A stretch of DNA of 64,000 bases from an uncultured Alphaproteobacteria bacterium (GTDB taxonomy: Bacteria > Pseudomonadota > Alphaproteobacteria > RF32 > CAG-239). How positions within the stretch are numbered: the first letter of the stretch is position 1; each line of letters opens with the position of its first letter. The stretch is taken from positions 1,515 through 65,514 of the forward strand of contig CALXTN010000005.1 of the NCBI GenBank assembly GCA_944391405.1. The letters run 5' to 3'. Made by a program: the position numbers and the translations under genes. The notes under the pieces are model-generated. The model saw nothing but the letters and a program-made list of their open reading frames with translations, was not told the origin of the DNA and made no database searches. Below are positions 1 through 64,000 of the stretch, one piece after another.

Positions 1-218
1 GTTTCTATACGATAAAGGTCGCCACCAATCTTTTCATGAATAGCTTCGGCAACTTCTTTTGTGTTACCTGACCATGAATAGTAGGCAATTAGGATTTTTT
101 TATTTGTGGTCATGTTGATATCCTTGTTTGGCTCAGCATTACTATTGGTTATGGTTAAAATGACAGTACTTAGTACGTAAAGTGATTTTTTTATTATATT
201 CAGTATTTTATTTCTCAT
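1..218 (-). CDS. Flavodoxin-family protein with an N-terminal signal-peptide-like segment, truncated at its 3' end by the window edge
   Basis: Minus-strand ORF MRNKILNIIKKSLYVLSTVILTITNSNAEPNKDINMTTNKKILIAYYSWSGNTKEVAEAIHEKIGGDLYRIET. It carries the flavodoxin signature YSWSGNT..A. RBS AAGGAGAG lies just upstream of the ATG at 218, and an alternative internal ATG is at 113. It is absent from the ORF track because it runs off the window. Confidence 0.5.
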   Translation of the reverse strand, partial: MRNKILNIIKKSLYVLSTVILTITNSNAEPNKDINMTTNKKILIAYYSWSGNTKEVAEAIHEKIGGDLYRIE

Positions 219-249
219 ATGTCTCTCCTTTCAGCTTTTTTGTGCTGTC

Positions 250-280
250 AGTATAATTTTTAGAGTATACTCTAAGTCAA
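250..280 (-). promoter_or_regulatory. MerR-type promoter with a palindromic operator in the spacer, upstream of the flavodoxin gene (site 1)
   Basis: Read on the minus strand: TTGACT (280..275), a 19-nt spacer, then TATACT (255..250). The spacer holds the perfect 14-bp palindrome TAGAGTATACTCTA (261..274). A 19-bp spacer is the MerR-family hallmark. Confidence 0.6.
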
Positions 281-308
281 GCGCTTTTTGTTAAAATTGC
301 GTATAAAT

Positions 309-1031
309 TTATTGATTAATTTTTTTTGAAAAATATAGTCCTACTTCAAATAACGCATATGTTGGGAGGGTTAACATTAGCTGGCTTACCACATCAGGTG
401 GAGTGAGAATGGCTGCTATAATCAGTATGAGCGTAAATATATAAGGGCGTTTTGATTTGACTGTTTCATAAGAGCATATGCCTGATTTTATTAAAGAGTA
501 TGTGATTAGGGGAAATTGGAACATTAAGCCGAAGATTACGGAAAGCCATAAGCTTAATCCGATAACATTTGATATGCCTAGCGTTGCTTTTAGTTCTGAT
601 GTTGCAAAACTTGCTCCGAATTTGATGATTAAAGGAAGTATAAATGTAATGCAAAAGATTACACCAAGAATGAATAAGAAACTGGAACTTAAAACTATCT
701 TTTTTATGAACTGTTTTTCATTTTCATATAAAGCTGGAAGGATAAAATTCCACAATTGCCTTGCGATGTATGGGAAACAAAGCAATAAATCAAGTACAAG
801 TGCTAATTTAATTTGCAAAATGAAAACTTCGGCTGGGGAGAAAAAATTTAGTGTGACAGGTGTGTCTTGAATTAATTTTTGTATTAACCAATCCAAAAAA
901 TGCGGAGATGCAAATAAGGTTAAAGGAAGAATTATTCCTAGTGCGGTTAGGCAACGTAATAAGGTCTTTCGCAAAGCTTCTAAATGCGAAATTAAACTTT
1001 CTTCTTCTGAATTTTGTTTGTTTTCTTGCAT
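309..1031 (-). CDS. tatC: Twin-arginine translocase subunit TatC
   Basis: 240-aa polytopic membrane protein with the typical TatC length, hydrophobicity profile and sequence. The tatA stop abuts the tatC start. Confidence 0.9.
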   Translation of the reverse strand: MQENKQNSEEESLISHLEALRKTLLRCLTALGIILPLTLFASPHFLDWLIQKLIQDTPVTLNFFSPAEVFILQIKLALVLDLLLCFPYIARQLWNFILPALYENEKQFIKKIVLSSSFLFILGVIFCITFILPLIIKFGASFATSELKATLGISNVIGLSLWLSVIFGLMFQFPLITYSLIKSGICSYETVKSKRPYIFTLILIIAAILTPPDVVSQLMLTLPTYALFEVGLYFSKKINQ

Positions 1032-1247
1032 TTATTCTTTTTTGCTGTTTTTCTCTTCGTCTTGTTGGGCGACTTTTTCAATTGTTTCTTTTAAGTTATC
1101 TGCTTCGTTTTGAAGGGCTTCTTTAGCTTTTTTATATTCATAAGATGCTTTACCAAAGGCTTTGGCTAATTCTGGAATCCGTTTTCCGCCGAAGAGTAAT
1201 AATACGACAACTAGTATTAGTAAGAGTTCGCTTAATCCGATAGACAT
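1032..1247 (-). CDS. tatA: Twin-arginine translocase subunit TatA/E
   Basis: 71 aa: an N-terminal TM helix ([27 protein letters not shown]), then an amphipathic helix and an acidic tail. It sits immediately upstream of tatC. Confidence 0.9.
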
Positions 1248-1259
1248 ATTTGACTCCTT

Positions 1260-2579
1260 TTATTGTTTAAGTGTTTTTTGAAATTCGGTTGCATTAATTT
1301 TTATTGCTGATACGGGGCATACAGCTTGGCATGCTCCGCAGCCGATACATCTTTCAGTATCAATTTTTGGAAAATCTCCTTGCGCTTTGGTTATAGTGGA
1401 GCGAGGACATTCCATTACGCATAGTCCACATTGTATGCACGAATCGATATTAACTGAGGCTAAACCAATTTGCGTATGTTGTTTTTCTTTTAGAGTTAGT
1501 CTTTTTATAGCACCGCTGGGGCATACTTCAGAGCATTTGTGGCAATTGTAATCGCAAAAGCTTTTTTGGTATTTTAGATGTACAACTGGGAATTCATCGT
1601 TGGCTTTTTGAATTATTTTCATGGGACAGTTTGCAACGCATAAATTGCAATTTAGGCATTTATTGGCAAATGTTTTACTATCTCTTGCTCCAGGGGGAAG
1701 TAGAATATTTTTTAATCTTTTAGCAACGTTTTCGCCTAGTTTTATACTATTTTTGTAGGCGATTGTCAAAATTGCTAAAGCACCAGCACTGATTAGAAAA
1801 CGACGACGTCCAGTATTAATTGGTGTAGTTCCTCTTTGTTTTTTTTCTTTTTCAAAAGAAATTCCACTATTGTGGCAGAGACTTAAACAGCGAAAGCATT
1901 TTATGCATGTTTCATTATCAACGCTTTTATTTTTGAAATCAATACAATCTGCAGGGCATTTCTGAGTACAGAGACCACACGCGACACAGGCGTCTTTGTT
2001 TATGTTAATTTTGTATAAAGAGTGTTTTGCAATTATTCCCAAGATTGTACCGACAGGACAGATGTTTGTGCAGAAATATCTGCCCTTAAACCATGTTAAA
2101 AGCGCAATGACGGCTATCAGGGTTAATCCGTATGTGGCTCCACTGACTGCTGATCCAAAAATAGAATAAGGATCTATTAGGCGCATTAGGTATGCGGTTC
2201 CTCCTAATAGAGTACCTAATGTTAGTGCCGCTATGAAATATTTTAATGGCGAATTCTTTTGGGTGGGGTGTTTTTTACGATGGAAGATAAGCAAATATAA
2301 TTCTTGTAGTAGCCCGAGAGGACATATTGTGGAGCAGTATATTCTTCCAAAGAGAAAAGTTATAATGAGGAGGAGGGTAATTAGTATTCCTGACGATATG
2401 GTAAAAGTGGTGATAGAGCTCTGTATTAGAGGAGTAATATTTATATTAAATATTTTGATGGGATAAAATAACCCTAATAGTCCGCCGATGCTTATGATGG
2501 CCATCAGGAGGGCAATGGTTATCCTTGTTTTTTGAAGTGTTTTAGCTTTTAGCATCTTATTTTCCTCTTCTGTCGTCAT
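1260..2579 (-). CDS. Membrane polyferredoxin, NapH/MauN-like N-terminal half fused to a NapG-like multi-[4Fe-4S] half with an internal RRRF twin-arginine-like motif
   Basis: The N-terminal TM region carries two CxxxCP motifs (GRIYCSTICPLG, GRYFCTNICPVG). Six CxxCxxCxxxCP-type cluster motifs are present. TGRRRFLISAGALAILTIAYK lies mid-protein. Confidence 0.65.
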   Translation of the reverse strand: MTTEEENKMLKAKTLQKTRITIALLMAIISIGGLLGLFYPIKIFNINITPLIQSSITTFTISSGILITLLLIITFLFGRIYCSTICPLGLLQELYLLIFHRKKHPTQKNSPLKYFIAALTLGTLLGGTAYLMRLIDPYSIFGSAVSGATYGLTLIAVIALLTWFKGRYFCTNICPVGTILGIIAKHSLYKININKDACVACGLCTQKCPADCIDFKNKSVDNETCIKCFRCLSLCHNSGISFEKEKKQRGTTPINTGRRRFLISAGALAILTIAYKNSIKLGENVAKRLKNILLPPGARDSKTFANKCLNCNLCVANCPMKIIQKANDEFPVVHLKYQKSFCDYNCHKCSEVCPSGAIKRLTLKEKQHTQIGLASVNIDSCIQCGLCVMECPRSTITKAQGDFPKIDTERCIGCGACQAVCPVSAIKINATEFQKTLKQ

Positions 2580-2647
2580 TTTAAGAGTACTCGTCTAGAT
2601 GTTTTTTATCAAGATTTTTTCAAGGTTATTAGCTTTTATTTCATAAA

Positions 2648-2675
2648 AAAGCAGGTAATATACCTGCTCTTTTTA
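2648..2675 (-). terminator. Intrinsic terminator ending the phosphoesterase-cupin-Isf operon
   Basis: Hairpin AGCAGGTA-ata-TACCTGCT (2650..2668) with a T-run on the minus strand (plus-strand AAAAAA 2645..2650). Confidence 0.55.
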
Positions 2676-2685
2676 CGTATTTATG

Positions 2686-3228
2686 TTATATGTTTTTGCC
2701 CATTTCGTAGGCTTCTTTTAGCGCAGGACTTCCTTTTATGTCTCCAATTTGCCAAGCGTCGGTTCCATAAATAACACCTTTTTCATGAGCGTTGTTTAGA
2801 CAGTCTTCAGTAAAACCGCGAAAACTTTCCAATACGCGTTCCATATTGGCTCGACTGTTGTCGGCAGCGGCTAAGATAAAGTAAAAATCTTTGTTGCTAA
2901 TTTCTTCATATCTTGGAACGGTTCTATCAATCAGGGTTTTCATTTGTCCGTTCATATTGTAAAAATAAACGGGTGTGCCCATGACAATTACGTCGGCATT
3001 TACCATTTTATCTAAAATTTTTACCATATCATCCTTTTGTACACATTTGTGGGTGGTGTTGCAAACCCCACATCCGCGGCAAAAATTTATTTGATAGTCG
3101 TTTACGTGTATTTTTTCTATATTATGACCTGCTTCTTTGGCTCCTTTTATGAATTCATCGCAAAGAACATCGGAATTTCCGCCTTTGCGAAAACTTGCAG
3201 ATAATACAAGAACGTTTTTGCTCATCAT
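2686..3228 (-). CDS. Iron-sulfur flavoprotein (Isf) / NADPH-dependent FMN reductase-like flavodoxin-fold protein
   Basis: Flavodoxin-like N-terminus (LVLSASFRKGGNS) plus the compact Cys motif CRGCGVCNTTHKC (C-x2-C-x2-C-x5-C) typical of the Isf family. Confidence 0.7.
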   Translation of the reverse strand: MMSKNVLVLSASFRKGGNSDVLCDEFIKGAKEAGHNIEKIHVNDYQINFCRGCGVCNTTHKCVQKDDMVKILDKMVNADVIVMGTPVYFYNMNGQMKTLIDRTVPRYEEISNKDFYFILAAADNSRANMERVLESFRGFTEDCLNNAHEKGVIYGTDAWQIGDIKGSPALKEAYEMGKNI

Positions 3229-3704
3229 TTATACTCCTCATTTGTTACAGGTTCTAACCATGTGGTTGTATTGTTGGGAACGTTGGTTTCAAGAGAAATG
3301 TGCGTAAACCAAGAATCTGGCGCTGCGCCATGCCAATGTTCAATGTTGGGGGCTATGCGAACTATGTCTCCTTTCTTTAAAATTTGTATTTTCCCATTCT
3401 TTTCTTGGTAGCGTCCCTCTCCATTTAAAATCAGTAAAATTTGTCCGCCACTGTGTTTATGCCAGTTAGTGCGTGCTCCAGGTTCAAAAGTGACGTTGCC
3501 TATCGGGGCGTTGAATGTGTCATCTTTTTTACTTAGCATATTTAAGTAGGTTTGTCCGGTAAAAAATTGTCCGTAAGGATTTTTCTCGCCTTGGGCAAAA
3601 ATGGTGTCTATTGGTGCTTTGTTCATTTCGGTGGCTCCTGTAATTGATGTTGTTAGGGTTAAAATAATTGTGCTTAGATATAAAATCAGTTTTTTTGATT
3701 TCAT
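3225..3704 (-). CDS. Secreted cupin-domain protein
   Basis: N-terminal signal peptide; cupin beta-barrel motifs (GARTNWHKH...G). Overlaps the Isf gene by 4 nt. Confidence 0.55.
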   Translation of the reverse strand: MKSKKLILYLSTIILTLTTSITGATEMNKAPIDTIFAQGEKNPYGQFFTGQTYLNMLSKKDDTFNAPIGNVTFEPGARTNWHKHSGGQILLILNGEGRYQEKNGKIQILKKGDIVRIAPNIEHWHGAAPDSWFTHISLETNVPNNTTTWLEPVTNEEYK

Positions 3705-3718
3705 GTATTTCCTCCTTG

Positions 3719-4843
3719 CTATTTTGATTTGGGGTGTATGGTTATTATGCTTATTTCACTAGGGGCTAAGAAGCGCATTTGTGGGCCCCATTGTCCGGCT
3801 CCATTTGATACGTAAATTTGTGCATTGTTATTCATTGTGTACAATCCGGATAAATATTTGTTTGCTAGCTTTACAAATATATGGAATGGGAAAATCTGTC
3901 CTCCGTGTGTATGACCAGAAATTTCTAGGTCAAAATTATTTTGCTTATCAAAATCTACAGGAGTGTGTGATATTAGTATTTTATATTGTGAGTTTGTACT
4001 GGTTTTGAAAGCGGTTGGCAAAGATATTGGTATTTGGTGTTGTTTAGCTGAAAACCAGTCAGGTATACCTGCTAAGTATATATTGGGAGTTATGTTTGTG
4101 CCGCTATTTTCTAAAAATGTAAATCCTAGTTTTTTTAATTCATTAGTTGTTTCTTGATAGCTGGTGTAGAATTCATGATTGCCAGTTACAAAATAAATTC
4201 CTTGTTTGGCTTTTAATTTACTTAAAAGTTGAGTGATAGATTGCACTTTGTTTACTTCATCATCAATAATGTCGCCTGCGAGGAGAATTATATCTGCGTT
4301 TTCTTGATTGGTTTTGTTTATGATATTCTCTATTTTTTGAGGATTTATGGTGCGGTGGATGTGTAAATCACTCAAAACGGCAATTTTGAGTGGTGTTATG
4401 ATTTTGTCACTGTATAGTGTTGATGTCTTAATCTCTGGTGTGGCAATTCCTTTTAGTAATGCGTATGTGGTAAGGATAATTGCTATTCCGAGGCTGATTA
4501 AACTGTTATTTAAATGGTATTCTTTTGCAAATGGGGATCCGATGTGTTGAGGCGATATTTTGTGTGCTATTAACCATAAGGTATCTCTGAATATAGATAA
4601 TGAAAATAAAATTATGCATCCAACATAGATATAGTATAGAGTATATCTGTAGATAGGGTAGAGATTTCCAAATAGATTTTCAAATTTGTAACTGACGAAA
4701 AGAGGAATGCAACCGAATAAGAGAGCAATGGTTAAAGATATAAATTTGTAAATTACCGGTGTATTGATAAAGAATATATAACGAAAATATAGCGATAATG
4801 TTACAATGCATCCTAGAAATGAAGTAGTTACGGCGCAGGTCAT
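3719..4843 (-). CDS. Membrane-anchored calcineurin-like metallophosphoesterase
   Basis: About 4 N-terminal TM helices, then the phosphoesterase motifs D-x-H, GDIIDD and GNHE. Confidence 0.75.
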   Translation of the reverse strand: MTCAVTTSFLGCIVTLSLYFRYIFFINTPVIYKFISLTIALLFGCIPLFVSYKFENLFGNLYPIYRYTLYYIYVGCIILFSLSIFRDTLWLIAHKISPQHIGSPFAKEYHLNNSLISLGIAIILTTYALLKGIATPEIKTSTLYSDKIITPLKIAVLSDLHIHRTINPQKIENIINKTNQENADIILLAGDIIDDEVNKVQSITQLLSKLKAKQGIYFVTGNHEFYTSYQETTNELKKLGFTFLENSGTNITPNIYLAGIPDWFSAKQHQIPISLPTAFKTSTNSQYKILISHTPVDFDKQNNFDLEISGHTHGGQIFPFHIFVKLANKYLSGLYTMNNNAQIYVSNGAGQWGPQMRFLAPSEISIITIHPKSK

Positions 4844-4888
4844 TAATGATTCTCCTATAAAAATAAGTACGACTCGATTTTGTATTTA

Positions 4889-4919
4889 GGATAATTGTTA
4901 GAGTTAACTCTAAGTCAAG
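4889..4919 (-). promoter_or_regulatory. MerR-type promoter/operator (site 2) for the phosphoesterase-cupin-Isf operon, divergent from merR
   Basis: Read on the minus strand: TTGACT (4919..4914), then the perfect palindrome TAGAGTTAACTCTA (4899..4912) inside a roughly 19-nt spacer, then TTATCC. Confidence 0.5.
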
Positions 4920-4951
4920 CCTTTTTTTGAGAGATTGAAATTTTATACACT

Positions 4952-4965
4952 TAGAGCCTACTCTA
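4952..4965 (+). promoter_or_regulatory. Third operator-like palindrome TAGAGCCTACTCTA, upstream of merR
   Basis: Same TAGAG-N4-CTCTA half-sites as sites 1 and 2. It lies about 15 nt upstream of the TTGACA -35 of the merR promoter (4980..4985). Confidence 0.45.
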
Positions 4966-5031
4966 ATGGTTTCTTCAAGTTGACATTGTTTTTGTATGCT
5001 GTATTTTTAGAGATAAAAAAAGGAGTGTGTT

Positions 5032-5463
5032 ATGCGGTATTCTATTGGGCAAGTAGCTAAAAAATTAGGACTTACAACTCATACTATTCGTTATTATGAT
5101 AAAGAGGGGTTGTTGCCTTTTGTCAGAAAAGGTTCTTCGGGGGCTCGAGTTTTTGAGGAGGATGATGTTGATTGGTTGATTATTGTTGAATGTCTTAAAG
5201 GTACAGGGATGCCTTTGAAAGAAATTCGAACTTATATTCAATTGTGTCAACAAGGTGATGCTACTCTACAAAAAAGATTTGAAATGTTTAAAAAACAAAA
5301 AGAAAAAATAGAAAAACAGATGAATACATTGAAGCAATATATGGAGAAAATTGATTTTAAAATTGCCTATTATGGTGATGCTATAAAGCATGGTACGGAT
5401 GATATTTATATTCGTAATACGTGGCTGGCTACAGAAAGAGAGCGTTTGTTTGGGCATAAATGA
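5032..5463 (+). CDS. MerR-family transcriptional regulator, NmlR/AdhR (thiol-based carbonyl/electrophile sensor) subfamily
   Basis: N-terminal HTH (MRYSIGQVAKKLGLTTHTIRYYDKEGLL). A conserved Cys54 lies in VECLKGTGMPLKEI (TGMP motif). There is a C-terminal coiled coil but no SoxR or MerR metal-Cys cluster. Confidence 0.8.
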   Translation: MRYSIGQVAKKLGLTTHTIRYYDKEGLLPFVRKGSSGARVFEEDDVDWLIIVECLKGTGMPLKEIRTYIQLCQQGDATLQKRFEMFKKQKEKIEKQMNTLKQYMEKIDFKIAYYGDAIKHGTDDIYIRNTWLATERERLFGHK

Positions 5464-5477
5464 CAGATTAAAAATAC

Positions 5478-5771
5478 TTAAATTATTCCTCTGATTGCAT
5501 CAAAAATGGGAGTGGTTAAATTGTTTCCATTATTGTTTTTGGTATGATATTTGGAAAGTAGTTGATAATAGTAGATTAGAGAGAATAAACGTACAGAACA
5601 TGTTAATCCCATTTGTGTATTTTTACGTGCATTGATCATTCCAATAAGGGTGTTTCTTTTTATGTTTTCTCTTTTACAGATATTATCAATGGCTTCCCAT
5701 TCTGCATTTGCTAATCGCATACTTGTTTTATGGTTATCAATAAAAATTACTTTACTGGATAATTCTGTCAT
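5478..5771 (-). CDS. RHH_4 ribbon-helix-helix domain protein (family often mis-annotated as aryl-sulfate sulfotransferase), paralog 1
   Basis: KTSMRLANAEWEAIDNICKRENIKRNTLIGMI...LGLTCSVRLFSLIYY matches the S-x-RL..W.A...I......L.....SSAIRVFVL.YY pattern of alphaproteobacterial RHH_4 proteins. Confidence 0.65.
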   Translation of the reverse strand: MTELSSKVIFIDNHKTSMRLANAEWEAIDNICKRENIKRNTLIGMINARKNTQMGLTCSVRLFSLIYYYQLLSKYHTKNNNGNNLTTPIFDAIRGII

Positions 5772-5932
5772 AATTTTCTCCTAAATTATAAATAATTATC
5801 TATTAATATAAAGTCTATGCGTAAAAATTCAATTAATATTTGTATTTTGTTAAAATAAAAAGGGGTGTTTTTTGCTAAGATAAAATTAATTTTTTTTTAT
5901 CATTATAATTATGGATAGTTGATGAGGTTGTA

Positions 5933-7315
5933 ATGTTTTTTAGGTTTATTGTTTGTTTAATTGTCTATTTTAATATAAACTTGTGTTATGCTCAATATGA
6001 GCGGCCAGGATGGTTTTTGTCTGATGAAATAACAGAAAATGTAGGGGTGAATAAAAAAGTAAAAAATGCAGATGAGATATATGGTGAAACAGGGAAATCT
6101 TTGTTAAATAATGTTAAAAATCATAATTTTAAAAAGAAACAGCCACAATCTATTGAAATAATAGACAGAGGTTTTTCTTTAGGAAGGAAAGAGCTTAAAT
6201 TAACATCTATTTTGCTTAAAAATGTTTATGAAGATAATATGGGAAAAAATTTTGTCTTTTCTCCATTATCTTTTTACGCAGTTGCTGTTTTGTTAGCAAA
6301 TGGTGTTGTTGATTCAACATTGTGGGAGTTTTCGAAAATTTTTTCTGTGTTTCGTTTAGTTGATGTTAATGAGGTGTTTAAAAAGTATTTGTACTCTAAA
6401 GGAGAATCTTACATTTGGAGTATTTCTTTGTGGGGAAATGTTTTTAGTCAGAGATATCGAACATTGATAGGTGATATTTTGAGTGCAGAAACTTGGAATT
6501 TACAAGGTAATACTAATACTCTTAATATGTGGATTAGTGAAAAAACAAAAGGTAAAGTTAACAAAATTATTGAAGAACGCCCGGTTAACGATGATGAACT
6601 TTTTGTTGTTTCCTCGTTAGGCTTTTATCAAAACTGGAAATATCCATTTAATAAAAATTTTACTAGAAAAAAGATTTTTTATGCAGTTGATGGTAAAAGA
6701 ACTATGGTTAATATGATGTATCAAAGTGGTATATTTGAATATTTTGAAAATGATTTTATGCAAGTTGTTCGCTTATTTTTTGACACAGGCGACTATATTA
6801 CCTTCTATCTTCCTCATGAAAATTCAGATTTTAGTAAGTTTGTTGCCAATTTTGAGGATTATAAAATGGAGCCAGAATTTCAATATTGTAAAGTTGATTT
6901 ATTTATACCAAAGTTTCAATTGTCTAATAATGCTAATAATATTCGTGAAAAATTTGCACTTCTGGGAGTGAGCGAAGTTTTTTATTCTATTTATAATTTT
7001 GCTAAAATGATTAATTTTGATATGCAAGCTAAAGTATCAGATGTTTTTTTGAATGTTCGTGTAAGAATTGACGAAGGGAATGAGCAAAAAATATTGAAGG
7101 ATTCTTTTATTAAAGGAAATTTAGAAAACAATATATCTGTTATTTTTAATGCTAATAGACCTTTTATTTTTATGATTAATAAAGGTGATATTGTTGGTGG
7201 TTTTGTTAAGGGTAATAAATTAAATCTTGACGAATTAGTTGAAAATAATGATGAGAAAGTAGGTGAAGTTATTATTAGAAAAGATGAAACTTCTACTTGG
7301 TATGATAATAAGTAG
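5933..7315 (+). CDS. Secreted serpin (serine protease inhibitor family) with a non-canonical hinge
   Basis: Signal peptide; NFVFSPLSFYAVAVLLANG N-terminal serpin motif; a C-terminal FNANRPFIFMI that fits the PROSITE serpin signature exactly. The RCL region RIDEGNEQKILKDSF lacks an Ala-rich hinge. Confidence 0.85.
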   Translation: MFFRFIVCLIVYFNINLCYAQYERPGWFLSDEITENVGVNKKVKNADEIYGETGKSLLNNVKNHNFKKKQPQSIEIIDRGFSLGRKELKLTSILLKNVYEDNMGKNFVFSPLSFYAVAVLLANGVVDSTLWEFSKIFSVFRLVDVNEVFKKYLYSKGESYIWSISLWGNVFSQRYRTLIGDILSAETWNLQGNTNTLNMWISEKTKGKVNKIIEERPVNDDELFVVSSLGFYQNWKYPFNKNFTRKKIFYAVDGKRTMVNMMYQSGIFEYFENDFMQVVRLFFDTGDYITFYLPHENSDFSKFVANFEDYKMEPEFQYCKVDLFIPKFQLSNNANNIREKFALLGVSEVFYSIYNFAKMINFDMQAKVSDVFLNVRVRIDEGNEQKILKDSFIKGNLENNISVIFNANRPFIFMINKGDIVGGFVKGNKLNLDELVENNDEKVGEVIIRKDETSTWYDNK

Positions 7316-7342
7316 TTATTTATTATCATGGGGAATGAAATT

Positions 7343-7630
7343 TTAAATTATTCCTTTTATAGCATCACACATTGGTGAGGTACGATTACTGTTTTTGTGA
7401 TCAAGTTGGTACTGCAGAGCTTTTCTGTAGTAAATTAAAGAAAATAATCTGACTGATGATGTTAGCCCTAATTTATCATCTTTGTTGGCTTGTATTAATT
7501 CAAATAAATTTTTTCTTTTAATGTTTTCTCTTTTACAGATTGTATCAATTGCTTTCCACTCAGCTGGAGCTAGACGCATGCTTGTTTTGCGGTTATATAT
7601 CGAAACGACGCGATTTGATAATGATGCCAT
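7343..7630 (-). CDS. RHH_4 ribbon-helix-helix domain protein, paralog 2
   Basis: About 55% identical to the 5478..5771 product (KTSMRLAPAEWKAIDTICKRENIKRKNLFELI...LGLTSSVRLFSLIYY). RBS GGAGG. Confidence 0.65.
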   Translation of the reverse strand: MASLSNRVVSIYNRKTSMRLAPAEWKAIDTICKRENIKRKNLFELIQANKDDKLGLTSSVRLFSLIYYRKALQYQLDHKNSNRTSPMCDAIKGII

Positions 7631-7781
7631 CTTGCCTCCTTTTTTTGATTTCTGTGGTTAGTTTATCTCTTTTTTTTTAATATGCAACTATAATTTGTAT
7701 TATTTTTATATTTCTCCTAAATAATGATTGATTGTTAAAAAATAGTTGTTTATGATAAAAAAAAGTAGATAATGAGATTTT

Positions 7782-8207
7782 GTGAATATGATTTATAAAC
7801 GTGATACTTTAATTTTAAAAAAAATTGTTAATGAAATTTCTTGTAAATGTATTCAAAATTTTAGTAATTGTACTGAGAGGCAAAGTGCTTGTATTTTTGA
7901 AGATATTTATAGATGGTGTCATTCGAAATTTCATTCTATACAAACAAGATATGTCCCTAATGAAATAATTTTTGTAGATGATGCTGTTAATTATGCATAT
8001 AATTGTCAGTGGATGTATGGCGAGTATTTCTTAGAGGCGGAAGACTTTAATCCTCAGGATTCAAAGGATTTCTGTGAAAAAAATATTAAACAAAATATTT
8101 CTGATTTGCAAATTTTTCAGACAATTTTATATATTCTTAATACGGAGCATTCTGCTTTTATAATAAAGAAAAAAATTAATAATTTTTTGCATTTTGATAT
8201 TTGTTAG
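7782..8207 (+). CDS. Hypothetical Cys-rich protein
   Basis: 141-aa ORF, AT-rich, with no recognisable domain. Confidence 0.3.
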   Translation: MNMIYKRDTLILKKIVNEISCKCIQNFSNCTERQSACIFEDIYRWCHSKFHSIQTRYVPNEIIFVDDAVNYAYNCQWMYGEYFLEAEDFNPQDSKDFCEKNIKQNISDLQIFQTILYILNTEHSAFIIKKKINNFLHFDIC

Positions 8208-8227
8208 TTTTTAGAAGAGATATTTTT

Positions 8228-9199
8228 CTATATTTTTGATATGATTTTAGCTATATCTTTTGCTGTATTCAAAAAGGGTGGGGTTGATGTTGATTTGTTT
8301 ACAATGTTTTTATTAAGTTCTATTGCGTATCCATTGTCATATAGGGATTGAACAAAGCGCAGATGTTTTGGGGTTAACCAATTTTTACCTGTAAAAATTT
8401 GTAATTTTTTTTGGGTTGCAGTAGCTTCGCTACACATGGATACTGAATCTCCAGTAACAACAAGATTGTCAGCGCATGCTAAAAAACCAAGGTAAGGGTT
8501 ATTTTCTTTGGAACCCCATAGATATGCATAGTGAGGGTATTTCTCTAAATAGGACATTATTTTTTTTTCAGCATTTAATCCTGTGCGGCGGGATGTGGTT
8601 ATTAATAGTGATCCACCTTCTGTCTCTTTTAAGAGGGCAATCGATTTAGCTAATTCTTCCGCATTTTCTATAGAAAAGGGATGTCTTTTTATAGCCCCAC
8701 CGACGATTACTGCTGTAATTGGATGTGGCAAATGTGAAAATTTTGTTATCCATTCTTTATATGCGCTTTCTAATTTTTCTTTTGTTATGAAATGAGGACA
8801 GCCAATTGTATAATGGATATTAGGGGCATGTAGTTTGTTTTTATCATGCTCAGGGGTGAATATTAGGTCAAATTCTTTGATTCCAAAATACCCAATGTGT
8901 CCTAATTGCACTAATTTTGTTTTAGAATTTTGTTTTTTTATGTAACGAGCAATTGGGGCTGTTCTTCTGGTTGAGGACAGCACAATATCAGGATAAGGTG
9001 CTTTTATTTCTGCTTTTGATTCTTGTGTTAGCCCTATTAAAGTTCTGCCACGGATAAAATTTGGTAAGCTCGCTAATTTAGTATATTCTATTTTTTTATA
9101 TATCACGGAGGTATTTGCAGAATTTAAGTAATTTGCAATACCTTCTGCTTGGTGACGGCTACCAGCTCTGTTGTCTATAAGAATCCAAATATTTTTCAT
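8228..9199 (-). CDS. ELM1-family (mitochondrial fission ELM1 / DUF1022) glycosyltransferase-like protein
   Basis: 323 aa; the N-terminus MKNIWILIDNRAGSRHQAEGIA and overall pattern fit the alphaproteobacterial ELM1 family. Confidence 0.6.
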   Translation of the reverse strand: MKNIWILIDNRAGSRHQAEGIANYLNSANTSVIYKKIEYTKLASLPNFIRGRTLIGLTQESKAEIKAPYPDIVLSSTRRTAPIARYIKKQNSKTKLVQLGHIGYFGIKEFDLIFTPEHDKNKLHAPNIHYTIGCPHFITKEKLESAYKEWITKFSHLPHPITAVIVGGAIKRHPFSIENAEELAKSIALLKETEGGSLLITTSRRTGLNAEKKIMSYLEKYPHYAYLWGSKENNPYLGFLACADNLVVTGDSVSMCSEATATQKKLQIFTGKNWLTPKHLRFVQSLYDNGYAIELNKNIVNKSTSTPPFLNTAKDIAKIISKI

Positions 9200-9296
9200 G
9201 GGCGTAACTTTTAGAAAACAAAATCTTATTTAGTTTTTATTAAGTTATATATGATATAGATATATTTGCAAGGGGATTTTTAAGAGAGTTTTTAGT

Positions 9297-9602
9297 ATGT
9301 TGAAAAAAGTAGTTTTTGTTTGTTTCTGCTTTATGATTTTTGCAATTGGTGCGAAAGCTCAAGTGGCAGCGCTAAATGAGGCTAAATATATTACAACGTT
9401 GAAAGTTATTACGGATCATAAGATGAATGATGTCGATTTAGTCGCTGATATTGATAAGTTGCGTCAGAGCGATAATTTTATTAAAGATTTAAAAAAAATG
9501 TTAGCAAAGTTAGACAACGATAGGCCGAACAGTGCTAAGAATCTGAAAATAAAAAGAATTTTAGAAAGAGCAGGAAAAGATATTTATAATGAACTTAAGT
9601 AA
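9297..9602 (+). CDS. Small secreted hypothetical protein
   Basis: 101 aa with a signal peptide (cleavage around AKA-QV). Confidence 0.4.
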   Translation: MLKKVVFVCFCFMIFAIGAKAQVAALNEAKYITTLKVITDHKMNDVDLVADIDKLRQSDNFIKDLKKMLAKLDNDRPNSAKNLKIKRILERAGKDIYNELK

Positions 9603-9621
9603 TTGGTGAGGTATAAGAGTT

Positions 9622-9993
9622 ATGAAAAAAATAGTGTGTTTGTTTGCTTTGTTTTTAGGGGCTTGCACAACTGAATATATTTTGATGGATGAAAATTCTA
9701 ATCCAGTTCAGGATGGATATTATACACAATTGGAGCAAGAAAGTTCTGTAGATAATAGTTTATCGCAGCTTTCTCAACGCAATTTGACTGTTAATGATGT
9801 TTTTGTGGTTGGGGAAGGTAATGATTTTGTTACTTATCAGTATAAAAATGTGCGCGTAGACGAGATATCTCCTTTAGCTTCTATGTATTGTGCAGATGTT
9901 TCTTATGGCGGGTCTCCATATTTGCGTGAAGTTACTATGTATCATAATGGTTTTATGCGCGCGACCTTTGATTGTGTTAGCCTTGCAATCTAG
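9622..9993 (+). CDS. Hypothetical lipoprotein
   Basis: Lipobox LGAC after a hydrophobic signal; 123 aa. Confidence 0.45.
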   Translation: MKKIVCLFALFLGACTTEYILMDENSNPVQDGYYTQLEQESSVDNSLSQLSQRNLTVNDVFVVGEGNDFVTYQYKNVRVDEISPLASMYCADVSYGGSPYLREVTMYHNGFMRATFDCVSLAI

Positions 9994-10034
9994 TATCTTG
10001 TTCCCTATATATTATCAAAAGGGGATGTGATGTT

Positions 10035-10979
10035 ATGGTAAAAAATCTTTATGAAGTATTGGGTGTTGCTAAAACAGCAACAGAGGCTGAAATTAAGTCT
10101 CAATATCGTAAATTAGCTCGAAAATATCATCCGGATTTAAATAAAGATGATAAAAATGCAGCGGAGAAATTTAAAGAGGTTTCTGCCGCTTATGATATTT
10201 TAGGTGATAAAGATAAACGTAGGAAATACGATAATCGCGAAATAGACGAAGAGGGGAAACCTACAGGTTTTGGTGCAGGTGGTTTTAACCCAGGTGGTGG
10301 GACATATAGGACGTATTCTACAAATGGGTTTAATGGCGCTCAGGGCTTTAGTAATACTGGTGGTTTTGATTTTTCTTCATTATTTGGAGAGGATATTTTT
10401 AGTCAGTTTAGTAATGCCGGCGGGGCTGGTTTTGGTTCAACTACTGGATTTAATACTAGACGTGCGCAAAAAGGACAGGATGTTTCCTATTCTCTTGATG
10501 TAGATTTTTTGGATGCAGCTAAAGGTGCTGAAAAATATATTTCTATTAATGGAAAAAGATTGAGTGTTAAAATTCCGGCTGGTACAGCCACTGGGCAGAC
10601 ATTGCGTCTTAAAGGGCAGGGAATGCCTGGTATCAATGGAGGAACCTCTGGTGATGCACTGATTACGTTGACAGTGGGGCAACATCCATATTTTAAAGCG
10701 GAAGGACGTGATATTTTGGTTGATTTGCCTATTTCAATGAAAGAAGCGATTTTAGGGGCAAAAGTTATTGTACCAACACTTAGTGGTAAAGTTAGTGTTA
10801 AAATTCCTCCATATGCATCTAGTGGTGAAAAATTACGCTTAAAAGGTAAAGGTATTAAAACAAAAGATGGTGTTGGAGATGAAATTGTAAATTTGGCGAT
10901 TATGGCGCCGAAAATAAAAAATAATAGTTTGGAAGATGTATTAAGTAAATTACCAGATGAGCAGTTGAGGGCTTTTTAA
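10035..10979 (+). CDS. cbpA: CbpA-like DnaJ-family co-chaperone (curved-DNA-binding protein type)
   Basis: J-domain with HPD (YHPDLNK); a G/F-rich linker; two C-terminal CTD repeats closely resembling E. coli CbpA (KIPAGTATGQTLRLKGQGMPG...). No DnaJ-type zinc finger. Confidence 0.75.
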   Translation: MVKNLYEVLGVAKTATEAEIKSQYRKLARKYHPDLNKDDKNAAEKFKEVSAAYDILGDKDKRRKYDNREIDEEGKPTGFGAGGFNPGGGTYRTYSTNGFNGAQGFSNTGGFDFSSLFGEDIFSQFSNAGGAGFGSTTGFNTRRAQKGQDVSYSLDVDFLDAAKGAEKYISINGKRLSVKIPAGTATGQTLRLKGQGMPGINGGTSGDALITLTVGQHPYFKAEGRDILVDLPISMKEAILGAKVIVPTLSGKVSVKIPPYASSGEKLRLKGKGIKTKDGVGDEIVNLAIMAPKIKNNSLEDVLSKLPDEQLRAF

Positions 10980-11542
10980 TGCATTTTGAGGCTTTAGAAA
11001 ATTTTGAATGGTATAATGATCCTGAAAATGTTCGTTTTGAAGATGATGCAATGGTTATTTATGCTCGTTCTAATACGGATTTTTGGCAAAGTATTCATCG
11101 CGGATTTAAAAAGGATGATGGGCATTTTTTCTTTTGTCGGCAAGGTGGGGATTTCTTTTTAACACTCAAATGGAAATTTGATGTATTGGAAAATTTTTCT
11201 CAATGCGGAATTATGTTGAGAATCGATGAGCGTAATTGGTTTAAGGCTTCCTTAATGAATGAAAATGCTTTGCAAAATATTATGGCTTCTTCCTTGACCA
11301 TTATGGGGCATTCAGATTGGGCGGGTTTTAATCTATCCCAAAATGTTCATGAAATTTGGTTTAGGTTAAACCGTGTAGGTGATGATTATATTTTAGCTTA
11401 TTCTTTGGACGGAATTCAATTTATTAAAATTCGTATGTTTTATATGCAGAGTTATGAAGAAGTTAAAGTAGGGGCTTACATTGCTAGTCCTAATGATGAG
11501 AATTTTTCTGCAGAACTTTCTGGGTTGAAGCTTGGTCTATAG
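10979..11542 (+). CDS. DUF1349-like (concanavalin-like beta-sandwich) protein, translationally coupled to cbpA
   Basis: TAATG stop/start overlap with cbpA. NTDFWQSIHRGFKKDDGHFFF resembles the DUF1349 signature (TDFW...YGF..D.GHF). Tentative. Confidence 0.4.
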   Translation: MHFEALENFEWYNDPENVRFEDDAMVIYARSNTDFWQSIHRGFKKDDGHFFFCRQGGDFFLTLKWKFDVLENFSQCGIMLRIDERNWFKASLMNENALQNIMASSLTIMGHSDWAGFNLSQNVHEIWFRLNRVGDDYILAYSLDGIQFIKIRMFYMQSYEEVKVGAYIASPNDENFSAELSGLKLGL

Positions 11543-11692
11543 ATGAATTTTAAGAAAGAATCTTATTATTAAAGATTAGTAAAGATATCCGCTTTGATAC
11601 GAAAATTTTTTTCTTGACAACTAGATAAATTTGTTGTCTTTTTATCATGTTTATAACATACATTTTAGTATGTATCTATAATTTTAGGAGGC

Positions 11693-12307
11693 TTGATGGC
11701 TAGGAAATGCAAAGAAGATGCTGAAAAAACAAGGCAAGCTGTTTTGGAATCTGCATTAGATGTTTTTTCTGAGAAAGGTTTTGCAAAAACTACGTTTGAT
11801 GAAATTGCAGCAAGAGCAGGTTTTACAAAAGGGGCAGTGTATTGGTATTTCAGAAATAAGGCGGATTTAGTGGCGGCATTGATTACGGAATATGTTGAAC
11901 GTAAACGTGCAGAATTAGCTCCGGTTGTTCCTGAAGGGAATTCTTTGGATGATTTGCTTAACTATTTTGTGCTATGGGCAGAAGCAAGTGAAAAAGATCA
12001 AAGATTTTCCCGTTTTAATAGGTTTATGGCTTGTCAAATGGAGTGGTCAGAGGCTGTTATTGATAGAGTTGATAAAGCTAGGGCTTTGACTAAAAATCAT
12101 CATTTAGAAAAAATTAATGCAGTTTTGATAGAATCAAAGAATAAAGGCGAATTGCATGAAGATGTTAATATTGATGTTATGTCTCATGTCATAATGTCTA
12201 CTTATATCGGAATTGTATTTTCTGTTTTGAGTAAAAGAGTTAATTTTAGTATGGTTGATATGGTTCATTCAGGGATGAAAGCTCTGTTGAACGGGATAAG
12301 AAAATAG
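11693..12307 (+). CDS. TetR/AcrR-family transcriptional repressor of the downstream RND efflux operon
   Basis: N-terminal TetR HTH (TTFDEIAARAGFTKGAVYWYF); lies directly upstream of the efflux operon. Confidence 0.85.
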   Translation: MMARKCKEDAEKTRQAVLESALDVFSEKGFAKTTFDEIAARAGFTKGAVYWYFRNKADLVAALITEYVERKRAELAPVVPEGNSLDDLLNYFVLWAEASEKDQRFSRFNRFMACQMEWSEAVIDRVDKARALTKNHHLEKINAVLIESKNKGELHEDVNIDVMSHVIMSTYIGIVFSVLSKRVNFSMVDMVHSGMKALLNGIRK

Positions 12308-12376
12308 GGTGGAAAAATGCATAAAATAGATCTTAAGGAAGTTATTAAAGTTGATAAGAAAGAGGGGGTGAAAATT

Positions 12377-13492
12377 ATGAAAAAAAGTTATTTGTTTGCA
12401 GGTACTGTTGCGTTGTTAGCAGTTATTGCAGGATGCCATTTTTATGGTCAGAAGGCTGAAACAGCTGGGATGCCGGCAGTAAATGTTACTGTTGCAGAAG
12501 TTAAAGAAGAAGCTATTAATAATCCTAAAACTTATGTTGCTTTGGTTGAAGCTATTAATAGTGTGGATGTTGTTGCGAAGGTTAGCGGTAGTTTGGATAA
12601 GGTAAATTTTGTAGAGGGGAGTTTTGTGAAAAAAGATGATCCTCTCTTTATTATTGATAAAGATACTTACAAGGCTAATTATAATTTGGCTCTGGCTCAA
12701 TTGGAAAGTGCAAAAGCTAATTTGACAAAAACGGAACGTGATTATAATCGTCAAAAACAATTAAGTGCTAAGAATATAGCGTCTAAAGCTACATACGATA
12801 GTGCTGAAAGTGCATATTTGCAAGCGAAGGCAGCTGTTTCTCAGGCAGAGGCTCAACTTCAGTTAGCGAAAATTGATTTGGATAATACAGAAGTTAAAGC
12901 TTATATTGACGGTTATATCGGAAAAACCCAAGTTACAGAGGGAAATTATGTCAATGCTTCGGCTGAGCCTTTGGCTAGAGTTGTACAAATTAATCCAATT
13001 AGAATTGCTTTTTCTTTAACAGATAAGGAGTTTTTGGAACTTAACGCGGGATCTGATAAACCTCTAGAAAATTTTGTGATGAATATTGAGTTGGCTAGTG
13101 GGGAAATTTTTAGTGAGAAATTGGAAAGAGTTTTTGCTAATAATGAAATTAATCAAGGTACAGCAACAATTGCAGTTTATGCAGATATTAAAAATGATAA
13201 AGGTTTATTAAAACCTGGTGCTTATGTTAAAATGTTTATTACTTCTTCTAATCCAAAGAAAGCTTTGACCATTCCTGAAACGGCGATTATCCAAAATGAA
13301 GAAACTTCTCAAGTTTATGTGGTTGGTGCTGATAATGTTGCAAATCTCAGAAAAGTAGAATTAGGTGATGCCTTTGAAGGTAAACAAATTATTGTTAGCG
13401 GTTTAAAAGCTGGTGATAAAGTTATTGCTAGTGGTATGCAAAACAGAATGATGCGCCCAGGTGCTACAGTTAATATCGTAAGTGCAAACTAA
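12377..13492 (+). CDS. RND efflux periplasmic adaptor (membrane fusion protein, AcrA/MexA-like) lipoprotein
   Basis: Likely start is MKKSYLFAGTVALLAVIAGC (lipobox) with RBS GAGGGGGTG. Coiled-coil hairpin and beta-barrel domains. The ORF-track start at 12317 is probably an upstream extension. Confidence 0.85.
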   Translation: MKKSYLFAGTVALLAVIAGCHFYGQKAETAGMPAVNVTVAEVKEEAINNPKTYVALVEAINSVDVVAKVSGSLDKVNFVEGSFVKKDDPLFIIDKDTYKANYNLALAQLESAKANLTKTERDYNRQKQLSAKNIASKATYDSAESAYLQAKAAVSQAEAQLQLAKIDLDNTEVKAYIDGYIGKTQVTEGNYVNASAEPLARVVQINPIRIAFSLTDKEFLELNAGSDKPLENFVMNIELASGEIFSEKLERVFANNEINQGTATIAVYADIKNDKGLLKPGAYVKMFITSSNPKKALTIPETAIIQNEETSQVYVVGADNVANLRKVELGDAFEGKQIIVSGLKAGDKVIASGMQNRMMRPGATVNIVSAN

Positions 13493-13510
13493 TTTGAGGG
13501 AGAGAAGGGT

Positions 13511-16500
13511 ATGTTCTCTAAGTTCTTTATTGAAAGACCGCGTTTTGCGGTAGTTATTGCTATCGTTATGAGTTTGGCGGGTATAATTGCTATTTTTTCA
13601 TTACCTATTGCAATGTATCCGGAAATTACTCCGCCATCAGTAACCGTTTCTGCTGACTATACAGGAGCTAGCGCCGAAACTGTAGCTAATACGGTTGCCA
13701 TTCCGATTGAAAAGGAAATTAACGGTGTTGATAACATGCTTTACATGAGCTCTTCATCATATAACTCTGGTAACTATCAATTGGATATTAGTTTTGAAAT
13801 CGGTACAGATCCAGACTTGGCACAAGTTAAAGTTCAAAACCGTGTACAGAAAGCTATTAACAGTTTGCCTGATGAAGTGCAAACGCGAGGCGTTAATGTT
13901 ATTAAACGCTCTTCTGAAATTTTGGCTTTTTTGCAGGCTATTTCTCCTAATGGTACTCATGATCGTAATTTCTTAAATAATTACGTTACTAATAATATTA
14001 AGAACAACTTGGCTCGTCAGTATGGTGTTGGCGATGTGCGTGTTATGGGGTCGGATTTAAGTATGCGCGTCTGGTTGGATGCCGATAAAATGGCTGCTTT
14101 AAATCTTCCTATTAGCACAGTGCAGCAGGCTATTACTAGTCAGAATTATCAACCTTCTTTGGGGTCTGTTGGCGCAGAGCCAAATGATGGTACAAGCGAA
14201 ATTGTATTTTCTTTGGAAACTAAGGGGCGTTTGAACGAAGCTAAAGATTTTGAGAATATTATTGTTAGGACAGAAGCTGAAGGTGGTTTGGTTCGCCTAA
14301 AAGATATTGCTAAAGTTGAAATTGGTTCAGAGAGTTATTTAACGGTTTCTGATGTTGATGGTCAACCAAACGTTGCTTTGATGTTGAATAAACTTTCCGG
14401 TGCAAATGCTTTGCAAGCAATGGAAGCTGTTAATGCTGAATTGGAACGTTTGTCTAAGTATTATCCTGAAGACTTTGATGTGCAAGTGTTCTTTGATGCT
14501 ACCGAATTTATTCGTGTTTCTATTGAAGAAGTTGTTTTTACTTTAGTCTTGACATTCTTATTGGTGGTTTTAGTTTGTTATGTATTCTTACAAGACTGGC
14601 GAGCAACACTTATTCCATCAATTGCAATTCCTGTGTCTATTTTAGCAACATTTGCTGTTATGTTGGCATTGGGATATAACCTTAATATTTTGACATTGTT
14701 TGGTTTGATTTTAGCCATCGGTTTGGTTGTGGATGATGCTATTGTGGTGGTAGAACGTGTTTTGTATTTGATGCAAACTGAGAATCTATCTCCGAAAGAA
14801 GCTTCAATTAAAGCAATGGAACAGGTGTCTTCGGCGGTTGTTGCAACAACATTAGTTTTGTTGGCAATTTTTGTGCCGATTGCATTTATGGGAGGTGTTA
14901 CCGGTAGAATTTATCAACAATTTGCTATTGCGATTTCTTTTGCGGTACTCTTTTCTGGTGTTAATGCTTTGACACTTAGTCCGGCTTTGAGTGCGACATT
15001 ATTAAGACCAATTAAACCGAGAACATCCGGATTTTTGTTCAGATTTGAACAAATGATTAATTCCACCAAGAATAAGTATACACAAGCTGTTGCTTGGCTT
15101 GGGCGTAAAATGGCCATTATTATTTTGATTGTCTTGATGTTGGCGGCTCTTAATATCTTTTCTGTATTGAATATTAAATCGTCTTTCTTACCTGATGAGG
15201 ACCAAGGGATGATTATGGCTAATATTCAATTACCTGAAGGTGCATCTGGTCGTCGTACTCTTGATGTGATTGATAAAACTAGACCAATTATGAAAACTGA
15301 AGATAAAATTAGATCTGTGATGAATTTGCGTGGATTTAGTATTTTGGCTGGTCAAGGTGAAAATGTTGGTTTTAATGTTATTGCTTTAAAGCCTTGGTCT
15401 GAACGCGAAGATATTTTAGATAAGTCTTCTAATATTAGATCGCGCTTAAATGCTGCTTTACAGGGGATTACAGAGGCTAATATTATGTTGTTCGAAATGC
15501 CAGCTATTCCTGGTTTGGGTAATAGTAACAGTATGGATTTGAGATTGCAGTCAATTGAAAATTCAGATATGAATCAACTAGAGAAAACCTTAAATGATTT
15601 CTTGATTAAGTTAAACCAACTTCCTGAAGTGGCTATGGCTTATTCTACATTTACTTCTCAGACACCTCACGCTTATTTGGATATTAATCGTGAAAAGGCC
15701 GAGCTTATGGATGTTTCTATCGGAAATATTTATACGACGTTGCAAACATATTTAGGTTCTTTATATGTTAACGATATTAATATCGGTACGCAAGCTAACA
15801 AAGTTATGGTTATGGCGGACTGGAAATATCGTAAAAATCTTGACAGTATTAAGAATTTGTATGTTCAAAGTAATTCTGGTCAGATGGTTCCTTTGGGCAG
15901 CTTGATTGATATTCGTCGTGTTACATTGCCTCGTTCTGTTGATAGATATAATCAATATGCAGCAGCTACAATTAATATTATGGCGTCGGAAAATTCTAGT
16001 TCCGGTGCAGCTATGCAGGCTGTTGAGAAATTAGCAGATGAAGTTCTTTCTAATAAGTATGCATATGAATGGTCAGGAATGAGCTTGCAAGAGAGACGCA
16101 ATCAGGGACAGATTGGATATTTGGTTGCTTTAGCTATCTTGTTTGCTTATCTTTTCTTGGTTGCCCAATATGAGAGTTGGACTATTCCTTTGTCAGTTAT
16201 TCTTTCTGTGATGACGGCAATGTTTGGTGCTTTCGTTGGAATGTTTGTAACCGGATTGTCCTTAAGTATCTATGCTCAGTTAGGTTTGGTGCTTTTGGTT
16301 GGTTTGGCTGCAAAGAATGCGATTTTGATTGTCGAATTTGCTAAAGAGGAACACGAGAAAGGCGCATCTATTGTTGATGCTGCGGTTGTCGGAACAAAAG
16401 AAAGATTCCGTGCCGTGTTGATGACAGCGTTGACCTTTATTCTAGGTGTGGCTCCGATGGTTTGGGCAACCGGAGCATGTTCTGGTTCTCGTGTAGCCGT

Positions 16501-16615
16501 TGGCGTACCGGTATTCTCTGGAATGTTGGTCGGCACGATATTCGGCCTTGTGGTTATTCCTTTGCTGTACATTATGATTCAATCTATTGTAGAGCGTCGG
16601 AAAAAATCTAAATAA
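13511..16615 (+). CDS. RND multidrug efflux transporter (AcrB/MexB-like, HAE1 family)
   Basis: 1034 aa with 12 TM helices and two large periplasmic loops. The N-terminus [24 protein letters not shown] is canonical. Confidence 0.9.
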
Positions 16616-16625
16616 TCGTATTAAG

Positions 16626-16656
16626 TAGGGGGCGGCGCTTAGGCGTCGCTCCTTTT
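16626..16656 (+). terminator. Intrinsic terminator after the RND operon
   Basis: GC-rich hairpin GCGGCGC-ttag-GCGTCGC followed by TTTTTT. Confidence 0.55.
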
Positions 16657-16669
16657 TTGTGAGGGATAT

Positions 16670-17320
16670 ATGTTTTCTAAATCTGATGCACAGGATTTTA
16701 TCAGCGATTTATTACAATTTGATTTAGCGCATGGCAGAGAATCCGGTACATGGTATAAATTTCATAATCATGTTTATGGGGTGGGGTATTTGGCACAAAA
16801 AATGGCTGATGTTTTGGGATATATTGATCCTGAAAAAGCTTGGATTTTAGGTGTTATGCATGATGCTGGGAAAATTCATGAACAATTAGAGCAGAGGTTT
16901 CATGGTCTGATTGGGTATGAGTTCTTTAAAGATAAAGATGATGAAATTGCTATAATTTCTTTAACGCATACTTTTCATTTTAATCGTATTCCGCCGTATG
17001 AAAAGGTTGAAAAAATGTTTTTTGGAAGGCGTGAGGATTATAATTTTGTGGCCGATTTTTTAGCACAACATCCGGCAAATGAATATGATAAACTGATACA
17101 AATGTGTGATAGTTTGGCTAATTGTAGTGGTTTTGTGACATTAGAACAACGCGAAGAAGAGTTTTCTCAAAGAAACAATATGTCGGTTCCAGATTATATG
17201 GCGAGTGGAGCCAATCTGCTTAAAGATTTTTTTGATAAGCGTTTGGGACGTGATGTTTATTCTTTTTATGAAGAGATTCCATGTGATTTTATGTTAACCC
17301 CAGGTAATGATTATCAATAA
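16670..17320 (+). CDS. HD-domain phosphohydrolase
   Basis: HD motif H...LGVMHDAGK; 216 aa. Confidence 0.55.
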   Translation: MFSKSDAQDFISDLLQFDLAHGRESGTWYKFHNHVYGVGYLAQKMADVLGYIDPEKAWILGVMHDAGKIHEQLEQRFHGLIGYEFFKDKDDEIAIISLTHTFHFNRIPPYEKVEKMFFGRREDYNFVADFLAQHPANEYDKLIQMCDSLANCSGFVTLEQREEEFSQRNNMSVPDYMASGANLLKDFFDKRLGRDVYSFYEEIPCDFMLTPGNDYQ

Positions 17321-17405
17321 TTCACTTGTTGCAGATATTTTTTTGATAAGGTAGAAAATGCTTGCAATCTGAATTTATTTGTATTATCAAAGAACTGTTT
17401 TTAAT

Positions 17406-17481
17406 GGTCCCATCGTCTAGAGGCCTAGGACGCGGCCCTCTCAAGGCTGCAACACGGGTTCGAATCCCGTTGGGATCACCA
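17406..17481 (+). tRNA. tRNA-Glu (anticodon CUC) with encoded CCA
   Basis: Cloverleaf: acceptor GGTCCCA/TGGGATC; D-arm GTCT..GGAC; anticodon stem CGGCC/GGCTG with loop CTCTCAA; T-arm ACGGG-TTCGAAT-CCCGT. Closely resembles E. coli tRNA-Glu apart from the anticodon. Confidence 0.85.
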
Positions 17482-17488
17482 ATTTAAA

Positions 17489-17516
17489 CAGCAGTCATGA
17501 AAATGGCTGCTTTTTG
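17489..17516 (+). terminator. Terminator hairpin after tRNA-Glu
   Basis: AGCAGTCAT-gaaa-ATGGCTGCT followed by TTTTT. Confidence 0.5.
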
Positions 17517-17680
17517 CGTCGCTACGGAAACAAGTTTCCTACTTGACTAACCTTTGGCTTAGGCTAAAGCCTAGCAAAGCTAAGAGAAGGTTCTTTTATT
17601 TCCAAGGCTTTCAGCAAGTTCGGATGTTTAATTTTCAAAAATAGTCATTTTTTCAATTTGTCCGAACTTTTTGAGTTTTT

Positions 17681-18225
17681 TTATAGTAATTTTCTTTTTC
17701 GATATTTAAGATTTCTGTATCCTAATTTTTCGTATAAATTATTAGCGGCCTCATTAAAGGCGTAGACGTCTAATTCAAGAGATTTTATATTTTTTGATTG
17801 TAAATATTTTTCTGCTTCTAATATCAGGGCTTGAGCGATTCCTTGCTGGCGATAATTTTCATCAATACATAAGTCTCCTATATATCCGAATTTAGGATAG
17901 ATAAAAAATCTTTTGGGCAATCGTATATATATAGTGCTATGTATCCTATAATTTTTTTGCTTTCATTGTAGGCCTTAAATACTACTCCAGCTTCATCTTC
18001 AATTACTTTTTTTATGTATTCTAAATTATATGGTAACTTACATTTATGAAAAAGGGTTGGTTCTTTTTCTTGATGAAGTTTTTGGCTTTGCATGGATAAT
18101 TTTGCTATTTCTTTGATATCATCTAGTTGTGCTATGCTAATTTGGTAATTCATGGAATATTTCTTGGTGGTTAGCGTGCGTTGTAATAGTATGACTAGTC
18201 TATGTTTTAGTTCAATGTTTGTCAA
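17681..18225 (-). pseudogene. Frameshifted GNAT-family N-acetyltransferase (two overlapping ORF fragments)
   Basis: ORFs 17878..18225 (N-terminal part) and 17681..17920 (C-terminal part, with GNAT motif A QQGIAQALI) overlap by 43 nt in different frames. An A6 run at 17903..17908 is a possible slip site. Confidence 0.5.
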
Positions 18226-18358
18226 TAGAGTATGTGGTAATGGGAAAATTTAGTTTGGTTGGAAAGTGTGGATGTTTTTATAAAAGTCAAAAGGATATCT
18301 TGAAAAAATTTTTATCGTTAATACATAAAAATTGTTATGATATTTTAGGAGAGGTAAT

Positions 18359-18544
18359 ATGTTAGGTAAAATAGCGCTTATTTTAACGATAGTTGGCGGT
18401 ATTAACTGGGGATTGGTTGGTATTGCTGATTTTAATTTAGTTAATATGCTTTTAGGTTTTGCGCCTATGTTAGAGAGAATTGTTTATATTATTGTTGGTT
18501 TATCGGCTATTTATGCGGCATATGATATGGTGCAAAAATCTTAA
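18359..18544 (+). CDS. DUF378-family small membrane protein
   Basis: 61 aa; GGINWGLVGIADFNLV...RIVYIIVGLSAIY matches the DUF378 pattern. Confidence 0.55.
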   Translation: MLGKIALILTIVGGINWGLVGIADFNLVNMLLGFAPMLERIVYIIVGLSAIYAAYDMVQKS

Positions 18545-18606
18545 AATTAATAGGCAAAAAAATAAAAGCTCAATCTCTTTTGAGGTTGAGCTTTTTGTAT
18601 TGGTGT

Positions 18607-18906
18607 TTACTGTTTTTTTGTGGTCTTGATTGTTGAAGAGTGAATGCCGATTATCATTAACCCCAGAACAACTAAGACGGGCCATGTGGATGAAATAGAT
18701 CCTATTAAATAGCTGAGATGCAGCATCAGCGCTGCTAGTATTAGGAGGAATAATAGAATAAATTGAATGAATACTTTTTTTAACGGTGAGAAATCTTTGT
18801 TCTTTTTACATAGTTTCTGCGCTTTGTTATACTTAAAAAGTGTGTAGACGCATAGAAGTATTTCTATGCTGAAATAGATTAAAATTATATTTTGCCACTG
18901 TTCCAT
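18607..18906 (-). CDS. Hypothetical small membrane protein
   Basis: 99 aa with two or three TM segments; no recognisable domain. Confidence 0.35.
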   Translation of the reverse strand: MEQWQNIILIYFSIEILLCVYTLFKYNKAQKLCKKNKDFSPLKKVFIQFILLFLLILAALMLHLSYLIGSISSTWPVLVVLGLMIIGIHSSTIKTTKKQ

Positions 18907-19069
18907 AATAGTTAAATTTAATTGTTAGACATAATTGTTGATTTTAGATGTTCTTTATATGAGGTTATGTCAGAAAAGGCAAGTACTTTGTTGTTGGAAT
19001 GGTAAAATTGAAAAAATATTAACAAACAATGCTTTTTATTCTTAATTCTTTTCGGAAAAATTATTAGAA

Positions 19070-19098
19070 GTGGCGAGTATTAGACTTGCCACTTTTTT
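19070..19098 (+). terminator. Orphan intrinsic-terminator-like hairpin in the trpS upstream region
   Basis: GTGGCGAGT-atta-GACTTGCCAC followed by TTTTTT. No plus-strand CDS lies within about 500 nt upstream. Confidence 0.4.
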
Positions 19099-19290
19099 GG
19101 TTAAGATGCATAGGGCTTATTTCTTGTGAAAATGCTTGGCGCAAGGTTGTTTTTTATTACCATAGTAGGATGAAATTAGTTGGTATGCCTTCAGGAGCTG
19201 GTTATTATCAGTATAGTTGTGTACAGGTTTAACAGTGTTGACAATGATACTTCTCTGTGGTAGCGTGCGCAAAAATGAAAGGAATTTGAA

Positions 19291-20349
19291 ATGGATGTTA
19301 TTTTAACAGGGGATCGCCCGACCGGTAAATTGCACTTGGGGCATTATGTTGGATCTTTAAAACGTCGCGTTGAATTGCAAAATAGCGGTAAATATCATAA
19401 TATCTATATTATGATTGCAGACGCTCAGGCTTTAACCGATAATGCAGATAATATCAATAAGGTCAGAAATAATATTTCTGAAGTGGCTTTGGATTATTTG
19501 GCTTGTGGTTTGGACCCGAAAAAGTCTACAATTTTTATTCAATCGCAAATTCCGGAATTGTGTGAGTTGTCTTTTTATTATATGAATTTGGTTACTGTTT
19601 CCAGATTGCAGAGAAATCCGACTGTTAAAAATGAAATTCAATTAAGAGGCTTTAAGCAGAGTATTCCGGTTGGCTTCTTTACTTATCCAATTAGTCAGGC
19701 GGCTGATATTACAGCTTTTAAAGCAAATATTGTACCAGTTGGTGAAGATCAGTTGCCGATGATTGAACAAACTCGTGAAATTGTTCGTTCGTTTAATACT
19801 CAATATAAGCCTGTTTTGATTGAACCGACTGCCGTATTACCAGAAAATTCTGTTTGCTCACGTTTGCCGGGGATTGATGGGGCTGCAAAGATGAGTAAAT
19901 CTATCGGAAATTGCATCTATCTTTCTGATTCTTCTAATGATATTAAGAAAAAAGTGCAGAGTATGTTTACCGATCCGATGCATCTTCGTGTGGAAGATCC
20001 AGGACATACGGAAAATAATCCTGTCTTTATTTATTTGGACGCTTTTTGTAAAGATGAATATTTCCAAGAATTTTTACCAGCTTATCAAAACTTGGATGAA
20101 ATGAAAGAGCATTATCGTCGCGGAGGTTTGGGCGATGGTGTGGTTAAAAAGTTCTTGAATGAGGTTTTACAAGCAGAATTGAAACCTATTCGTGAAAGAA
20201 GAGAGCTTTTGGCTCAAGATTTGCCACAGATTTTTGATATGCTTCACCAAGGAAGTATTAAAGCAAGAGAAGTTGCTGCACAAACTTTAAGTGAAGTTAA
20301 AACCGCGATGGGAATTAATTACTTTAAAGATAATTTTTTTGATAGATAA
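19291..20349 (+). CDS. trpS: Tryptophan--tRNA ligase
   Basis: Class I aaRS; the HIGH-like motif TGKLHLGH and KMSKS (KMSKS at [10 protein letters not shown]); 352 aa. Confidence 0.85.
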
Positions 20350-20377
20350 ATTCTTTGATTTTGTGGAGGAAAAGAAT

Positions 20378-21010
20378 ATGAATACAGTAATAAAGCAAGA
20401 ATTTACGCCATCTTTGGTTTTATATAATGGAACTAAAGAAATAAAGGTTTCATGTAGAGAGTGGGGAGAAACTGTTCAAGAAGATGGTGAAATCCAACAG
20501 ATGGGATATATGGGGCGGATGCAATTTCGAGAAGTTTGGAAATTGGCAGGTCATTTTCAGAGTAAATATTCTAAAAAAATTTGGGAAAGGGTTGGTGTTG
20601 ATGATAGTATGAGTGATGAAATTGCTTATATTTATGTTAGTAATTTGGGATATGTGGCCGTTTTTTCTAAAGAAGAGGGAGAAGTTATTTTCAAAAATAA
20701 AGAAGGAACTGCTCAAGTTGATTTATCTTCTGAAAATAAGCAAAAATTGAAGGATAGAATTATTATTCCTCAAAATAGGAAAACAGGGTGTTATGTTTGT
20801 TTAAATGTTCTTGCTGAGACACAAAATAGTGAGTGGGATATCCATCGGTTAGTTGCTGAAAATTTTCTTGTCAAACCTTCAGATGCGTGGGGGGTACATC
20901 ATATTGACAATAATTCTTATAATAATAGTGTTACGAATCTTGTATGGGTTACGTCTGAACAGCATATAGAACATCATAGAGAATTACATCCAATGTCTTA
21001 TTCTCGGTAA
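20378..21010 (+). CDS. Free-standing HNH endonuclease-domain protein (HNH_3-like)
   Basis: C-terminal WGVHHIDNNSYNNSVTNLVWVTSEQHIEHH fits the HNH_3 motif. The likely start is the ATG at 20378 with RBS GGAGGAAAAG; the ORF-track start at 20291 overlaps trpS. Confidence 0.55.
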   Translation: MNTVIKQEFTPSLVLYNGTKEIKVSCREWGETVQEDGEIQQMGYMGRMQFREVWKLAGHFQSKYSKKIWERVGVDDSMSDEIAYIYVSNLGYVAVFSKEEGEVIFKNKEGTAQVDLSSENKQKLKDRIIIPQNRKTGCYVCLNVLAETQNSEWDIHRLVAENFLVKPSDAWGVHHIDNNSYNNSVTNLVWVTSEQHIEHHRELHPMSYSR

Positions 21011-21017
21011 AGGGATT

Positions 21018-21347
21018 TTATAGCCTTTTCCATGTGCGGAGTTTGTTTTTCTCTTCTTTATCTCTAAAGGCTTGTTCTAGGTCTATATTGTGCATATTGG
21101 CTAAAGAGCATATGTAGATAAAAACGTCGGCGAGTTCTTCGGCAATGTTGCCTGCTGTTGATCCACTTCCGATAGAGCCTGTTTTGCTATTTTTTCGTAT
21201 GGCAGAAATTAGTTCTCCACATTCCTCTGCAAGTAAACAACATTCATAAAATTTATCGGTGGTATTGAAACCTCGTTCTTGTTTCATTTGCTGAACGTAG
21301 TTTTGAAAATCTTGTAAAGTTGGGTCTTCTTTTAATTCTAATGTCAT
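21018..21347 (-). CDS. MazG-like nucleotide pyrophosphohydrolase domain protein
   Basis: 109 aa; the EExGEL and EELADVFIY motifs of the all-alpha NTP-PPase (MazG) fold. Confidence 0.65.
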   Translation of the reverse strand: MTLELKEDPTLQDFQNYVQQMKQERGFNTTDKFYECCLLAEECGELISAIRKNSKTGSIGSGSTAGNIAEELADVFIYICSLANMHNIDLEQAFRDKEEKNKLRTWKRL

Positions 21348-21476
21348 GTTTTCCTCCTTATTAAATGATATTGTATCTTAAAAGATGTAAAATGCCATAT
21401 TTTTTTGCTTGTAAACTAGGTGGGGTGTATTATTATGCCTTTTATAAAGTGTAATTTTTTAGGATGATGTGAAATT

Positions 21477-21836
21477 ATGGCTGATACAGAGGATGTTGAG
21501 GTTCCTTTTTCTCCAATTTTGATTATGGAATTTATTCGTCAGACTACGGTGGCGAGATGTTTAGTTAATGAAACAACACAGTTAGTTGTTCGGTTTAAGT
21601 TGTCCAAGGCTTATTATGACGAAATTATGGGTTATTATCTTCACGCTCAGCTTATTCGTTTGTATCTTAATTATAATGAGGCTGCAGAAATTCTTTCTGT
21701 TAAAACAGATGATGTTCTGATTAATCGTTTTAAGGAACAAAAATCTTTGGTTGAAATTGCTGGTAAATATGAAAATAAATTTGCAGAAAGATATAAAAAA
21801 TTTATAGAAGTTTTGGGTGAGGATAAAATCGCATGA
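21477..21836 (+). CDS. Hypothetical protein translationally coupled to the downstream deacylase
   Basis: 119-aa ORF whose stop overlaps the next start (ATGA). Confidence 0.35.
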   Translation: MADTEDVEVPFSPILIMEFIRQTTVARCLVNETTQLVVRFKLSKAYYDEIMGYYLHAQLIRLYLNYNEAAEILSVKTDDVLINRFKEQKSLVEIAGKYENKFAERYKKFIEVLGEDKIA

Positions 21837-22684
21837 TTACAAAATACGAATTTGATTCTGGGGTGTCAGGGCTTAATTTGTTGATATTGGCTGCTGTGCA
21901 CGGAAACGAAACAGCCGGAACAAATGCTTGTCATAAATTAATTGAAAAATTAAATAGAGGTATGATTAAATTAGCAAAAGGTAAATTGACACTGGTTCCA
22001 ATTTGTAATCCTGAGGCATATCGCAGAGATGTGCGTAGTATTGATGAAAATTTGAATCGGGTTATGCTTATGCACGATAATCCTCAAACATATGAACAAA
22101 AATTAGCTAATGAGATTTGTCCACTTATTCAAAGTCATCGTGTTACTTTGGATTTACACTCTACACATTGTGTTGGAGATGTTCCATTTGCTTTTTGCGA
22201 TTATCCTGATGAATATAATCGGAAATTGATAGATGCGTTAGATGTTGATTTTGTATTGGAAGGGTGGCCGGATATTTATAGTAAACAAGATGCAATTCAA
22301 GATTTTTCTACGGAACACTGTGCTCATGTTTATGGTAATACGGCAACGACGCTTGAATGTGGATATCATAAAGCTCCAGAAGCGGTTGAATTAGCTTATC
22401 AGGCGATTATTAATACTTTAGCGACGTTTGAGATGATTGATATGCCTCATCCGTCTGTTTATCCTAAAAAGCATATTCAGATGGATAGTTATATTCTAAA
22501 AGTAAAAGAGGGACAACTTTGCCGTGATTATAAACACCTTGATCCTGTATCTGAGGGAGAAGAAATTGCTCGTTATGATGATGGCGAAAGTTTGTATGCT
22601 CCTTATGGTGGATATATTCTTTTACCGAACCTTCAGGCAGCGGTTAATACTGAATGGTATTATTTGGGAAGAGCAAAAAAATAG
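21833..22684 (+). CDS. Succinylglutamate desuccinylase/aspartoacylase (AstE/AspA) family zinc deacylase
   Basis: The HGNE motif (AAVHGNETAG), a downstream His, and a 283-aa length typical of the family. Confidence 0.65.
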   Translation: MITKYEFDSGVSGLNLLILAAVHGNETAGTNACHKLIEKLNRGMIKLAKGKLTLVPICNPEAYRRDVRSIDENLNRVMLMHDNPQTYEQKLANEICPLIQSHRVTLDLHSTHCVGDVPFAFCDYPDEYNRKLIDALDVDFVLEGWPDIYSKQDAIQDFSTEHCAHVYGNTATTLECGYHKAPEAVELAYQAIINTLATFEMIDMPHPSVYPKKHIQMDSYILKVKEGQLCRDYKHLDPVSEGEEIARYDDGESLYAPYGGYILLPNLQAAVNTEWYYLGRAKK

Positions 22685-22756
22685 CTTTTTTTATGGGGAT
22701 TGATTTTTTAGTTGCTATTTTTCTACTTGATAAAGGTAGAGCATTTTTGAGTGAAG

Positions 22757-22783
22757 TTTAAAGGCAGGTATACCTGCCTTTAT
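22757..22783. terminator. Bidirectional terminator between convergent genes
   Basis: Perfect palindrome GGCAGGTATACCTGCC (22763..22778) flanked by A/T runs. Confidence 0.5.
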
Positions 22784-22815
22784 GAGTTGATTTTAGAATT
22801 GTTGGGGACATCTAT

Positions 22816-23166
22816 CTAATCTACTTCTATGATGAAACCTCCTACTGGTGGATTAGAATACATATCTTGAGGCAGCATTTGTTGAGAATTTTGAGAAGGA
22901 TCTATATTTGTTGGAGTTGGTTGTACTTGATGCATGCCTCGATGTATTTTTTGCTTTTTTATTTTATTATGGTGCTTTTGAGGTGATATTGCGTGATAGT
23001 AATTTCCTGGATAATAACACGGACGACAGTTTCCAACCATTATTCCTGCAATAAAGGCTAGCAATAAAATTACAACAATCATAAATGTTTTTTTGCAATG
23101 ACAGCATTCACAACAGCAGGTGTGAGAATATTCTTTGTTCTCTGTTTTTTCTTTGTTTTCAGACAT
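22816..23166 (-). CDS. Small Cys-rich membrane protein (HTCCCECCHC cluster)
   Basis: 116 aa: an N-terminal Cys cluster, one TM helix, then NCRPCYYPGNYYH and a Gln/Pro-rich tail. Confidence 0.4.
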   Translation of the reverse strand: MSENKEKTENKEYSHTCCCECCHCKKTFMIVVILLLAFIAGIMVGNCRPCYYPGNYYHAISPQKHHNKIKKQKIHRGMHQVQPTPTNIDPSQNSQQMLPQDMYSNPPVGGFIIEVD

Positions 23167-23326
23167 AGTGTTTCCTTTCGTTTGGGTTAATATTGATGAA
23201 CTCTTTTCTTTTTATTTTTGTTTTGATATAATCATTTTTAGATTGATTTCTATAGAGCTTGCATTCATATTGCAAAAGTTGATATATATATTTAGTCTAT
23301 GCAAATGTTTTGTAAATGGAGAGACT

Positions 23327-24004
23327 ATGTCAAAATGGTTTGATTTTATTTTGGGATTGCTAAAGTGGCCTGTGGCGCTCTTTATGTTTGTGTCGTTACC
23401 TGCATTGTTGCGTGCTGTGGATGATTTGCAATTTGGAAATTTACGCTTTTTTGCTTTTTTAGGAGGTGCTTTTTTATATTTGGCTCTTAAAATTGTTGCG
23501 TCTGCAAGGTCTAATGTTTCGATGCAAATTTTAGCACATGAATTAACGCATACTTTTTTTGCTTTGCTGACTTTTCATAAAGTGGTGCATATTCATTTAA
23601 ATATGGATGAATCTGGCGGTGCAATGGGATTTAAGGGAAAAGGAAATTGGCTTATTACTATCTCTCCATATTTCTTTCCGTTGTTTTTGTTTTTTATGAT
23701 GTTGGGAATTACTTTCTTTTCTGAAAAAATTCCTGATGGTTATATGATTAACGGCATTTTAGGGTATTTTTTTGCATACCATCTTGAAAGTATTTTAGTA
23801 CAGATACATGGGGAACAACCGGATTTTCATGAAGTGGGATTTCCATTTTGTTGGTTGTTTTTACCCGGGGCAAATCTTTTTATGTGTTCGATAATTCTCG
23901 CTTTTAATAATGGAGGATGGCTAAATGTTCAAAGATACTGTTGGACCGTTTATAAGCTGAGCTCTCAATATATTGCAGAATGTTTAGCTTATTTTACCAT
24001 GTAA
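23327..24004 (+). CDS. Polytopic membrane protein with an HExxH zinc-metallopeptidase motif (DUF3267/M50-like)
   Basis: Likely start MSKWFDFILG with RBS GGAGAG. The HExxH motif HELTH lies within a TM segment. The ORF-track start at 23135 is an upstream extension. Confidence 0.4.
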   Translation: MSKWFDFILGLLKWPVALFMFVSLPALLRAVDDLQFGNLRFFAFLGGAFLYLALKIVASARSNVSMQILAHELTHTFFALLTFHKVVHIHLNMDESGGAMGFKGKGNWLITISPYFFPLFLFFMMLGITFFSEKIPDGYMINGILGYFFAYHLESILVQIHGEQPDFHEVGFPFCWLFLPGANLFMCSIILAFNNGGWLNVQRYCWTVYKLSSQYIAECLAYFTM

Positions 24005-24884
24005 GAATACATTCTTGTGAGGTTGCTTTTAGTCTTACTGGCAATCCTAGTGGTATGATATGACTGTTTTGTATGTGTCCATAATTAAAGTTTTTTATCA
24101 CTGGTATTTTAAGCTCTTTTACAAAATCGTTTATACAGTCATCTATGGTTCCGTCAAAATCATCAACAAGCGGACAATTTGTGAATTGACCTAACACGAT
24201 ACCTTTTAATTTATCAAAATTTTTTAGCAATTTGATTTGGCTGAACATCAAATCAATATTAAAAGTTTTTTCGCCTTTATCTTCTAAGAGAAGTATCTTA
24301 TCTTTAAAATCTGGGAGGAATTTTGTTCCAGCTAAAAATAAAAAGGAACTTAGACATCCGCCGATAATTTTTCCTTCTGCTTCGCCTTGAATGACGGTTT
24401 CTCCGGATTGCAAATGATGAGCGTCTGCAAACAAAATGGTTTCAAGATGTTGCGCCATTTCTTCGTTTATGCCCTCTTGATTTATATTGTAGAGTGGTAG
24501 AAAGCCTGTATAGCATGTATTATTTGTTTGGGATAATATAGCATTTTGAACGCTACTGACATCGCTTAAACCAAAAAGTGGTTTCGGGTTATTCTTTACA
24601 CTGTTATAATCTAATAATGAGAGCATGCGAAGAGAGCCACCAGCGCCACGGATGGTGAAAATTGCTTTAATGTCTTGGTCTTTATACATATCTGTAAGAG
24701 CTTGAGCACGTTCTTCGTCTGTACCGGCCATATAGCGATATGCTTTGTTTAGATTGGGGGCTAATTTTACTTTTAGTTTTAATACTTTTTCAAAGTAATT
24801 TATGGCAGATTCCGGATTGCGCCCTTCTAGTCCTGATGAAGTGGCGGCAAAACCTATGGTGTCTCCTTTTTGCAATAGGCTCAT
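23994..24884 (-). CDS. ldcA: LD-carboxypeptidase (peptidase S66, LdcA/MccF family)
   Basis: 296 aa; the S66 fold motifs (GDTIGFAATSSG; the catalytic Ser region GLSDVSS); translationally coupled to the upstream Mur ligase. Confidence 0.7.
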   Translation of the reverse strand: MSLLQKGDTIGFAATSSGLEGRNPESAINYFEKVLKLKVKLAPNLNKAYRYMAGTDEERAQALTDMYKDQDIKAIFTIRGAGGSLRMLSLLDYNSVKNNPKPLFGLSDVSSVQNAILSQTNNTCYTGFLPLYNINQEGINEEMAQHLETILFADAHHLQSGETVIQGEAEGKIIGGCLSSFLFLAGTKFLPDFKDKILLLEDKGEKTFNIDLMFSQIKLLKNFDKLKGIVLGQFTNCPLVDDFDGTIDDCINDFVKELKIPVIKNFNYGHIQNSHIIPLGLPVRLKATSQECILTW

Positions 24885-26248
24885 TATAGCTTCTCCAAAA
24901 GTTCATAGCCCATTGTGGTAATGGAGTTATCTCTGGCTCCCATTAAGATAATTCTATCGTCGGGCTGAGCAATTTTTAGAATATGTTCTTTTAATTCATC
25001 TCTGGTAGCGAAAAATGCTGCATTTACTCCTTGTGATTTAGCGTGTTCTACTAAATCGTTTGAAGATATATCGCGTTTTACGGTACCACCGGCAAAGAAA
25101 ATTTCCGGTATTAATAGTATATCTTCTTTATCCATATGTTTGGCAAAGCTATCCATAATTTCTTTTCCCATTAATCGCATAGGAGAAAAACCATGAGGCT
25201 GGAACATAACAATTAAACGTCCTTGATAACTTTTGAGTGCAGACATTGAAGCATTGACTTTGTCTGGATTATGCGCAAAATCGTCAATAACAGTGATTTG
25301 ATGAGTTTGTCCAAGAACTTCTAAGCGACGTTTGGTGCCTAAAAATGTTTGTAGGATTTTACAAGACGTCTTTCCGTCGATTCCAAGCAGAGAGCAACAT
25401 GCTGCTGCGCACATTGCATTGGCAATGTTAAAGGCTCCAATAAGGTTTAATTTGTATGTTTGATTATTGTAAGTATAAGTTGTTCCGTTTGCAATTGGAG
25501 TTATGTTTGAGGCATAGAAATCGGCAGAGGAATCTTTTATGCTGAAGGTTAAAACTTTAGGATTTGCGTTAATGAGTATTTGGCTGTGGATACAGTCTTT
25601 GTTGATAACGGCTCCTAATTCGGCTTTTGTGGCAAAATTTTTGAAGATAGCTTGTAATTCATCGATAGATTTGTGGTCTAGGGTTATGTTATTGATAACA
25701 GATACGCTTGGAGTATATTTTTCTATAGAACCATCGCTTTCGTCTGCTTCAATTACGCAGTAATCGCCATTGTTTAAGATAACATTTGGGATGCCTTTTT
25801 GATTTTCATAGTTCTTCAAGAGGGCACCATTTATAACTAATGGTTTTAGTCCGGCTTTATCTAAGATGTAACCAATCATGGCGGTTACTGTTGATTTTCC
25901 GCTCGTTCCGCCAACGGCGATACGTTTATTGTATGATGCAAAAATTTCTGCTAACAAATCGGAGCGATGTTTTATAGGAATATTTAATTCGTGTGCTTTT
26001 TTTATATCTGGAATCGTGTCTTCTACGGCGGTTGATGCGTATAATACGGAAAAATCTTTATCTAGCATAGAACCATCTTGAGGATATATTTTTATACCAA
26101 GTTCTTCTAGTGCAGCTTTGTTTTTTTGATCTTTGCCTTGGTCAAAACTACGGTCTGAACCATATACGTCGTTTCCTTGATATTTTGAGATTTGAGCTAA
26201 AGCACTCATGCCACTGCCGGAGATTGCACAAAATCCTATTTTTGCCAT
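24884..26248 (-). CDS. mpl: Mur ligase family protein, likely Mpl (UDP-N-acetylmuramate:L-alanyl-gamma-D-glutamyl-meso-DAP ligase)
   Basis: N-terminal MurC/Mpl-type Rossmann fold (IGFCAISGSGMSALAQ..GSD); P-loop GGTSGKST; 454 aa. The stop overlaps the ldcA start, and the gene is outside any dcw cluster. Confidence 0.65.
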   Translation of the reverse strand: MAKIGFCAISGSGMSALAQISKYQGNDVYGSDRSFDQGKDQKNKAALEELGIKIYPQDGSMLDKDFSVLYASTAVEDTIPDIKKAHELNIPIKHRSDLLAEIFASYNKRIAVGGTSGKSTVTAMIGYILDKAGLKPLVINGALLKNYENQKGIPNVILNNGDYCVIEADESDGSIEKYTPSVSVINNITLDHKSIDELQAIFKNFATKAELGAVINKDCIHSQILINANPKVLTFSIKDSSADFYASNITPIANGTTYTYNNQTYKLNLIGAFNIANAMCAAACCSLLGIDGKTSCKILQTFLGTKRRLEVLGQTHQITVIDDFAHNPDKVNASMSALKSYQGRLIVMFQPHGFSPMRLMGKEIMDSFAKHMDKEDILLIPEIFFAGGTVKRDISSNDLVEHAKSQGVNAAFFATRDELKEHILKIAQPDDRIILMGARDNSITTMGYELLEKL

Positions 26249-26389
26249 TTTCGTTTCCTTTGTATTGTTGTTTTTGTGTTGGATATTTTAATTCTTAAAG
26301 GTTAACTTTTTTATAAAAAAATACTTGAACAGTGTTATAAAATATTTTATTCTTGGTTTAAATAAACAGAATTCATCCGGATAGAGAAT

Positions 26390-26986
26390 ATGACTAAAAC
26401 AAAAGAAGAAATTAGAGCTGATTTAATCTTGAAAGCCAGAGAGCTTTTGGTAGACAAAGGATTTGAATTCTTAACGGCCAGAAAGTTAGCCGATTATTCG
26501 GGGTATTCGGTTGGAACGATTTATAATCAGTTTAAGAGTATGGATAATCTTTTTTTAGAAGAGAATGTCCAAACATTAGATGAATTATATCAGGTTTTGA
26601 TTTCTGCTGAAATGGGATCAGACGTTTATCTTAATCTTAATAAGTTGTTAGATAAGTTTGTGCAATTTGTTTTAGAAAATAAAAATCTTTGGTTTACACT
26701 TTATAATACTCATTTTCAAAACACAGCTGATGGATATGAAATTTTTTACTTAAAGCGGATTGTTAAAATTGTACAGTTGTTGGAAAGAAATTTAAAAAAA
26801 TTGTTTTTTAATGTTTCTTGTAAAGAAAGAGAAGTTTCTTCGCAAGTTCTTTTTATTACATTATTTGCTTTAAGTTCACTGCTAACATCTGAAAAAGAGT
26901 TTGTTTCTTTAGAGAAAAAATATGTGGTTCGTATTTTGTTTAATACGTATTTAGCCGGAATGTCTTATTTAGCTGTTAAAAAGTAA
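26390..26986 (+). CDS. TetR-family transcriptional regulator
   Basis: HTH TARKLADYSGYSVGTIYNQF; 198 aa; divergent from mpl-ldcA. Confidence 0.7.
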   Translation: MTKTKEEIRADLILKARELLVDKGFEFLTARKLADYSGYSVGTIYNQFKSMDNLFLEENVQTLDELYQVLISAEMGSDVYLNLNKLLDKFVQFVLENKNLWFTLYNTHFQNTADGYEIFYLKRIVKIVQLLERNLKKLFFNVSCKEREVSSQVLFITLFALSSLLTSEKEFVSLEKKYVVRILFNTYLAGMSYLAVKK

Positions 26987-26987
26987 A

Positions 26988-28331
26988 TTAATTGCTGTCA
27001 TTTTCTAGATTTGTAACAATTTCCTTAGTGATTTCTTTACCATCTCCTAGGAGCATTAGGGTTTTTTCATCATAAAATAAAGGATTATCCAAGCCTGCAT
27101 ATCCAGGAGCGAGAGAACGTTTTACAAATAAAATCCGTTTTGCTTGTTCTACTTCCAAAATTGGCATCTGATATATAGTGCTGTCTTTTTGAGTTTTTGC
27201 TAAGGGATTTGTTGTATCGTTGGCTCCAATGATATATGCAATATCGGTGGTTTTGAATTCTGAGTTTATCTCGTTTATACTATAAATTAGTTCAGAAGGG
27301 ATATCTGCCTCTGCTAGTAATACATTCATGTGGCCAGGCATTCTACCAGCAACAGGATGAATACCAAATTTAACATCAACTTTATATTTTTGTATCAATA
27401 ATTTGGCCATGTTTGCAAGTTCGTATTGTGCACCAGATGCGGCCATGCCAAATCCTGGGACAATAATTACTTTATGCGCATTTTCCATTAAGAATGCTGC
27501 ATCTTGAGCTGTTCCTGTATGAATATCTTGTTTATTGTGTAAATAGGATATTTCGTTATGTTTATTTATAGAAGAAAAAATAACTTTTAATAAATGACGA
27601 TTCATTGCTTTTGTCATTATATAAGTTAAAATACAACCACTCGCACCAATTAAAGTTCCGATAATAATTAATAAACTATTTTGTATACTAAATCCAACGA
27701 GTGTTGTACACCATCCCGATAATCCATTGAGAATAGAAATAATAATAGGCATGTCTGCTCCACCTATGGGTAAAATAAAACAGAACCCCAATAAGGAAGA
27801 TAAAATGGCGAAACCAATAATATATTCGATATCTCCATTGTAAGCATAAAAAACACCAATAATATTTAAGATTAACAAAATAGTACTAGTTGAACGAAGT
27901 GTTTCATAATCATTTATTTTAAGTATGCCGGATAATTTAAAAAAGCCGGCTACAGAACCGCTGAATGTTATACAACCTGTGAAAATAATAAAGAGCTGTA
28001 AAATATTTGGTTGAAGTTCGGTTATTGTTTCACTTATTCCAATTAAACCAGAGGCGAGACCTCCGAAACCGTTTAATAAAGCAACCATTTGTGGTAATTG
28101 TGACATAGATGTTTTTTGTGATCCAATTATTCCTAACACACCTCCTAATAATATACTCATGGTTGCATAAATTTGATATTCACTTTTTAAGTTTATTAGT
28201 CCTAAAATTAATGCAATTCCCATTCCGACTATAGCAAAAATATTCCCTTTATAGGCACTACGTGTTGCAGACATACGACTTATAGATAAAATAAATAAGC
28301 TATATATTAAAATGTTTATAAAACTAATCAT
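26988..28331 (-). CDS. pntB: NAD(P) transhydrogenase beta subunit
   Basis: Membrane domain plus C-terminal dIII (GFGMAASGAQY...PVAGRMPGHMNVLLAEA). Confidence 0.85.
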   Translation of the reverse strand: MISFINILIYSLFILSISRMSATRSAYKGNIFAIVGMGIALILGLINLKSEYQIYATMSILLGGVLGIIGSQKTSMSQLPQMVALLNGFGGLASGLIGISETITELQPNILQLFIIFTGCITFSGSVAGFFKLSGILKINDYETLRSTSTILLILNIIGVFYAYNGDIEYIIGFAILSSLLGFCFILPIGGADMPIIISILNGLSGWCTTLVGFSIQNSLLIIIGTLIGASGCILTYIMTKAMNRHLLKVIFSSINKHNEISYLHNKQDIHTGTAQDAAFLMENAHKVIIVPGFGMAASGAQYELANMAKLLIQKYKVDVKFGIHPVAGRMPGHMNVLLAEADIPSELIYSINEINSEFKTTDIAYIIGANDTTNPLAKTQKDSTIYQMPILEVEQAKRILFVKRSLAPGYAGLDNPLFYDEKTLMLLGDGKEITKEIVTNLENDSN

Positions 28332-28611
28332 TTGTCTTATCCTTATTTTTAAACATTTTTAGCATTTTTGCTGATACGTGGAAACCGCCGAATATATTGA
28401 TAGAGGAGAAAAATATAGAAATTAATAATAAAATGGTTGTAACAATATTATTTGAGAAATTTATACTTTGTAGTGCGCCTAGAATTACAATGCCCGATAT
28501 GGCGTTGGTTACGCTCATTAGCGGAGAATGAAGCATTGGGGTAACATTCCAAATAGCAAAATAACCAATAAAACAGGATAGAATTAATATGTCTATTAAA
28601 TAAAATTCCAT
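28324..28611 (-). CDS. pntAB: NAD(P) transhydrogenase alpha subunit part 2 (membrane portion, PntAB)
   Basis: 95-aa protein with three TM helices between pntAA and pntB; the split-alpha arrangement is typical of alphaproteobacteria. Confidence 0.75.
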   Translation of the reverse strand: MEFYLIDILILSCFIGYFAIWNVTPMLHSPLMSVTNAISGIVILGALQSINFSNNIVTTILLLISIFFSSINIFGGFHVSAKMLKMFKNKDKTND

Positions 28612-28628
28612 TTTTCCTCCTTGTCGTA

Positions 28629-29618
28629 TTATGAGGCTGTAATTATAGTGGGTGCAATATATGGGAGGGTTAAATCATATTCATCACTCTGAGTAATAAT
28701 AAGTTTAATTAAATTATAGATGCTATTCGCCCATAGTATTGAAGCAGTTATTGGAAATAATTGTTCAGCGGCTGAATTGCGATAAAAGTGATAGCTTTTT
28801 GTTTTTTTAGTGTTTTCTGTAATTCCTATGTTATTTTCGGTTGTGTCAAAAATAATTGTGCCTGAAGTGATATATTTTAAGTCTTCTTTTCCTATAATTT
28901 GTGGCGCATTACCTGTTGATGATGATGCAGCGGTTAATATAAAATTTTTGTCTGATAGTATTTTTCGTATTTCTTCTGTTTTTTCTATTTTAATAAAATT
29001 TACTCCTATGGATTTAGCTAATTCTTCGGCTTGTTGGGTAATGTCTGCTATTGTTACTATACAGCCTTGGCGTTTAAATACAGTTGCAGCTTGGAGTCCG
29101 GTAATACTTGCTCCAATAATTAAAGCTGTGCTGGCTTTCGTTGTTGCAGCTCCGGTCATTAATTGCGGAGCTATGCGTGAAGAATATGTAAGGGAATGAA
29201 TTGCTCCAGCGTAGCCTCTTATTGTGGCTTGAGTACTTTGTATATCAATACTTTGAGCAACAGAAGAACGGGGAACTTTTTCTAAATGCAAATATTTTAT
29301 ATTGGGGAGAAGGGGGTAATTCAAATGTTTTTTGAAATCGGCTATTATGAGTTGTTCCTTGTTGGGTAAACTTAATAGTGAGGCATCTGGTGGGGAAATC
29401 TGAGTGAGTATATCGCTTTGCGTACATATTTCTTCAACAGATTTAGATATGATTGCTCCGGCTGTAAGATATTCATCATCATAGTATCCAGCTTTTGTCC
29501 CATAATTCTTTTCTAATATTATACTGTGTCCTTCATTTCTTAATTTGTTTACGATTGAAGGTGTTAAGGATACTCTTGTTTCTTGGCTATTTTTTTCTTT
29601 TATTGAACTTATAATCAT
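28629..29618 (-). CDS. pntAA: NAD(P) transhydrogenase alpha subunit part 1 (dI, NAD(H)-binding, PntAA)
   Basis: AlaDH/PNT-type domain with the Rossmann motif LIIGASITGLQAATVFKRQG. Confidence 0.75.
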   Translation of the reverse strand: MIISSIKEKNSQETRVSLTPSIVNKLRNEGHSIILEKNYGTKAGYYDDEYLTAGAIISKSVEEICTQSDILTQISPPDASLLSLPNKEQLIIADFKKHLNYPLLPNIKYLHLEKVPRSSVAQSIDIQSTQATIRGYAGAIHSLTYSSRIAPQLMTGAATTKASTALIIGASITGLQAATVFKRQGCIVTIADITQQAEELAKSIGVNFIKIEKTEEIRKILSDKNFILTAASSSTGNAPQIIGKEDLKYITSGTIIFDTTENNIGITENTKKTKSYHFYRNSAAEQLFPITASILWANSIYNLIKLIITQSDEYDLTLPYIAPTIITAS

Positions 29619-29688
29619 AAAAAAACCTTTATTTTAAGAATTTTTTGTATTATCTGTTCGGTATATAAACAATGTTAGAAGAATATCA

Positions 29689-30222
29689 ATGGCAGAACTT
29701 GGAAAAATTTTCATTTCATTTTTTAAAATCGGTCTGTTTACTTTTGGGGGCGGTTATGCAATGATGCCCTTATTTCGGCAAGAACTTATTGAAAAAAGAA
29801 AATATATTACGGAAGATGAACTTATAGACTATTACTCTATTGGACAATGTACCCCCGGAGTTATTGCTGTTAACGTGGCAACTTTTACTGGATATAAAAT
29901 TCAACAAGGGTGGGGAGCTGCTGTGGCTACATTGGCGATTGTGTTACCATCTTTATTGATTATTATGGCTCTAGCCGGTATTTTAAATACGCTTTCTGAT
30001 AATCCAATCGTTGCACATGCTTTTGCTGGTATCAGAGTGGGCGTTATTGCTCTTATTTTGAAAGAAGTTATTGTTCTTTTTAGAAAAGCAGTTGCAACAA
30101 AATTTCAAATTTCGTTATTTTGTATTGTTTTGTTTTTGTTATTTTTTATACATCTTTCGGCAATTGCTGTTGTACTTTTAGCAGCTTGCTCTGGTTTTAT
30201 TAAGCATTTTAGGGATAAATAA
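29689..30222 (+). CDS. Chromate transporter (CHR family) short-chain subunit, N-type
   Basis: 177 aa; the GLFTFGGGYAMMPL motif; paired with the next gene. Confidence 0.7.
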   Translation: MAELGKIFISFFKIGLFTFGGGYAMMPLFRQELIEKRKYITEDELIDYYSIGQCTPGVIAVNVATFTGYKIQQGWGAAVATLAIVLPSLLIIMALAGILNTLSDNPIVAHAFAGIRVGVIALILKEVIVLFRKAVATKFQISLFCIVLFLLFFIHLSAIAVVLLAACSGFIKHFRDK

Positions 30223-30223
30223 A

Positions 30224-30742
30224 GTGATTTATGGTTTGTTATTTTGGGAATTTTTTAAAATAGGATTGTTTGCTATCGGAGGCGGTATGGTTACTATACC
30301 ATTTCTGTTTGATTTGACGAAAAAGTATTCTTGGTTTACAGCTGAAGAGCTGACAAATATGATTGCTGTATCACAGTCTACCCCAGGGCCGGTAGGAGTT
30401 AATATGGCAACTTATGCAGGATTTCAAACTGCTGGTATATTGGGTGGAATTGTCGCTACTTTGGGTTTAGTGTTGCCTTCGGTTATTATTGTTATTTGGG
30501 TTTCTAAATTGTTAAATCATTACAAAAATAATCAATGGGTTAATGAAATTATGGCATCAATCAGACCTGCTGTTGTGGCTTTAATCTTATTGGCTGGGTT
30601 CGAACTTTGTAAATTGAGTATAGAAGATTGGATATCCGCTGTTTTTGCGTTTTGTTTCTTTTTGATGGTTTATTTCTTTAAAAAAAGTCCCATTTTTTAT
30701 ATTATTCTTTCGGCGGTGTTGGGAATTTTTCTTAAACTTTAA
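30224..30742 (+). CDS. Chromate transporter (CHR family) short-chain subunit, C-type
   Basis: 172 aa; GLFAIGGGMVTIPF motif; follows the previous gene after a 1-nt gap. Confidence 0.7.
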   Translation: MIYGLLFWEFFKIGLFAIGGGMVTIPFLFDLTKKYSWFTAEELTNMIAVSQSTPGPVGVNMATYAGFQTAGILGGIVATLGLVLPSVIIVIWVSKLLNHYKNNQWVNEIMASIRPAVVALILLAGFELCKLSIEDWISAVFAFCFFLMVYFFKKSPIFYIILSAVLGIFLKL

Positions 30743-30796
30743 AGGGTTGGTAATAAATTATTTGTAGAGTTAATTATCTTTTCAAGGGGATATGTA

Positions 30797-31813
30797 ATGA
30801 ATAAAGAAGAAATTATTTATGATGTTTTAGGGATTGGTAATGCTATTGTTGATGTTTTAGCAAAGGTTGGTGAAGGTTTTTTAAGTGAGAGAAATTTACA
30901 AAAAGGAAGTATGACTTTACTTGGTGCGCGTGAAGCAGGAGAAATTTATAATGATATTATTCCTGAAGGAGAAGTTTCCGGTGGTTCTGCAGCAAATACT
31001 GTAGCGGGACTTGCCTCTTTAGGTGCCGATTGTGCTTTTATTGGTAAAGTCCATGATGACGAATTAGGGCAAGTATTTAAAAGACAAGTTGCTGGAGCAG
31101 GAATTGATTATTTTACGGACCCTCTTTGGGAAGGACCGGCGACGGGTAGAAGTATTGTGTTGGTTACTCCAGATGCTACTCGTTCTATGTTTACATATTT
31201 GGGGGCGTCTAGCCGCTTAACTGAAAATGATATTGACGAAAATTTAATTAAAGTTTCTAATGTTATTTTTCTTGAAGGCTATTTGTGGGATAATGAACAA
31301 TCTAAAAATGCAGTAAAAAAAGCTGCAGATTTAGCTCATCATTATAATCGTCAAGTGGCATTTACACTTTCAGATGAAGCTTGTGTTAAGCGTCATCGAG
31401 AAGAAATTGTCGAATTTGTTCAAAATCATGTGGATATTCTTTTCGCTAATGAGGCAGAATTATTGTCGCTATTTGATGAGACTGATTTTATGAAGGCGCT
31501 GGATATATTAAAAAGTATGGTAGAGCTTTCAGCAATCACCAGAGATGCAAGAGGTTCTGTAGTTGTAAAAAATAGAATTAAAATTTTTGTAGAAGCGGAA
31601 AAAGTTGAAGAAGTTGTTGATTCTACTGGTGCTGGAGATTTGTATGCTGCCGGATTTTTGTATGGAATGTCAAAAGGGCGTAGTTTAGGTACTTGTGCCA
31701 TAATTGGAGGTATTGCCGCTTCTGAAATTGTCGGACACTATGGAGCGCGTCCAGAAGTTTCTCTGCGTGGTTTTGTGCGAAATAAGTTAATTAAATATGG
31801 TAAGAGAGCCTAG
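30797..31813 (+). CDS. PfkB-family carbohydrate/nucleoside kinase (adenosine kinase-like)
   Basis: GGSAANTVAGLASLG and the C-terminal TGAGDLYAAGFLYG PfkB signature. Confidence 0.75.
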   Translation: MNKEEIIYDVLGIGNAIVDVLAKVGEGFLSERNLQKGSMTLLGAREAGEIYNDIIPEGEVSGGSAANTVAGLASLGADCAFIGKVHDDELGQVFKRQVAGAGIDYFTDPLWEGPATGRSIVLVTPDATRSMFTYLGASSRLTENDIDENLIKVSNVIFLEGYLWDNEQSKNAVKKAADLAHHYNRQVAFTLSDEACVKRHREEIVEFVQNHVDILFANEAELLSLFDETDFMKALDILKSMVELSAITRDARGSVVVKNRIKIFVEAEKVEEVVDSTGAGDLYAAGFLYGMSKGRSLGTCAIIGGIAASEIVGHYGARPEVSLRGFVRNKLIKYGKRA

Positions 31814-31838
31814 TAGGCCTAGTTTTAGAAACAAAATA

Positions 31839-33500
31839 ATGACTAAAATATTAAATTTTGAAAAAATAAAACAAGGTGGTCTTTTCTTTTTATCTTGTTT
31901 TAATGTTATTTTTTTAGGAATAATAATTTTTATATTGTGTTGTTGTGTATATACATCACATACATGGGGAACAGTTAGTTTACCTCAACTTTTATTTTTT
32001 ATAAAGTCAGGTATGTCTGAAGGAATAGAACTTTCTTTATTGTTAGAAATAGTAGGGTATTGCTTTGTTTTGCCGCTGGGTTTGACTACTTGTATCACTT
32101 ATGGTATCAAAAAAATAAATAATGGAAAATTATTATTCTGTAATAGAGCTATTTTTGGAGTATATTTAATCTTTTTATGGTTTATTGTTAATCATAGTAT
32201 AGATTTAACTTTAGAAGAACAATATGTTTTTTATGTATTATTGTTTGTTTTTTATCTTTTAAATCAGTGGAGAAAATATAATTCCATAGCCGTTACAGTA
32301 ACTTTATTATTATTATTACCTGTTGTTTTTATTGTAATTAAGGTTTTGGGATGTGAACGATTGTTACTGTCTTCTGTTGATTTTAGAGAAACAGATTTTT
32401 ATGCTCAAAACTATGTTCGAATAGATAAAAAACATTTAGTAAATAACAACCCTAGAAATGTAATTATTATTTTTGGAGAATCTCTAGAAAAGAAATATTT
32501 AACTTTAACTCAGGACAATCAACCTTATACTATTAAAGATGATGATGCAGTTAAGTTTGCAGATTTTACGGAAGGGTATTCTCAACGTTGGACACAAGGA
32601 GCTCTCTTTTCAGCCTTTACAGGAGTTCATATTCATTATTTGTCTGATTTTTTTAGATATCAGCTTTATGATAAACTTAAATATCATGAAGGAAAAGATA
32701 GAATTTTAATGATTTCTAATTATGTGGGAAAAGATTTTGATTTTAATACTCCTAATATTACCTATTTAGGAGATATAACTAAGGCCTTTGGTTATCAAAA
32801 TTTATTTGTTCAAGGTGGAAGTATTGCTTTTTCAGGTACAGACAATTTTTTGTTTAAACATGGTTTCGATAAAGAAAATGTTTATGATTTAAAAGCATTT
32901 AGCGGTTCGGAAGATACAGAGAAAGGGAAATATTGGTGGGGAGTTAGTGATAAAACAACTTTTGAATTATTTAAAGATAAAATTGATACATTAGATAAAA
33001 ATAGACCATTTTTAGCTATAGTGTTTACTTTAGATCTTCATCGTGGAAAAAATCCATTTTTTAAAAATGAAAATGAATTAAAACGTAATACTATTGATAA
33101 CTTAAATAATTTTATCGACTGGTTTAAAAAGCAAGATTTTTATGATAATACAACATTGATTATTTTAGCAGATCATAAAAGAATGGGAAGAGATGTTCAA
33201 GTTGGTGGTGGTCTTTATAATGCCTTTTTTAATTTACCTACTAATTTAAAACAAAACATAAACATCAATAGAAAGTTTAATCAAATAGATGTTTTTCCTA
33301 CAATTTTAGAGATTGCTGGTTTTACTCTTCCTCAGAGAAAAGCTGGAGTTGGTGTTTCGTTATTTTCTAAAAAGGCTACTTTGGCTGAAAATATGAAATA
33401 TTCAGAGCAAGAAGATGTTTTTTCTAAAATCGATAAGTTTTATCAAAAAATTTGGCTGAATAAAGATATATTTTCTTCGTCTTATATAACAAATTTTTGA
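31839..33500 (+). CDS. Membrane-anchored sulfatase-like hydrolase/transferase (LtaS/MdoB/EptA superfamily)
   Basis: N-terminal multi-TM region, then an alkaline-phosphatase-superfamily domain (DLHRGKNP...ILADHKRMG). Start ATG 31839 (MTKILNF). Confidence 0.55.
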   Translation: MTKILNFEKIKQGGLFFLSCFNVIFLGIIIFILCCCVYTSHTWGTVSLPQLLFFIKSGMSEGIELSLLLEIVGYCFVLPLGLTTCITYGIKKINNGKLLFCNRAIFGVYLIFLWFIVNHSIDLTLEEQYVFYVLLFVFYLLNQWRKYNSIAVTVTLLLLLPVVFIVIKVLGCERLLLSSVDFRETDFYAQNYVRIDKKHLVNNNPRNVIIIFGESLEKKYLTLTQDNQPYTIKDDDAVKFADFTEGYSQRWTQGALFSAFTGVHIHYLSDFFRYQLYDKLKYHEGKDRILMISNYVGKDFDFNTPNITYLGDITKAFGYQNLFVQGGSIAFSGTDNFLFKHGFDKENVYDLKAFSGSEDTEKGKYWWGVSDKTTFELFKDKIDTLDKNRPFLAIVFTLDLHRGKNPFFKNENELKRNTIDNLNNFIDWFKKQDFYDNTTLIILADHKRMGRDVQVGGGLYNAFFNLPTNLKQNININRKFNQIDVFPTILEIAGFTLPQRKAGVGVSLFSKKATLAENMKYSEQEDVFSKIDKFYQKIWLNKDIFSSSYITNF

Positions 33501-33772
33501 TTACATAATCAAATTTTGCAAGAACTTATAAAAATAGAGTTAAAGAACTTAGAAATCATGGTGTCTTGATGTTGCTTTATTCAGTATGGATACCAAGGGA
33601 TATTCAGGATAATGAGGATATTGGGGATGTTTTTTATTATAATGGTGAAGAAAATTTAATATAGTTTTTTTAGTTCAAGGACTTGCTATTTAAATTTTTT
33701 TTGCTATAAAGAGGGCAATTATATCGGATTTTCCCTTTATATTTATTGACGTTTTTTAGGAATTTTAAAAGC

Positions 33773-35590
33773 ATGGATATTAGAAATATTGCAATTATTG
33801 CACACGTTGACCATGGTAAAACAACATTGGTTGATGGTTTGTTGCGCCAGAGTGGTACTTTCAGAGATAATCAAAAAGTGGCTGATTGTGTGATGGATAG
33901 TAATGATTTGGAGCGTGAAAGAGGTATTACTATTCTTTCTAAATGTACGGCCGTTGATTGGAATGGTACCCACATTAATATTGTAGATACTCCGGGACAC
34001 GCTGACTTTGGTGGTGAAGTTGAACGTATTCTTTCTATGGTGGATGGTGTTGTTTTATTGGTGGATTCTTCTGAAGGGCCTATGCCTCAGACAAAATTTG
34101 TGCTTGGTAAAGCCTTGAAAATCGGTCTTAAACCGATTGTAGTTATTAATAAGGCAGATAAACCAGATGCAAGGCCTGATGAAGTTTTAAATGAGATATT
34201 CGATTTGTTTGTTAGTCTTGACGCTACTGATGAACAACTTGATTTTCCGGTTTTGTATGCTTCTGGTCGTAATGGTTGGGCTGTTAAAGAATTAACTGAT
34301 GAAAAGAAAGATTTGAAGCCTTTGTTTGAACTTATTCTTTCTTATGTTCCGGAACCTGTTTGTGAAAAAGATAAGCCTTTTTCTATGTTGGCGACAACGC
34401 TTGAAGCTGATAAATTCGTTGGACGTATTTTGACTGGTAAGATTCATAGCGGTACATTAAAAGTTAACGATGCAGTTAAAGTTATTAATGATAAAGGTGA
34501 AATTGAGCGTACTCGTATTACTAAAATTATGGCATATAAAGGTTTGGAAAGAGTGGCTCTTAATGAAGCTCACGCAGGTGATATTGTGGCTGTTGCTGGT
34601 GTTGTTAAAGGTACTGTTGCTGATACAATTTGTGCACCGGAAGTTACTGAAGCGATTGAAGCTCAGCCAATTGATCCGCCAACATTGGCAATGACTTTCT
34701 CTGTTAATGATTCTCCTCTTGCCGGTCGTGAAGGTGATAAAGTTACTTCGCGTATGATTTGGGATAGATTGCAAAAAGAAGCAGAATGCAATATTGCTCT
34801 TAAAATCTCTCGCACAGATATGACAGATTCTTTTGAAGTTGCCGGACGTGGGGAGCTTCAACTTGGTGTTTTGATTGAAACAATGCGTCGTGAAGGATTT
34901 GAACTTTCTATTTCTCGTCCGAAAGTGTTGTTCCATAAAGATGAAAACGGTAATTTGCTTGAACCGGTGGAAGAAGTTGTTATTGATGTTGATGATGAAT
35001 TTTCCGGTACGGTTGTTGAGAAATTAAGTCAACGTAAAGCCGAACTTTTGGAAATGATTCCGTCTCAGGTTGGCAATAAAACGCGTTTGATTTTCCATGC
35101 ACCTTCCAGAGGTCTTATTGGTTATCACTCTGAATTTTTAACTGATACTCGTGGAACAGGGGTTATGAACCGTATTTTCTATGCATATGAACCTTATAAA
35201 GGGGAAATTGAAAGTCATCGTAATGGTGTGCTTATTTCTAGTGAAGATGGTACGGCTGTAGCTTATTCTTTGTGGAAATTACAAGATAGAGGCCCGATGT
35301 TTATTGAACATAACAGCCCTGTTTATGTTGGTATGATTATCGGGGAACATACCAAGTCTAATGATTTGGAGGTTAATCCGACGAAGTCTAAGCAACTGAC
35401 TAATATTCGTGCTGCCGGTAAAGATGAAGCGATTGATTTGATCCCGCCACGTAAATTGTCTTTGGAGCAGGCTTTGTCTTATATTCAACAAGATGAATTG
35501 TTGGAAGTTACTCCTAAGTCTTTGCGGTTGCGTAAAAAGATTTTAGATCCGATTTTACGTAAACGTTCAAGAAATGATGCAACTGCATAA
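33773..35590 (+). CDS. typA: Translational GTPase TypA/BipA
   Basis: [22 protein letters not shown]1 motif, [13 protein letters not shown], and the BipA-specific C-terminal domain. An alternative upstream ATG lies at 33746. Confidence 0.9.
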
Positions 35591-35612
35591 TTTCTTTGAT
35601 GTTGTTTGTAAA

Positions 35613-35637
35613 GGGCTCGTTTCGGCGAGCCTTTTTG
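35613..35637 (+). terminator. Intrinsic terminator after typA
   Basis: GGCTCG-tttcgg-CGAGCC followed by TTTTT. Confidence 0.5.
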
Positions 35638-35694
35638 CTCTTTAAATCTGATTTTTATGATATATATCAATGATGATGATTTAAGGAGAAGAAA

Positions 35695-36357
35695 ATGTTT
35701 ACACATCGTGAAAAAAAAGAAGAAAAGCGCTTTTTTAGGAGTTTATTTGGGAGTTTTTGGAATTTCTGGACTAGTCCGACTGGTGCTTTTATTTTAGCGG
35801 TTTCAGCTATTGCTCTTGGGTATTATCAATTTTATGTCAGTCGCCCGATTTTGCGCTATCAGACAAATACAGTGAAGTTAATTTCTTCTAATAATACTAA
35901 TGAATATGCCGTGGATGTCAAAGGTAAAAAGTATAAAGATTTATATCTGACTAAAGTGTATTTGTATAATCAGGGGGAACAAGCTCTTTCTGGCACAGAT
36001 GTTTCTCATATTGGGCATGACCCTATTCGGATAGAAGTGCCAAAAGAGGCAATGATGCAACATTATAACTTAGATAATGATGAAACAACAAATGCGATTA
36101 CTGCTAAAGTTGTGCCCTATGGGGAAGATTTAATCTTGAATTTTGATTTTCTTAACCCTGAATATCAGTACGTTGTCAATATTTTGCACGAGAAACCGAC
36201 AGACGGTATTAAGGTTGCAGGTAGTGCACTTAATGTTAATGAAATAACAAGAGCTATTAGCGATAGAGAGTTAAAAAATTGGCTTGTATGGGGGTTGGGT
36301 GCTCTCTATTTGTTGTTAATTATTCGCTATGTTTTGAAAAAGGTCGGAAAACATTAA
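35695..36357 (+). CDS. Hypothetical membrane protein (N- and C-terminal TM helices)
   Basis: 220-aa ORF with RBS AGGAGAAG; no recognisable domain. Confidence 0.4.
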   Translation: MFTHREKKEEKRFFRSLFGSFWNFWTSPTGAFILAVSAIALGYYQFYVSRPILRYQTNTVKLISSNNTNEYAVDVKGKKYKDLYLTKVYLYNQGEQALSGTDVSHIGHDPIRIEVPKEAMMQHYNLDNDETTNAITAKVVPYGEDLILNFDFLNPEYQYVVNILHEKPTDGIKVAGSALNVNEITRAISDRELKNWLVWGLGALYLLLIIRYVLKKVGKH

Positions 36358-36422
36358 GAGTATTTTAAGCTCTCAAAGCTATAAATTGTATGTGTTTGTA
36401 ATTTTATTGAGGGGTTAATCTT

Positions 36423-37061
36423 ATGAGAAAATCACTTATTTGCAGTATGTTAGCTATTTCTTTGTTAACTGCTTGTGCTACAGATCCTTATACGGGACAA
36501 AGTAAAGTTTCTAATACCGCTTGGGGAACAGGAATCGGGGCTCTTGCCGGGGCGGGTATTGGTGCTTTAGCTGGTGGTGAAAAAGGTGCGTTAATCGGTG
36601 CAGGCGTTGGTGCAGCAGCAGGTGCTGGTACTGGTGCATATATGGATGTGCAAGCACGTAAATTGCGTCAAGAATTGTTAAATACCGGTGTTCAAGTGCA
36701 GGAAGTTAACGGACAAATTTATTTGATTATGCCGGGTAATATTACGTTTGATTCAAATGATGCTAATATTAAGCCTGCTTTCCAACCAGTTTTGAATTCT
36801 ATTGCGAAAGTTATTAACGAGTATAGTAAGACGATGGTTCAAGTTAACGGCTATACGGACAGTACAGGCAGTGCGGCTACCAATAACTCTCTTTCTTTGA
36901 TGAGAGCTAACTCAATTTCTAATTATTTGAGATTGAAAGGGGTAGATGCTAACCGTATTGTTTCTAATGGTTATGGCTCTTCTAATCCGATTGCGTCTAA
37001 TGCGACAGCTGCAGGAAGAGAACAGAATCGTCGTGTTGAAATTGTGCTGATTAATCGTTAA
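36423..37061 (+). CDS. OmpA-family outer-membrane lipoprotein (glycine-zipper + OmpA C-terminal domain, YiaD-like)
   Basis: Lipobox LTAC; Gly-zipper GIGALAGAGIGALAGG; an OmpA_C domain ending NRRVEIVL. Very similar in architecture and sequence to E. coli YiaD. Confidence 0.85.
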   Translation: MRKSLICSMLAISLLTACATDPYTGQSKVSNTAWGTGIGALAGAGIGALAGGEKGALIGAGVGAAAGAGTGAYMDVQARKLRQELLNTGVQVQEVNGQIYLIMPGNITFDSNDANIKPAFQPVLNSIAKVINEYSKTMVQVNGYTDSTGSAATNNSLSLMRANSISNYLRLKGVDANRIVSNGYGSSNPIASNATAAGREQNRRVEIVLINR

Positions 37062-37084
37062 GCCATTTTTTATTATTGCAGATA

Positions 37085-37109
37085 GGGGAGCATAGTAGCT
37101 CCCTTTTTT
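37085..37109 (+). terminator. Intrinsic terminator after the ompA-like gene
   Basis: GGGGAGC-atagta-GCTCCC followed by TTTTTT. Confidence 0.55.
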
Positions 37110-37163
37110 ATTGATGGGCAATGTTTCTTGCTTCTTTAGTTTGGCCGTTTATAATCATAAAAA

Positions 37164-37197
37164 AGGCTTTCTTCTTATGAAGAGAGCCTTTTTGTTT
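37164..37197 (-). terminator. Terminator downstream of ackA (bidirectional hairpin)
   Basis: AAGGCTTTCTTCTTATGAAGAGAGCCTT inverted repeat flanked by A/T runs. Confidence 0.5.
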
Positions 37198-37217
37198 GGG
37201 TATAGATAAAATTTTAT

Positions 37218-38402
37218 TTATGCACCAAATACAATTTGCATTGTATCTTTAGCAATCATGTATTCTTCATCGGTTGGGATAACGAATACGCGAATTTTTG
37301 AATCTTTAGTAGAAATTTCTGTAATGTTGCCTCTCTTGTTATTTGCTTCTTCATCTAAAGTGATACCTAGGTAAGCTAAGCGTTCTACAACTAATTTTCT
37401 TACTAAAGAACCATTTTCACCAATACCAGCCGTGAATACGATGGCGTCAACGCCACCTAAAACTGCAATGTATGCACCGATGAAACGAATGATGCTATGA
37501 ACATAGGTATTTAAGGCATCTGTTGCAGCTTCTTCTACACCATACAATGTTTCGATATCGCGGTTGTCGGAATATCCGCATAAACCATACATACCACTTT
37601 TTTTATTCAAAATTTCATTAACTTCATCAGGTGTTTTGTTTTGTGTCTTACAGATGTATAATGGAATATACGGATCAATGTCTCCGCAACGTGTTCCCAT
37701 AACAAGACCGGCAAGTGGAGTAAAGCCCATAGATGTATCTAAGCACATCCCATTGTCAACGGCGGAAATAGAAGCACCGTTTCCTAAGTGGCAAGTGATG
37801 ATTTTGCCTTTTTTGCCGATTAATTCAGCGGCTTTTTGAGAGACGTATGCATGTGATGTGCCATGGAAACCATAGCGGCGAATCTTGTATTTTGTGTATT
37901 GTTCAATCGGGAGTGCATATAAAAATGCTTCTTTCGGCATGGTTTGATGGAATGCTGTATCAAAAACTACTGTTTGTGGAACATTTGGTAAAAGTTTTTT
38001 TACAGCTCTAATGCCTAATACATGTGCATGGTTGTGAAGTGGTGCCAATTCTGATAATTCTTCAATTTGATCAATTACGGTGTCTGTTACCAAAACAGAG
38101 TTTTTGAAAATGTCGCCGCCTTGCACGATGCGGTGTCCAACAGCGTCGATTTCGTCCATCGATTTTAAAGCACCGTTTAGTAATTCTTTAGTTACTTCCT
38201 CAATGGCTTCATTATGTGTTGGCAAAGCTACTTCTCTGGTTCTTTTTTCACCACCGGTGATTTTGATTTCAACGAATGAACCATGAATACCAATACGGTC
38301 TGCTTTTCCTTTAGCGATAACATCATAATTGTTCCCATCAACATTAAATAATTGGTATTTTAATGAAGATGAACCTGAGTTTAATACAAGAATCTTTTTC
38401 AT
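37218..38402 (-). CDS. ackA: Acetate kinase
   Basis: MKKILVLNSGSSSLKYQLF N-terminus; full-length ASKHA fold; 394 aa. Confidence 0.9.
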   Translation of the reverse strand: MKKILVLNSGSSSLKYQLFNVDGNNYDVIAKGKADRIGIHGSFVEIKITGGEKRTREVALPTHNEAIEEVTKELLNGALKSMDEIDAVGHRIVQGGDIFKNSVLVTDTVIDQIEELSELAPLHNHAHVLGIRAVKKLLPNVPQTVVFDTAFHQTMPKEAFLYALPIEQYTKYKIRRYGFHGTSHAYVSQKAAELIGKKGKIITCHLGNGASISAVDNGMCLDTSMGFTPLAGLVMGTRCGDIDPYIPLYICKTQNKTPDEVNEILNKKSGMYGLCGYSDNRDIETLYGVEEAATDALNTYVHSIIRFIGAYIAVLGGVDAIVFTAGIGENGSLVRKLVVERLAYLGITLDEEANNKRGNITEISTKDSKIRVFVIPTDEEYMIAKDTMQIVFGA

Positions 38403-38426
38403 TTTATTTTCCTTATTGGGGTTAGA

Positions 38427-39431
38427 TTATTTGGTTGCTTGAATTGCAGTAATTGCAATCATTCCAACAATGTCTTCTGCTAATGCACCACGTGATAAAT
38501 CGTTTACAGGCGCATTTAAACCTTGCAACATTGGACCGTATGCTTCACATCCGCATAAACGTTGCAATAATTTGTAACTGATGTTTCCAACTTCAAGACA
38601 TGGGAAGATCAAAACGTTTGCTTGACCGGCAACTCGGGAATCCGGTGCTTTTTTCTTGGCAACGACAGCGTCTAATGCTGCGTCAGCTTGCATTTCTCCA
38701 TCGATCATGATCGGGAGACTCTTATATTCGTCAAGCAATAACATGTCTTGAGCAAGTTTGGTGGCGTTGCGTACTTTATCTACCATGCCGCCAGAGCCAG
38801 AACCTCGGGTTGAATATGAAAGCATGGCCACTTTGGGAGATAAACCAAATTTCAAAGCTGTTTCAGAACTTGCTAAAGCCATATCTGCTAATTCTTGCTC
38901 ACTAGGGTTAATGATGATAGCGCAATCTGAAAAAATATATGGTTTGTCATTGGCAACCAAAATTAAAGCAGAAGAAACACTGCGGTCTTTGTGTGCAGAT
39001 TTGATGATTTGAAGGGCAGGTCTTACAGTATCTGCCGTGGAGTGATTTGCTCCAGATACCATGCCATCTGCGTCACCGGCTTTTATCATTAATGTACCGA
39101 AATAATTGTAATTTAATGCCATCTTTTTAGCGTCATTTGGTGTCATACCTTTTGCTTTGCGCAATTCATATAGAAGATCGGCGTATTTTTCTAATTTGTC
39201 TGAAGTTTCCGGTTGTAATAATTCAATTCCATCCATGCTCCAGTTGTTTTTATCAAAGTAGGCTTTGATTTCTTCCGGATTGCCTAAAATAATCAATTTA
39301 GCGGCTTTTCTTTCAGCAATGGTATGTGCGGCTTGTAAAATGCGCTCATCTTCTCCTTCAGGCAATACTATCGTTTTCAGCTCTTTAGAGGCTCTCTCTA
39401 AAAGGCTATCAAGGAATTTGGTTATTTTCAT
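38427..39431 (-). CDS. pta: Phosphate acetyltransferase (short form, PTA_PTB domain only)
   Basis: About 334 aa from the likely start MKITKFLDSLLERA with RBS AAGGA. The ORF-track start at 39485 adds 18 aa. pta-ackA order on the minus strand. Confidence 0.85.
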   Translation of the reverse strand: MKITKFLDSLLERASKELKTIVLPEGEDERILQAAHTIAERKAAKLIILGNPEEIKAYFDKNNWSMDGIELLQPETSDKLEKYADLLYELRKAKGMTPNDAKKMALNYNYFGTLMIKAGDADGMVSGANHSTADTVRPALQIIKSAHKDRSVSSALILVANDKPYIFSDCAIIINPSEQELADMALASSETALKFGLSPKVAMLSYSTRGSGSGGMVDKVRNATKLAQDMLLLDEYKSLPIMIDGEMQADAALDAVVAKKKAPDSRVAGQANVLIFPCLEVGNISYKLLQRLCGCEAYGPMLQGLNAPVNDLSRGALAEDIVGMIAITAIQATK

Positions 39432-39569
39432 CTCTATCGTCCTTTTATGATGTGTATTTGAAAAGTTTTCTTCAGTTAATATCATAACCTTTTAAAAGGC
39501 AATAAAAAAGTTTGATTTTTATGCTTTTACGTTATAAATCTAGTAGAGGTTAATTATGGAGATTTTATC

Positions 39570-40601
39570 GTGTTGAAATTTTTCGTTGTTATGACATTAT
39601 TTTTTATTTTGTCAGGTAATGTAACGGCTAAACCTCTTTTTGAGGCTGATGTTAATGTTGATATAACAGCTGAAAATGTGGTGGAAGCTAAAAAGCAAGC
39701 TATGGCTAAGGCTAGAAGAGATGCTTTAAATGATGTTTTGCTTAGTGTTAGTACAGCTCAAAGTGTTGAAGAATTAGCTAAATTGAATGATAATCAAATT
39801 CAGCATTTTATCTCTGGTGTTATGGTTTTAATGGAGAAATCTTCAAATGTTCGTTATATCGCGGATTTGCGTGTTACCATTAATGAAGATGTATTAAAGG
39901 CGTATATGGCAGAGAATAATTTGCCGTTGGTTGTGGGTGAAGAGCAAACAGTTTTGGTTATTCCTTTGCTGGAGAAAAATGATGGTTCGCTTGATTTGTG
40001 GAGTGACGCTAATTTTTGGCGGCAGGTTTTTACAGATAGAAAAGATATTCGCAAAGGAAACCTTATTCTTCATGATATAGATAAAAATTTGGGAAATATT
40101 ACAGCTGTTGAGGCTAATCGTATTTATGATATGTCAGATGCTGAATTTGCTGATGTGTCTGGTTTTAATAATGTTGAAGAAGTTTATGTCTTAAAATACT
40201 CGCTTAAAGATGGTAAAGTTTATGTCAAATCGTTTCCAACTCGTGAAGTGAATGGAGTTGTTATCGGTGACGCAACGCCTCAAGATATGATTGAAGCGGT
40301 ATTGCCGTTTTTTAAAGATGTGAAAAAAGCAGCTAAACTTGAAAATTTAGATGATAATGCAGAATTTGTTAATCAAAAGATAGAAGCAGTTTATTCTTAC
40401 TCTAAACTTAGTGAATGGTTATCTTTGAAACGCTTTTTGGAGACAAATTCTCAAGTTAAAGATGTTAAGGTTGTTTCTATGGCTAACGGCAAGGTGCATT
40501 TTAGCTTTATTTATAATGGTGTTTGGGAAAAGTTGCAGGCAAATTTGGCTTTGAGTGGCTATAAAATGAGAAATGAAGGAGGGTATTATGCCATCAACTA
40601 A
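39570..40601 (+). CDS. Secreted DUF2066-like protein
   Basis: Signal peptide; 343 aa. Family assignment is from memory of the DUF2066 / AI-2E gene pairing and is tentative. Confidence 0.4.
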   Translation: MLKFFVVMTLFFILSGNVTAKPLFEADVNVDITAENVVEAKKQAMAKARRDALNDVLLSVSTAQSVEELAKLNDNQIQHFISGVMVLMEKSSNVRYIADLRVTINEDVLKAYMAENNLPLVVGEEQTVLVIPLLEKNDGSLDLWSDANFWRQVFTDRKDIRKGNLILHDIDKNLGNITAVEANRIYDMSDAEFADVSGFNNVEEVYVLKYSLKDGKVYVKSFPTREVNGVVIGDATPQDMIEAVLPFFKDVKKAAKLENLDDNAEFVNQKIEAVYSYSKLSEWLSLKRFLETNSQVKDVKVVSMANGKVHFSFIYNGVWEKLQANLALSGYKMRNEGGYYAIN

Positions 40602-41661
40602 GGTACAAAGTCGTTTTTATGTTAACCCGTATATGTGGTTTGTTATCTTTTTTGTGTTCTTTTTCTTTCTTTATATGTTACGATCTGTTTTAATGCCATT
40701 TGTCGCCGGTATTTTATTGGCGTACTTGTTAAATCCTCTGACAATTAAATTGCAGAAATGTAAAATGTCTAGAACGTGGGCGACGGTGATTGTTTGTATT
40801 TTGATGATTTTGTTGGTTATACCGGCTATTTTCTTATTTTTGGGAATGGTTGAAAGCCAACTGACATTGCTTATTCAAGCTACACCTAAATATTTGGCGC
40901 TGTTGTTGGATAAAATTCGACCGACGTTGAAACGTTTGGCAGAAAGCTATCCTGATTTATTTGCTGGCAATTTAGAGGATATGATTAAGGGAAATATCGG
41001 TAATGGTGTGAAATTAGCGAGCAAGCTGTTTCAAGGATTGATTGCAAATGGTTTTGCTTTTATTAACCTTATTTCTCTTATCTTGATTACGCCTATCGTT
41101 GCTTTTTATATGTTGCGTGATTGGGATACATTTGTTAAAAAATTTGAGGGACTTCTGCCTAAGAAATCTAAAAAAGGTATTATGCAGAGTATGCAGGAAA
41201 TTAATACAATTATTGCCGGTTTTATTCGCGGTCAACTTAGTGTTTGTGTTATCTTAGGGTTGTATTACTCTATCGGCTTAAAATTGGTTGGATTGGAATT
41301 AGGCTTGCTTGTCGGTTTTATTGCCGGTGTTATCTCCTTTATTCCATATGTTGGCTCAATTACCGGTTTTGTGTTGGCGATAATTTTGGCTTTTGCGCAG
41401 TTTAACGATATTACGCATGTGATGTATGTGGTGGCTGTGTTCTTAAGTGGACAATTCTTAGAAGGTAACTTCTTAACACCTAAATTAGTGGGTGAAAATG
41501 TGGGGTTACATCCAGTATGGGTGATGTTTGCATTATTAGCCGGTGGCGTGTTATTGGGATTCCTTGGGTTAATGCTTGCTGTTCCTGTGGCAGCTATTAT
41601 TGGTGTTTTGGTGCGTCATTTAGTTAAACATTATAAGATGAGTTCGCTTTATCTGGACTAG
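40588..41661 (+). CDS. AI-2E family transporter (PerM/TqsA-like, UPF0118)
   Basis: 8 TM helices and a typical AI-2E profile. Likely start MPSTKVQS with RBS GAAGGAGGG; overlaps the upstream gene by 14 nt. Confidence 0.75.
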   Translation: MPSTKVQSRFYVNPYMWFVIFFVFFFFLYMLRSVLMPFVAGILLAYLLNPLTIKLQKCKMSRTWATVIVCILMILLVIPAIFLFLGMVESQLTLLIQATPKYLALLLDKIRPTLKRLAESYPDLFAGNLEDMIKGNIGNGVKLASKLFQGLIANGFAFINLISLILITPIVAFYMLRDWDTFVKKFEGLLPKKSKKGIMQSMQEINTIIAGFIRGQLSVCVILGLYYSIGLKLVGLELGLLVGFIAGVISFIPYVGSITGFVLAIILAFAQFNDITHVMYVVAVFLSGQFLEGNFLTPKLVGENVGLHPVWVMFALLAGGVLLGFLGLMLAVPVAAIIGVLVRHLVKHYKMSSLYLD

Positions 41662-41665
41662 TAGT

Positions 41666-41695
41666 AAAAAAAGCCGCGAATTGCGGCTTTTTTTA
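41666..41695. terminator. Bidirectional terminator
   Basis: AAAAAAAGCCGCGAATTGCGGCTTTTTTT. Confidence 0.6.
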
Positions 41696-41713
41696 TATTA
41701 TCTGGATTTTTTA

Positions 41714-42163
41714 TTAGAGTTTTTTGACCATACGAATAAAGTTAATGCCTTTTTCTTCAAATAAATCGCCGTCTTGTTTGAAACCGAGTTTCTCGTAAAA
41801 ACCAACAACGGAAAGCATTGCGTGCATCACCATTGTACTATATCCGATTTCTTTAGCAGTCTTTTCGGCGTATTCAATTAATTTTTTACCAATACCTTCG
41901 CCTTGATGCACGACGTCTACGGCAACTTGCATTACTCTGATTTCTTCATTATCAAGAGGTACCATTATTAAACCGCCGATTAGTTTGTCGCTGACGGAAT
42001 CTATGCAGCCAATGTGTAGGAAACTTGCTTCTTCTTCTCTGAAAGAATCGAGGAATTTTAACCCTAATGGTTGCAATAATATACGATAGCGTAAATCTAA
42101 CAGTTCCTGATAACGACTGGAACCGAATTCTATGTCTATAAATTTAATCATTGCAACCTCCAT
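41714..42163 (-). CDS. GNAT-family N-acetyltransferase
   Basis: 149 aa; motif A VHQGEGIGKKLI. Confidence 0.7.
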   Translation of the reverse strand: MEVAMIKFIDIEFGSSRYQELLDLRYRILLQPLGLKFLDSFREEEASFLHIGCIDSVSDKLIGGLIMVPLDNEEIRVMQVAVDVVHQGEGIGKKLIEYAEKTAKEIGYSTMVMHAMLSVVGFYEKLGFKQDGDLFEEKGINFIRMVKKL

Positions 42164-42309
42164 ATTATTTCAGAATAATTTTATTGTTTCTTATTTAAGC
42201 ACAGTTTTGTCTTACTTGCAACAGTAAAGTGTTTAAAATCTGTTGCGTTCCGATAAAATTTACTTTATGACTGATATAAGTTTGTTAATTTGTATTTAAG
42301 GATAACTCT

Positions 42310-44112
42310 ATGCAGGATTTGGCAAAAATTAGAAATTTTGCAATTATTGCTCATATCGACCATGGTAAATCTACAATAGCGGATAGAATTATTGAGCGTT
42401 GCGGCGGTTTGGAGCGTCGCGAAATGACAGAACAAGTTTTAGACTCCATGGATATTGAACGTGAACGTGGAATTACAATTAAAGCACAGACCGTGCGTCT
42501 TAAATATGTTGCAAAAGACGGACAGGAATATATGCTTAATTTAATTGATACTCCAGGACATGTTGACTTTTCTTATGAAGTTTCTCGCTCGTTAGCTGCT
42601 TGCGAAGGTTCGGTGTTGGTTGTTGATGCAACTCAAGGTGTTGAAGCGCAAACCTTGGCTAATGTTTATTTGGCAATTGATAATAATCATGAAATTGTGC
42701 CGGCTCTTAATAAAGTTGATTTACCTTCTGCGGATGTTCAAAAAGTTAAAACTCAAATTGAAGATGTTATTGGTATTGATGCCAGTGATGCTGTTGAAAC
42801 TTCCGGAAAAACAGGATTTGGTATTGATGATTTGTTAGAGGCTATTGTGCATCATTTACCGGCTCCTAAAGGTGATGCCGACGCGCCTCTTAAAGCTCTT
42901 TTGATTGATAGTTGGTATGATTCCTATTTAGGGGTGGTTATCTTGGTGCGAATCAAGGATGGTGTACTTCGTAAAAAACAAGTTATCCGTATGATGAGTA
43001 ATAATGCGACTTATACAGTAGATAGATTAGGCGTGTTTACGCCTAAAATGCAGGAAACTGATGAGTTGTCTGCAGGTGAAGTAGGTTATATTACAGCTAG
43101 TATCAAGAGTGTTGGAGATTGTAGCGTCGGTGATACGATTACCGATAATAAAAGACCTTGTGAGCAAGCTCTACCCGGTTTTAAACCTTCTATACCGGTG
43201 GTGTTCTGTTCTATCTTTCCGGTTGATAGCAGCCAATATGAGGCTTTAAAAGATGCATTGGCGAAATTGAAACTTAATGATGCTAGTATTGATTATCAAA
43301 ATGAAAATTCGGCGGCTTTAGGACTCGGTTTCAGATGTGGTTTCTTGGGACTCTTGCATATGGAAATTATTCAAGAACGAATTGGTCGCGAGTTTGATTT
43401 GGATATTATTACAACAGCTCCGTCTGTGGCTTATAAAATTAATTTGACTAAGGGGGAAACTATTATGTTGCACAATCCTGCTGATATGCCGGATTTGTCG
43501 ACAGTGGCTTCTATTGAAGAACCTATGGTTAGAGCGACAATACTTGTGCCAGATACTTATTTGGGGGCGGTTTTGAAACTTTGTACGGAACGTCGTGGAT
43601 TACAACAGGAATTAACCTACGTTGGTTCTAGAGCGATGGTGGTTTATCGAATCCCTCTTAATGAAATTGTATTTGATTTCTATGATCGCTTAAAATCTAT
43701 TACGAGCGGATATGCCAGCTTTGATTATGAATTGGTTGGCTATGAACAGTCTGATTTAGTTAAGGTGCAGATTTTAATTAATGAAGAACCTGTTGATGCT
43801 CTAGCCTTTTTATGCCATAGAAGCGAGGCTGAATCTAGAGGGCGTCAAATTTGTGAGAGATTGAAGGATTTAATCCCGAGGCATTTGTTTAAAATTCCGA
43901 TTCAAGCAGCTATCGGAGGACGTGTTGTGGCTCGTGAAACTATTTCGGCTATGCGTAAAGATGTAACGGCTAAATGTTATGGTGGCGATGTTACTCGTAA
44001 ACGTAAGCTTTTAGATAAGCAAAAAAAAGGTAAACAAAGAATGCGACAATTTGGTAAAGTAGAAGTACCTCAGTCTGCGTTTATTGAGGCTTTACGCATT
44101 GGCGATGATTAA
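42310..44112 (+). CDS. lepA: Elongation factor 4 (LepA)
   Basis: [28 protein letters not shown], and the LepA-specific C-terminal domain; 600 aa. Confidence 0.95.
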
Positions 44113-44121
44113 TTTGATAGA

Positions 44122-44158
44122 AAAAAATAAACGGCTCAAGTCAGCCGTTTATTTTTTT
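44122..44158. terminator. Bidirectional terminator after lepA
   Basis: AACGGCT-caagtc-AGCCGTT flanked by A8 and T7 runs. Confidence 0.55.
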
Positions 44159-44159
44159 G

Positions 44160-44921
44160 TTATTGCACTTCAAAGCGTTTTATAGAGTTGGCTTTAGCTA
44201 AAGTCTCTTCTTGTTCACGATTACTTGGAAATTTGCCACGGCGTTGATAGACTCTTAATTCCATACCATAGTAAGAATATAATTGCTTAAATTTAGGTAA
44301 GGACGAATCCGGATATGGAATCGCTTTGAGTAAAGATGATAAACTTTTTTGTTTCAGTTTTTCTAAATCAGATAATTGAGACAGAGGTTGCGGAGAGCTG
44401 TTTTCTTTGGTGGCTGCAATTTGAGTGTTTTCATCTAGTCGGTATTGCTGTAGTTTTTGTTTTGTTTCAGGGGAAACAGAGATAGATTTTGGGGTTTCAT
44501 CTTTGAAAACTATGTTTGTTGAAGGGAGAGTTTGGGGTGTGTTGGTTTTTGTTTGTTTTTTTATGGGTTGCAGAGGGGCTGTTGCGTTTTTGGTGATTGG
44601 AAATGTTGACCTTTTTTTATTTTCTAATGAGGCTTGTGAAGAAATTGATGTAGAGGATGAATCTTCAGCTATGGTTGTTTTTTGTGAAGTGAGGGTATTG
44701 TTGTTTGATGTAGATGTATTTTGTTGTAATTGATTTTCGGATGTTTCATCTGGTTGGGTGTATCGTGGGCGCATTAAACGGATATCTTGTACTTTTTGAT
44801 TTTGTTGGAAAGCTCCGCCTGGGATGAAAAAAGCGTATTGCTGAGAAGTAATGTTAGCGGATACGGTCTTATATGTAAAAAAACTGGACAAGATTATGCT
44901 TATAATATATATGTGTTTCAT
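44160..44921 (-). CDS. Secreted Ser/Thr/Gln-rich low-complexity protein
   Basis: Signal peptide (MKHIYIISIILSSFFTYKTVSA); a central S/T/N/Q-rich region. Confidence 0.4.
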   Translation of the reverse strand: MKHIYIISIILSSFFTYKTVSANITSQQYAFFIPGGAFQQNQKVQDIRLMRPRYTQPDETSENQLQQNTSTSNNNTLTSQKTTIAEDSSSTSISSQASLENKKRSTFPITKNATAPLQPIKKQTKTNTPQTLPSTNIVFKDETPKSISVSPETKQKLQQYRLDENTQIAATKENSSPQPLSQLSDLEKLKQKSLSSLLKAIPYPDSSLPKFKQLYSYYGMELRVYQRRGKFPSNREQEETLAKANSIKRFEVQ

Positions 44922-44964
44922 AGGATGACTCCGCATTGTAAAAGAACTTTGTGAGGGATTATAT

Positions 44965-45681
44965 ATGAGAAAAGTTTTTTTTGCCTTAATTTTTATGATT
45001 TCTGCTGTACGTATAGGGGATGCGGCAGATGATAATATGCAAAAATATGTTCAAGAATGTTTGAGTGTTATTGACGCTCCTGTAGTAGAAGTTACTTCTG
45101 CTTATGGTAAATTACGGTATAATTATACAAAAGGTGAAGAGTTTCTTAAACGCGAAACAGCTCAGAAATATAAGGAAAATGGACTCGATATTCCTCAGGA
45201 TTTTGTTCCTATTGGACTTACAAAGGTTCGTGATGGTTTTAGTTTTAATTTAACTGTGGGACAAATTGAAATTAGTCGGGGTTATGAATGTGTTTATCCA
45301 GAAAAAATAGAAGCTCATCTTGGCTTTTATGTTCCAACTATCTATATCTCTAAAGATTTGCAAGAGGGGTCTTGTTTGTATGATGTAGCTTTAAAGCATG
45401 AAAAAACACATATGCAAATTTATATTGAAGCTTTGGATTATTTTTTGCCGGAATTTAAAAGAGCTTCAGAAGATCTTTTTAATTCTGTGGGGGTAAAAAT
45501 AGTTGCTCCAGGTCAGCAGAGTGATGTTGTTGCAAAAGAACTTAATGTGGAGTATTTGCAAAAATTGCAGACTAAAGTTGAAAATTGGCGAACAGAAGTA
45601 GAAAGTGAGCAATTGAAATTGGATTCTGTTGAAAATTATATTATTGAAAATAAGCTTTGTGAGAAGTTTGATAAAAAGTAG
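44965..45681 (+). CDS. Secreted protein with an HExxH motif (putative small zinc metallopeptidase)
   Basis: Signal peptide; HEKTH within ALKHEKTHMQIY; 238 aa. Confidence 0.35.
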   Translation: MRKVFFALIFMISAVRIGDAADDNMQKYVQECLSVIDAPVVEVTSAYGKLRYNYTKGEEFLKRETAQKYKENGLDIPQDFVPIGLTKVRDGFSFNLTVGQIEISRGYECVYPEKIEAHLGFYVPTIYISKDLQEGSCLYDVALKHEKTHMQIYIEALDYFLPEFKRASEDLFNSVGVKIVAPGQQSDVVAKELNVEYLQKLQTKVENWRTEVESEQLKLDSVENYIIENKLCEKFDKK

Positions 45682-45782
45682 TATGAGATAGTGGGTGGTT
45701 AAAATTAATTATTTGTTTGTTATGTTCTTTAAAAGGGGATATATGCTCATATCTTAGATTTGTCGAAATTGGTATTGGTAAT

Positions 45783-45810
45783 AAAAAAACCACCCTTGTG
45801 GTGGTTTTTT
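45783..45810. terminator. Bidirectional terminator
   Basis: AAAAAAACCACC-cttg-tGGTGGTTTTTT. Confidence 0.55.
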
Positions 45811-45823
45811 ATGATCTTTTATG

Positions 45824-46492
45824 TTAACAATTATAATCCTTTTTTAATCCAGTAATACAATCATATATTCCTTTGTATGCAGAATCGATAAATTGCATAT
45901 CTTTTGCGGAGTTATTTCCATAATATATACGAATTGTTGTCATGCCACATTGTTTGGCAAAATCTAAATTTGAATAGCTGTCATCCACAAAAATACATTC
46001 TTCGGGATTGACACCTATTTTTTCGCATAGACGTTTATATACGTCAGGACTCTCATTTTTTTTGTATACATCAAAATCTTCTACAGAGTAGAATCTGTCT
46101 TTAAAAAAGTCATACAAGCCAATATGTTTTAAGATCTTTTCACAAATATCTTTTGATGAAGTTGAAAATATATATTGTGGACATTTGAGACTTTGAAGAT
46201 TTTCTAATAAGTTTTCATATGGAGCTATGGTTTGTACTAGTTCACTTTTATAATTGTGATATGATTTGTACAAGTCTTTATGCGGTATACCATATTCCCT
46301 GGAAAATATCTCTAGTCCATCTCTGTATGTAGCATATGATTCTTTTACTTTTGCAGTAGCTTCTTTAAAATCCAACGGTATATTAAATTTTTCTATTGCT
46401 GCGGCTGCAGTTGCTTCATTTAACTTGTTTTTGTATTCGTCTGTTTCGTAGTAAAGGGTGTTATCTAAATCCCAAATTATGGTGTTTTGCAA
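45824..46492 (-). CDS. HAD-superfamily hydrolase (pyrimidine 5'-nucleotidase-like)
   Basis: The DLDNTLY motif I and FVDDS motif IV. Confidence 0.65.
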   Translation of the reverse strand: MQNTIIWDLDNTLYYETDEYKNKLNEATAAAAIEKFNIPLDFKEATAKVKESYATYRDGLEIFSREYGIPHKDLYKSYHNYKSELVQTIAPYENLLENLQSLKCPQYIFSTSSKDICEKILKHIGLYDFFKDRFYSVEDFDVYKKNESPDVYKRLCEKIGVNPEECIFVDDSYSNLDFAKQCGMTTIRIYYGNNSAKDMQFIDSAYKGIYDCITGLKKDYNC

Positions 46493-46775
46493 TTTTTATA
46501 CTCCATCAAATTTTATCCGTCAAATATAATATAGATTGATATTATATAGGTCAACCTTTTTTAATGAAAAAAAAGGAGAAGTTTTTTAAAAAACTGTTAG
46601 TAAAATCTTTAAAAATATTGTGAGGGGGGTTATTGACTTCCTAAAAAAAAAAAATCGTTTTAATTTTAATATGATATAAAAAAATAAAAAAAAATGAAGA
46701 GGGATATCTTGTCAAAATAGATGTTTTTTTTATGATGAGGCTTGTTATCGAATTTGAGATTGAAAAGTATTTTTT

Positions 46776-46822
46776 ACTATATTTAGTGTATTTTTACGGT
46801 TTGTTAACACAATATGTAGTAT
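46776..46822 (+). promoter_or_regulatory. Tandem NrdR-box-like sites upstream of nrdD
   Basis: ACTATATTTAGTGTAT (46776..46791) and ACACAATATGTAGTAT (46807..46822), 31 bp apart; both resemble the NrdR box consensus acaCwAtATaTwGtgt. Confidence 0.45.
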
Positions 46823-46882
46823 GGTGCTCTTAAAGTCGAAAAGGAACTTGTTACATTTATAAGAGAAGGGAATAATAAAAAA

Positions 46883-48943
46883 ATGGCAAATAATGAGTTG
46901 CAAATGCCCGCGGCAAAAAAATATAAAATGCCGTTTAAAAGTATAACCAAAAGAGATGGTACTCTTGCTGATTTTGATGGTGATAAAATTTATAACGCAA
47001 TTTTAAGAGCCGGTGAAATTACGAACGAGTTTGATAATGATGATGCTTGGCTTTTAACAGCTCAAGTGATGAAAATTTTGTCTCATAAGTTTGATGAGTC
47101 TCTGCCTTCAGTTGAGGATATTCAAGATGTGGTTGAACAAGTTCTTATTTCTTCAAACTATTTTAAAACAGCTAAGTCTTATATCTTATATCGTGATAAG
47201 AGAAACAGAATGCGTGGAGATGGGAAGACTGTTATTGATGTTGAAAGCTCTGTTAATGAGTATTTGGAAAATTTGGACTGGCGTATTAAAGAGAATGCTA
47301 ATCAAGGATATTCCAACGGCGGGTTAATTTTGAATGTTTCCGGTAAAGTTACTGCCAACTACTGGCTGTCTCATGTTTATCCGGCTGAAGTTGGTGAAGC
47401 TCACAGAAATGGAGATATTCATATTCATGATTTGAGTATGTTGGCGGCTTATTGTGCCGGATGGTCTTTGAAAAATTTGTTGCGTGAAGGATTTAATGGT
47501 GTTCCTGGTAAGGTTGAAGCTGGCGCTCCGAAGCATCTTTCTTCTGCTATTGGACAGATGGTTAACTTTATGGGAACCTTGCAAAATGAATGGGCTGGTG
47601 CTCAAGCTTTTTCTTCTGTTGATACTTATTTGGCTCCGTATGTCAGAAAAGATAAGCTGAATTATGAGCAAGTAGAACAATGTATGCAAGAATTAATCTA
47701 TAATTTGAACGTTCCTTCTCGTTGGGGGTCTCAGACTCCATTTACAAACTTTACGTTTGATTGGGTTTGTCCTGAAGATTTGCGTGATCAACATCCAATT
47801 ATTGCTGGTGTTGAGCAGGATTATACCTACGGTGATTTAGGTGAAGAGATGGCTATGATTAACAAAGCTTACATCACGGTTATGATGGGTGGCGATGTTA
47901 AGGGAAGACCTTTCACTTTTCCAATTCCAACATATAATATGACTTGGGACTTTCCTTGGGAGGATGAAAATACTGAATTGTTATTTGAAATGACAGCTAA
48001 GTATGGGTTGCCTTATTTTCAGAATTTCTTGAACTCTTCTTTGAAGCCAGGTCAAATTCGTTCTATGTGCTGTCGTTTACAACTTGATTTGAGAGAACTT
48101 TTAGCTCGTGGTAATGGCTTATTTGGTTCTGCAGAACAAACCGGTTCTGTTGGGGTGGTTACAATTAACTGCGCAAGACTTGGTTATGTTTATAAAGGTA
48201 ATGAAGCAGCTTTGTTTGCCAGAGTTGATGAGTTGATGAATATTGCCAGAACTTCTTTGGAAATTAAGAGAAAAGTTATTCAACGTTTGATTGATAATGG
48301 GTTGTTCCCATTCACCAAGAGATATTTGGGCACTCTTCGTAATCACTTTTCTACTATTGGTGTCAATGGTATGAATGAAATGATTAGAAACTTTACTAAT
48401 GATGAACACAATATTGCAGATGCTTGGGGACAAGCTTTTGCTGAAAAATTCTTAGACTTTATTCGTGATAGATTAGTGAAGTTTCAAGAAGAGACTGGAC
48501 ATATGTATAACCTTGAAGCGACTCCGGCTGAAGGTGCAACAACAAGATTTGCAAGAGAAGATAAAAAACGTTATGTCGGTATTATTCAGGCGGGGACTCC
48601 TGAAGCTCCTTTCTATACAAACTCTTCTCAATTGCCGGTTGGTTATACAGATGATCCATTTGAGGCTTTGGATTTGCAAGCTAGATTGCAATCTAAGTAT
48701 ACAGGAGGTACCGTTCTTCACCTTTATATGAACCAACGTATATCCTCTGCAAAAGTTTGTCGTGACTTTATTAAAAAGGTTTTGGCTAATTATCGTTTGC
48801 CATATATCACGATTACACCGACATTCTCTGTTTGTCCAAAACATGGTTATATTGCCGGTGAACATGAATTCTGTCCGATTTGCGATCAAGAAAAGAAGGC
48901 AGAAAAGTTGAAAATGCTTGCAAAAAAGCAAGAAGTAGCGTAG
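46883..48943 (+). CDS. nrdD: Anaerobic ribonucleoside-triphosphate reductase (class III) catalytic subunit, lacking the C-terminal glycyl-radical motif
   Basis: N-terminal ATP-cone (FKSITKRDGTLADFDGDKIYNAI); NrdD core; a C-terminal Zn-ribbon-like SVCPKHGYIAGEHEFCPIC. It stops 19 aa later with no RVxGY/FNxGK motif. Confidence 0.85.
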   Translation: MANNELQMPAAKKYKMPFKSITKRDGTLADFDGDKIYNAILRAGEITNEFDNDDAWLLTAQVMKILSHKFDESLPSVEDIQDVVEQVLISSNYFKTAKSYILYRDKRNRMRGDGKTVIDVESSVNEYLENLDWRIKENANQGYSNGGLILNVSGKVTANYWLSHVYPAEVGEAHRNGDIHIHDLSMLAAYCAGWSLKNLLREGFNGVPGKVEAGAPKHLSSAIGQMVNFMGTLQNEWAGAQAFSSVDTYLAPYVRKDKLNYEQVEQCMQELIYNLNVPSRWGSQTPFTNFTFDWVCPEDLRDQHPIIAGVEQDYTYGDLGEEMAMINKAYITVMMGGDVKGRPFTFPIPTYNMTWDFPWEDENTELLFEMTAKYGLPYFQNFLNSSLKPGQIRSMCCRLQLDLRELLARGNGLFGSAEQTGSVGVVTINCARLGYVYKGNEAALFARVDELMNIARTSLEIKRKVIQRLIDNGLFPFTKRYLGTLRNHFSTIGVNGMNEMIRNFTNDEHNIADAWGQAFAEKFLDFIRDRLVKFQEETGHMYNLEATPAEGATTRFAREDKKRYVGIIQAGTPEAPFYTNSSQLPVGYTDDPFEALDLQARLQSKYTGGTVLHLYMNQRISSAKVCRDFIKKVLANYRLPYITITPTFSVCPKHGYIAGEHEFCPICDQEKKAEKLKMLAKKQEVA

Positions 48944-48971
48944 AATAGTATTATATTTGAAAGGGAGAAAA

Positions 48972-49202
48972 ATGAGCAATATTATTAATATTGAAGATGT
49001 TAAATTGGATGATTCCGAAAGACAACGTTGTGAAGTATATACCAGAGTTATGGGGTATATTCGTCCGACAACAGAATTCAATGTTGGTAAAAAGGGCGAA
49101 TACAATAGCAGATTATGCTTCTGTGAAGAAAAGGCTATTCAAGGTTGCGAAGCTCGTGAATGTGTTTGCAGTGCAGAAACAATGGCTTTGGCTGCAGAGT
49201 AA
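48972..49202 (+). CDS. Stand-alone NrdD glycyl-radical tail protein (76 aa) with a Cys-rich C-terminal extension
   Basis: MSNIINIEDVKLDDSERQRCEVYTRVMGYIRPTTEFNVGKKGEYNSRLCFCEEKAIQGCEARECVCSAETMALAAE. RVMGY plus FNVGKKGE matches the canonical NrdD C-terminus. RBS AAGGGAG; the reading frame differs from nrdD. Confidence 0.7.
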   Translation: MSNIINIEDVKLDDSERQRCEVYTRVMGYIRPTTEFNVGKKGEYNSRLCFCEEKAIQGCEARECVCSAETMALAAE

Positions 49203-49226
49203 TTCCTTGCTAAGAGGTGGGTGCTT

Positions 49227-49928
49227 ATGAACCCTATTAGAATCGGCGGTATTGAGAAATTCAGTATCGTCGATTTTCCAACTAAGATGTCCGCTGTTGT
49301 CTTTATGCAGGGATGTCCGTGGCGTTGTCCGTTTTGCCATAATACGCATCTTCAAGATATTAATGCTGATACGAATATTGTATGGCAAAAGTTTGTTGAT
49401 TTTCTTCAACATAGAAAAGGAATGTTGGATGCCGTTGTGTTTTCTGGCGGGGAACCGTTGGTTCAGGACGGCCTAATTGATGCGATTGAAGAAGTTAAGG
49501 CGTGGGGATATAAAATTGGTTTACATACCGGAGGATATCGTCCCGATAGATTTGCTGAGGTTTTAAAGCATGTTGATTGGGTGGGGTTTGATGTAAAGGC
49601 TCCATTTGATAAAGAAAAATATAAAGTTGTTACTGGTGGGTGGGGCGATGTTGATAAAGTCTTGGATAGCTTAAAAAAACTTATTGCATCAGGTATCACT
49701 TTTGAATGTCGAACGACTTGTGATCCTCGTTTCTTAACAGTTGATGATCTATATCAGATTGCAGATACTCTTAAAAGTATGGGGGTAAAAGAGTATTATT
49801 TGCAAAAATATCGTAAGGTTCCTTCTGATACGGATACTACTGAAAGTCAATGTTTGGCTTTGGTTGAAAATGAAGATTTGTTAAAGCACTTAAAAGCAAA
49901 TTTTGAAATTTTTGATGTGCGAAAATGA
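49227..49928 (+). CDS. nrdG: Anaerobic ribonucleotide reductase activating protein (radical SAM)
   Basis: CPWRCPFC (C-x3-C-x2-C) radical-SAM motif; 233 aa from MNPIRIGG with RBS GAGGTGGG. Confidence 0.85.
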   Translation: MNPIRIGGIEKFSIVDFPTKMSAVVFMQGCPWRCPFCHNTHLQDINADTNIVWQKFVDFLQHRKGMLDAVVFSGGEPLVQDGLIDAIEEVKAWGYKIGLHTGGYRPDRFAEVLKHVDWVGFDVKAPFDKEKYKVVTGGWGDVDKVLDSLKKLIASGITFECRTTCDPRFLTVDDLYQIADTLKSMGVKEYYLQKYRKVPSDTDTTESQCLALVENEDLLKHLKANFEIFDVRK

Positions 49929-50101
49929 TTTTACATTCAACGAGAAAAGAAGAAGCTCTAGAAGCTTCTTCTTTCTTTGTATCTGTTTATAATAAACGGA
50001 AAATGGCAAAAAAATAGGGGATAACCTTGGAATTTTTGCAAAAATTACTTGGTTAAAATTGCAGAGGTGCTATATTGAATCGTGCTTAAAATTTATTATA
50101 A

Positions 50102-52555
<2,454 letters not shown>

Positions 52556-52583
52556 TTATATCCATTTAATCGAGATGAAATTG

Positions 52584-52610
52584 AGGGAAACCGTTAGGTT
52601 TCCCTTTTTG
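52584..52610 (+). terminator. Intrinsic terminator after gyrB
   Basis: GGGAAACC-gtta-GGTTTCCC followed by TTTTT. Confidence 0.6.
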
Positions 52611-52723
52611 TTTTCGGAGAATTGAATACGGATATTTAGATTTCCTTTATTAGGTTTTAGCGTGAGCAACGTTTTTAGGAGAAAATTGTTATTGTTTCGT
52701 TGTGTAGTTGAGTGAATTGATAT

Positions 52724-52766
52724 AAAAAAGAACCTCTCTTTTGAGAGGTTCTTTAATTTTTTAATA
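52724..52766. terminator. Bidirectional terminator hairpin
   Basis: GAACCTCTC-tttt-GAGAGGTTC flanked by A6 and T-rich runs. Confidence 0.5.
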
Positions 52767-53135
52767 CATTGAATATTTTATGGCGAAGTAAATAAGTGCC
52801 CAGACAATCATCATACAAATGATTGCTAATATTTTACTTTTTTCATACTCTTTATATGTATTCCACATGCCGACAATGCACACAATGCAGTATGTCAGAG
52901 TGCCAATAAATGCAGCAGAGTAGAAACATAGCCAAGTGAAAGCCGATGGATTCATGCTTAATAGAGATATGTTATTCAAAACAACTTGTAAAAATCTTGT
53001 GTCATAGCCAACAGATTGTTTTAAAAATATCATAAGTAATCTTGTTATAAAACTGGAGGCAATTAAGCCTAAAACAGAGAATTTCCAAAAGGCAACGGCT
53101 AGTGAATATTGTCCGTAAACAAATTTTCCAAACAT
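52761..53135 (-). CDS. Hypothetical membrane protein (4 TM)
   Basis: 124-aa hydrophobic ORF. Confidence 0.35.
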   Translation of the reverse strand: MFGKFVYGQYSLAVAFWKFSVLGLIASSFITRLLMIFLKQSVGYDTRFLQVVLNNISLLSMNPSAFTWLCFYSAAFIGTLTYCIVCIVGMWNTYKEYEKSKILAIICMMIVWALIYFAIKYSMY

Positions 53136-53200
53136 TATGTATCTCCTTGTTGTCGTTCTTATTTAGTTTTTAGTGTATTTCTTATTGTTTCGCAAGCTTT

Positions 53201-54919
53201 TTAGAAAAAATCTACAATGTTCTTGTATTTTTTCAATCCTAATTTTTTATGGGTATTGGCTATGTACTCATGCAAGTCATTCCATGTTGTATTTTCTTCT
53301 ATATATTGACGGGCTTTTTGAGGGGATTTGGATAATTGTATCTCAATTACTTGCGTTAATAAATCATACATGGCAGGGCTTACTTTGGCAAAGTCAATGT
53401 GGATTAATTTGTTTTCATCAAGAGTGATAGCTTTGTGTTGTAATAGAGTATTGAATTCTATTAAATCCACAATTTTGTATGTTTCTGTTGGAAATATTGG
53501 TTTTGCTCGTAATAGTAAGCGGAAAATCCATGTGGTATAAATTTCTTTTAATTCTTCTTCTGTGATGATGCCTTGTTTAACGTATTCTGGCATGAATGAA
53601 ATTGATACTGTATCCGCTTTGTTTTCTTCAATAATTGATTTGCAAATACCAGGGGCATTTTGATATTCGCTGTTCGGTCCTAAAGAGTGTCCGTTTTCAT
53701 GACCGATTACGAATAGATGGTCTGCTTCTAAGTTATAATATTTGTGGTAATCTGGATGTAAAAACGCATTTAGCATTTTTTGTGTTCTTTCCGGATCGTG
53801 ACTTTGTCTTACTTGACGATGGTATACGTTGCGTCTTCCTCCGCCGGTTTTGATTGATAATTTATCATTGTTGGGAAGGTTTTGGGCTACAGTCATGCCA
53901 CCACGACATTGTGCATAATCTCCGGTTAAGCTAATTAAATCAACATCAACCATGGTTTGTTTTAATTCAGTATTGGTGCTGATGGTTTGGGTGTATTGGC
54001 TGGCATGAGGCATTAAAGAACTTAATTTGGGCATCATGTTTTTGAATTTTAGGAGCAAATCTGTCCCCTTTTGGTTTACGATGCCAACACGAGCGCCTAG
54101 CATGTCTTTGGCAATGACTTCAATGTGCTTTTCAGCGATTAGTTGTGCCAATTCCGGATTTTCCAGAACGGTTGAGGTCATTTCATCATCATAATTTTCG
54201 CGACTTAATGTAAATTCTAGCGGTGTATCTTGCATCATAGCCCAATGTTTATCTGCAAGCATATCCATATCTTCGTTGTTTTGCAGTAAAGCTTGTGCTT
54301 GCCATGATAAATATTCTTTGAATAGGTTGTTAGTGCAATAATGAGCGGCGACTTCTAATTCATTGGCCATTTCTGAGAATTCTTGTTTGAAATATTCCGT
54401 ATAGTCAATCGCTTTTAATTCATCTTGTTCCCTTACAACCATAGTGCGTGCAGATAGAATTTGAGCTATTTCTTTGTCTTTTCCTTCTGCAAACATTTTT
54501 AATAAAATTTGGTGGAATTCGCTGACACTTAAATCTTGAGGATAGAAATTTTTTCCGGCAGGAGTTGTTAAACCTTTGAATATGGTAATTGGTTTCTCAT
54601 CAATGCCGTTCAGGCCACATACGCCGTTTAGAGAATTAAACATTTTTAAGGATAATGCTGCTTGTTCATCATTTGCAGCTTCTTTTTCAAGTGCTTTTTT
54701 TAATGAAATATTGTGCTGATTATCTTGTTGTAAGCTGACATTATTTAAAATTTTTGCAGCAGCTACTAAGTGTTGTAGTGCTTTTTTATCTCCTTCCTCT
54801 AGGGCTTGATATTGCACAGATTGCTCTGACAATAGGGTAATATCTGTCATTTCCTCTGTTGTCATTTTCTTGAGTTCATCAATGTTATAATTTAATTCAT
54901 AGCCATTATATGTTGTCAT
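53201..54919 (-). CDS. Zinc metallopeptidase, M49 (DPP III)-like, with HExxH pentapeptide and EENKAD second motif
   Basis: IGHENGHSLG followed 25 aa later by IEENKAD, resembling the M49 HExxGH...EExxAE pairing; 572 aa. Family assignment is tentative. Confidence 0.4.
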   Translation of the reverse strand: MTTYNGYELNYNIDELKKMTTEEMTDITLLSEQSVQYQALEEGDKKALQHLVAAAKILNNVSLQQDNQHNISLKKALEKEAANDEQAALSLKMFNSLNGVCGLNGIDEKPITIFKGLTTPAGKNFYPQDLSVSEFHQILLKMFAEGKDKEIAQILSARTMVVREQDELKAIDYTEYFKQEFSEMANELEVAAHYCTNNLFKEYLSWQAQALLQNNEDMDMLADKHWAMMQDTPLEFTLSRENYDDEMTSTVLENPELAQLIAEKHIEVIAKDMLGARVGIVNQKGTDLLLKFKNMMPKLSSLMPHASQYTQTISTNTELKQTMVDVDLISLTGDYAQCRGGMTVAQNLPNNDKLSIKTGGGRRNVYHRQVRQSHDPERTQKMLNAFLHPDYHKYYNLEADHLFVIGHENGHSLGPNSEYQNAPGICKSIIEENKADTVSISFMPEYVKQGIITEEELKEIYTTWIFRLLLRAKPIFPTETYKIVDLIEFNTLLQHKAITLDENKLIHIDFAKVSPAMYDLLTQVIEIQLSKSPQKARQYIEENTTWNDLHEYIANTHKKLGLKKYKNIVDFF

Positions 54920-56036
54920 TTAAGTTTATCTCCACTGTCTTAAATTTGTAGAATTTCATTTTAGGATTATGATAGTCAGGATTTATACCTGCTTGTTGTT
55001 TTATATAATGATAAATGTTTTCATCTTTGGCGTTTTCTTTTTTATATTTTTCTATTTCTTGAGGAAGTAAAATGTATTCACGTTGTTCAAAGCGAAATAA
55101 TAAGCCATCATTTGATAATATATTGTTCTGGTAAGGGATTTCTTGGAACGAAGTTAATAGGAATAATTTTTCTATTTTTTCTTGAGAGGTAAATTTGTGT
55201 AAACTTTTGCTAATGTTGTGAGCCAGAGATTTATTTGTATTTAAGGTGCAGATTTTTTTATTTGCAGAACATATACAAACAGCAGAATTTTTTAAAAGAA
55301 TATATTGAGCAGAAATTGGGTAATCTATTTTTGCATATGGGGTAGATGGAATGCGACTGAGAATTATATCTTTATGGTTTTCTATTAGTTTTTTTAGGTT
55401 TTCTTGTTCTTGCTCTTGTTGGTTTTGAGGTGAGGGGGAAAGTGGAGCAAAAAAATCTAAAAAAGTTTGAATTTCAGGTGTTATAACAAAGTCTTTTGGA
55501 TATGTGTAACTTATGGTATAAGGAATAAAATTTTTTGATTGAATTAGTTCTGGTATTTTATTTTCATCAGATACTACAATAAGTTGCGTTGATTTATTAT
55601 CTTGTTTTATTTGGGGAGAAAATATTTGTGCCAGTTTTAAAATCTTTTCAGAATCTGGGATTTCTGAGGAAATGTTGATTGTTGTTGCATTATTAGGTAT
55701 TAGGGAGAATGATTTTGCTAATGTAATCAGATTTTCTCTGCTGGAAAGATTGGAAATAAGAAAAATTATTTCTTCTTTTTTAGGGGTGCTCAGAATTGTT
55801 ATGGGGGTGGTTTGCGTATACCACTCTAGTGGTGTTGCTTGGAATTTATAGTTGATTAATTGTTTTTTTGTTTGATGCAAATTAATCGGAAATTGGATGA
55901 AATTGATTAAGATAATGAGTGTTATACTGATGATAAAAAGGATCCGTTTTATTTTTTTTTGACGTTCTTTCTTTTTATCTACGTACAGTAACATGGGAAA
56001 ATCTTTCGCTATTGTTTTTGCGGATGCAAGGCGCAT
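54906..56036 (-). CDS. Hypothetical single-pass membrane protein
   Basis: 376 aa; N-terminal basic stretch plus a TM helix; contains an A9 coding homopolymer at 55952..55960. Confidence 0.35.
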   Translation of the reverse strand: MRLASAKTIAKDFPMLLYVDKKKERQKKIKRILFIISITLIILINFIQFPINLHQTKKQLINYKFQATPLEWYTQTTPITILSTPKKEEIIFLISNLSSRENLITLAKSFSLIPNNATTINISSEIPDSEKILKLAQIFSPQIKQDNKSTQLIVVSDENKIPELIQSKNFIPYTISYTYPKDFVITPEIQTFLDFFAPLSPSPQNQQEQEQENLKKLIENHKDIILSRIPSTPYAKIDYPISAQYILLKNSAVCICSANKKICTLNTNKSLAHNISKSLHKFTSQEKIEKLFLLTSFQEIPYQNNILSNDGLLFRFEQREYILLPQEIEKYKKENAKDENIYHYIKQQAGINPDYHNPKMKFYKFKTVEINLNDNI

Positions 56037-56695
56037 CTTTTCATGTTTTCTTTAGATAACGTGATAATGGCATTTTCTAAGTCTTTAAGTATAGGTTCAC
56101 CTATTTCTTTGATTAAGGGTTTCTTTTTTAATGCCATTTTGTAGTATTCTCCGCCGTTTTCACATAATCCCCAATAGCGCACGTCTCCATCTTTGTATTG
56201 GTTGGCTTGGAGGTTGGCTTCTAATTTATCTAAAGCGGAAACAATTTTGGCTTCAAGAGTTTCTTTTTCCTCATACTCTTGGTATAAATCGTAAATCTTT
56301 TTATTTAATGGTATAGGAAGCTGTTTTTTTAGTTCTTTTATAGCTTGAGCTTCTTTATATTTTTTTTCTTCTTTTATGGCAGGATTAGCAATTTGATTTG
56401 CTGCTGTATAGTCGCCTACTTTTCCTTCTGCAATATCATGTACTAATGCCATTTCTAACATCTTTGTGTAGTCAACTTTACTCTTTAAGTAAGGGGTAAT
56501 TAACATAACTAAAAAGGAGAGTTTGAAAATATGCATTGCATCATTTTCGGTGGAACCTTCATATAAGAGTAAATCTCTTTTGACAACGCAGACCTCTTCT
56601 AATGCACGCATAAAATTGATGATTTTATCAATTCTTTTCATAACTCTCCTTTGTTTTTGTGGTTTATATTTATTTGTTTTTAGCGTTTTTACCAA
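56009..56695 (-). CDS. HD-domain hydrolase (YfbR-like 5'-deoxynucleotidase family)
   Basis: ALVHDIAEGKVGDY HD motif. Alternative start MKRIDKII at 56641 with RBS GGAGAG. Confidence 0.55.
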   Translation of the reverse strand: MVKTLKTNKYKPQKQRRVMKRIDKIINFMRALEEVCVVKRDLLLYEGSTENDAMHIFKLSFLVMLITPYLKSKVDYTKMLEMALVHDIAEGKVGDYTAANQIANPAIKEEKKYKEAQAIKELKKQLPIPLNKKIYDLYQEYEEKETLEAKIVSALDKLEANLQANQYKDGDVRYWGLCENGGEYYKMALKKKPLIKEIGEPILKDLENAIITLSKENMKRCALHPQKQ

Positions 56696-57965
56696 TAAAC
56701 TTTTTGCCGTTCATATAAGGTTGTAATTTTTCAGGAATACGTACGGTATGGTCAGCCTGTTGGTGATTTTCAATAAACGGTACCAATATACGTGGTGTGG
56801 CAATTCCGGTATTGTTTAAGGTATGAACAAACTTAACTTTACCGTCTTTGTTATCTCTGTATCTTAAGTTCGTGCGACGAGCTTGCCATTCTGTGATGTT
56901 TGAGCAAGAGTGGGTTTCTCTGTAGCAATTTTGAGAAGGTGTCCAAGCTTCTAAATCGTATTGGCGATATTTAGGTGCACCCATGTCACCAGTACATATT
57001 TCCAATACCTGATAGGGCAACTCTAAATCTTGCAGTACTTCTTCTGAAATGGCTAATAAGGTTTTGTGCCATTTTTCACTTTCAGCAATATCATTTTTAC
57101 AGATTACAAATTGTTCTGTTTTTAGGAATTGATGAACACGAACTAATCCTCTTGTATCTTTTCCGGCAGCTCCGGCTTCACGACGAAAACATGGAGAAAA
57201 TCCAGCATATAGTATTGGAAGGTCGTTTTCAGATAATATTTCATCTGCTCTTAAAGAGTTCAGCACAAGTTCTGCAGTACCTGATAGGTATAAGTCATCA
57301 GCTGGCATATAATATACTTCATCTTGGGAAAATGGCAGATATCCCATGCCATATAATGGTTTTTGTTTTGATAAAGATGGAACAGTAATGGTAGTAAAGC
57401 CGTGTTCGGTTAATTTATCTAATACCATCATATGCATAGCTAATTCCAAACGAGATAATTCGTTTTTAATAGCATATGTTCTGGCTCCAGATACTTTTGT
57501 AATGCGTTCTAGTTCAGACCAGTCGTTTAATTCCATTAATTCTACATGGTCTTTAGGTGTAAAATCAAATTTTGTTGGTTCACCAATGCGTCTGATTACA
57601 ACGTTGCCAGATTCATCTGGTCCGATAGGTGATTCAGGACATGGTAAATTTGGCATTCTCCACATAATGCTATCATATTTTTTTTGTTCTTCAGCCAGTA
57701 AATCTTGTTCTTTTTTTAATTCTTCACCGATTTCTTTACTTTTAGCAATAATTGCGGGGCGTTCCTCATTAGATGCGGATTTTATGGAGTTGCTTAATTT
57801 ATTTTTTTCTTCAGCTAGTGTTTGGGTAGATGTTTTTAGCTTATTCACGTCTTTGTGTAATGCGATTAAGCCATCTATATCAATTTGTTCTTTTGTATAG
57901 CCTTTTTTGGCTAAACCTTCTTTTACCGTCTCCGGATTTTCTATAATAAATTTTATATCCAACAT
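56670..57965 (-). CDS. serS: Serine--tRNA ligase
   Basis: N-terminal coiled-coil arm and class II motifs. Likely start MLDIKFIIENPE at 57965; the ORF-track start at 58061 is an upstream extension. Confidence 0.9.
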   Translation of the reverse strand: MLDIKFIIENPETVKEGLAKKGYTKEQIDIDGLIALHKDVNKLKTSTQTLAEEKNKLSNSIKSASNEERPAIIAKSKEIGEELKKEQDLLAEEQKKYDSIMWRMPNLPCPESPIGPDESGNVVIRRIGEPTKFDFTPKDHVELMELNDWSELERITKVSGARTYAIKNELSRLELAMHMMVLDKLTEHGFTTITVPSLSKQKPLYGMGYLPFSQDEVYYMPADDLYLSGTAELVLNSLRADEILSENDLPILYAGFSPCFRREAGAAGKDTRGLVRVHQFLKTEQFVICKNDIAESEKWHKTLLAISEEVLQDLELPYQVLEICTGDMGAPKYRQYDLEAWTPSQNCYRETHSCSNITEWQARRTNLRYRDNKDGKVKFVHTLNNTGIATPRILVPFIENHQQADHTVRIPEKLQPYMNGKKFIGKNAKNK

Positions 57966-58126
57966 CTTTGTGTTTCCTTTTACATAAATTATTGCAAAAT
58001 CTGGGGGTAGATTATCAAAATTTAAAATTAAAAACAATAGAAAATTAAAAGGCAAGCACAAAATGATAAAAAAGAGAAATTTGGCGATTGGTAAATTGGG
58101 TAAAAAATAAAGCTCACTATGGAGCT

Positions 58127-58567
58127 TTATTCATCTGAGTTATTCTTGTTTAAGATGTTTTCTCGGGCTTTGCGAGCTTTTTCGGCGAGAGTTTTTTGAG
58201 GCAGTGAGACCTCTTTGACGATGGAAGTTTGTGGTTGAGTTGGTTTTTTTTTTAATACTGCAGCATAGGCGTTAACAATTTCATTTTCAGCTTCTGGATT
58301 TTCATTGTATTTCATTTCACAGACATATAGTGTTTTTAAGTTTCTTATCTTTTCAATAGCTTCCGGTTGTAGACCTTCTATTAGAACTATTTCACTTTTG
58401 TTGCGTGTGATCTCTATTAATTTTTCTTTTTCTTTTAATTGAAAAGTAGGATTTAACGGTTTGTTTTCGCCAGCAAAAATCAAAACCATAATCTCTCCAT
58501 TGTCATTTTCTAAAAGTTCATAGATGTTTTGAGGTTCGAGTTGTGTTTTATTTGTGGTTTCTGTCAT
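58127..58567 (-). CDS. Hypothetical protein
   Basis: 146-aa acidic ORF; no recognisable domain. Confidence 0.3.
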   Translation of the reverse strand: MTETTNKTQLEPQNIYELLENDNGEIMVLIFAGENKPLNPTFQLKEKEKLIEITRNKSEIVLIEGLQPEAIEKIRNLKTLYVCEMKYNENPEAENEIVNAYAAVLKKKPTQPQTSIVKEVSLPQKTLAEKARKARENILNKNNSDE

Positions 58568-58733
58568 TCTAATTTCCTTGTTATATATCTTTTGGTTAAG
58601 TGTATATCGTAACTTCTTAAAAATCTGTTACATATTTTATTTTGTTTTATATTTTTTTAGTTGCATTCTAAAAAATATATGATATAAGGCTCTAAAATGT
58701 TTAACTGTTTAGAGTAGAAAAGAGGTGATTTAA

Positions 58734-58940
58734 GTGGTTCAAGTTACTGTTATCGGTAATGATGTAGCTCAGTCTTTGAAAATTTTGAAAAAGAAAATGC
58801 AACGCGAAGGTATTTTTCGTGAAATGAAGTTAAGACGTTGTCATGAGAAAAATTCAGAAAAGAAAGCTCGTCGCCAAGCTGAAGCTATTCGTAGAGCTAG
58901 AAAACAGTTGCGCAAGCGCTTAGATACTGAAGGTTTCTAA
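58734..58940 (+). CDS. rpsU: 30S ribosomal protein S21
   Basis: GTG start with [56 protein letters not shown] closely matches alphaproteobacterial S21. Confidence 0.85.
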
Positions 58941-58958
58941 TTTGACTGTTTTGTTTTG

Positions 58959-58989
58959 TGGGAATCCTTGATTAGGATTCCCTTTTTTG
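58959..58989 (+). terminator. Intrinsic terminator after rpsU
   Basis: GGGAATCC-ttgatta-GGATTCCC followed by TTTTTT. Confidence 0.6.
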
Positions 58990-59023
58990 TTGTTTGTTAC
59001 TGTTTGGGGAGGGAATATAGATA

Positions 59024-59848
59024 ATGTGTTTTGAAAAAGCTAAGGAGTGGTTGGTTGAAGAATATAAAGCATATTATCAAAAAGCTACAGAGCATGCTCG
59101 GCAGGTAATGGATGAAAAAATGAAACACTCATATCAAGTTTTGGGTGTTGGTAATTATTTACTGAAACATGAAAAAGCTTTTCAGAATTATAGTCTAGCG
59201 GAGATTCAACGGTTAAAGGCGACCGTTTTGTTGCACGATTTAGGTCGTTTTTATGAAGTATTTTTACATGAAGATGGGGGAAAGGTTGATCATGGTGTTT
59301 ATGGTGCTTCTTTGTTAGCTGAAAATCCTGATTTTAATCACATTGAGATAATTCTTCCTATAAGACATCATGGACATTTAATTGAAAAACTTTATGAAGA
59401 TGCTGATTATTTAGAATTATCAGCAGAGGATCGACTAGAAATTCAGAAAATCATTTATTTGGTGCGCGATGCTGATAAAATAGCTAATTTTTATCTTTTG
59501 TCGCGGCATTTTAGGGAAATAGAAAATGTATTTTTTCTAAAGTCTTTATTAGATTCTCAAACAAGAATACCTAGTGCAATGGTTTGGAGTGCTTTTATAA
59601 AGCATTCAGCAGTTGATGTTAAATGTGTTAAAAGTTTTGCAGATCAAGCTATTATGTATATGGCTTGTATATATGATTTAGCTTATAAATCTTCATTTGT
59701 GTTGCTAGATAGATTAAATATTTTACCTAAATTAGTTGATTGTTTTAAAAAATTTATAGCAGATGATTATATGAATATTTGCCAAAAGGAGTTGACCGAT
59801 TATCAAAAGGCTCAGTTAAGTGGACAAAAAAACTTTTTTGAGTTTTAA
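59024..59848 (+). CDS. HD-domain phosphohydrolase
   Basis: LLHDLGR...DHGVYGA...RDADKI motifs; 274 aa. Confidence 0.55.
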   Translation: MCFEKAKEWLVEEYKAYYQKATEHARQVMDEKMKHSYQVLGVGNYLLKHEKAFQNYSLAEIQRLKATVLLHDLGRFYEVFLHEDGGKVDHGVYGASLLAENPDFNHIEIILPIRHHGHLIEKLYEDADYLELSAEDRLEIQKIIYLVRDADKIANFYLLSRHFREIENVFFLKSLLDSQTRIPSAMVWSAFIKHSAVDVKCVKSFADQAIMYMACIYDLAYKSSFVLLDRLNILPKLVDCFKKFIADDYMNICQKELTDYQKAQLSGQKNFFEF

Positions 59849-59909
59849 GATGTTCTTAAGGCTTTTAGTGTATCTTTTAGATTATATAGATGTTAGTTTA
59901 GAGGGTAAA

Positions 59910-62900
59910 ATGAAAGTTTTTGGTCTTTGGGTAGGATGCTTGTTTTTTGTAGTAAGTTCTGCGTCAGCTCAAGGGATTGTTGAGTCTCGATCAAATGGTA
60001 ATTCGGCTTATAATATAAATGTTATTTCTGAAGAAGAGTATAATCAAAATATTACAGGAAATGTTTATAAAGTATATGAATTTGATGGAGCTTCTTCTCT
60101 TGTTCCTCAGTATTATCAATATAATGTAAATGAAAATAAAGAATATGAAAATGTAATTACGCAGACTGGATATGGAAGCGGTAATGGGGTGAATCCAGAA
60201 GTCAATGTGGGTGTTGCTCTTAATAATAGTGAAAATATAGAGGGTATTTCTGGTACATTGTATGAGAATAATCATTATACTTATGATTTTGTAGGCGGTG
60301 ATGTTGACACCTATATTCGTGGTGGTGCTGTTTATAATAATGGTGTTATTGGGAATAAAGATGATAATGGACATTTTGTCGGTATTGCAATTGATGCAGA
60401 TTTTATTGGAAATACTTTGACTATACAAACGCAAAAGGACGGTTTGTTGCGTGCTCAAGGTGGTGCTTTAGCTAATCAAGGGGATATAGGTAATATTCAA
60501 GGTGATTTTATTAATAATAGTGCAAACGGAATGTTTGCTTGGGGCGGAGCTATTTATAATGATAAAATTGCAATGATAGGTGATGTTTATGGTGATTTTG
60601 TTGGTAATTTTGTAAATGGAGAAAGTTCTGGTGGCGGTGCTATTATTAATGAAGGCCAAATTGGAAATATGCACAGTGATTTCGTTGCCAATTATGCCGA
60701 GACGTCTAGCTATGCGGCGGGAGGTGCTATTCATAATGACGATAATGGCTATATTGCAGGAATTAATGGTAATTTTGTAGATAATCACGTAAAGGGGGGG
60801 GCTCAGGCTTATGGTGGAGCTATTGATAATTTCTTAGGTTCTATTGGTGATATAAATGGTGATTTTAATAATAATCGAGCAATTTCAACAGATTTAGGGC
60901 AATCTTTTGGTGCTTTTGGTGGTGCTATTTCTAATCAAGAAGGTTATTTTAGCAATGTAAATGGTAATTTTTATGGAAATCAAGCATCAGCAAAAGTTTA
61001 TGCTCAAGGTGGTGCTATTTTTAATTCATATGCTCGTATTGGAAATATACAAGGTGATTTTGTTCAGAATTCAGCTGTTTCTCAAGACGCAAGTGCTTAT
61101 GGGGGCGCAATTTATAATGAGGCTGCGGTTATTGATGGTATTAAAGGGGATTTTTCTGAAAATATTGTTTCGGCTAAATTGGAAGCTCTCGGTGGTGCTA
61201 TTTACAGTATGAATGGAACGGAAAGTAATAGTACGCTTAATTTAATTAATTCTAGTTTTTACAATAATTCTGCAGTTTCAGAGGATGGAATGGCGAAGGG
61301 TGGTGCTATTTATGCGGATAATCTTACTGTTACTGCTCAAGGGCAAAACAGTATTTTTCGTGGAAATATGGCAGATAATGTAAGCAATGCTATTTATATG
61401 GATGGGGCTACCAGTAATAAAAAAGCTGAATTGAATCTGATTACTAAGGAAGATGGGAATATTGTTTTTGATGATGCTATTGATGGAGAAAATTATAATT
61501 TAAATCTAGACAGTGATGGTTCTGGTGAAGTTATTTTTAATCATATTGTTGATCATGTTAGTAATTTTAATCTTTCAGATGTTTCAGCTGTTCATTTAGG
61601 TAAAGACGCTCAGATAAATATGCAAAATTATGTTGCGGATAATAAGAATGGTAGGCCTATTTTAACATTAGATGTTGAAGTAGATAAAAGTACGGGTAGC
61701 ATTAATAATGGTATTTTGAATATTAGTGGAGATGTTTCTGGTAAAACAAATGTTGTTGTTAACTCGCTTAATCAGGATATGTTGGACGATGTTACTAATG
61801 CTAAAACTATTTTCGTTCATGCGCCTAATGATGATATGAATACCGAATCTGTTTTTAATGTCAGCCGAGTTATTGGAAGCCCTTATATGTGGGATTCTAT
61901 TCGTAATTATGGAGGAGAAACAGAAGGAAGTAACTGGTATCTGGTTGTGCGTGATAATGGTAGTGGCGAAGGTGGTGGTGATGAAGATGGAAATGATAAT
62001 CCGCCAAGTGATGTTGTATATGCTCCAGAGATCCCTGCTTATGTAGGTATACAGACAGCTGTTGTTGAACAGAATCGTAATCTTGGGCGGAAAATTGCTG
62101 CGGGGTTACGTTCTGAGCAAAATAAAGGATGTTGTGACAGAAAATTTCAGCATGCATATAATATGTGGATTGATGCAGATTATGATAGTGCAAAAATTGA
62201 TGCTCCGGCTGATATGGATGCAAGTGTTCAGGGGGTAACTGCGGGAGTTGATTTTAAAACTGATAATTATAGTCGTTTGGGAGCTTTTGCTTCATATCGG
62301 AAAGGTGATTATGATTTGTCTGGGAAAGGAAAGTATGCTTCGGATTCAGGATCTTCGTTGGATGTAGATAGTTATTTAGGCGGTTTATATTATCATTATG
62401 GGCGTTATAATTGGAATATTTTAGCTACGTTATTTGGTGGAACTAATGATATTAATATTGAAACTGATGATAGAATTGTTTTTGCTGATACAAAAGGTAC
62501 GCAATATGGAGCTAGTGTTGAGGTGGCAAAGAAGTTTTATTTGCCGTATGCTTGGATTATTGAACCTAGTGCAAGTTTGTTCTATTCAGCTTTAGATTTG
62601 GATGGGTTTAGTGATAATATGGGGAAAAGTGTTGATTTTGATTTGATGCACTATATTGAAGCTGAACTGGGGTTGAGATTTGAGCATTTGTTTTGCTTAA
62701 ATGGGTGGACTACAAAAGTTTATGCTAAACCTTCTATTATTCAAACTTATGCTAGTGGCGATTCAGTCAATATTAGTGGCTTAAATGATATTTCTACCTA
62801 TGATAATCAGTTATTGGGGAAAATGGAGTTAGGGGCAAAGTTTGGCTTGTCTCGTACTCTATCAGCTTATGCTGCGGCTAATTATACGTTTGGTAGTAAT

Positions 62901-62945
62901 TATTCTGGATATGGTATTAATGCTGGATTAAATTACGCTTGGTGA
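59910..62945 (+). CDS. Autotransporter with a Pmp-type (GGAI / FxxN repeat) passenger domain and a C-terminal beta-barrel translocator
   Basis: Signal peptide MKVFGLWVGCLFFVVSSASAQG with RBS GAGGG. Over 12 GGAI(Y/F/H/I)N repeats alternate with (Q/N)GDF/FxxN. An acidic Gly-rich linker precedes a roughly 270-aa beta-domain ending ...GINAGLNYAW. Confidence 0.8.
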   Translation: MKVFGLWVGCLFFVVSSASAQGIVESRSNGNSAYNINVISEEEYNQNITGNVYKVYEFDGASSLVPQYYQYNVNENKEYENVITQTGYGSGNGVNPEVNVGVALNNSENIEGISGTLYENNHYTYDFVGGDVDTYIRGGAVYNNGVIGNKDDNGHFVGIAIDADFIGNTLTIQTQKDGLLRAQGGALANQGDIGNIQGDFINNSANGMFAWGGAIYNDKIAMIGDVYGDFVGNFVNGESSGGGAIINEGQIGNMHSDFVANYAETSSYAAGGAIHNDDNGYIAGINGNFVDNHVKGGAQAYGGAIDNFLGSIGDINGDFNNNRAISTDLGQSFGAFGGAISNQEGYFSNVNGNFYGNQASAKVYAQGGAIFNSYARIGNIQGDFVQNSAVSQDASAYGGAIYNEAAVIDGIKGDFSENIVSAKLEALGGAIYSMNGTESNSTLNLINSSFYNNSAVSEDGMAKGGAIYADNLTVTAQGQNSIFRGNMADNVSNAIYMDGATSNKKAELNLITKEDGNIVFDDAIDGENYNLNLDSDGSGEVIFNHIVDHVSNFNLSDVSAVHLGKDAQINMQNYVADNKNGRPILTLDVEVDKSTGSINNGILNISGDVSGKTNVVVNSLNQDMLDDVTNAKTIFVHAPNDDMNTESVFNVSRVIGSPYMWDSIRNYGGETEGSNWYLVVRDNGSGEGGGDEDGNDNPPSDVVYAPEIPAYVGIQTAVVEQNRNLGRKIAAGLRSEQNKGCCDRKFQHAYNMWIDADYDSAKIDAPADMDASVQGVTAGVDFKTDNYSRLGAFASYRKGDYDLSGKGKYASDSGSSLDVDSYLGGLYYHYGRYNWNILATLFGGTNDINIETDDRIVFADTKGTQYGASVEVAKKFYLPYAWIIEPSASLFYSALDLDGFSDNMGKSVDFDLMHYIEAELGLRFEHLFCLNGWTTKVYAKPSIIQTYASGDSVNISGLNDISTYDNQLLGKMELGAKFGLSRTLSAYAAANYTFGSNYSGYGINAGLNYAW
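60794..60801 (+). repeat. G8 homopolymeric tract inside the autotransporter coding sequence
   Basis: aaaGGGGGGGGctc encodes K-G-G-A in frame. A poly-G tract of this length is rare in a genome of this GC content. Confidence 0.6.
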
Positions 62946-62966
62946 TGTAGGTGGTTGACGTTTTAT

Positions 62967-63006
62967 AAAATAACAAAGCCCGCAATTTTGCGGGCTTTGT
63001 TATTTT
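62967..63006. terminator. Long perfect-palindrome bidirectional terminator between the autotransporter gene and nusG
   Basis: AAAATAACAAAGCCCGCAA-tt-TTGCGGGCTTTGTTATTTT. Confidence 0.6.
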
Positions 63007-63034
63007 ATAAAACATATTGATAGTTTTTTTGTTA

Positions 63035-63568
63035 TTAAGCGATTTTTTCTACCTGGCTGAATTCTAAATCAACAGGAGTGTAACGTCCGAAGATGGAAAC
63101 TGATACTTTAACGCGAGATTTTTCGTTATCAACTTCTTCTACGACGCCCACAAATGATGCGAAGGGGCCATCTGTTACGCGAACTTGTTCGCCAACTTCA
63201 AAGTAAATCTCTGTAGATGGACGTTCAACGCCTTCTTCAATTTGAGTCATGATACGTTTAACTTCGGCTTCGCTGATTGGTTGTGGCTTATTATGACTGC
63301 CTAAAAAACCGCTTACACGAGGTGTATCTTTAACAATGTGCCATGCATCATCACTCATTTCCATTTTTACTAAAATGTATCCTGGGAAAAATTTGTGCTC
63401 AGCATTAACTTTTGTTCCTTTGCGAACTTCAACGACTTGTTCGGTTGGAACTAAAACTTCTAAAATTCTATCATCCATTTTTTTCAAAACGGCTTGTTCT
63501 CTGATTGATTCAGCAACTTTCTTTTCTGAACCGGAATATACGTTTACAACATACCAACGCGCTGTCAT
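63035..63568 (-). CDS. nusG: Transcription termination/antitermination factor NusG
   Basis: NGN domain (WYVVNVYSGSEKKV) and a KOW motif at the C-terminus; 177 aa. Confidence 0.9.
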   Translation of the reverse strand: MTARWYVVNVYSGSEKKVAESIREQAVLKKMDDRILEVLVPTEQVVEVRKGTKVNAEHKFFPGYILVKMEMSDDAWHIVKDTPRVSGFLGSHNKPQPISEAEVKRIMTQIEEGVERPSTEIYFEVGEQVRVTDGPFASFVGVVEEVDNEKSRVKVSVSIFGRYTPVDLEFSQVEKIA

Positions 63569-63577
63569 TGAAAACTC

Positions 63578-63769
63578 CTAATATTTGAAGATTAAACGAA
63601 CTATTGCGGCAAATATCATGTCTACGCAAAAGAAAAATGCTGATGCAATTGCGACGATTACTAAAACCATAACCGTGGCACGCATTACTTCCTTTTTAGA
63701 AGGCCAAGTAACCTTTTTTACTTCTTGTTTAACTTGTCTAAAAAATTGTACCGGACTTGTATTTCCCAT
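63578..63769 (-). CDS. secE: Protein translocase subunit SecE
   Basis: 63 aa with a single TM helix; KVTWPSKKEV motif; immediately upstream of nusG. Confidence 0.85.
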   Translation of the reverse strand: MGNTSPVQFFRQVKQEVKKVTWPSKKEVMRATVMVLVIVAIASAFFFCVDMIFAAIVRLIFKY

Positions 63770-64000
63770 AGCTCTACCATTTCAATTACATTGATAAAAA
63801 TTAGCAGGATGTTCTTAGGCGTTTTCTGATTTGTAAGATTTTTCTTTTATATCATTATGATGCCATCCATCCTAACAGATGTGCCAAACATATTAAAAAA
63901 TTTTTTAGATGTCAATAAATATATTGATTGTTTACGCAGGTTATCTTTGACAGAGTTATATCTCTTTGATTGATGGAGAGGTGAGAACTACTTTGTTTTG

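Follow-up and report, generated by a model that had tools for sequence, protein, structure and literature searches.

The window analysed here is a 64-kb stretch of DNA from an uncultured alphaproteobacterium, in which a gene for a NapH–NapG-like fusion protein (PFD) stands beside genes for a Tat translocase. How could a single polypeptide of this kind place ferredoxin domains on both sides of a membrane, which proteins would it serve, and is its position next to the tat genes more than coincidence? We consider it likely that PFD is a five-helix, seven-cluster membrane conduit, assembled by Sec and then by Tat, which feeds adjacent exported redox proteins. Its architecture, the conservation of its motifs, its homology to the polyferredoxin Q1NSB0 and the conservation of its operon can be read directly from the sequences compared here.

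Organization of the locus

The features of the locus are listed in Table 1. The initial annotation had treated positions 1032-2579 as one item; as the ORFs end at 1260-2579 and 1032-1247, this span comprises PFD and tatA. The 439 aa assigned to the fusion protein is correct for the longest ORF, but the protein itself probably starts at Met9, with the ATG at nt 2555 preceded by the Shine–Dalgarno-like sequence GAGGAAAA, and would then have 431 aa, a length like that of its homologues. The placement of the gene directly upstream of tatA-tatC is accurate: 12 nt separate the stop codon of PFD from tatA, and the TAA stop codon of tatA directly abuts the ATG of tatC. On the other side of PFD, a hairpin at 2650-2668 with a T-run lies between the FMN_red gene and PFD. 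The flavodoxin gene starts 90 nt past tatC and continues beyond the edge of the window; it is equipped with a promoter-like site and a Shine–Dalgarno sequence of its own, and its product has a Sec-type signal peptide.

Table 1. Features of the PFD locus, numbered from the first base of the window
Feature	Position	Strand	Basis and remarks
PFD, NapH–NapG fusion	1260-2579	-	Longest ORF, 439 aa; Pfam Fer4_5 (two matches) and Fer4 families
NapH-like membrane part, residues ~19-185	2025-2525	-	Four TM helices, two CX3CP motifs
Cytoplasmic 2x[4Fe-4S] ferredoxin domain, residues ~190-250	1830-2012	-	CxxCxxCxxxC motifs; within the NapH profile match
Internal twin-arginine signal-anchor, T-G-R258-R259-R260-F-L and TMD5, residues 256-276	1752-1814	-	RR conservation; alignment with Q1NSB0; start of the NapG match
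NapG-like domain, four 4Fe-4S motifs, residues ~295-430	1290-1697	-	Motifs and NapG profile; predicted periplasmic
tatA, 71 aa	1032-1247	-	PF02416, E=5e-15; AAGGAG Shine–Dalgarno
tatC, 240 aa	309-1031	-	PF00902, E=1e-54; TIGR00945 above cut-off
Flavodoxin-like protein (Flavodoxin_4), first 72 codons	1-218	-	tblastn and translation; family by Pfam and NCBIfam
FMN_red-family flavoprotein, cytoplasmic, CxxCxxCx5C motif	2686-3228	-	PF03358, E=8e-24
Cupin-fold protein, Sec-type signal peptide	3225-3704	-	PF07883; NF049940 slightly under cut-off; N-terminal sequence

The TatC sequence scored 165.6 bits against the cut-off of 132.7 in TIGR00945 and matched solved TatC structures at E=3e-36. TatA, with 53.8 bits, lies just below the cut-off of TIGR01411 (53.9); TatA/E models fitted it best and TatB models scored lower. 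Among the genes of the window looked at, no additional tat gene was noticed. An Rfam search over the window returned one tRNA only, and other genes of the window (NrdD, Pta-AckA) indicate a fermentative anaerobe.

PFD joins a NapH-like and a NapG-like half

Both halves of PFD resemble the Nap subunits after which they had been named in the initial annotation. The NapH profile covers residues 51-248 (E=1.4e-27), a region with transmembrane helices, two CX3CP motifs at residues 82 and 170 (C82/C86 and C170/C174, where TM2 and TM4 end on the cytoplasmic side) and two CxxCxxCxxxC motifs at residues 198 and 225 that form the cytoplasmic pair. The NapG profile covers residues 254-429 with its positions 7-206 (E=3.9e-16), and this half has four 4Fe-4S motifs, CxxCxxCxxxC at 308, 381 and 411 and Cx3CxxCx3C at 342. 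Since residue 254 is its first aligned position, the NapG match opens at the twin-arginine segment, where RRR occupies residues 258-260 inside TGRRRFLISAGALAILTIAYK. PFD is nevertheless below the curated equivalog cut-offs for NapH (NF007013 / TIGR02163, 96.5 bits vs 234) and NapG (NF007012, 59 vs 269), and also below that of the NapH/MauN subfamily model (92.3 bits, cut-off 213).

Among 121 sequences, 21 of the 28 motif cysteines of PFD are invariant and the remaining 7 are at least 90% conserved; the four CX3CP cysteines and the eight of the cytoplasmic ferredoxin domain are invariant even with the Q1NSB0 subfamily included. From the motif scan, this cysteine set is predicted to hold seven clusters, with the pair of CX3CP motifs and two further motifs on the cytoplasmic side and four motifs outside. 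Five TMDs are seen, as the four strongest hydrophobic 19-mers are found upstream of residue 190 and a further one past the RR; low-confidence AlphaFold2 models place helices at 3-34, 48-77, 112-135, 137-165 and 256-277. Segments rich in K and R are the N-terminus, the TM2-3 loop and the stretch after TM4, a distribution that fits a predicted N-in topology. The two AlphaFold2 runs reached pLDDT values of 54.6 and 64.8, the second staying under 50 in the NapG-like half, and because these models are weak we drew no docking, cluster spacing or structural arguments from them. A Foldseek search of the PDB with the PFD model gave no match at E<=0.001, and a sequence search of the PDB with PFD gave generic ferredoxin domains only, the NapH-like membrane fold being present in no solved structure.

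The possibility had been raised that homologues are usually encoded as separate genes, which would make the fusion a local artefact. Instead, all 81 of the species-level genome loci encode the fused protein. The family counts 867 clusters of 50% identity at E<=1e-30, and the length is at least 400 aa in 140/150 of the best cluster representatives. Among the best 120 database homologues query coverage is 78-100% (at least 92% in 117) and length 403-447 aa in 119. With this large family, and with identical or near-identical fused genes on independent contigs, a local fusion or sequencing artefact is ruled out.

The internal twin-arginine segment of a probable dual Sec–Tat substrate

Both R258 and R259 are invariant in the 59 close homologues; in the 121 sequences, which include the Q1NSB0 subfamily of only 26% identity, R259 is invariant and R258 at least 90% conserved; and RR was found in 80/81 genome loci. 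This near-invariance means that the pair is not a chance feature. In 75/79 loci the hydrophobic stretch behind it, TMD5, has the lowest hydrophobicity of all five TMs, and in PFD its window sum is +4.45 compared with -2.7 to +1.7 for TM1-4, on an approximate, position-independent scale that differs from the delta-G predictor of Tooke et al. Positive charges follow TMD5: across loci, the 15 residues behind it contain a median of 4 K/R, and residues 276-295 of the window PFD contain 5. Hence the internal Tat segment with a hydrophobic stretch, recognized at the outset from the motif, is sustained by its conservation, by the weak hydrophobicity of TMD5 and by its alignment with the GRRRLL of Q1NSB0.

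The initial annotation had compared PFD with the Rieske protein Sco2149 as a case of combined Sec/Tat insertion, and was unaware that this architecture and its combined insertion are already published. Tooke et al. (2017, eLife 6:e26577, PMC5449189) named the NapH–NapG fusion polytopic polyferredoxin and described Q1NSB0, from delta proteobacterium MLMS-1, as a dual Sec–Tat substrate. In their experiments, export of MBP and AmiA fusions to Q1NSB0 past TMD5 required both tat+ cells and an intact RR, the polyferredoxin being handled by the Tat system of E. coli, and positive charges after the last TMD were documented as a Sec-avoidance feature of this class (PMC5449189). As a member of the family was tested by these authors, the comparison becomes an established explanation beyond analogy, with dependence on Tat and RR shown for Q1NSB0 only.

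PFD agrees with both sequence criteria of that study. As stand-in for Q1NSB0 we used P0121, which shares 99% identity with the Q1NSB0 fragment given in the supplement of Tooke et al. 2017; in BLASTP (E=4e-35), residues 37-424 of PFD are collinear with residues 39-528 of P0121 over both halves, with RRR aligned. PFD and Q1NSB0 share five TMDs, two CX3CP motifs, two cytoplasmic and four external 4Fe-4S motifs, and a G-RRR-[FL]L motif just before a weakly hydrophobic TMD5 that is followed by positive charges. However, they are only 26% identical, and PFD is shorter by ~110 residues, without the long TM3-TM4 insertion of Q1NSB0 and the loop inside its cytoplasmic ferredoxin domain. Their surroundings differ as well: the five Q1NSB0-type genes sampled lie 0-3.4 kb downstream of a DUF362 gene, with a Tat signal in both of the DUF362 proteins that were translated, whereas tatAC is not nearby.

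The actinobacterial proteins Sco2149 (Rieske) and Sco3746 (haem-MoCo) are built on the same principle, with N-terminal TMDs inserted via Sec and a final, weakly hydrophobic TMD whose preceding internal RR commits a cofactor-loaded domain to Tat (PMC5449189), but their folds are unrelated to PFD and their cofactors are a 2Fe-2S Rieske cluster and haem b with MoCo. No linkage of Sco2149 or Sco3746 to tat genes was found in the literature searched. Within the window, a scan of all frames for RR followed by a hydrophobic stretch yielded no further Tat substrates. The polytopic metallophosphoesterase at 3719-4843, considered as a possible member of the third dual-targeted family of Tooke et al. (YkuE-like), was rejected: it lacks an RR, and none is conserved ahead of the last TM among its relatives.

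PFD, tatA and tatC form a conserved unit

That the adjacency to tatA-tatC 'may not be coincidental' had been only suggested; it now follows from the conservation of this neighbourhood across loci. The arrangement PFD-tatA-tatC is present in 74/81 species-level genome loci and in 49/63 metagenome loci, its hosts being gut Alphaproteobacteria and Gastranaerophilales. The metagenome scan was aimed at distant PFDs and returned only the same gut/rumen subfamily, and was used to enlarge the synteny count. In the related loci the three genes are on the same strand, the gap between PFD and tatA has a median of ~16 nt (usually 10-30 nt), and tatC starts a few nt from the stop codon of tatA or slightly overlaps it. 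Flanking genes vary around the triad, which persists with PFDs as little as 41% identical and under two phylum labels, and the pairwise identities of PFD track those of TatC (r=0.855). The adjacent tatC is missing in 7/81 genome and 14/63 metagenome loci, and RR is still kept there. In the literature searched we found no report of a PFD–tatAC linkage, or of Tat in Gastranaerophilales; a PFD operon with Tat genes, which is almost always so in gut bacteria, thus looks unreported.

Redox proteins encoded beside PFD

In the related genome loci, a Tat-signal aldo-keto reductase (AKR) with two 4Fe-4S motifs is encoded at 62/81 and a flavodoxin with a signal peptide at 52/81; the gene directly upstream of PFD codes for an FMN_red flavoprotein in 24 loci, and a DUF362 protein with a Tat signal occurs in 9. 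LarB, LarC and LarE of related loci score above the NCBIfam cut-offs, and all 38 loci with full larBCE also have the AKR. The presence of AKR, flavodoxin and larBCE at most related loci points to a periplasmic redox module, in which the AKR is the candidate catalytic partner in most related genomes. In the window, AKR and larBCE were not found, and among the exported redox partners of the relatives only the flavodoxin adjoins PFD-tatAC; since AKR and larBCE are missing there, the acceptor of the window PFD is uncertain.

These results qualify the earlier description of PFD as an 'orphan'. No catalytic partner is adjacent in the window, as had been stated, but an exported flavodoxin does adjoin the operon and an AKR accompanies PFD in most relatives. 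The statement that napA or another catalytic subunit is not nearby also stood: no molybdopterin or NapA-like protein is present among the 27 ORFs of the window that were scanned, including all ORFs of at least 600 aa, and nap, nos and mau catalytic genes are absent both from these ORFs and from the recurrent neighbours in 161 related loci. The search for homologues and their neighbours that had been proposed as a check gave the fused family, tatAC and a candidate AKR partner.

A possible chemistry for this AKR comes from NphT, a nickel-pincer (NPMN)-dependent AKR with adjacent larB, larC and larE and a T142-x-H144 ... I199-K200 motif (Nat Chem 2026). The AKR of related loci has S183-x-H185, with His in 59/60, and V/L240-K/R241, with K in 34 and R in 23. 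The 58-residue spacing of these motifs equals that of NphT, a putative correspondence of His and Lys by motif spacing only. Compared with the NphT structure 9YEB, the AKR gave a weak match at full length (E=6e-4), which was lost with a sub-sequence query.

A model for assembly and electron transfer

In our model, Sec/YidC would insert the four NapH-like helices co-translationally, leaving the CX3CP cysteines and the 2x[4Fe-4S] domain in the cytoplasm. TMD5 would escape Sec, its hydrophobicity being too weak and its trailing positive charges too many. Because Sec would be unable to insert TMD5, the NapG-like domain would fold in the cytoplasm and take up its four clusters there; the RR before TMD5 would then target the folded domain to the TatA-TatC encoded immediately downstream. 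TatAC would then carry the NapG-like domain across the membrane while TMD5 stays as an uncleaved signal-anchor. We infer this use of the cognate TatAC by PFD, and the RR signal-anchor together with the Q1NSB0 experiments suggests, by analogy, the periplasmic side for the NapG-like domain. The finished PFD would be a transmembrane electron conduit from a cytoplasmic or membrane reductant to the exported redox proteins encoded alongside. The electrons might come from the FMN_red flavoprotein whose gene lies upstream of PFD, or from a quinol. The exported partner may be the flavodoxin in the genome of the window and additionally, in most relatives, the Tat-signal AKR with two 4Fe-4S clusters. This direction of electron flow, and these donors and acceptors, are what we infer here.

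Alternative explanations

It is possible, though less likely than not, that TatAC is a general-purpose Tat system and that its adjacency to PFD is an inherited gene block with no special tie between substrate and translocase. Other proteins with Tat signals are encoded at the same loci (the AKR with Fe-S motifs in 62, DUF362 in 9), the Tat system of E. coli handles the Q1NSB0 polyferredoxin, and the adjacent tatC is missing in 7/81 and 14/63 loci despite RR. However, the triad is retained with reshuffled flanks, to 41% PFD identity and under two phylum labels, and its intergenic gaps suggest co-translation; moreover, this explanation concerns exclusivity only and is compatible with PFD as a Tat substrate. 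Going further, one could suppose that the RR segment is no Tat signal at all, that the C-terminal ferredoxin domain is cytoplasmic and that the tatAC adjacency is coincidental. By the positive-inside rule alone, the positive charges after TMD5 would indeed favour the cytoplasmic side, but such charges are a documented Sec-avoidance feature, in the 121 sequences R259 never varies and R258 is kept in at least 90%, the segment aligns both with the start of the NapG profile and with the Tat-dependent motif of Q1NSB0, and the linkage to tatAC is conserved, so that we regard this case as extremely improbable.

PFD might also be a polyprotein: after Tat export, cleavage by signal peptidase I where TMD5 ends would release a soluble periplasmic NapG-like ferredoxin, and the end products would resemble separate NapH and NapG. 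In the alphaproteobacterial clade an A-x-A-type site is found at the end of the hydrophobic stretch (A272 in 50/59, A274 in 56/59), where the window PFD reads T-I-A, then Y-K. This site is not family-wide: position -1 is Met in 19/72 genome loci, and a permissive -3/-1 rule holds in 49/72. Furthermore, Tooke et al. engineered a signal peptidase site after TMD5 to free AmiA, and since the site had to be engineered, the native segment of Q1NSB0 is by implication uncleaved; processing of PFD is thus unlikely. Even less probable, and in our judgement very unlikely, is an ordinary NapGH quinol dehydrogenase whose subunits are merely fused, serving a nitrate reductase or a Nos/Mau-type enzyme encoded elsewhere in the genome. 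Among named NCBIfam models NapH and NapG match PFD best, and NapGH of E. coli and Wolinella act as quinol dehydrogenases, but the scores are far under the cut-offs (96.5 vs 234 and 59 vs 269), no molybdoenzyme is present among the ORFs scanned in the 64-kb window, the conserved neighbours are the AKR with Fe-S motifs, flavodoxin, larBCE and tatAC and never nap genes, and the NrdD and Pta-AckA of the window indicate a fermentative anaerobe.

Wider reading and relation to known systems

As the question of biogenesis is already answered in principle, little is gained from PFD by itself; its operon context may be more informative, since here a Tat translocase appears to be co-transcribed with a dual Sec–Tat substrate in two gut lineages. 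A broader reading, which we put forward as tentative and on balance doubtful, is that gut anaerobes have a periplasmic redox module, so far undescribed, with PFD-TatA-TatC as its membrane and export core, in which a minimal Tat system is kept and horizontally moved with its principal clients PFD and AKR, flavodoxin completing the chain. On this reading, the AKR client would have two 4Fe-4S clusters, its further cofactor probably being a nickel-pincer nucleotide supplied by the adjacent LarBCE, and because AKR and lar genes are not adjacent in the clade of the window, its module would there be reduced to PFD, TatAC and flavodoxin. If true, this would be the first nickel-pincer enzyme outside the cytoplasm, wired to cell-internal reductant via an Fe-S conduit, and also the first Tat operon to centre on a polytopic membrane substrate. 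The locus raises the questions of whether particular, demanding substrates and minimal TatAC systems evolve together, which electron acceptors NapH-type conduits have in fermentative gut bacteria, and whether there is nickel-pincer chemistry in the periplasm.

In phoD-tatAd-tatCd of Bacillus subtilis, too, a TatA-TatC pair with no TatB gene in the operon is encoded together with a Tat substrate; there the substrate, PhoD, is a phosphodiesterase that is secreted in soluble form after cleavage of its N-terminal signal. In contrast, PFD is a polytopic Fe-S membrane substrate with an internal signal-anchor, in hosts labelled Alphaproteobacteria and Melainabacteria.

NapH and NapG of E. coli and Wolinella succinogenes have the same domain content and predicted topology as PFD: NapH has four TMs, with CX3CP motifs and two 4Fe-4S clusters on the cytoplasmic side, and NapG is Tat-exported with four 4Fe-4S clusters (PMC5449189); together they are quinol dehydrogenases (as cited in PMC5449189). 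They differ in being two polypeptides, with a cleaved N-terminal signal on NapG, encoded in nap operons and serving NapAB, whereas PFD is one polypeptide, scores far under the cut-offs of both families and has no nap genes among the scanned ORFs of the window. More distant NapH-like proteins (NosR, PceC/RdhC and relatives) are modular transmembrane electron-transfer units in which a NapH-type membrane Fe-S core joins cell-internal electrons to extracytosolic redox enzymes (Meheust et al. 2021, PMC8238504). No ApbE was seen near PFD, and where the NosR and PceC/RdhC relatives have an extracytosolic FMN-binding domain flavinylated by ApbE, PFD would instead have a Tat-exported ferredoxin domain with four clusters.

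Assignment to the polytopic polyferredoxin family

An internal twin-arginine segment in the NapH-NapG-like fusion, proposed in the initial annotation to need combined Sec/Tat insertion, already has a published explanation in the polytopic polyferredoxin (PFD) family, and so the reading is not new. Looking for internal Tat motifs in polytopic proteins, Tooke, Babot, Chandra, Buchanan and Palmer (eLife 2017, PMC5449189) gave the name "polytopic polyferredoxin" to Q1NSB0 of delta proteobacterium MLMS-1, which they termed "a fusion of NapH ... with NapG". Q1NSB0 has five transmembrane domains (TMDs) with RR directly before TMD5, and its predicted 4Fe-4S clusters number seven, of which three are on the cytoplasmic side and four outside; export of MBP or AmiA placed behind TMD5 required, in E. 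coli, both a tat+ strain and an intact RR (PMC5449189). In the general mechanism of that study, Sec lets go of the last TMD because its hydrophobicity is too low and positive charges come after it, and Tat then inserts it.

The Q1NSB0 fragment was taken from the supplementary file of PMC5449189, and its full-length protein was recovered (P0121). The window PFD aligns with P0121 at E = 4e-35 and 26% identity, residues 37-424 against 39-528, collinear over both halves, and the two proteins line up at both CX3CP motifs, at every Fe-S motif and at GRRR. The motif layout first described was found in place throughout, with CX3CP motifs at residues 82 and 170, CxxCxxCxxxC motifs at 198 and 225, the internal twin-arginine segment TGRRRFLISAGALAILTIAYK at 256-276, and four more cluster motifs at 308, 342, 381 and 411. 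Against NCBIfam, residues 51-248 align to NapH (E = 1.4e-27) and residues 254-429 match positions 7-206 of the NapG profile (E = 3.9e-16), both scores being far below the equivalog cut-offs; thus, the NapG-like match starts at the RR segment, where the Tat signal of NapG itself sits. Loop charges other than those after TMD5 fit an N-in, CX3CP-in, Fe-S-domain-in topology, which is that of E. coli NapH by Brondijk et al. 2004, as cited in PMC5449189. On an approximate, position-independent hydrophobicity scale (values after Hessa et al. 2005), TMD5 ranks lowest among the five TMs in 75 of 79 loci, with a median of 4 K/R within the 15 residues after it; K276, K288 and K290 are nearly invariant. 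The window PFD itself has both sequence features of the published mechanism, a weak TMD5 and charges after it, which together with the Q1NSB0 homology support combined Sec/Tat insertion. It is a new, divergent member of a described, experimentally grounded family.

A minor alternative is that signal peptidase cuts after TMD5 and leaves PFD as two subunits. A-x-A-like residues end the TMD5 hydrophobic stretch before K276 (T-I-A in the window, residues 272-274, nt 1752-1760; A-x-A in most alphaproteobacterial homologues), but the site is not conserved in Gastranaerophilales, and for this reason we rank cleavage low. AlphaFold2 models of PFD were poor (pLDDT 54.6 for the first and 64.8 for the second, in which the NapH-like half is at ∼75-90 and the NapG-like half <50), and searches of solved structures gave no counterpart of the membrane fold; therefore, we make no claim on the electron route across the bilayer.

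Conservation of the fusion and the twin arginine

The possibility that the two halves are usually separate genes, which would imply a local fusion artefact, was not borne out, as the best homologues are fused and all 80 loci from a scan of one genome per species, labelled uncultured gut Alphaproteobacteria and Gastranaerophilales/Melainabacteria, encode the fused PFD. A protein identical to the window PFD is present on independent metagenome contigs. Query coverage is 78-100% for the best 120 database relatives (at least 92% for 117), and 119 of them are 403-447 aa long. Moreover, PFD matches 867 clusters at E ≤ 1e-30 in a set of representatives clustered at 50% identity; among the best 150 of these 867 representatives, 140 have at least 400 aa, 139 carry two CX3CPxG motifs, and at least 113 have, between Fe-S motifs, an internal RR that precedes a hydrophobic stretch. 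All of 59 close homologues carry both R258 and R259. Among 121 PFDs, some of them from a subfamily with 26% identity, no substitution occurs at R259 or at 21 of the 28 motif cysteines, and R258 and the remaining seven cysteines are at least 90% conserved. RR is present in 80 of 81 genome loci, with KRKF in the other one. The fusion and the RR are neither an artefact nor a chance feature.

Linkage of PFD to tatA-tatC

As initially described, PFD lies directly upstream of tatA-tatC. The gap to tatA is 12 nt, AAGGAG precedes tatA, the tatA stop codon TAA is immediately followed by the tatC ATG, and profile matches identify both products as genuine family members. A palindromic hairpin with T-runs at 2650-2668, between the FMN_red gene (which ends at 2686) and the PFD ORF, probably terminates the upstream FMN_red gene. 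Given this upstream boundary and the close packing, PFD, tatA and tatC look like a single transcription unit. Since the SD-like GAGGAAAA stands before Met9 (ATG at 2555), and homologues are mostly 423-432 aa long with alignments beginning near query residue 4-10, the real PFD is probably a 431-aa protein starting at Met9 rather than at the first ATG of the ORF.

Features of the window and of Q1NSB0-type loci
Feature	Position	Strand	Remarks
Signal-peptide flavodoxin, first 72 codons	218-3	-	own promoter-like site and SD
tatC	309-1031	-	240 aa
tatA	1032-1247	-	71 aa
PFD ORF	1260-2579	-	439 aa
FMN_red-family flavoprotein	2686-3228	-	compact CxxCxxCx5C motif
Signal-peptide cupin	3225-3704	-	4-nt overlap with downstream FMN_red gene
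Polytopic metallophosphoesterase	3719-4843	-	YaeI/LpxG-like, four predicted TMs
RHH_4 (PF13467) genes flanking serpin	5478-5771 and 7343-7630	both -	
Q1NSB0-type loci with PFD downstream of DUF362	L084 6055-6966, L085 6108-7001, L166 1-647, L167 2011-2910, L168 1664-2566		

For synteny, ORFs were called in the 81 genome loci and searched with the window proteins, and all neighbours were clustered. tatC is on the same strand just downstream of PFD in 74 loci, TatA being encoded between the two with a median gap of ∼16 nt after PFD, and the genes flanking PFD-tatA-tatC vary widely. Of 63 metagenome loci in which the sequence runs on for 1 kb or more downstream of PFD, 49 have tatC in the same position. 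Over 2556 pairs, PFD identity correlates with TatC identity (r = 0.855). Among the related loci L004-L083, TatC identity between Alphaproteobacteria-labelled and Gastranaerophilales-labelled loci is 49-68% (mean 57%) and overlaps the within-group range, which suggests one of two causes, horizontal transfer of PFD-tatAC between gut lineages as a single module or wrong labels on some bins.

Gene context is not discussed by Tooke et al. (PMC5449189). Full-text literature searches found no report of the PFD-tatAC linkage, which seems not to have been described previously. The closest known analogy is with the substrate-linked TatAC operons of Gram-positive bacteria, e.g. phoD-tatAd-tatCd. Whereas gut PFDs mostly adjoin tatA-tatC, no tat genes lie within 4-7 kb in five loci sampled from the Q1NSB0-type subfamily (Desulfurivibrio alkaliphilus, a Nitrospiraceae MAG, a Dissulfurispiraceae MAG and two metagenome contigs). 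In all five, a DUF362 gene lies 0-3.4 kb upstream of PFD, and both of the DUF362 proteins that were translated begin with twin-arginine signals (MDRRNFLL and MKRREFLK); DUF362 could represent another type of exported partner for PFD. Several labels within L004-L083 are plainly out of place, e.g. 'Limosilactobacillus gorillae', 'Muribaculaceae' and 'Acetobacter sp.'.

Redox partners in related loci and in the window

The conserved PFD-tatA-tatC operon is worth following up together with its tie to a Tat-signal Fe-S aldo-keto reductase (AKR), an exported flavodoxin and nickel-pincer cofactor genes. An AKR-domain protein of ∼412 aa is a same-strand neighbour in 62 of the 81 loci; among 60 full-length copies, the N-terminus is M-[NK]-RR-[ED]-F-[LI] in 55 and two C-terminal CxxCxxCxxxC motifs are present in 57. 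A Flavodoxin_4 protein with a Sec-type signal peptide is encoded on the PFD strand in 52 loci, and LarB, LarC and LarE, whose representatives score above NCBIfam cut-offs, are same-strand neighbours in 42, 42 and 41. None of the 38 loci with a complete larBCE set lacks AKR, and the order AKR-larB-larC-larE-(unannotated membrane protein)-PFD is kept even where tatAC is not adjacent. Rarer same-strand neighbours are CbiM and a Tat-signal DUF362 protein (9 loci), and an FMN_red flavoprotein gene is directly upstream of PFD in 24 loci, the window included. In one locus (L014, 2043-10189), a co-directional cluster encodes AKR, exported flavodoxin, LarB, LarC, LarE, an unannotated 6-TM protein and PFD; the same cluster occurs in L031, L041, L114, L123 and L131, and tatA-tatC usually follow PFD.

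In AKRs encoded beside larBCE, the nickel-pincer nucleotide takes the place of NAD(P)H, and NphT (PDB 9YEB) binds it through H144 and K200 (Semersky et al., Nat Chem 2026, PMC13524815); Tat, Fe-S clusters and periplasm are not mentioned in that paper. In the AKR of PFD loci, the His of S183-x-H185 is kept in 59 of 60 copies, and V/L240-K/R241 has K in 34 and R in 23 of 60. The 58-residue spacing of these motifs equals that from T142 to K200 in NphT, a likeness at the level of motif spacing. From its sequence, this AKR would be a candidate periplasmic nickel-pincer oxidoreductase. NAD(P)H could not serve an AKR in the periplasm, so that a hydride cofactor loaded beforehand, together with Tat export of the folded protein, would be fitting.

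The window encodes, in order, a MerR-family regulator, the metallophosphoesterase, cupin and FMN_red flavoprotein, PFD-tatA-tatC and the signal-peptide flavodoxin. Because neither AKR nor larBCE is nearby in the window or in its ten closest species-level relatives (L004-L013), the putative local electron acceptor of PFD is most likely the exported flavodoxin; the putative donor is either the upstream FMN_red flavoprotein or a quinol. The cysteine motif of the FMN_red protein resembles those of iron-sulfur flavoproteins. The cupin falls slightly short of the cut-off for (R)-mandelonitrile lyase (129.9 vs 140 bits). The metallophosphoesterase recurs beside the module, directly after tatC in L027, L028 and L046 and directly after PFD in L112-L116; its assignment to the dual-targeted YkuE-like family of Tooke et al. 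was rejected, as it has no conserved RR.

Other genes of the window

The initial annotation saw no napA or other catalytic subunit nearby; likewise, a Pfam scan of 27 larger window ORFs, including all of at least 600 aa, found no molybdoenzyme or other obvious catalytic subunit. The context is of anaerobe housekeeping genes (NrdD, Pta-AckA, PntAB, GyrB and tRNA synthetases). The stretches 59820-62945 (+), 53201-56036 (-) and 39570-40601 (+) hold a 1041-aa autotransporter and three ORFs (572, 376 and 343 aa) without Pfam match at E ≤ 1e-5. A 460-aa serpin gene at 5933-7315 (+) lies between two paralogous small RHH_4 genes; this stretch (5478-7630) has 26-29% GC vs 33-38% in the neighbouring sequence, and the arrangement is also present in the related contigs L001 and L002.

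What the first reader, a model, noticed from the sequence alone, without database searches (positions are those of the whole stretch)
4844..5463. AdhR/NmlR-type MerR regulator with divergent promoters carrying TAGAG-N4-CTCTA operators
The MerR protein has the NmlR/AdhR hallmarks: Cys54 in VECLKGTGMPLKEI, and no metal-binding Cys cluster. Two operator-like palindromes lie in its upstream region, TAGAGTTAACTCTA (4899..4912) and TAGAGCCTACTCTA (4952..4965). The first sits inside a -35 TTGACT / roughly 19-nt spacer / -10 arrangement on the minus strand. That promoter drives the metallophosphoesterase-cupin-Isf operon (4843 down to 2686), which ends at an intrinsic terminator at about 2650..2675. 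A 19-20 bp spacer containing the operator is the defining architecture of MerR-family DNA-distortion activation. The implied regulon is unusual for this subfamily (a membrane phosphoesterase, a periplasmic cupin and an Isf-type FMN reductase, rather than adhA/adhC), suggesting a distinct electrophile or redox stress response.
Basis: partly seen in the sequence, partly recalled or inferred. Interest (0 to 1): 0.6.

Follow-up and report, generated by a model that had tools for sequence, protein, structure and literature searches.

The report
NmlR-type stress regulator with three operators
This is a correctly spotted but ordinary member of a known class of bacterial stress-sensing gene switches (NmlR/AdhR-type MerR regulators), here in an uncultured gut alphaproteobacterium, controlling flavoprotein, cupin and phosphoesterase genes instead of the usual alcohol dehydrogenase.

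Summary
Three perfect 16-bp palindromes TTAGAG-N4-CTCTAA lie at 260-275, 4898-4913 and 4951-4966, against 0.04-0.25 expected by chance. The 143-aa MerR protein (5032-5463) is a close structural relative of HiNmlR (H. influenzae), keeps the clade's invariant Cys54 and has no metal-binding Cys cluster.

The palindromes fit the published NmlR recognition sequence YYNGAGNNNNCTCNRR. The core of site 1 is identical to the operator in real Neisseria nmlR-adhC loci.

Two sites sit in leftward promoters TTGACT / 19 nt / TATnCT. One drives the metallophosphoesterase-cupin-Isf operon. The other drives an exported Flavodoxin_4 gene cut by the window's left end. This 19-nt geometry holds in 60 of 63 related promoters and 116 of 123 metagenome sites.

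The third site is not inside the regulator's own promoter. It lies about 56 bp upstream of its inferred start, a position conserved in the alphaproteobacterial clade.

The regulon is unusual only against characterised members. Flavodoxin, FMN reductase, cupin, CMD (carboxymuconolactone decarboxylase), aldo/keto reductase and this same phosphoesterase recur behind this promoter in many uncharacterised relatives.

Verdict: a new member of a known kind, of modest interest. The inducing signal is unknown.

The parts
5032..5463 (+). NmlR/AdhR-type MerR-family regulator gene (143 aa; Cys54 and Cys72 only)
   Evidence: Pfam MerR_1, MerR and MerR-DNA-bind match. Best NCBIfam hit is NmlR. Best PDB hit is HiNmlR, E = 3e-41. 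The AF2 model has pLDDT 91 and best matches HiNmlR at TM 0.92, rmsd 1.5 A. C54, R20 and K24 are invariant in 82 homologs.
4898..4913 (.). Operator O1, TTAGAGTTAACTCTAA, inside the spacer of the operon promoter
   Evidence: Its core is identical to the operator in the Neisseria nmlR-adhC locus L212. It is an invariant block in the intergenic alignment of relatives.
4888..4918 (-). MerR-type promoter of the operon: -35 TTGACT (4918-4913), 19-nt spacer (4912-4894), -10 TATCCT (4893-4888)
   Evidence: Read directly from the sequence. Of 63 related operator contexts with a flanking TTGAC, 60 have TAnnnT at exactly 19 nt; so do 116 of 123 metagenome sites.
4951..4966 (.). Operator O2, TTAGAGCCTACTCTAA, 13 nt upstream of the regulator's -35 (centre about -56) and 53 bp from the centre of O1
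   Evidence: The distance from the IR to TTGAC is fixed at 13-15 nt after the 14-mer core in 13 unique alphaproteobacterial contexts. Conserved in alignment A4.
4980..5007 (+). Ordinary sigma-70-type promoter of the regulator gene: TTGACA, 16 nt, TATTTT
   Evidence: Best promoter-like match in the region, 10 of 12. TTGAC is invariant in relatives.
3719..4843 (-). First operon gene: membrane-anchored metallophosphoesterase (374 aa; about four N-terminal hydrophobic segments)
   Evidence: Pfam Metallophos; hydropathy. It is variably present in relatives: absent in L085/L086, present in L001, L087 and L009. It is also the first gene behind the same promoter string in 5 of 72 metagenome hits.
3225..3704 (-). 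Cupin_2 protein (159 aa) with a signal-peptide-like N-terminus
   Evidence: Pfam Cupin_2. NCBIfam mandelonitrile-lyase-like, 130 bits against a 140 cutoff. Best PDB hits are TM1010 and the GtHNL cupins. One N-terminal hydrophobic segment.
2686..3228 (-). Isf-type iron-sulfur flavoprotein (FMN_red fold; 180 aa)
   Evidence: Pfam FMN_red. C50-x2-C53-x2-C56-x5-C62 fits the Isf compact motif CX2CX2CX5-7C (PMC3164229).
2650..2668 (.). Bidirectional intrinsic terminator that ends the operon
   Evidence: -16.6 kcal/mol, z = -5.6, U6 tail on the minus strand.
260..275 (.). Operator O3, TTAGAGTATACTCTAA
   Evidence: Conserved with its promoter in L001, L085, L003, L088, L006 and L021.
250..280 (-). Second MerR-type promoter: TTGACT (280-275), 19 nt, TATACT (255-250)
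1..218 (-). 5' part of an exported Flavodoxin_4 gene (ATG at 218-216; runs off the left end of the window)
   Evidence: Translation. The identical locus L082 shows the full 194-aa Flavodoxin_4 gene, followed by SIMPL and NUDIX genes.

Best explanation
The 143-aa protein is an NmlR/AdhR-clade MerR regulator: a winged HTH, a long coiled-coil helix and no metal or drug sensor domain.

As a dimer it binds three TTAGAG-N4-CTCTAA operators. Two of them (O1 at 4898-4913, O3 at 260-275) lie in the over-long 19-nt spacers of leftward sigma-70-type promoters, TTGACT-N19-TATnCT. One promoter drives the metallophosphoesterase-cupin-Isf operon. The other drives an exported Flavodoxin_4 gene.

Inferred from the MerR-family paradigm: the unmodified dimer holds these promoters in a poorly transcribed state. 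Modification of the conserved thiol Cys54, with Cys72 possibly helping, by an electrophile or oxidant re-orients the DNA-binding domains. That untwists the spacer and activates transcription.

The third operator (O2) lies about 56 bp upstream of the start of the regulator's own, ordinary promoter. Most likely it mediates autoregulation.

Shown here: protein family and fold, operator identity and enrichment, promoter geometry and its conservation, operon structure.
Inferred: activation by DNA distortion, the thiol switch, the nature of the signal, and the sign of the autoregulation.
For: Protein:
- HiNmlR is the best solved relative by sequence profile, E = 3e-41, against 4e-12 for the best non-NmlR-like MerR protein.
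- HiNmlR is also the best match to the predicted fold: TM 0.92, rmsd 1.5 A.
- C54, R20 and K24 are invariant in 82 homologs.
- Only two Cys are present, and none lies in the loop after the coiled-coil helix.

Operators:
- 3 hits against 0.04 expected.
- They fit the published YYNGAGNNNNCTCNRR exactly (PMC5001606).
- Sites with at most one mismatch: 72 in the 23.7 kb upstream of homologous regulators, against 32 in 833 kb elsewhere.
- The core is identical to the operator in Neisseria nmlR-adhC-estD loci.

Geometry:
- TAnnnT lies at exactly 19 nt in 60 of 63 contexts and 116 of 123 contexts.
- Phylogenetic footprints coincide with the IR, the -35 and the -10.

Regulon theme: ADH, AKR, SDR, CMD, flavodoxin, FMN_red and cupin genes sit behind the same promoter in relatives.

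Literature: Cys54 is required for activation in HiNmlR, and the equivalent Cys52 in AdhR (PMC5001606, PMC4776306).
Against: - There are no transcription start sites, binding data or expression data for this organism. Activation as opposed to simple repression is inferred.
- The protein is only 38% identical to HiNmlR.
- Two of the four HiNmlR base-contacting residues differ: His17 for Tyr17 and Tyr21 for Phe21.
- HiNmlR's second functional cysteine (Cys71) is matched only by Cys72, one position off, and that residue is not conserved in the family (53 of 82).
- The protein scores below the NCBIfam NmlR cutoff (99 against 175). HiNmlR itself scores lower, at 85, so this is uninformative.
- No alcohol dehydrogenase target lies behind the three operators found in the window.
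- A MerR-family site at about -56 of an ordinary promoter has no described mechanism in this clade.
Confidence: 0.85

Rival explanations
1. The protein is a plain repressor. The palindromes overlap the promoters and simply occlude RNA polymerase until the protein leaves the DNA. There is no distortion-type activation.
For: O1 and O3 overlap the last base of the -35 hexamer. In Bacillales relatives the regulator's own operator lies just downstream of an extended -10, a classic repressor position. The HiNmlR-DNA crystal form was interpreted as a repressor state.
Against: The strictly conserved 19-nt spacer (60 of 63; 116 of 123) is the signature of promoters that need spacer remodelling. With a plain repressor there would be no selection against 17-nt spacers. 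Characterised clade members (HiNmlR, AdhR) activate.
Confidence: 0.08
2. HiNmlR-style layout: the functional -35 is the central TTAACT inside the palindrome, as published for PadhC and PnmlR, and not the flanking TTGACT.
For: PMC5001606 states that NmlR-type regulons carry the -35 within the IR centre. O1's centre reads TTAACT on both strands.
Against: The four central bases vary freely (TTAA, TATA, CCTA, CTTA and others). O3's centre (TATACT) has no -10 at 16-19 nt. The flanking TTGAC plus a 19-nt TAnnnT is what is conserved. Even the Neisseria and Haemophilus adhC promoters can be read in the flanking register: TTGCTT or TTGCCT, 19 nt, TAAACT.
Confidence: 0.05
3. The palindromes are chance repeats, or sites for a different factor unrelated to the adjacent MerR gene.
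For: None beyond the lack of direct binding data.
Against: Three hits against 0.04 expected. Co-occurrence with the regulator family holds across Alphaproteobacteria, Firmicutes, Elusimicrobia, Verrucomicrobia and Fibrobacter. The sites match the consensus derived from the HiNmlR-DNA crystal structure.
Confidence: 0.02

Closest known systems
NmlR of Haemophilus influenzae / Neisseria (HiNmlR; PDB 5D8C, 5D90, 5E01)
   Same: Same fold and domain plan, with no sensor region. Cys54 is conserved, as are the DNA-contact residues Arg20 and Lys24. The operator consensus YYNGAGNNNNCTCNRR is the same, and the core TAGAGTTAACTCTA is identical in Neisseria loci. The regulator is divergent from its main target, and the target-strand register is the same: a -35-like hexamer, 19 nt, then TAnnnT.
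   Different: - 38% identity.
- His17 and Tyr21 replace Tyr17 and Phe21.
- Cys72 rather than Cys71, and no Cys95.
- An extra predicted C-terminal helix (130-140).
- Targets are a metallophosphoesterase, a cupin, Isf and a flavodoxin, not adhC-estD.
- A strong flanking -35 (TTGACT) instead of the published embedded -35.
- A separate second operator about 56 bp upstream of the regulator's own promoter, rather than one shared operator for overlapping divergent promoters.
- The host is an uncultured gut alphaproteobacterium.
AdhR (YraB) of Bacillus subtilis
   Same: A thiol-dependent MerR-type activator with a single essential Cys (Cys52) and no sensor domain. Its regulon contains carbonyl-detoxifying enzymes, including a CMD-family protein (yraC). 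CMD genes also follow this promoter in relatives (PMC4776306).
   Different: The AdhR sequence and operator could not be read here because the paper is not held. The window has no ADH target. The Bacillales relatives found here do have a divergent Zn-ADH, in 18 of 54 promoters.
Canonical MerR/CueR-type promoters (PmerT, PcopA)
   Same: A -35 hexamer followed by a 19-nt spacer that holds the dyad, with the dyad starting at the last base of the -35 (from established knowledge of these promoters, and the description in PMC5001606).
   Different: There is no metal-binding loop, and the effector is presumably a thiol-reactive small molecule.

Membership tests
MerR family | N-terminal winged HTH followed by a long coiled-coil dimerisation helix | tested here: met
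   Pfam MerR_1 (72 bits), MerR and MerR-DNA-bind match. AF2 model: helices 5-12, 16-24, 43-57, 62-73 and 75-120.
NmlR/AdhR clade | Absolutely conserved cysteine in helix alpha3 (Cys54 of HiNmlR, Cys52 of AdhR) | tested here: met
   Cys54 aligns with HiNmlR Cys54. It is invariant in 20 and in 82 homologs.
NmlR/AdhR clade | No C-terminal metal- or drug-binding sensor region | tested here: met
   The protein is 143 aa, with Cys only at 54 and 72. After helix alpha5 come a 9-residue loop without Cys or His pairs and one short helix. The fold matches the structure described as 'HiNmlR ... lacking the sensor domain'.
NmlR/AdhR clade | Operator of the form YYNGAGNNNNCTCNRR | tested here: met
   All three sites fit. 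They are the only three matches in 64 kb, against 0.25 expected. The consensus comes from PMC5001606.
NmlR/AdhR clade | DNA-contact residues Tyr17, Arg20, Phe21, Lys24 | tested here: inconclusive
   Arg20 and Lys24 are identical. His17 and Tyr21 are substituted. Across 82 homologs, position 17 is Tyr in 44, His in 28 and Ser in 8, and position 21 is Tyr in 81.
NmlR/AdhR clade | -35 element embedded in the centre of the inverted repeat (stated to be unique to NmlR regulons) | tested here: not met
   The central 4 bp are not conserved. The flanking TTGACT, a 19-nt spacer and TAnnnT are conserved. The same flanking register is also readable in true NmlR loci, so this feature may not be defining.
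NmlR/AdhR clade | Regulon contains a class III / thiol-dependent alcohol (formaldehyde) dehydrogenase | tested here: not met
   None of the three operators in the window precedes an ADH. Only 64 kb could be searched. Bacillales relatives have a divergent Zn-ADH.
NmlR/AdhR clade | NCBIfam NF041849 (NmlR equivalog) score above the cutoff of 175 | tested here: not met
   The score is 99.2 bits. HiNmlR itself scores only 84.7, so the model is narrower than the clade and this failure is uninformative.
NmlR/AdhR clade | Induction by formaldehyde, carbonyl or nitrosative stress through the conserved Cys | not testable with these tools
   This needs expression or genetic data.
MerR-type (distortion-activated) promoter | 19-20 bp spacer between -35 and -10, containing the dyad | tested here: met
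   TTGACT-19-TATCCT and TTGACT-19-TATACT. The same holds family-wide, in 60 of 63 and 116 of 123 sites.
Iron-sulfur flavoprotein (Isf) | Flavodoxin-like FMN_red fold with the compact motif CX2CX2CX5-7C | tested here: met
   PF03358 at 84 bits. C50, C53, C56 and C62 are present. The motif is cited from PMC3164229.

The most novel reading that the evidence does not exclude
Two linked readings are not excluded.

(a) The flanking -35 / 19-nt-spacer register is the true architecture of the whole NmlR/AdhR clade, including the Neisseria and Haemophilus adhC promoters. In that case the published 'embedded -35, unique among MerR regulons' would need revision.

(b) In the gut alphaproteobacterial clade, the second operator is fixed about 56 bp upstream of the regulator's own promoter and 52-54 bp (five helical turns) from the first. 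It would then mediate a mode not described for this clade: upstream (class-I-like) autoregulation, or cooperative action of two dimers.
Probability: 0.3. Interest if true: 0.45.

Novelty: new member of a known kind. Interest (0 to 1): 0.3.

Why it matters
The finding gives a clean, testable regulon for an uncultured gut alphaproteobacterial lineage. One thiol-switch regulator, three operators and two target units encode an Isf-type flavoprotein, an exported cupin, an exported flavodoxin and a membrane phosphoesterase.

It shows that the NmlR/AdhR clade is not confined among Gram-negatives to Neisseria and Pasteurellaceae, as a 2016 review stated (PMC4776306).

It also shows that the clade's typical targets extend well beyond formaldehyde dehydrogenase.

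As a by-product, the strictly conserved 19-nt-spacer geometry offers a simple rule for predicting NmlR-type regulons: TTGACY-TAGAG-N4-CTCTA-N5-TAnnnT. It raises a question about the promoter assignment published for HiNmlR.

None of this changes how MerR-family regulation is understood.

Tried and rejected
- NCBIfam NmlR cutoff as a membership test. Rejected, because HiNmlR itself fails it.
- The promoter scanner's alternative reading, TTGACT-16-AATTAT. Rejected, because only the 19-nt TAnnnT position is conserved across relatives.
- A second leftward promoter at O2 (TTGAAG ... TATAAA). Rejected: the spacer is 25 nt, there is no -35, and it is not conserved beyond relatives above 85% identity.
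- A rightward promoter TTGAAA-18-TACTCT over O2. Not conserved in L001 or L085.
- An operator in front of the NapH-like polyferredoxin-tatAC unit. None was found.
- An Rfam family in the leaders or intergenic regions. None was found.
- Literature searches for the exact operator string and for NmlR together with flavodoxin or cupin gave nothing relevant. A search for 'NmlR' alone was swamped by a clinical acronym.
- The AdhR paper and the HiNmlR supplement are not held, so the AdhR operator and the published promoter figure could not be read.
- Solved structures gave no functional lead for the phosphoesterase (no hit). For the cupin they gave only uncharacterised or hydroxynitrile-lyase-type relatives.

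Full report
**Observation**

TAGAGTTAACTCTA lies at 4899-4912 and TAGAGCCTACTCTA at 4952-4965. Each extends to a perfect 16-bp palindrome, TTAGAG-N4-CTCTAA. A third copy, TTAGAGTATACTCTAA, lies at 260-275.

The 14-mer pattern has three exact hits in the 64-kb window, against 0.04 expected from dinucleotide-preserving shuffles. Allowing two mismatches adds only one chance-level hit.

The ORFs are as stated:
- a 143-aa MerR-family protein at 5032-5463 (+);
- on the minus strand, a 374-aa metallophosphoesterase (3719-4843), a 159-aa Cupin_2 protein (3225-3704) and a 180-aa FMN_red protein (2686-3228). The cupin and FMN_red genes overlap by 4 nt.

The operon ends at a hairpin at 2650-2668. On the minus strand it folds at -16.6 kcal/mol (z = -5.6) and is followed by U6.

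**The regulator**

Its best NCBIfam match is the NmlR equivalog model, at 99 bits against a cutoff of 175. I calibrated this cutoff. HiNmlR, the structurally characterised NmlR of H. influenzae, scores only 85 bits on the same model. The cutoff therefore says nothing about clade membership.

A profile of 20 homologs finds HiNmlR (5D8C, 5D90, 5E01) as the best solved structure, at E = 3e-41 over residues 1-126. Next come two uncharacterised Bacillus and Listeria MerR proteins (3GPV, 3GP4). Metal- and drug-sensing MerR proteins start at E = 4e-12.

Pairwise identity to HiNmlR is 38% over 122 residues. An AlphaFold model (pLDDT 91) superposes on HiNmlR with TM 0.92 and rmsd 1.5 A.

The protein has only two cysteines, Cys54 and Cys72. 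Cys54 aligns with HiNmlR Cys54, which that study showed to be required for activation and which is absolutely conserved in the clade (PMC5001606; PMC4776306). It is invariant in all 82 homologs I aligned, as are the DNA-contacting Arg20 and Lys24. Position 17 is His here and Tyr in HiNmlR. Position 21 is Tyr here and Phe in HiNmlR.

After the long helix there is a short Cys-free loop and one extra short helix (130-140). There is no sensor domain.

**The operators**

Counago et al. derived from the HiNmlR-DNA crystal structure the recognition sequence YYNGAGNNNNCTCNRR for NmlR-type regulators (PMC5001606). That pattern matches exactly the three sites in the window and nothing else, against 0.25 expected.

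I fetched 80 loci encoding relatives with 46-90% identity from reference genomes. Sites with at most one mismatch to TAGAG-N4-CTCTA number 72 in the 23.7 kb lying within 300 bp upstream of the regulator genes. They number 32 in the remaining 833 kb, an enrichment of about 79-fold.

The association holds in gut Alphaproteobacteria, Bacillales, Clostridia, Lactobacillaceae, Elusimicrobia, Verrucomicrobia and Fibrobacter.

I then retrieved true nmlR-adhC-estD loci of the Neisseria/Haemophilus type. Their operator is TAGAGTTAACTCTA in the Neisseria-type loci (L211, L212), identical to the window's O1 core, and TAGAGTGAGCTCTA in the Haemophilus-type locus L213.

**Promoter geometry**

On the minus strand, O1 is preceded by TTGACT, whose last T is the first base of the palindrome. 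TATCCT follows after a 19-nt spacer. O3 has TTGACT, 19 nt, then TATACT.

Among 63 unique operator contexts in the related loci that carry TTGAC directly 5' of the palindrome, 60 have TAnnnT at exactly 19 nt. No other spacing exceeds 9.

An independent scan of metagenome contigs for TTGACTTAGAG-N4-CTCTAA-N4-TA returned at least 120 stretches. In 116 of 123 sites the hexamer is completed by T at 19-nt spacing. In 53 of 115 unique sites a MerR homolog lies within 400 nt. Many of those homologs are only 30-38% identical to the window protein.

Alignments of the intergenic regions from relatives with 56-90% protein identity show invariant blocks that coincide with the palindrome plus AGTCAA, the ATA of the -10, the second palindrome and the regulator's TTGAC.

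The scanner's alternative -10 at 16 nt (AATTAT) falls on non-conserved columns. I reject it.

The dyad starts at the last base of the -35, leaving 7 and 12 nt of the spacer on either side of its centre. This is the register of classical MerR and CueR promoters (my knowledge of those promoters; general description).

**The second palindrome**

O2 has no TTGAC flank on either strand. Instead the regulator's own promoter, TTGACA-16-TATTTT, begins 13 nt after the 16-mer. It is the best promoter-like match in the region. This puts the O2 centre about 56 bp upstream of the inferred start and 53 bp from the O1 centre.

The same distance, 13-15 nt after the 14-mer core, recurs in 13 unique alphaproteobacterial contexts. 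The O1-O2 spacing is 52-54 bp in relatives.

In two relatives (L008, L013) a single palindrome serves both roles. In Bacillales the regulator's operator lies instead just downstream of an extended -10, TGnTAnAAT.

O2 is an upstream site of an ordinary promoter. Its role, presumably autoregulation, is inferred.

**The regulon**

Locus L082 carries the same regulator protein sequence and the same gene order. It shows that the gene cut by the window's left end encodes a 194-aa Flavodoxin_4 protein with a signal-peptide-like N-terminus, followed by SIMPL and NUDIX genes.

The cupin also has one N-terminal hydrophobic segment. The phosphoesterase has about four. The FMN_red protein carries C50-x2-C53-x2-C56-x5-C62, the compact Isf motif.

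Gene content varies among close relatives:
- The phosphoesterase is absent at 89% regulator identity (L085, L086).
- The whole operon is absent at 68% (L088).
- At 64% identity (L089), a cupin-CMD-FMN_red unit with its own operator lies 2 kb away.

Family-wide, the first genes behind 54 such promoters were tallied. In the metagenome sample of 72 promoters they were tallied.

| First gene | Related loci (54) | Metagenome sample (72) |
|---|---|---|
| Zn-ADH (all Bacillales) | 18 | - |
| Flavodoxin_4 | 9 | 4 |
| FMN_red | 6 | 3 |
| Metallophos | 4 | 5 |
| Cupin_2 | 4 | - |
| Fe-ADH | 3 | - |
| MerR itself | 3 | 14 |
| DXP-synthase-like | 2 | 8 |
| SDR | - | 7 |
| AKR | - | 6 |
| CMD | - | 5 |

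A dash means the family was not among those I recorded for that sample.

The regulon is therefore atypical only against the few characterised members: adhC-estD in Neisseria and Haemophilus, and adhA, yraA and yraC in B. subtilis. The overall theme, carbonyl- and redox-active enzymes, fits a thiol-reactive electrophile or oxidant as the signal. The actual inducer cannot be inferred.

**Comparison with the known**

By fold, conserved cysteine, absence of a sensor region and operator, this is a member of the NmlR/AdhR clade.

One published 'defining' feature is not met. Counago et al. place the -35 elements inside the centre of the palindrome and call this unique among MerR regulons. Here the central four bases vary freely, and the conserved -35 is the flanking TTGACT.

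The Neisseria and Haemophilus adhC promoters can also be read in the flanking register: TTGCTT or TTGCCT, 19 nt, TAAACT. They align column for column with the window's promoters. They can equally be read as TTAACT-19-TATGTT. Only start-site mapping can decide. I could not read the original promoter figure or Kidd et al. 2005.

A 2016 review stated that Gram-negative NmlR homologs occur only in Neisseria and a few Pasteurellaceae. The hundreds of homologs from gut alphaproteobacterial MAGs extend that range. In a neighbour-joining tree, arbitrarily rooted on HiNmlR, they form one clade next to the Fibrobacter and Bacteroidales members, inside a family rich in Firmicutes.

**Verdict**

The finding is real and correctly interpreted. 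It is an uncharacterised but recognisable member of a known regulator clade, using the known operator and the canonical MerR promoter geometry.

Its local particulars are of modest interest: the target genes, the upstream second operator, and the host lineage. The by-product question about the published NmlR promoter assignment is the most novel thread, and it remains open.

Noticed in passing
window 5478-5771 (-), 5933-7315 (+), 7343-7630 (-): A 460-aa serpin gene is flanked by two small RHH_4 (PF13467) ribbon-helix-helix genes. This arrangement is conserved in relatives (L081-L087). A bacterial serpin bracketed by paired RHH genes is unexplained.
   Followed up: no
window 309-2579 (-): A NapH-like membrane polyferredoxin (439 aa) is followed by tatA and tatC. 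This unit is wedged between the two NmlR-controlled units, and the synteny is kept in L082, L085, L087 and L088. No operator precedes it. The exported cupin and flavodoxin next to it have Sec-like signal peptides, not twin-arginine ones.
   Followed up: partly
window about 4866-4874 (minus-strand leader of the operon); also L087, L089, L008, L009, L013, L014: A conserved AATCGA element lies about 8 nt after the -10 in leaders that precede the 'MTCAVTT...' membrane phosphoesterase. L089 has only a 69-aa remnant ORF with that N-terminus, in front of cupin-CMD-FMN_red.
   Followed up: partly
L012:4065-5813, L014:4242-5996, and 8 of 72 metagenome loci (e.g. L102, L114, L185, L199): DXP-synthase-like genes of 582-591 aa are repeatedly the first gene behind the same TTGACT-operator-19-nt promoter. 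This is an unexpected recurrent target for an NmlR-type regulator.
   Followed up: no
L017, L025, L026, L031-L035, L040-L058 (Bacillales loci), about 40-60 nt upstream of the regulator start codon: In Bacillales relatives, a second operator variant (TAGAGTTAACTCGA) lies 12-13 nt downstream of a conserved extended -10 (TGnTAnAAT) of the regulator gene. This is a classic autorepression position, unlike the -56 position in the window's clade.
   Followed up: partly
L211-L213:2400-2500 (Neisseria/Haemophilus nmlR-adhC intergenic regions): The adhC-strand sequence reads TTGCTT or TTGCCT, then a 19-nt spacer holding the operator, then TAAACT. This is the same register as the family-wide promoters. 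It is an alternative to the published 'embedded -35' assignment.
   Followed up: partly
L010 (contig binned as Limosilactobacillus gorillae): Its regulator groups with the gut alphaproteobacterial clade. Its divergent gene is the same membrane phosphoesterase, at 49% identity. The contig is probably mis-binned, or the module was transferred.
   Followed up: no
window 8228-9199 (-): A 323-aa protein matches the Mito_fiss_Elm1 family (PF06258) according to the precomputed annotation of identical loci.
   Followed up: no

Follow-up and report, generated by a model that had tools for sequence, protein, structure and literature searches.

The window, that is, the whole stretch of 64,000 nucleotides of DNA under analysis, carries a serpin gene lying between two paralogous genes of the RHH_4 (ribbon-helix-helix) family, here called RHH-A and RHH-B, and beyond RHH-B a further small gene, orfX. 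All the stated open reading frames were confirmed, that of the serpin at 5933..7315. The genes, and the segments recognised in the serpin, are listed below together with the evidence used to define them.

5478..5771, minus strand: RHH-A, a 97-aa RHH_4 (PF13467) gene, divergent from the serpin (ORF; 44.7 bits, cut-off 25)
5933..7315, plus strand: serpin, 460 aa (ORF)
5933..5992, plus strand: signal-peptide-like N-terminus of the serpin, aa 1-20, ending ...LCYA before QY (ORF, clade alignment)
5993..6172, plus strand: mature N-terminus QYERPGWF (conserved), then a variable, K/E/N-rich disordered linker, aa 21-80 (alignment, AF2, dN/dS)
6173..7222, plus strand: serpin core, aa 81-430 (PF00079, AF2, Foldseek, dN/dS 0.15-0.17)
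7070..7144, plus strand: degenerate hinge and reactive-centre loop (RCL) DEGNEQKILKDSFIKGNLENNISVI, aa 380-404 (antithrombin alignment, clade comparison, AF2, dN/dS)
7223..7315, plus strand: C-terminal tail of the serpin, aa 431-460, and stop (alignment; disordered in AF2)
7343..7630, minus strand: RHH-B, a 95-aa RHH_4 gene, convergent with the serpin and divergent from orfX (ORF; 39.3 bits, cut-off 25)
7791..8207, plus strand: orfX, 138 aa, helical, lacking a signal peptide, divergent partner of RHH-B (start set by orthologues)

By profile and by modelled fold the product of 5933..7315 is a member of the serpin superfamily. It matched the Pfam profile PF00079 over positions 6-355 of 370 with an E value of 1.5e-40 and a score of 140 bits (cut-off 27), and 167 serpin sequences of the PDB matched it at E <= 0.001. 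The serpin fold consists of three beta-sheets and 8-9 helices, sheet A being five-stranded in the native state. The AF2 model displayed a core with pLDDT > 90 and an exposed loop of low confidence, corresponding to the native (loop-exposed) state; native serpins were its top Foldseek matches, and a probability of 1.0 was obtained against native miropin (5ncs), antithrombin, alpha-1-antitrypsin and conserpin. Chains of HSP47 and ovalbumin were also found among the matches, both in the PDB sequence search and in Foldseek. Motif NFVFSPLSFYAVAVLLANG begins at aa 106 and motif RIDEGNEQKILKDSF at aa 378, while FNANRPFIFMI (aa 405-415) fits what we take to be the C-terminal serpin signature, PROSITE PS00284. 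The sequence-only reading had ascribed to this serpin that signature, an N-terminal motif and a signal peptide, and all of these features were found, the last as a signal-peptide-like N-terminus.

The protein starts with MFFRFIVCLIVYFNINLCYA followed by QYERPGWF, a stretch that contains a single basic residue and a hydrophobic core of 9 residues and that finishes in C-Y-A. In the alignment nearly all members of the serpin clade keep a hydrophobic N-terminus and the AQYxRPGWFV junction, which can be aligned across all relatives, and from the predicted signal peptide we infer that the protein is exported by the Sec pathway. A lipoprotein was considered and rejected: the Cys before the cleavage site varies in relatives, so there is no lipobox. 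Residues 15-77 had a pLDDT < 50 in the AF2 model, and the N-terminal linker showed a dN/dS of ~0.5. At the other end, the tail is shorter here than in relatives, in which it runs on as ...PAWYENKNxQGDFILKENLK, and the DNA beyond the stop codon is still similar to the tail-coding sequence of the related loci L001 and L006.

Both flanking genes are true paralogues by sequence, as had been proposed from the DNA alone with an identity of roughly 55%; we obtained 59% (BLASTP E 1e-37), and the profile matches of both cover 64 of the 67 positions of PF13467. RHH-A formed an orthologous clade across 8 loci and RHH-B across 9 loci, which places the duplication before the whole clade; dN/dS values were 0.025-0.08 for RHH-A and 0.02-0.13 for RHH-B. 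The stop codons of RHH-B and the serpin are 27 nt apart. That the RHH genes belong to toxin-antitoxin systems was considered and rejected, since each is monocistronic and no partner gene follows it. The PDB sequence search with RHH-B gave nothing meaningful (E 0.84), and a literature search on RHH_4/PF13467 retrieved nothing relevant. NCBIfam and PADLOC contained no match for the serpin, RHH-A, RHH-B or orfX, which leaves all four without a named equivalog or a known defence system, and tblastn detected no additional copy of the serpin or of an RHH_4 gene in the window. As for orfX, it had no Pfam match either; its AF2 model is all-helical with a pLDDT of 66 and had no fold match in the PDB at E <= 0.001.

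Hinge, loop and shutter of the serpin

Inhibitory serpins share a hinge consensus, ExGTEAAAA, from P17 to P9 (PMC8233489, PMC10090351), and we took small residues at P12-P9 together with T/S at P14 as the mark of an inhibitory hinge. The hinge of the window serpin, D-E-G-N-E-Q-K-I-L-K-D, departs from this consensus, charged or bulky residues having replaced the small ones; when aligned to antithrombin it carries, depending on the register, N/E, Q/K, I/L and K/D at P14, P12, P10 and P8. A relaxed form of the hinge rule was satisfied by 1 of the 35 members of the serpin clade and by 17 of 20 outgroup serpins. Hinge and loop are hypervariable across the clade alignment, with loop lengths from 18 to 35 residues. 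The loop of the window serpin, measured from P17 up to the s1C Phe, has 25-26 residues, as in antithrombin, with an ambiguous P1 position, and modelling placed it exposed, residues 386-396 having a pLDDT < 50.

The shutter residues, which we take to be Asn186 and His334 in alpha-1-antitrypsin numbering, have also been replaced. The Asn of the N-T-x-Y-F motif, found in 18/18 outgroup serpins, is Ser227 in the window serpin, and the His before s5A, found in 15/18, is Leu373; both residues are absent from most of the clade too, although the two positions are at least 83% conserved in outgroup serpins. Judged by its sequence, the window serpin thus lies outside the inhibitory class at the hinge and at the shutter, and protease trapping has probably been lost. 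The proposal made from the DNA alone, that the hinge is non-canonical and points to a non-inhibitory serpin, gains support from the hinge comparison between clade and outgroups.

Could the protein still work as an inhibitor by the classical serpin mechanism, its fast loop being the outcome of an arms race with target proteases of the gut? The canonical length of the loop speaks for this, as do the acidic residue retained at P17, the Gly at P15 or P16 and the breach Trp, the purifying selection on the core, the native, loop-exposed state of the AF2 model and the inhibitory activity of miropin and siropins, which are host-associated bacterial serpins (PMC10090351). However, serpins engaged in arms races keep their hinge and vary P4-P4', whereas in this clade even closely related proteins differ at the hinge, which bears charged or bulky residues at its inward-facing even positions. 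Moreover, several clade loops have only 18 residues, a length that we judge too short for full insertion with translocation of the protease. Together with the replacement of both shutter residues and the single canonical hinge among 35 proteins, this makes a working inhibitor unlikely.

Evolutionary rates, ancestry and origin of the locus

The serpin gene is intact and full-length in 35/35 clade proteins and in ~20 loci of deep divergence, and the clade alignment contains 21 invariant and 42 near-invariant columns. Pairwise comparisons gave a dN/dS of 0.15-0.17 for the core; for the RCL, values of 1.06-1.11 were obtained against L001 and L006 and of 0.17 against L004. The RCL figures come from only 22-23 poorly aligned codons, and dS in these comparisons is near saturation (about 1 or more). 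With the core at ~0.16 and the RCL at ~1, the gene does not behave as a pseudogene. One may nevertheless regard it as a functionless remnant, having lost inhibition under relaxed selection and now decaying. Such a course would fit the pace of the gene, whose evolution is 3 to 10 times faster than that of the neighbouring genes (identity among relatives of 35-65% vs 62-97%; dN/dS of 0.25 for the whole serpin vs 0.02-0.11 for the adjoining genes), and it would also fit the absence of the serpin from two related loci, L028 and L034, the truncated tail with its coding remnants past the stop, and an AT-biased drift in amino acids. Set against the intact reading frames, the constrained core, the invariant columns and the conserved signal peptide and mature N-terminal motif, decay is in our view improbable, more so than a surviving inhibitor.

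One member of the clade has kept the canonical form. Serpin P0151 of locus L016 (GCA_965315125.1, CBDNAZ010000002.1) has the hinge ESGTEAAAAS and lies in the same arrangement, MerR/RHH-A/serpin/RHH-B/orfX/ELM1. In a rooted NJ tree of neighbour genes (ELM1+DnaJ+DUF1349), L016 falls within clade I (100% bootstrap) as sister to the groups of the window and of L008 (94%). Since the canonical serpin of L016 has the same syntenic position and branches within the clade, loss of the hinge would have taken place at least twice independently, once in clade II and once in the window and L008 groups, a count that rests on the rooted neighbour-gene tree, the serpin-only tree being undecided between single and multiple loss. 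In the outgroup-rooted NJ trees built from the serpin only, P0151 was nested in one and basal in the other; a single loss was allowed by 29% of bootstraps, and deep nodes had 2-35% support.

Gene order around the serpin is conserved in ~20 loci, down to a serpin identity of 35%. This order is present in L001, L003, L004-L009, L016 and deeper relatives, L028, L034 and distant outgroups being the only ones that lack it; the serpin tree is congruent with that of the neighbour genes. In L028 and L034, RHH-B and RHH-A are adjacent with no serpin between them; orfX is found in most cassette loci, serpin-less ones included. This suggests that the two RHH_4 genes and orfX form the steadier part of the cassette, within which the serpin is dispensable. 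The empty site of L028 would be a deletion because L028 is nested among serpin-bearing loci, while L034 is basal in the neighbour-gene tree with 65% support. Beside ELM1, the whole orfX/RHH-B/serpin/RHH-A cassette is missing in ~30 outgroup loci, absence having been scored only where at least 3 kb of sequence was available on that side of ELM1.

Regarding composition, the suggestion that the serpin segment is more AT-rich than its surroundings was confirmed: 5478-8227 is the lowest-GC stretch of 2.75 kb in the window (26.7% vs 34.4%, z = -3.1). As a sign of acquisition it did not hold. The GC3 of the serpin (0.195) is similar to that of DnaJ (0.206), MerR (0.236) and ELM1 (0.244); the dip sits in codon positions 1 and 2 (GC1, GC2) and therefore reflects amino-acid composition. 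In relatives the serpin lies just 0 to 4.5 points under the GC of its locus, and in L016 its composition is ordinary (42.8% GC vs 41.7% for the locus).

These data bear on the earlier view of the serpin as an acquired cargo gene between duplicated regulators. As a recent horizontal arrival, with AT-richness as the evidence, it is very improbable, and we regard this version as refuted by the conserved synteny, the congruent trees and GC3, despite the low-GC block, the cassette-free outgroups, the two serpin-less relatives and the patchy distribution of bacterial serpins (PMC8233489). A serpin of ordinary composition in vertically conserved gene order among relatives, which the sequence-only reading had named beforehand as evidence against itself, was indeed found. 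The duplication that gave rise to RHH-A and RHH-B is older than the whole clade, and the L028 empty site, at least, is best read as a deletion. No integrase or transposase was found among the ORFs of 3000-11000 (ORF list, Pfam), no tRNA target lies near the serpin (the only Rfam match of the window is a tRNA at 17406), and no direct repeats flank it, the only long direct repeat being the RHH gene pair itself. What stood of the cargo idea is its deep form: on a long timescale the serpin appears to be an addition that can be dispensed with, placed between two RHH genes older than itself, at a locus that, from synteny and trees, has been inherited vertically in a lineage of uncultured gut/rumen Alphaproteobacteria.

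Intergenic elements and proposed control of the serpin

The intergenic regions on both sides of the serpin contain the following elements.

5775..5786, minus strand: copy 1 of TTTCTCCTAAAT; its reverse complement is the Shine-Dalgarno region of RHH-A, with GGAG at 5778-5781 and a distance of 6 nt to the ATG
5828..5845: A copy of an operator/promoter-like element, TTCAATTAATATTTGTAT; on the minus strand ATACAAAT-N5-TTGAAT, holding the -35-like hexamer of RHH-A
5872..5909, plus strand: conserved block in the 5' region of the serpin, an imperfect palindrome TGCTAAGATAAAATTAATTTTTTTTTATCA and then TATAAT at 5904-5909, of presumptive role
7683..7700: B copy of the operator/promoter-like element, TGCAACTATAATTTGTAT; on the minus strand ATACAAAT-N5-TTGCAT, with TAAACT 16 nt on
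7711..7722: copy 2 of TTTCTCCTAAAT, upstream of both RHH-B (by 81 nt) and orfX (by 68 nt)

The sequence-only reading had pointed to TTTCTCCTAAAT as a motif common to the upstream regions of both RHH_4 genes. It occurs exactly twice in the window, at 5775-5786 and 7711-7722, and with up to one mismatch gives 4 hits vs 1.08 expected, a number reached in 4 of 100 shuffles. The idea of a shared motif was not upheld. Relatives keep of copy 1 only the CTCC of the ribosome-binding site, and copy 2 is partly conserved in L001 and L006, as TCTYTAAATAATGATTGATT; RHH-B has its own Shine-Dalgarno sequence, GGAGG, at 7635-7639, and the two copies lie 1936 nt apart vs 1865 nt for the gene copies, so that they are out of register. 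We read TTTCTCCTAAAT as the ribosome-binding site of RHH-A and not as a shared regulatory motif.

A different element is shared. The sequence T(T/G)CAA(T/C)TWWWATTTGTAT is conserved at 5828 and 7683, exact matches being found nowhere else. The A copy, whose minus-strand hexamer reads on as TTGAAT-16-TATATT, is conserved in L001, L003, L004, L006, L010 and L016, and the B copy in L001, L004, L006, L008 and L016; the B copy is also present upstream of RHH-B in the serpin-less L028 and L034, and similar elements precede unlinked RHH_4 paralogues. Moreover, the block at 5872..5909 is near-identical in the window, L001, L004 and L006. A general scan found 18 promoter-like sites vs 19.1 in shuffled sequence; as such sites are no commoner than in shuffles, no promoters were assigned beyond the conserved hexamers. 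The scan for terminator-like sites detected none.

The serpin is probably transcribed from the 161-bp region that it shares with the divergent RHH-A. Because the conserved operator-like element overlaps the -35 of both RHH_4 promoters, repression by RHH_4 proteins would be the likeliest form of control. Control of the serpin cannot be the sole role of the RHH_4 pair, and may not be a role of it, since the pair persists without a serpin in L028 and L034.

Comparison with known serpins and regulators, and the proposed role

Miropin of Tannerella forsythia (PDB 5ncs), the serpin of Bifidobacterium longum and the siropins are likewise exported proteins of serpin fold from gut or oral bacteria, export being predicted in our case. 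Native miropin was the best structural match to the window serpin (Foldseek E 1.9e-28, TM 0.78 on target), although sequence identity to the known bacterial inhibitors is ~19%. Protease inhibition has been demonstrated for those proteins, whose hinge still reads ExGTEAAAA (PMC10090351), and their canonical hinge is shared by P0151 of L016, which we take as the ancestral form at this locus. The window serpin differs from them by its DEGNEQKILKD hinge, the lost shutter Asn and His, a disordered N-terminal linker of ~60 aa and its QYxRPGWF start. From P0151, with which it shares the AQYxRPGWFV mature N-terminus and the C-terminal ...NGNPAWYE... tail, it differs by the hinge, canonical in P0151 (ESGTEAAAASVAMEM), and by the shutter Asn, which P0151 keeps.

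Ovalbumin, maspin, PEDF and HSP47 share the fold and have hinges off the small-residue consensus; ovalbumin has a charged P14. Their functions are carried by the body of the protein, not by loop insertion. The likeness is one of superfamily only, the window protein being bacterial and, by prediction, Sec-exported. Non-inhibitory serpins acting as chaperones, carriers or signalling proteins are well known in animals, while for prokaryotic serpins the literature states that it is unknown whether they have functions of this kind (PMC10090351).

The explanation that we favour, and hold to be probable though well short of certain, is that the gene encodes a Sec-exported protein of serpin fold, descended from a canonical inhibitor at the same locus and devoid of the sequence features needed for the suicide-substrate mechanism. 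From an inhibitory ancestor of canonical type, already at this chromosomal position, the hinge, the shutter residues corresponding to N186/H334 and the constraint on the loop would have been lost, the folded body remaining under purifying selection. The present role of the protein is most likely a non-inhibitory one, exercised in the periplasm, at the cell surface or beyond it. It could bind a ligand or, at most, serve proteases as a substrate or decoy, but would not trap them. Its transcription, probably starting in the region shared with RHH-A, may be repressed by RHH_4 through the shared operator-like element. A broader claim we advance only tentatively: that these proteins make up a family of bacterial serpins that are non-inhibitory and whose new function is mediated by the body, having lost the hinge at least twice and being controlled by RHH_4 through the shared operator.

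If so, canonical (L016) and hinge-degenerate orthologues at one locus would allow inhibitory and non-inhibitory states to be compared in a single background, and the conserved surfaces of the degenerate forms could be mined for the new function. Should the serpin prove to inhibit proteases in the ordinary way, or its gene to be in decay, interest in the locus would be local only.

For the RHH_4 family, the locus puts forward a definite candidate for the operator, and candidates for the target genes as well. As a working model we liken these proteins to autoregulators of the CopG/Arc/MetJ type, which are also small and have a beta-strand at the N-terminus and then two helices; a conserved imperfect inverted repeat, T(A/G)CAA-N7-TTG(C/A)A, lies ahead of each RHH_4 gene and overlaps the -35-like hexamer of that gene. 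They differ from that group in being monocistronic and free of a toxin partner, and the comparison is drawn from sequence, with DNA binding predicted here. The divergent partner of RHH-B, orfX, is fast-evolving, and a word-indexed search retrieved only 4 homologues of it.

Gene content and predicted fold of the serpin

The serpin and the two RHH_4 genes described in the sequence-only reading were all recovered in the ORF list at the coordinates it had assigned. Together with orfX, which encodes a predicted helical protein, they form a four-gene block (hereafter the cassette).

Genes of the cassette and its flanks
5032..5463, plus strand, MerR gene, flank of the block
5478..5771, minus strand, RHH-A (ORF list; RHH_4, PF13467, above cut-off)
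5933..7315, plus strand, serpin (ORF list; Pfam PF00079, E 1.5e-40)
7343..7630, minus strand, RHH-B (ORF list; RHH_4, PF13467, above cut-off)
7791..8207, plus strand, orfX, 138 aa (ORF list; start set from orthologues)
8228..9199, minus strand, ELM1-family gene, opposite flank of the block

Every feature tested for membership in the serpin superfamily was found in the product, and the signature FNANRPFIFMI, the helix-B motif and the RIDEGNEQKILKDSF stretch lie at the positions previously reported. The N-terminus resembles a type I signal peptide, and the junction ...YA/QYxRPGWFV is kept in the alignment of the clade (35 serpins related to the window protein). An AlphaFold2 model obtained from a 27-sequence alignment displayed a confident core (pLDDT >90 for ~residues 80-380 and 400-430), with disorder at 15-77, 386-396 (the loop) and 432-460; the top PDB structural matches were native-state serpins, namely miropin (5ncs), antithrombin, protease nexin-1 and alpha-1-antitrypsin, each with probability 1.0. 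Judged by this core and these matches, the window protein is truly a serpin, and the model shows it with the loop exposed. In a second strain it carries a single substitution, L432P.

At window 7296-7345 the serpin tail ends in ...STWYDNK and a stop codon, where relatives run on as ...NKNxQGDFILKENLK; the DNA 3' of this stop is still similar to the tail-coding sequence of two relatives' loci, L001 and L006, which suggests that a small deletion or a nonsense mutation shortened the tail recently. Two small putative exported proteins are encoded beside ELM1 and DnaJ (window 9297-9993), of 101 aa (o101, with a signal peptide) and 123 aa (o123, with a lipoprotein-like LGAC motif), both kept well beyond the serpin-bearing clade; no convincing family match was found for either, the sole Pfam match being Med15_M for the 101-aa protein, under the gathering cut-off.

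Inheritance of the cassette

The proposal that the serpin is an acquired cargo gene had rested in part on its composition, and the low-GC block is indeed real in the window (26.7%, z = -3.1). Nevertheless, serpin and DnaJ have equal GC3 (0.195 and 0.206), and the shortfall comes from the first and second codon positions, as fast protein evolution under AT pressure would produce; serpins of relatives are 0 to 4.5 points under the GC of their loci, and in L008, L010 and L016 they are not lower at all. Moreover, the order RHH-A, serpin, RHH-B, orfX, ELM1, o101, o123, DnaJ, DUF1349 recurs in ~20 loci of rumen, bovine and human-gut assemblies, even where serpin identity has fallen to 35%, the serpin tree agrees with the neighbour-gene tree, and no mobility genes, tRNA or flanking repeats were found at the serpin locus. 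Recent acquisition is thus not upheld.

RHH-A and RHH-B are 59% identical and make up two orthologous clades, as expected for the paralogous pair that had been claimed, and their duplication is therefore older than the whole group. In two loci (L028:7712-8309 and L034:6077-6722) RHH-B and RHH-A are adjacent on one strand, separated by 1 nt and 55 nt respectively, with no serpin between them. Since L028 is nested among serpin-bearing loci its state represents a deletion, while L034, basal with only 65% support, may either never have had the serpin or have lost it as well. These serpin-less pairs indicate that the RHH pair plus orfX is the more stable unit, so on a deep timescale the view of the serpin as a dispensable insert stands. 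About 30 outgroup loci, counted only where 3 kb or more of sequence lay on the cassette side of ELM1, keep DUF1349, DnaJ, o123, o101 and ELM1 but have no orfX, RHH_4 or serpin beside ELM1.

When compared with L001, synonymous divergence is 0.37-0.61 for the FMN reductase, cupin, metallophosphatase and MerR genes (window 2686-5463) and 0.8-2.2 from RHH-A through DUF1349 (window 5478-11542); the step at the MerR/RHH-A boundary may be a recombination breakpoint between lineages. In a human-gut contig (L023:9870-10500), sequence resembling an ABC-ATPase or UvrA-type gene takes the place of the serpin locus's 5' part, and RHH-A and MerR are missing; either the region was rearranged or the assembly is chimeric. 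A rumen alphaproteobacterial contig (L010:12968-13344) carries, a few kb from the cassette, a gene matching Pfam PF00277 (serum amyloid A), a family of acute-phase proteins from animals that is unusual in bacteria.

Hinge loss and the reactive-centre loop

Inhibitory serpins have the hinge consensus ExGTEAAAA at P17-P9 (Hopkins 1993; Irving 2000; as given in PMC8233489 and PMC10090351). In the HMMER alignment the window hinge EGNEQKILKDSFIKGNLENNISVIF pairs with the antithrombin loop of 25 residues; the MAFFT alignment is offset by one residue, and in both registers the inward-facing P14, P12, P10 and P8 are N/E, Q/K, I/L and K/D, against T/S, A, A and T. Only 1 of the 35 clade proteins fits a relaxed hinge rule, whereas 17 of 20 outgroup bacterial serpins do, in agreement with the non-inhibitory hinge originally suggested. 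Across the clade this region is hypervariable in sequence and length (18 to 35 residues from P17 to the s1C Phe). Two residues almost invariant among outgroup serpins are replaced in the window, the shutter Asn in N-T-x-Y-F by S227 and the His preceding strand 5A by L373, and both are replaced in most of the clade as well; the inhibitory-serpin features tested, hinge and shutter, are therefore both lacking. Two outgroup serpins with a canonical hinge, P0161 and P0162 (716 and 740 aa), bear a Cys-rich, internally repeated C-terminal extension of ~330 aa.

The sole clade member with a canonical hinge is P0151 (...KVDESGTEAAAASVAMEM...), whose locus, L016, matches that of the window (MerR, RHH-A, serpin, RHH-B, orfX, ELM1). 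A neighbour-joining tree of ELM1+DnaJ+DUF1349 (819 columns, 100 bootstraps), rooted with outgroup loci from an ELM1-anchored metagenome scan, places L016 inside clade I (100% support), where the window and L008 groups together are its sister (94%); clade II (L010, L012, L013, L014, L030 and L033) branches outside. The hinge is degenerate in clade II and in the window and L008 groups, L016 being the only exception, and this nested position implies at least two losses of the hinge, a number that serpin-only trees do not resolve. Remnants such as RTEAT (P0017), KTEAV (P0154) and GGEAD (P0152) fit a gradual, separate decay. The main value of the locus lies in this natural series of hinges, canonical at one end and degenerate at the other.

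The serpin (35-65% identity to the window) and orfX (25-61%) diverge much faster than their neighbours (62-97%).

Nei-Gojobori dN/dS (dS is ~1 or more)
whole serpin, ~0.25
serpin core, 0.15-0.17
serpin N-terminal linker, ~0.5
reactive-centre loop against L001 and L006, 1.06-1.11 (22-23 poorly aligned codons only)
neighbouring genes, 0.02-0.11

The loop value against L004 was 0.17. Taken together, these rates point to a maintained serpin body and an unmaintained loop, which speaks against both a pseudogene and a classical inhibitor. We consider it rather probable, judging from sequence, that the window serpin no longer inhibits by the classical mechanism, the likeliest candidate for a present role being body-mediated binding or a decoy function in the periplasm or outside the cell. 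In principle it would resemble the eukaryotic non-inhibitory serpins. Streptomyces serpins with diverged breach and shutter may likewise be non-inhibitory (Spence et al., PMC8233489), and non-inhibitory roles of prokaryotic serpins remain unknown (PMC10090351); we found neither this alphaproteobacterial clade nor the function of RHH_4 described in the literature.

Intergenic regions

The 12-mer TTTCTCCTAAAT, previously taken as a motif shared upstream of both RHH_4 genes, did not hold as such: the copy at 5775-5786 corresponds, reverse-complemented, to the RHH-A ribosome-binding site, that at 7711-7722 does not keep register with the gene duplication, and the full 12-mer is not conserved in relatives. 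A different element, T(T/G)CAA(T/C)TWWWATTTGTAT, is common to both intergenic regions across species (5828-5845 and 7683-7700). On the strand of the RHH genes it reads ATACAAAT-N5-TTG(A/C)AT; its two arms form an imperfect inverted repeat, the right one being a -35-like hexamer, and in the B copy a -10-like TAAACT follows after 16 nt. The paralogue-specific forms TTGAAT (A) and TTGCAT (B) are kept in the closer, clade I relatives, except for L016, in which the A copy is TTGCAT. A close variant (ATACAA...GTTGCAT) precedes the RHH_4 paralogue beside TatD in L020, with a looser resemblance (ATACAAAT...GTGTAT) at that beside rplL in L018, and the serpin-less L028 and L034 have ATTACAAA...TTG(T/C)AT upstream of RHH-B only, not RHH-A. 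The element thus travels with the RHH genes, and is best read as their promoter plus a putative autoregulatory operator.

The serpin 5' region contains an imperfect 30-nt palindrome, TGCTAAGATAAAATTAATTTTTTTTTATCA (5873-5902), followed by TATAAT (5904-5909). Nearly unchanged in L001, L004 and L006 and without a counterpart between RHH-B and orfX, the palindrome may act as a second operator, specific to the serpin.

Serpin and RHH-B are convergent, with 27 nt between their stop codons (window 7313-7345), and a scan found no terminator-like hairpin between them; overlapping transcripts would hence be expected, and antisense interference is possible. The gap is 3-5 nt in L010, L012 and L014, and the two genes overlap in L013 (L013:7239-7242).

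Follow-up and report, generated by a model that had tools for sequence, protein, structure and literature searches.

A three-gene unit on the + strand occupies positions 46883..49928 of the window, the 64,000-nt stretch of DNA that was analysed. It consists of nrdD, a stand-alone glycyl-radical gene, and nrdG. The genes and their flanking elements are located as follows.

46774-46789 and 46807-46822, + strand: two NrdR-box-like 16-mers with a spacing of 33 bp, 60-110 nt upstream of nrdD
46883..48943, + strand: nrdD, large subunit of 686 aa, from the ORF and family profiles
48941-48943, + strand: TAG stop codon of the large ORF
48961-48967, + strand: RBS AAGGGAG of the small gene, 4 nt 5' of the ATG at 48972
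48972..49202, + strand: stand-alone glycyl-radical protein of 76 codons with its own RBS
49227..49928, + strand: nrdG, radical SAM activase of the NrdG2 type, 233 aa, from TIGR02495 and orthologue lengths
49946..49974, + strand: terminator-like hairpin, a 12-pair stem followed by a T-rich tail, by consensus match only

The stop codon of nrdD and the ATG of the small gene are separated by a 28-nt gap, and the reading frames of the two genes differ (46883 mod 3 = 2 and 48972 mod 3 = 0, respectively). The coordinates, sequences, gap, RBS, and frame change reported in the initial annotation were all borne out on recheck. The nrdG product scored 199.8 bits against TIGR02495 (NrdG2, cut-off 131.15) and matched the radical-SAM profile PF04055 at an E-value of 2.8e-22. 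Its start is more likely the ATG at 49227 than the GTG at 49221 given as the start in the ORF list, because the orthologues are also 233 aa long. The ACACWATATATWGTGT pattern with up to 3 mismatches was matched 5 times in the window versus 1.76 expected, and two of these matches lie next to each other upstream of nrdD. These two 16-mers are putative NrdR boxes by their resemblance to the published consensus. The candidate hairpin downstream of nrdG may close the unit of nrdD, small gene, and nrdG as a terminator-like element.

The large ORF belongs to the NrdD family of class III ribonucleotide reductases (RNR), the oxygen-sensitive anaerobic enzymes that produce DNA precursors, with scores above the curated cut-offs of both NF006126 (1113.8 bits, cut-off 548) and TIGR02487 (468.9 bits, cut-off 326.35). 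The following features were located inside it.

46940-47206, + strand: ATP-cone, residues 20-108
47291-48904, + strand: NRDD barrel, residues 137-674
48065-48076, + strand: MCCR motif, residues 395-398
48833..48883, + strand: Zn-ribbon ligand segment CPKHGYIAGEHEFCPIC with C651, H654, H661, C664, and C667
48884..48940, + strand: Lys-rich 19-residue tail DQEKKAEKLKMLAKKQEVA of the large chain, first half of the break-point insertion

By the motif criteria of Aurelius et al. 2015 (PMC4493059), the large chain is placed in group NrdDh4, as it carries IRSMCCRLQLD, with the MCCR variant of SCCR, and the Phe of the finger-loop region in GNGLFGSAEQTG. The Zn ribbon is complete within the large chain, which ends 19 residues after SVCPKHGYIAGEHEFCPIC, and alignment A3 shows no variation at C651, H654, H661, C664, and C667. 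While the Zn-like motif previously noted at the C-terminus of the large ORF is present, its spacing is C-x2-H-x9-C-x2-C and not x10. The putative Zn site resembles that of T. maritima NrdD, in which Zn is bound via CxxxHx6CxxC, in the stretch that joins the final barrel strand to the Gly loop (PMC4493059). Of 55 distinct pairs, 82% had a net positive charge in the tail that follows this site.

No RVxGY motif or glycyl-radical loop was found in the large ORF by motif search or by Pfam and NCBIfam profiles. The match of Pfam NRDD (PF13597) to this ORF spans positions 1-534 of the 562 in the profile (E 1e-177), and all of the 120 closest NrdD homologues terminate at the same point and likewise carry no RVxGY. 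The earlier claim that the large subunit is devoid of its own glycyl-radical loop is in agreement with both results. The end of the NRDD profile was matched by the small ORF, at positions 531-561 of 562 (E 8.8e-7, 28.4 bits, cut-off 26.2). NF006126, which has 684 positions, was divided between the two ORFs at positions 3-653 and 649-681, respectively. Profile alignment of both ORFs, which had been proposed as a check, therefore yielded two pieces that together tile one NrdD model.

The small protein is divided into the following segments.

residues 1-15, + strand: acidic N-terminal segment
49017-49112, + strand: core with C20 and RVMGY, residues 16-47
49053-49055, + strand: codon of Gly28, the putative radical site, within RVMGY
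49113-49199, + strand: Cys-rich tail, residues 48-76

Gly28 was aligned with Gly681, the radical site of E. coli NrdD, as well as with the corresponding Gly of those fused phage relatives whose identity to the large chain is 64-68%. A family profile of the small protein matched the C-terminus of fused phage NrdD at an E-value of 5.5e-25. Along with the NRDD match, these alignments confirm that the 76-aa ORF carries the radical motif specific to NrdD. The AF2 model of the small protein alone reached a pLDDT of 81.3 and contained a beta-hairpin (23-26/29-32) with Gly28 at its tip, while the concatenate of large and small chains, modelled as a single sequence without an alignment, reached a pLDDT of only 32.7 and gave no usable model. 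A Foldseek search with the isolated small-protein model gave nothing significant, with YfiD (6OWR) at an E-value of 6.7. Searches of PDB sequences with phmmer and with the family profile of the small protein gave no NrdD match because the match is too short. A role of C20 in completing the Zn site was considered and rejected, as the large chain has four ligands and the fused relatives keep the same Cys.

Cysteines of the small-protein tail are located at residues 49, 51, 59, 64, and 66. While the initial annotation described this Cys-rich tail as a novel feature, and it is indeed present, it is specific to certain lineages. In 53% of the 294 members of the small-protein family, the tail has no Cys at all, and outside the close gut clade the Cys-rich tail is not conserved.

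Fused relatives of the pair were identified in phages (L112-L124, L111/L151, L144, L160, and L164). They share 45-68% identity with the large chain, and their single chain covers NRDD positions 2-561. Their Gly-loop sequence is identical to that of the small ORF, no stop codon is present, and the spacer from the CxxC to the conserved Cys comprises only 3 to ~13 residues. The split form therefore has ~31-35 extra residues at the junction, which are shared between both chains, with the stop and start in the middle of the insertion. Extra linker residues on both pieces had been reported before; they are present, and their size is now set by the fused relatives. Comparison with the close fused phage relatives places the break downstream of the Zn ribbon and ahead of the conserved Cys that precedes the Gly loop. 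A rough NJ tree placed one fused clade within the split clade.

Judged from a single window, what is truly one fused nrdD, or a decaying pseudogene, could have been divided by an indel from sequencing or assembly or by a nonsense or frameshift mutation of recent origin. An 80-aa database protein (P0283), which links the end of the Zn ribbon to the radical domain in frame, also fits this explanation. However, a search of related genomes recovered at least 74 independently assembled loci in which large gene, small gene, and nrdG follow in this order and the small gene has a start of its own. The same break occurred in 74 such loci, including finished isolate genomes, and the end point is shared by 120 of the 120 closest NrdD proteins. 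The gaps between nrdD and the small gene ranged from -13 to +260 nt, every small gene had its own ATG, and RBS-like sequences preceded the ATG in other lineages where inspected. The dN/dS of the small gene was 0.075 over 34 distinct orthologues, an approximate value because a dS of ~1.3 is close to saturation, and the value of 0.075 applied to all three segments of the small ORF. The small gene is under purifying selection in many independent genomes. These comparative data effectively refute an indel or mutation, to which we give next to no credence, and they uphold the original view that the split is natural.

Split NrdD is a large family across Alpha- and Betaproteobacteria and phages and is not peculiar to the source genome. 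Hosts with this layout include Cupriavidus necator H16 (pHG1), Ralstonia solanacearum, Duganella, Janthinobacterium, Sutterella, and Rhizomicrobium, in addition to many phages. With a profile search at a threshold of E<=1e-10, 842 clusters of small proteins were returned, of which the top-scoring 150 all measured 49-152 aa. In the annotated finished genome of C. necator H16, pHG1 carries a 676-aa gene, a 66-aa gene, and nrdG, and the annotated finished genome of R. solanacearum shows the same layout. The nrdDG locus of pHG1 is reported to be necessary for denitrifying growth of C. necator (PMC2864759).

The adjacency of the two genes, which at times overlap (Duganella, -13 nt), is also what would be expected if a programmed frameshift or stop readthrough yielded one fused NrdD polypeptide. 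Phages L129, L130, and L137 come closest to this situation, with only a single in-frame TAG between the large and small ORFs. Even in these in-frame cases, however, AGGAGG and an ATG follow immediately after the TAG. Relative frames were evenly spread over the 74 loci (29, 23, and 22), gaps extended up to 260 nt with stops in all frames, and no conserved slippery site was noticed at the junctions that were inspected. In several phages, the small gene is located upstream of nrdD or kilobases away from it. Recoding is therefore considered very improbable.

In phages, the small gene was found downstream of nrdD, upstream of nrdD, or with no nrdD within 6 kb. Small genes without nrdD within 5-6 kb occurred in some phages and in one bacterial chromosome (L174). 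While tblastn of the small ORF against a GenBank phage collection gave no match, many small-gene matches were obtained on IMG/VR contigs. An apparent fusion of the small protein with NrdG in L060 was rejected, as a stop codon is present between them.

Two further explanations accept the small protein as an independent product and assign it another role. It could, like GrcA, serve as a spare part or regulator that is accessory to the enzyme, in which case the large chain would obtain its radical in another way or act mainly with a different partner, for instance a fused NrdD encoded elsewhere in the genome. The precedent of GrcA/YfiD as an autonomous glycyl-radical protein (PMC13450708) and the unlinked small genes of the L174 chromosome and the phages, which fit a freely exchangeable part, are consistent with such a role. 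This explanation is nevertheless improbable, as the large chain has neither RVxGY nor a match to any other radical-loop profile, and the small gene lies between nrdD and nrdG in 74 paired cellular loci. Also counted against it is that we know of no alternative radical source for the NrdD barrel. Alternatively, the small protein could be a transient radical carrier that NrdG activates at a distance from the reductase and that hands over the radical without becoming a stable subunit. The radical domain of fused enzymes must flip from the core to the activase (PMC12662201), a constraint from which a free domain would be released, and some phages have the small gene without a nearby nrdD. However, those residues near the Gly loop that are packed within the barrel of fused enzymes show strong conservation, which argues for the same buried docking and leaves a transient carrier unlikely, if marginally less so than an accessory part.

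A class III RNR with a catalytic component of two polypeptides, its radical domain supplied in trans, is the explanation that we consider probable. The need for both polypeptides, and with it an obligate two-polypeptide NrdD, is strongly suggested. The ATP-cone, the Zn ribbon, and the ten-stranded barrel that bears the finger loop would all come from the 686-aa chain, and the C-terminal glycyl-radical loop would come from the 76-aa protein. NrdG, encoded directly downstream, would take hydrogen from Gly28 of the small protein. The radical-bearing beta-hairpin would then dock in the barrel of the large chain, at the place held by the fused loop in the T. maritima and T4 enzymes, and the docked radical would start nucleotide reduction. 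Docking may be helped by the tail of the large chain, which is basic, and by the N-terminus of the small protein, which is acidic. A likely benefit is that oxygen cleavage at the radical glycine would cost only a replaceable 8-kDa protein, which would suit facultative denitrifiers and gut microaerophiles. The anatomy of the genes, their homology, conservation, selection, and broad distribution are observed here, and activation in trans, docking, dependence on both chains, and the benefit are inferred.

To our knowledge, every characterised NrdD carries the glycyl-radical loop on the same chain, and we know of no characterised glycyl radical enzyme in which the radical-bearing loop is not part of the catalytic chain. 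No paper on a trans-encoded NrdD radical domain or on the split arrangement was found in the literature, as the initial annotation had supposed, yet RefSeq names small ORFs "NrdD". The split arrangement seems not to have been described before. A further-reaching reading, which we regard as possible though rather doubtful, sees the small protein as a free, replaceable 'radical cartridge' that is always supplied in trans and turns over apart from the barrel of 78 kDa, which would limit the loss from oxygen damage to 8 kDa. It would be the first glycyl radical enzyme of this kind, phages that carry the small gene alone would use it during infection to recharge or commandeer the loop-less NrdD of their host, and the Cys-rich tail of some lineages would act as a redox shuttle or metal site.

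The exit of the buried radical loop from the barrel to the activase is an open mechanistic problem. If the radical domain does act in trans, activation, docking, and radical transfer could be studied with separable parts. The annotation and expression of class III RNR would then change in widely used organisms, namely Cupriavidus necator H16, Ralstonia solanacearum, Paracoccus, Bradyrhizobium, Rhodopseudomonas palustris, and Alcaligenes faecalis. In these six organisms, the small gene is variously named "NrdD" or "hypothetical protein", or no feature lies under the match. The annotated large nrdD and nrdG alone would be expected to give an inactive enzyme. Phage-borne small genes that lack a nearby nrdD point to an auxiliary metabolic gene of a new kind. 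The 'spare part' idea would also reach beyond the formate lyases, the only enzymes for which spare-part proteins are known according to a 2026 review (PMC13450708).

Canonical single-chain NrdDh (T. maritima NrdD, PDB 4COI/4U3E, and N. bacilliformis NrdD) and the pair described here are matched by the same models, NF006126, TIGR02487, and PF13597. Both have the MCCR variant of SCCR and the finger-loop-region Phe of NrdDh4, a Zn site of the Cys/His/Cys/Cys type, an NrdG2-type activase, and the Gly-loop motif CE[VI][WY][TS]RV[MV]GY.RP...N.GK. They differ in that the Gly loop is located here on a separate polypeptide, with the ~31-35 junction residues inserted, and in that some split lineages have added a Cys-rich tail after the loop. 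An RNR catalytic subunit that is naturally encoded by two genes, with the C-terminal module in the second, is also found in class II NrdJa/NrdJb (PMC9669993). This class is B12-dependent, however, and NrdJb has IscU-like and Zn-finger domains with redox cysteines and no radical site.

The parallel to PFL and GrcA/YfiD drawn in the initial annotation stands for function and not for homology. In both systems, a small autonomous protein with a glycyl-radical loop is, or here would be, able to supply a large barrel enzyme in trans, and phages have their own copies, the T4 homologue of GrcA/YfiD presumably being Y06I. The small ORF resembles GrcA in its size of 76 aa, in its own RBS and start, and in comprising essentially one glycyl-radical loop. 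The PFL-type Gly_radical profile PF01228 was not found in the small ORF, and a Pfam scan at E<=1 gave only PF13597 NRDD; the parallel is therefore functional. While GrcA serves as a spare, after oxygen damage, for an enzyme with a radical domain of its own, the large NrdD chain has none, and the 120 close homologues and the large chains of the 74 paired loci are equally loop-less.

The ribonucleotide reductase locus of the window consists of three consecutive genes, whose coordinates in the initial annotation were all confirmed by the ORF list and the sequence:

46883..48943, + strand: large ORF (nrdD), 686 codons, stop 19 residues past SVCPKHGYIAGEHEFCPIC
28 nt between nrdD and the small gene, containing AAGGGAG at 48961-48967
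48972..49202, + strand: small ORF, 76 codons from ATG, frame different from that of the large ORF
ending at 49928, + strand: nrdG (radical-SAM gene), downstream of the small ORF, NrdG2-type activase

The nrdG product matched the NrdG2-type activase model TIGR02495 (NCBIfam) with 199.8 bits. Its start is GTG 49221 in the ORF list, and probably lies at the alternative ATG 49227, which is preceded by GAGGTG and yields a 233-aa product, as long as the orthologues called in three other loci (L001-L003). At 49946-49974, 18 nt past the nrdG stop, a 12-pair stem leading into a T-rich stretch makes up a strong terminator-like hairpin; nothing resembling a terminator was found between nrdD and the small gene. 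Two 16-mers just 5' of nrdD (46774-46789, TTACTATATTTAGTGT; 46807-46822, ACACAATATGTAGTAT), 33 bp apart, resemble the published NrdR-box consensus, which was matched 5 times in the whole window with 1.76 matches expected. These paired boxes suggest that the usual RNR repressor controls the nrd operon. Against Rfam, the entire window gave a single match at gathering score, a tRNA gene at 17406-17478.

In Pfam model PF13597, the large ORF covers positions 1-534 of 562 and the small ORF 531-561 (28.4 bits, exceeding the gathering score), as the initial annotation had anticipated for an NrdD divided in two. The corresponding positions in NF006126 (NCBIfam) are 3-653 and 649-681 of 684, and judged by both profiles the two ORFs together tile one NrdD model. 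The large subunit had been proposed to lack its own radical loop, and RVxGY was likewise absent from all 120 closest homologues (83-98% identity, mostly 677-687 aa), which end alike in ...CP.CD.E.KAEK... and a short tail.

A search with the small ORF yielded 32 clusters, all of stand-alone proteins 49-98 aa long, and its profile had 323 confirmed matches against one genome per species, the best 80 of which included gut and rumen Alphaproteobacteria MAGs, Rhizomicrobium electricum, Sutterella, Duganella, and Janthinobacterium. The predicted small ORF between nrdD and nrdG was recovered in that order in the 74 loci where both large and small genes were extractable, each time with its own start codon. 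Gaps between the two genes ranged from -13 nt (an overlap, Duganella) to +260 nt (Sutterella massiliensis), and relative reading frames were evenly distributed (29/23/22). Among 34 distinct close-clade orthologues, small-gene dN/dS was 0.075 (N-terminus 0.07, core 0.06, Cys-rich tail 0.13), values that are approximate because dS is ~1.3, and all six Cys were retained in nearly all of them. On this comparative evidence the split is neither an artefact nor a recent event, and the initial argument against a recent nonsense or frameshift mutation holds.

Gly28 of the small protein aligns with Gly681 of E. coli NrdD, the established radical site of that enzyme, in an alignment of fused phage NrdDs, E. 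coli NrdD, and the window ORFs. Split forms carry ~31-35 extra residues between the Zn-ribbon CxxC and the conserved Cys, with stop and start mid-insert, so the break with extra linker lies between Zn ribbon and Gly loop as first described. The Zn motif itself had been misspaced (C-x2-H-x10-C-x2-C) and reads C-x2-H-x9-C-x2-C. In T. maritima NrdD, Zn is bound via CxxxHx6CxxC in a ribbon that comes after the last barrel strand and before the C-terminal loop, which dips into the barrel with Gly621 and meets the finger loop (PMC4493059). Judged from this layout and from the invariance of C651, H654, H661, C664, and C667 across an alignment, the ribbon is complete within the large chain and the split falls exactly at the domain boundary. 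Cys20 (49029-49031) lies eight positions ahead of the radical Gly and is conserved in 291 of the 294 small proteins, as well as in fused relatives; even without it, four Zn-ribbon ligands are present in the large chain.

The large-chain profile found 64 loci in viral contigs, among which the small-family HMM identified both split and fused architectures. Fused NrdDs of the L112 phage group are 64-68% identical to the window large chain, read ...CPNHGYLAGEHFVCETCGEACEVWTRVMGYFRP..., and cover NRDD profile positions 2-561 with a single chain, while more distant fused forms (L144, L160, L164) are 45-49% identical. Window-related phage NrdD genes are interrupted by inteins (Intein_splicing and LAGLIDADG_3) at L142:868-3759 and L160:3950-7141, and by a ~170-aa insertion without Pfam match at L100:3391-5958 and L162. 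In P0283, an 80-aa NCBI protein from one contig, the Zn-ribbon end (FCPKCDEEILARKR...) runs in frame into the radical domain; no second such protein occurred among the 120 best of 567 matches, and P0283 may be either a re-fused-gene fragment or a miscalled start. In a rough NJ tree of barrel regions without support values, the distant fused phage forms were basal, cellular and phage split forms made up one large group, and one fused phage clade was nested within it. Both a single old fission with one re-fusion and several fissions are compatible with this topology.

The phage small gene lies directly 3' of nrdD (L128-L137, L140), up to ~2 kb downstream (L125, L126), or 5' of it (L138/L139, L167, L169). 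At least 17 phage-like loci lacked any NrdD or NrdG of window or E. coli type in the examined flanks of up to 6 kb per side. Within the stretches examined, the small gene also stands alone in phage-like L176 and L177 and in chromosomal L174. Those at L004:6001-6198, L176:5001-5171, L177:5001-5246, and L006:1131-1427 are surrounded by phage genes for structure, lysis, and replication (baseplate, lysozyme, DNA polymerase A), with no nrdD or nrdG within the flanking stretch examined. The L174 member (5001-5336, P0210) is a 111-aa protein with a long Cys-containing N-terminal extension, located in an ordinary bacterial chromosomal context (alaS, pseudouridine synthase, TGT, NTP transferase, antiporter subunits), neither nrdD nor nrdG being present within 5 kb. 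Recoding of the two ORFs into one chain is very unlikely because gaps and frames vary, an RBS and ATG are present at the junctions inspected, in-frame-stop cases included, and phages carry unlinked copies.

Run against 1.84 billion representative proteins, a small-protein profile had 4111 matches with E<=1e-3, of which 842 reached E<=1e-10; the 150 top-ranking ones are all 49-152 aa long. They share the core L.D.ERQ.CE[VI][WY][TS]RVMGY[HFYI]RP...FN.GKK.E[FY]..R, and named sources included Alcaligenes faecalis, Herbaspirillum, Paracoccus, Martelella, Rhodopseudomonas palustris, Roseospirillum, Devosia, Blastochloris, and Herminiimonas. Plasmids and megaplasmids contributed 161 records by tblastn (Ralstonia 132, Bradyrhizobium 7, Cupriavidus 5, Paracoccus 4, others). 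On C. necator H16 pHG1, RefSeq lists a 676-aa "ribonucleoside triphosphate reductase", a 66-aa "nrdD anaerobic ribonucleoside-triphosphate reductase", and the activase in that order; the R. solanacearum OE1-1 counterpart of the small gene carries the label "hypothetical protein". In the genome paper on C. metallidurans CH34, NrdDG is given as Rmet_5137 and Rmet_5139, skipping the intervening gene (PMC2864759), and denitrifying growth of C. necator H16 is reported to require the pHG1 nrdDG genes.

Modelled alone from a 150-sequence alignment (pLDDT 81.3), the small protein forms a beta-hairpin tipped by Gly28 (residues 23-26 and 29-32), followed by helices 38-46, 52-61, and 68-73. The predicted hairpin has the shape expected for a glycyl-radical finger; fold searches with the model gave no significant match. 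The best-supported reading is a class III RNR requiring both chains, in which NrdG would place the radical on Gly28 and the barrel, lacking a loop of its own, would receive the hairpin. A purely "spare part" role, replacing a damaged loop, is unlikely because the large chain carries no loop that could be replaced. Of 55 pairs, 82% have a net basic large-chain tail and 96% a net acidic small-protein N-terminus, a correlation only, which may point to electrostatic help in docking. The Cys-rich tail is lineage-specific: the region lacks Cys in 53% of 294 family members and has CC or CxC in 15%. A redox-shuttle role is conceivable, since C-terminal Cys pairs serve this way in class I and II RNRs. 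In the gut alphaproteobacterial clade, the small proteins terminate in [LIMV]AAE (window 49191-49199; AAE in 26 of 294 members) and Sutterella-type proteins in CxC or CC then Lys (CGCGK, CCGK, GCCAK), which look like conserved C-terminal motifs.

A split class III RNR was not mentioned in the RNR and GRE reviews, phylogenies, and full-text literature searched, a scope mostly outside subscription journals. Many small ORFs are labelled "anaerobic ribonucleoside-triphosphate reductase" in RefSeq, so databases do record their similarity to NrdD, though without discussion of what it means. The window large chain has the MCCR and the Phe of GNGLFGS described for group NrdDh4 (PMC4493059). A June 2026 review (PMC13450708) states that formate lyases are the only enzymes for which autonomous glycyl-radical proteins are known, and a split ribonucleotide reductase is already known from class II (NrdJa/NrdJb; PMC9669993).
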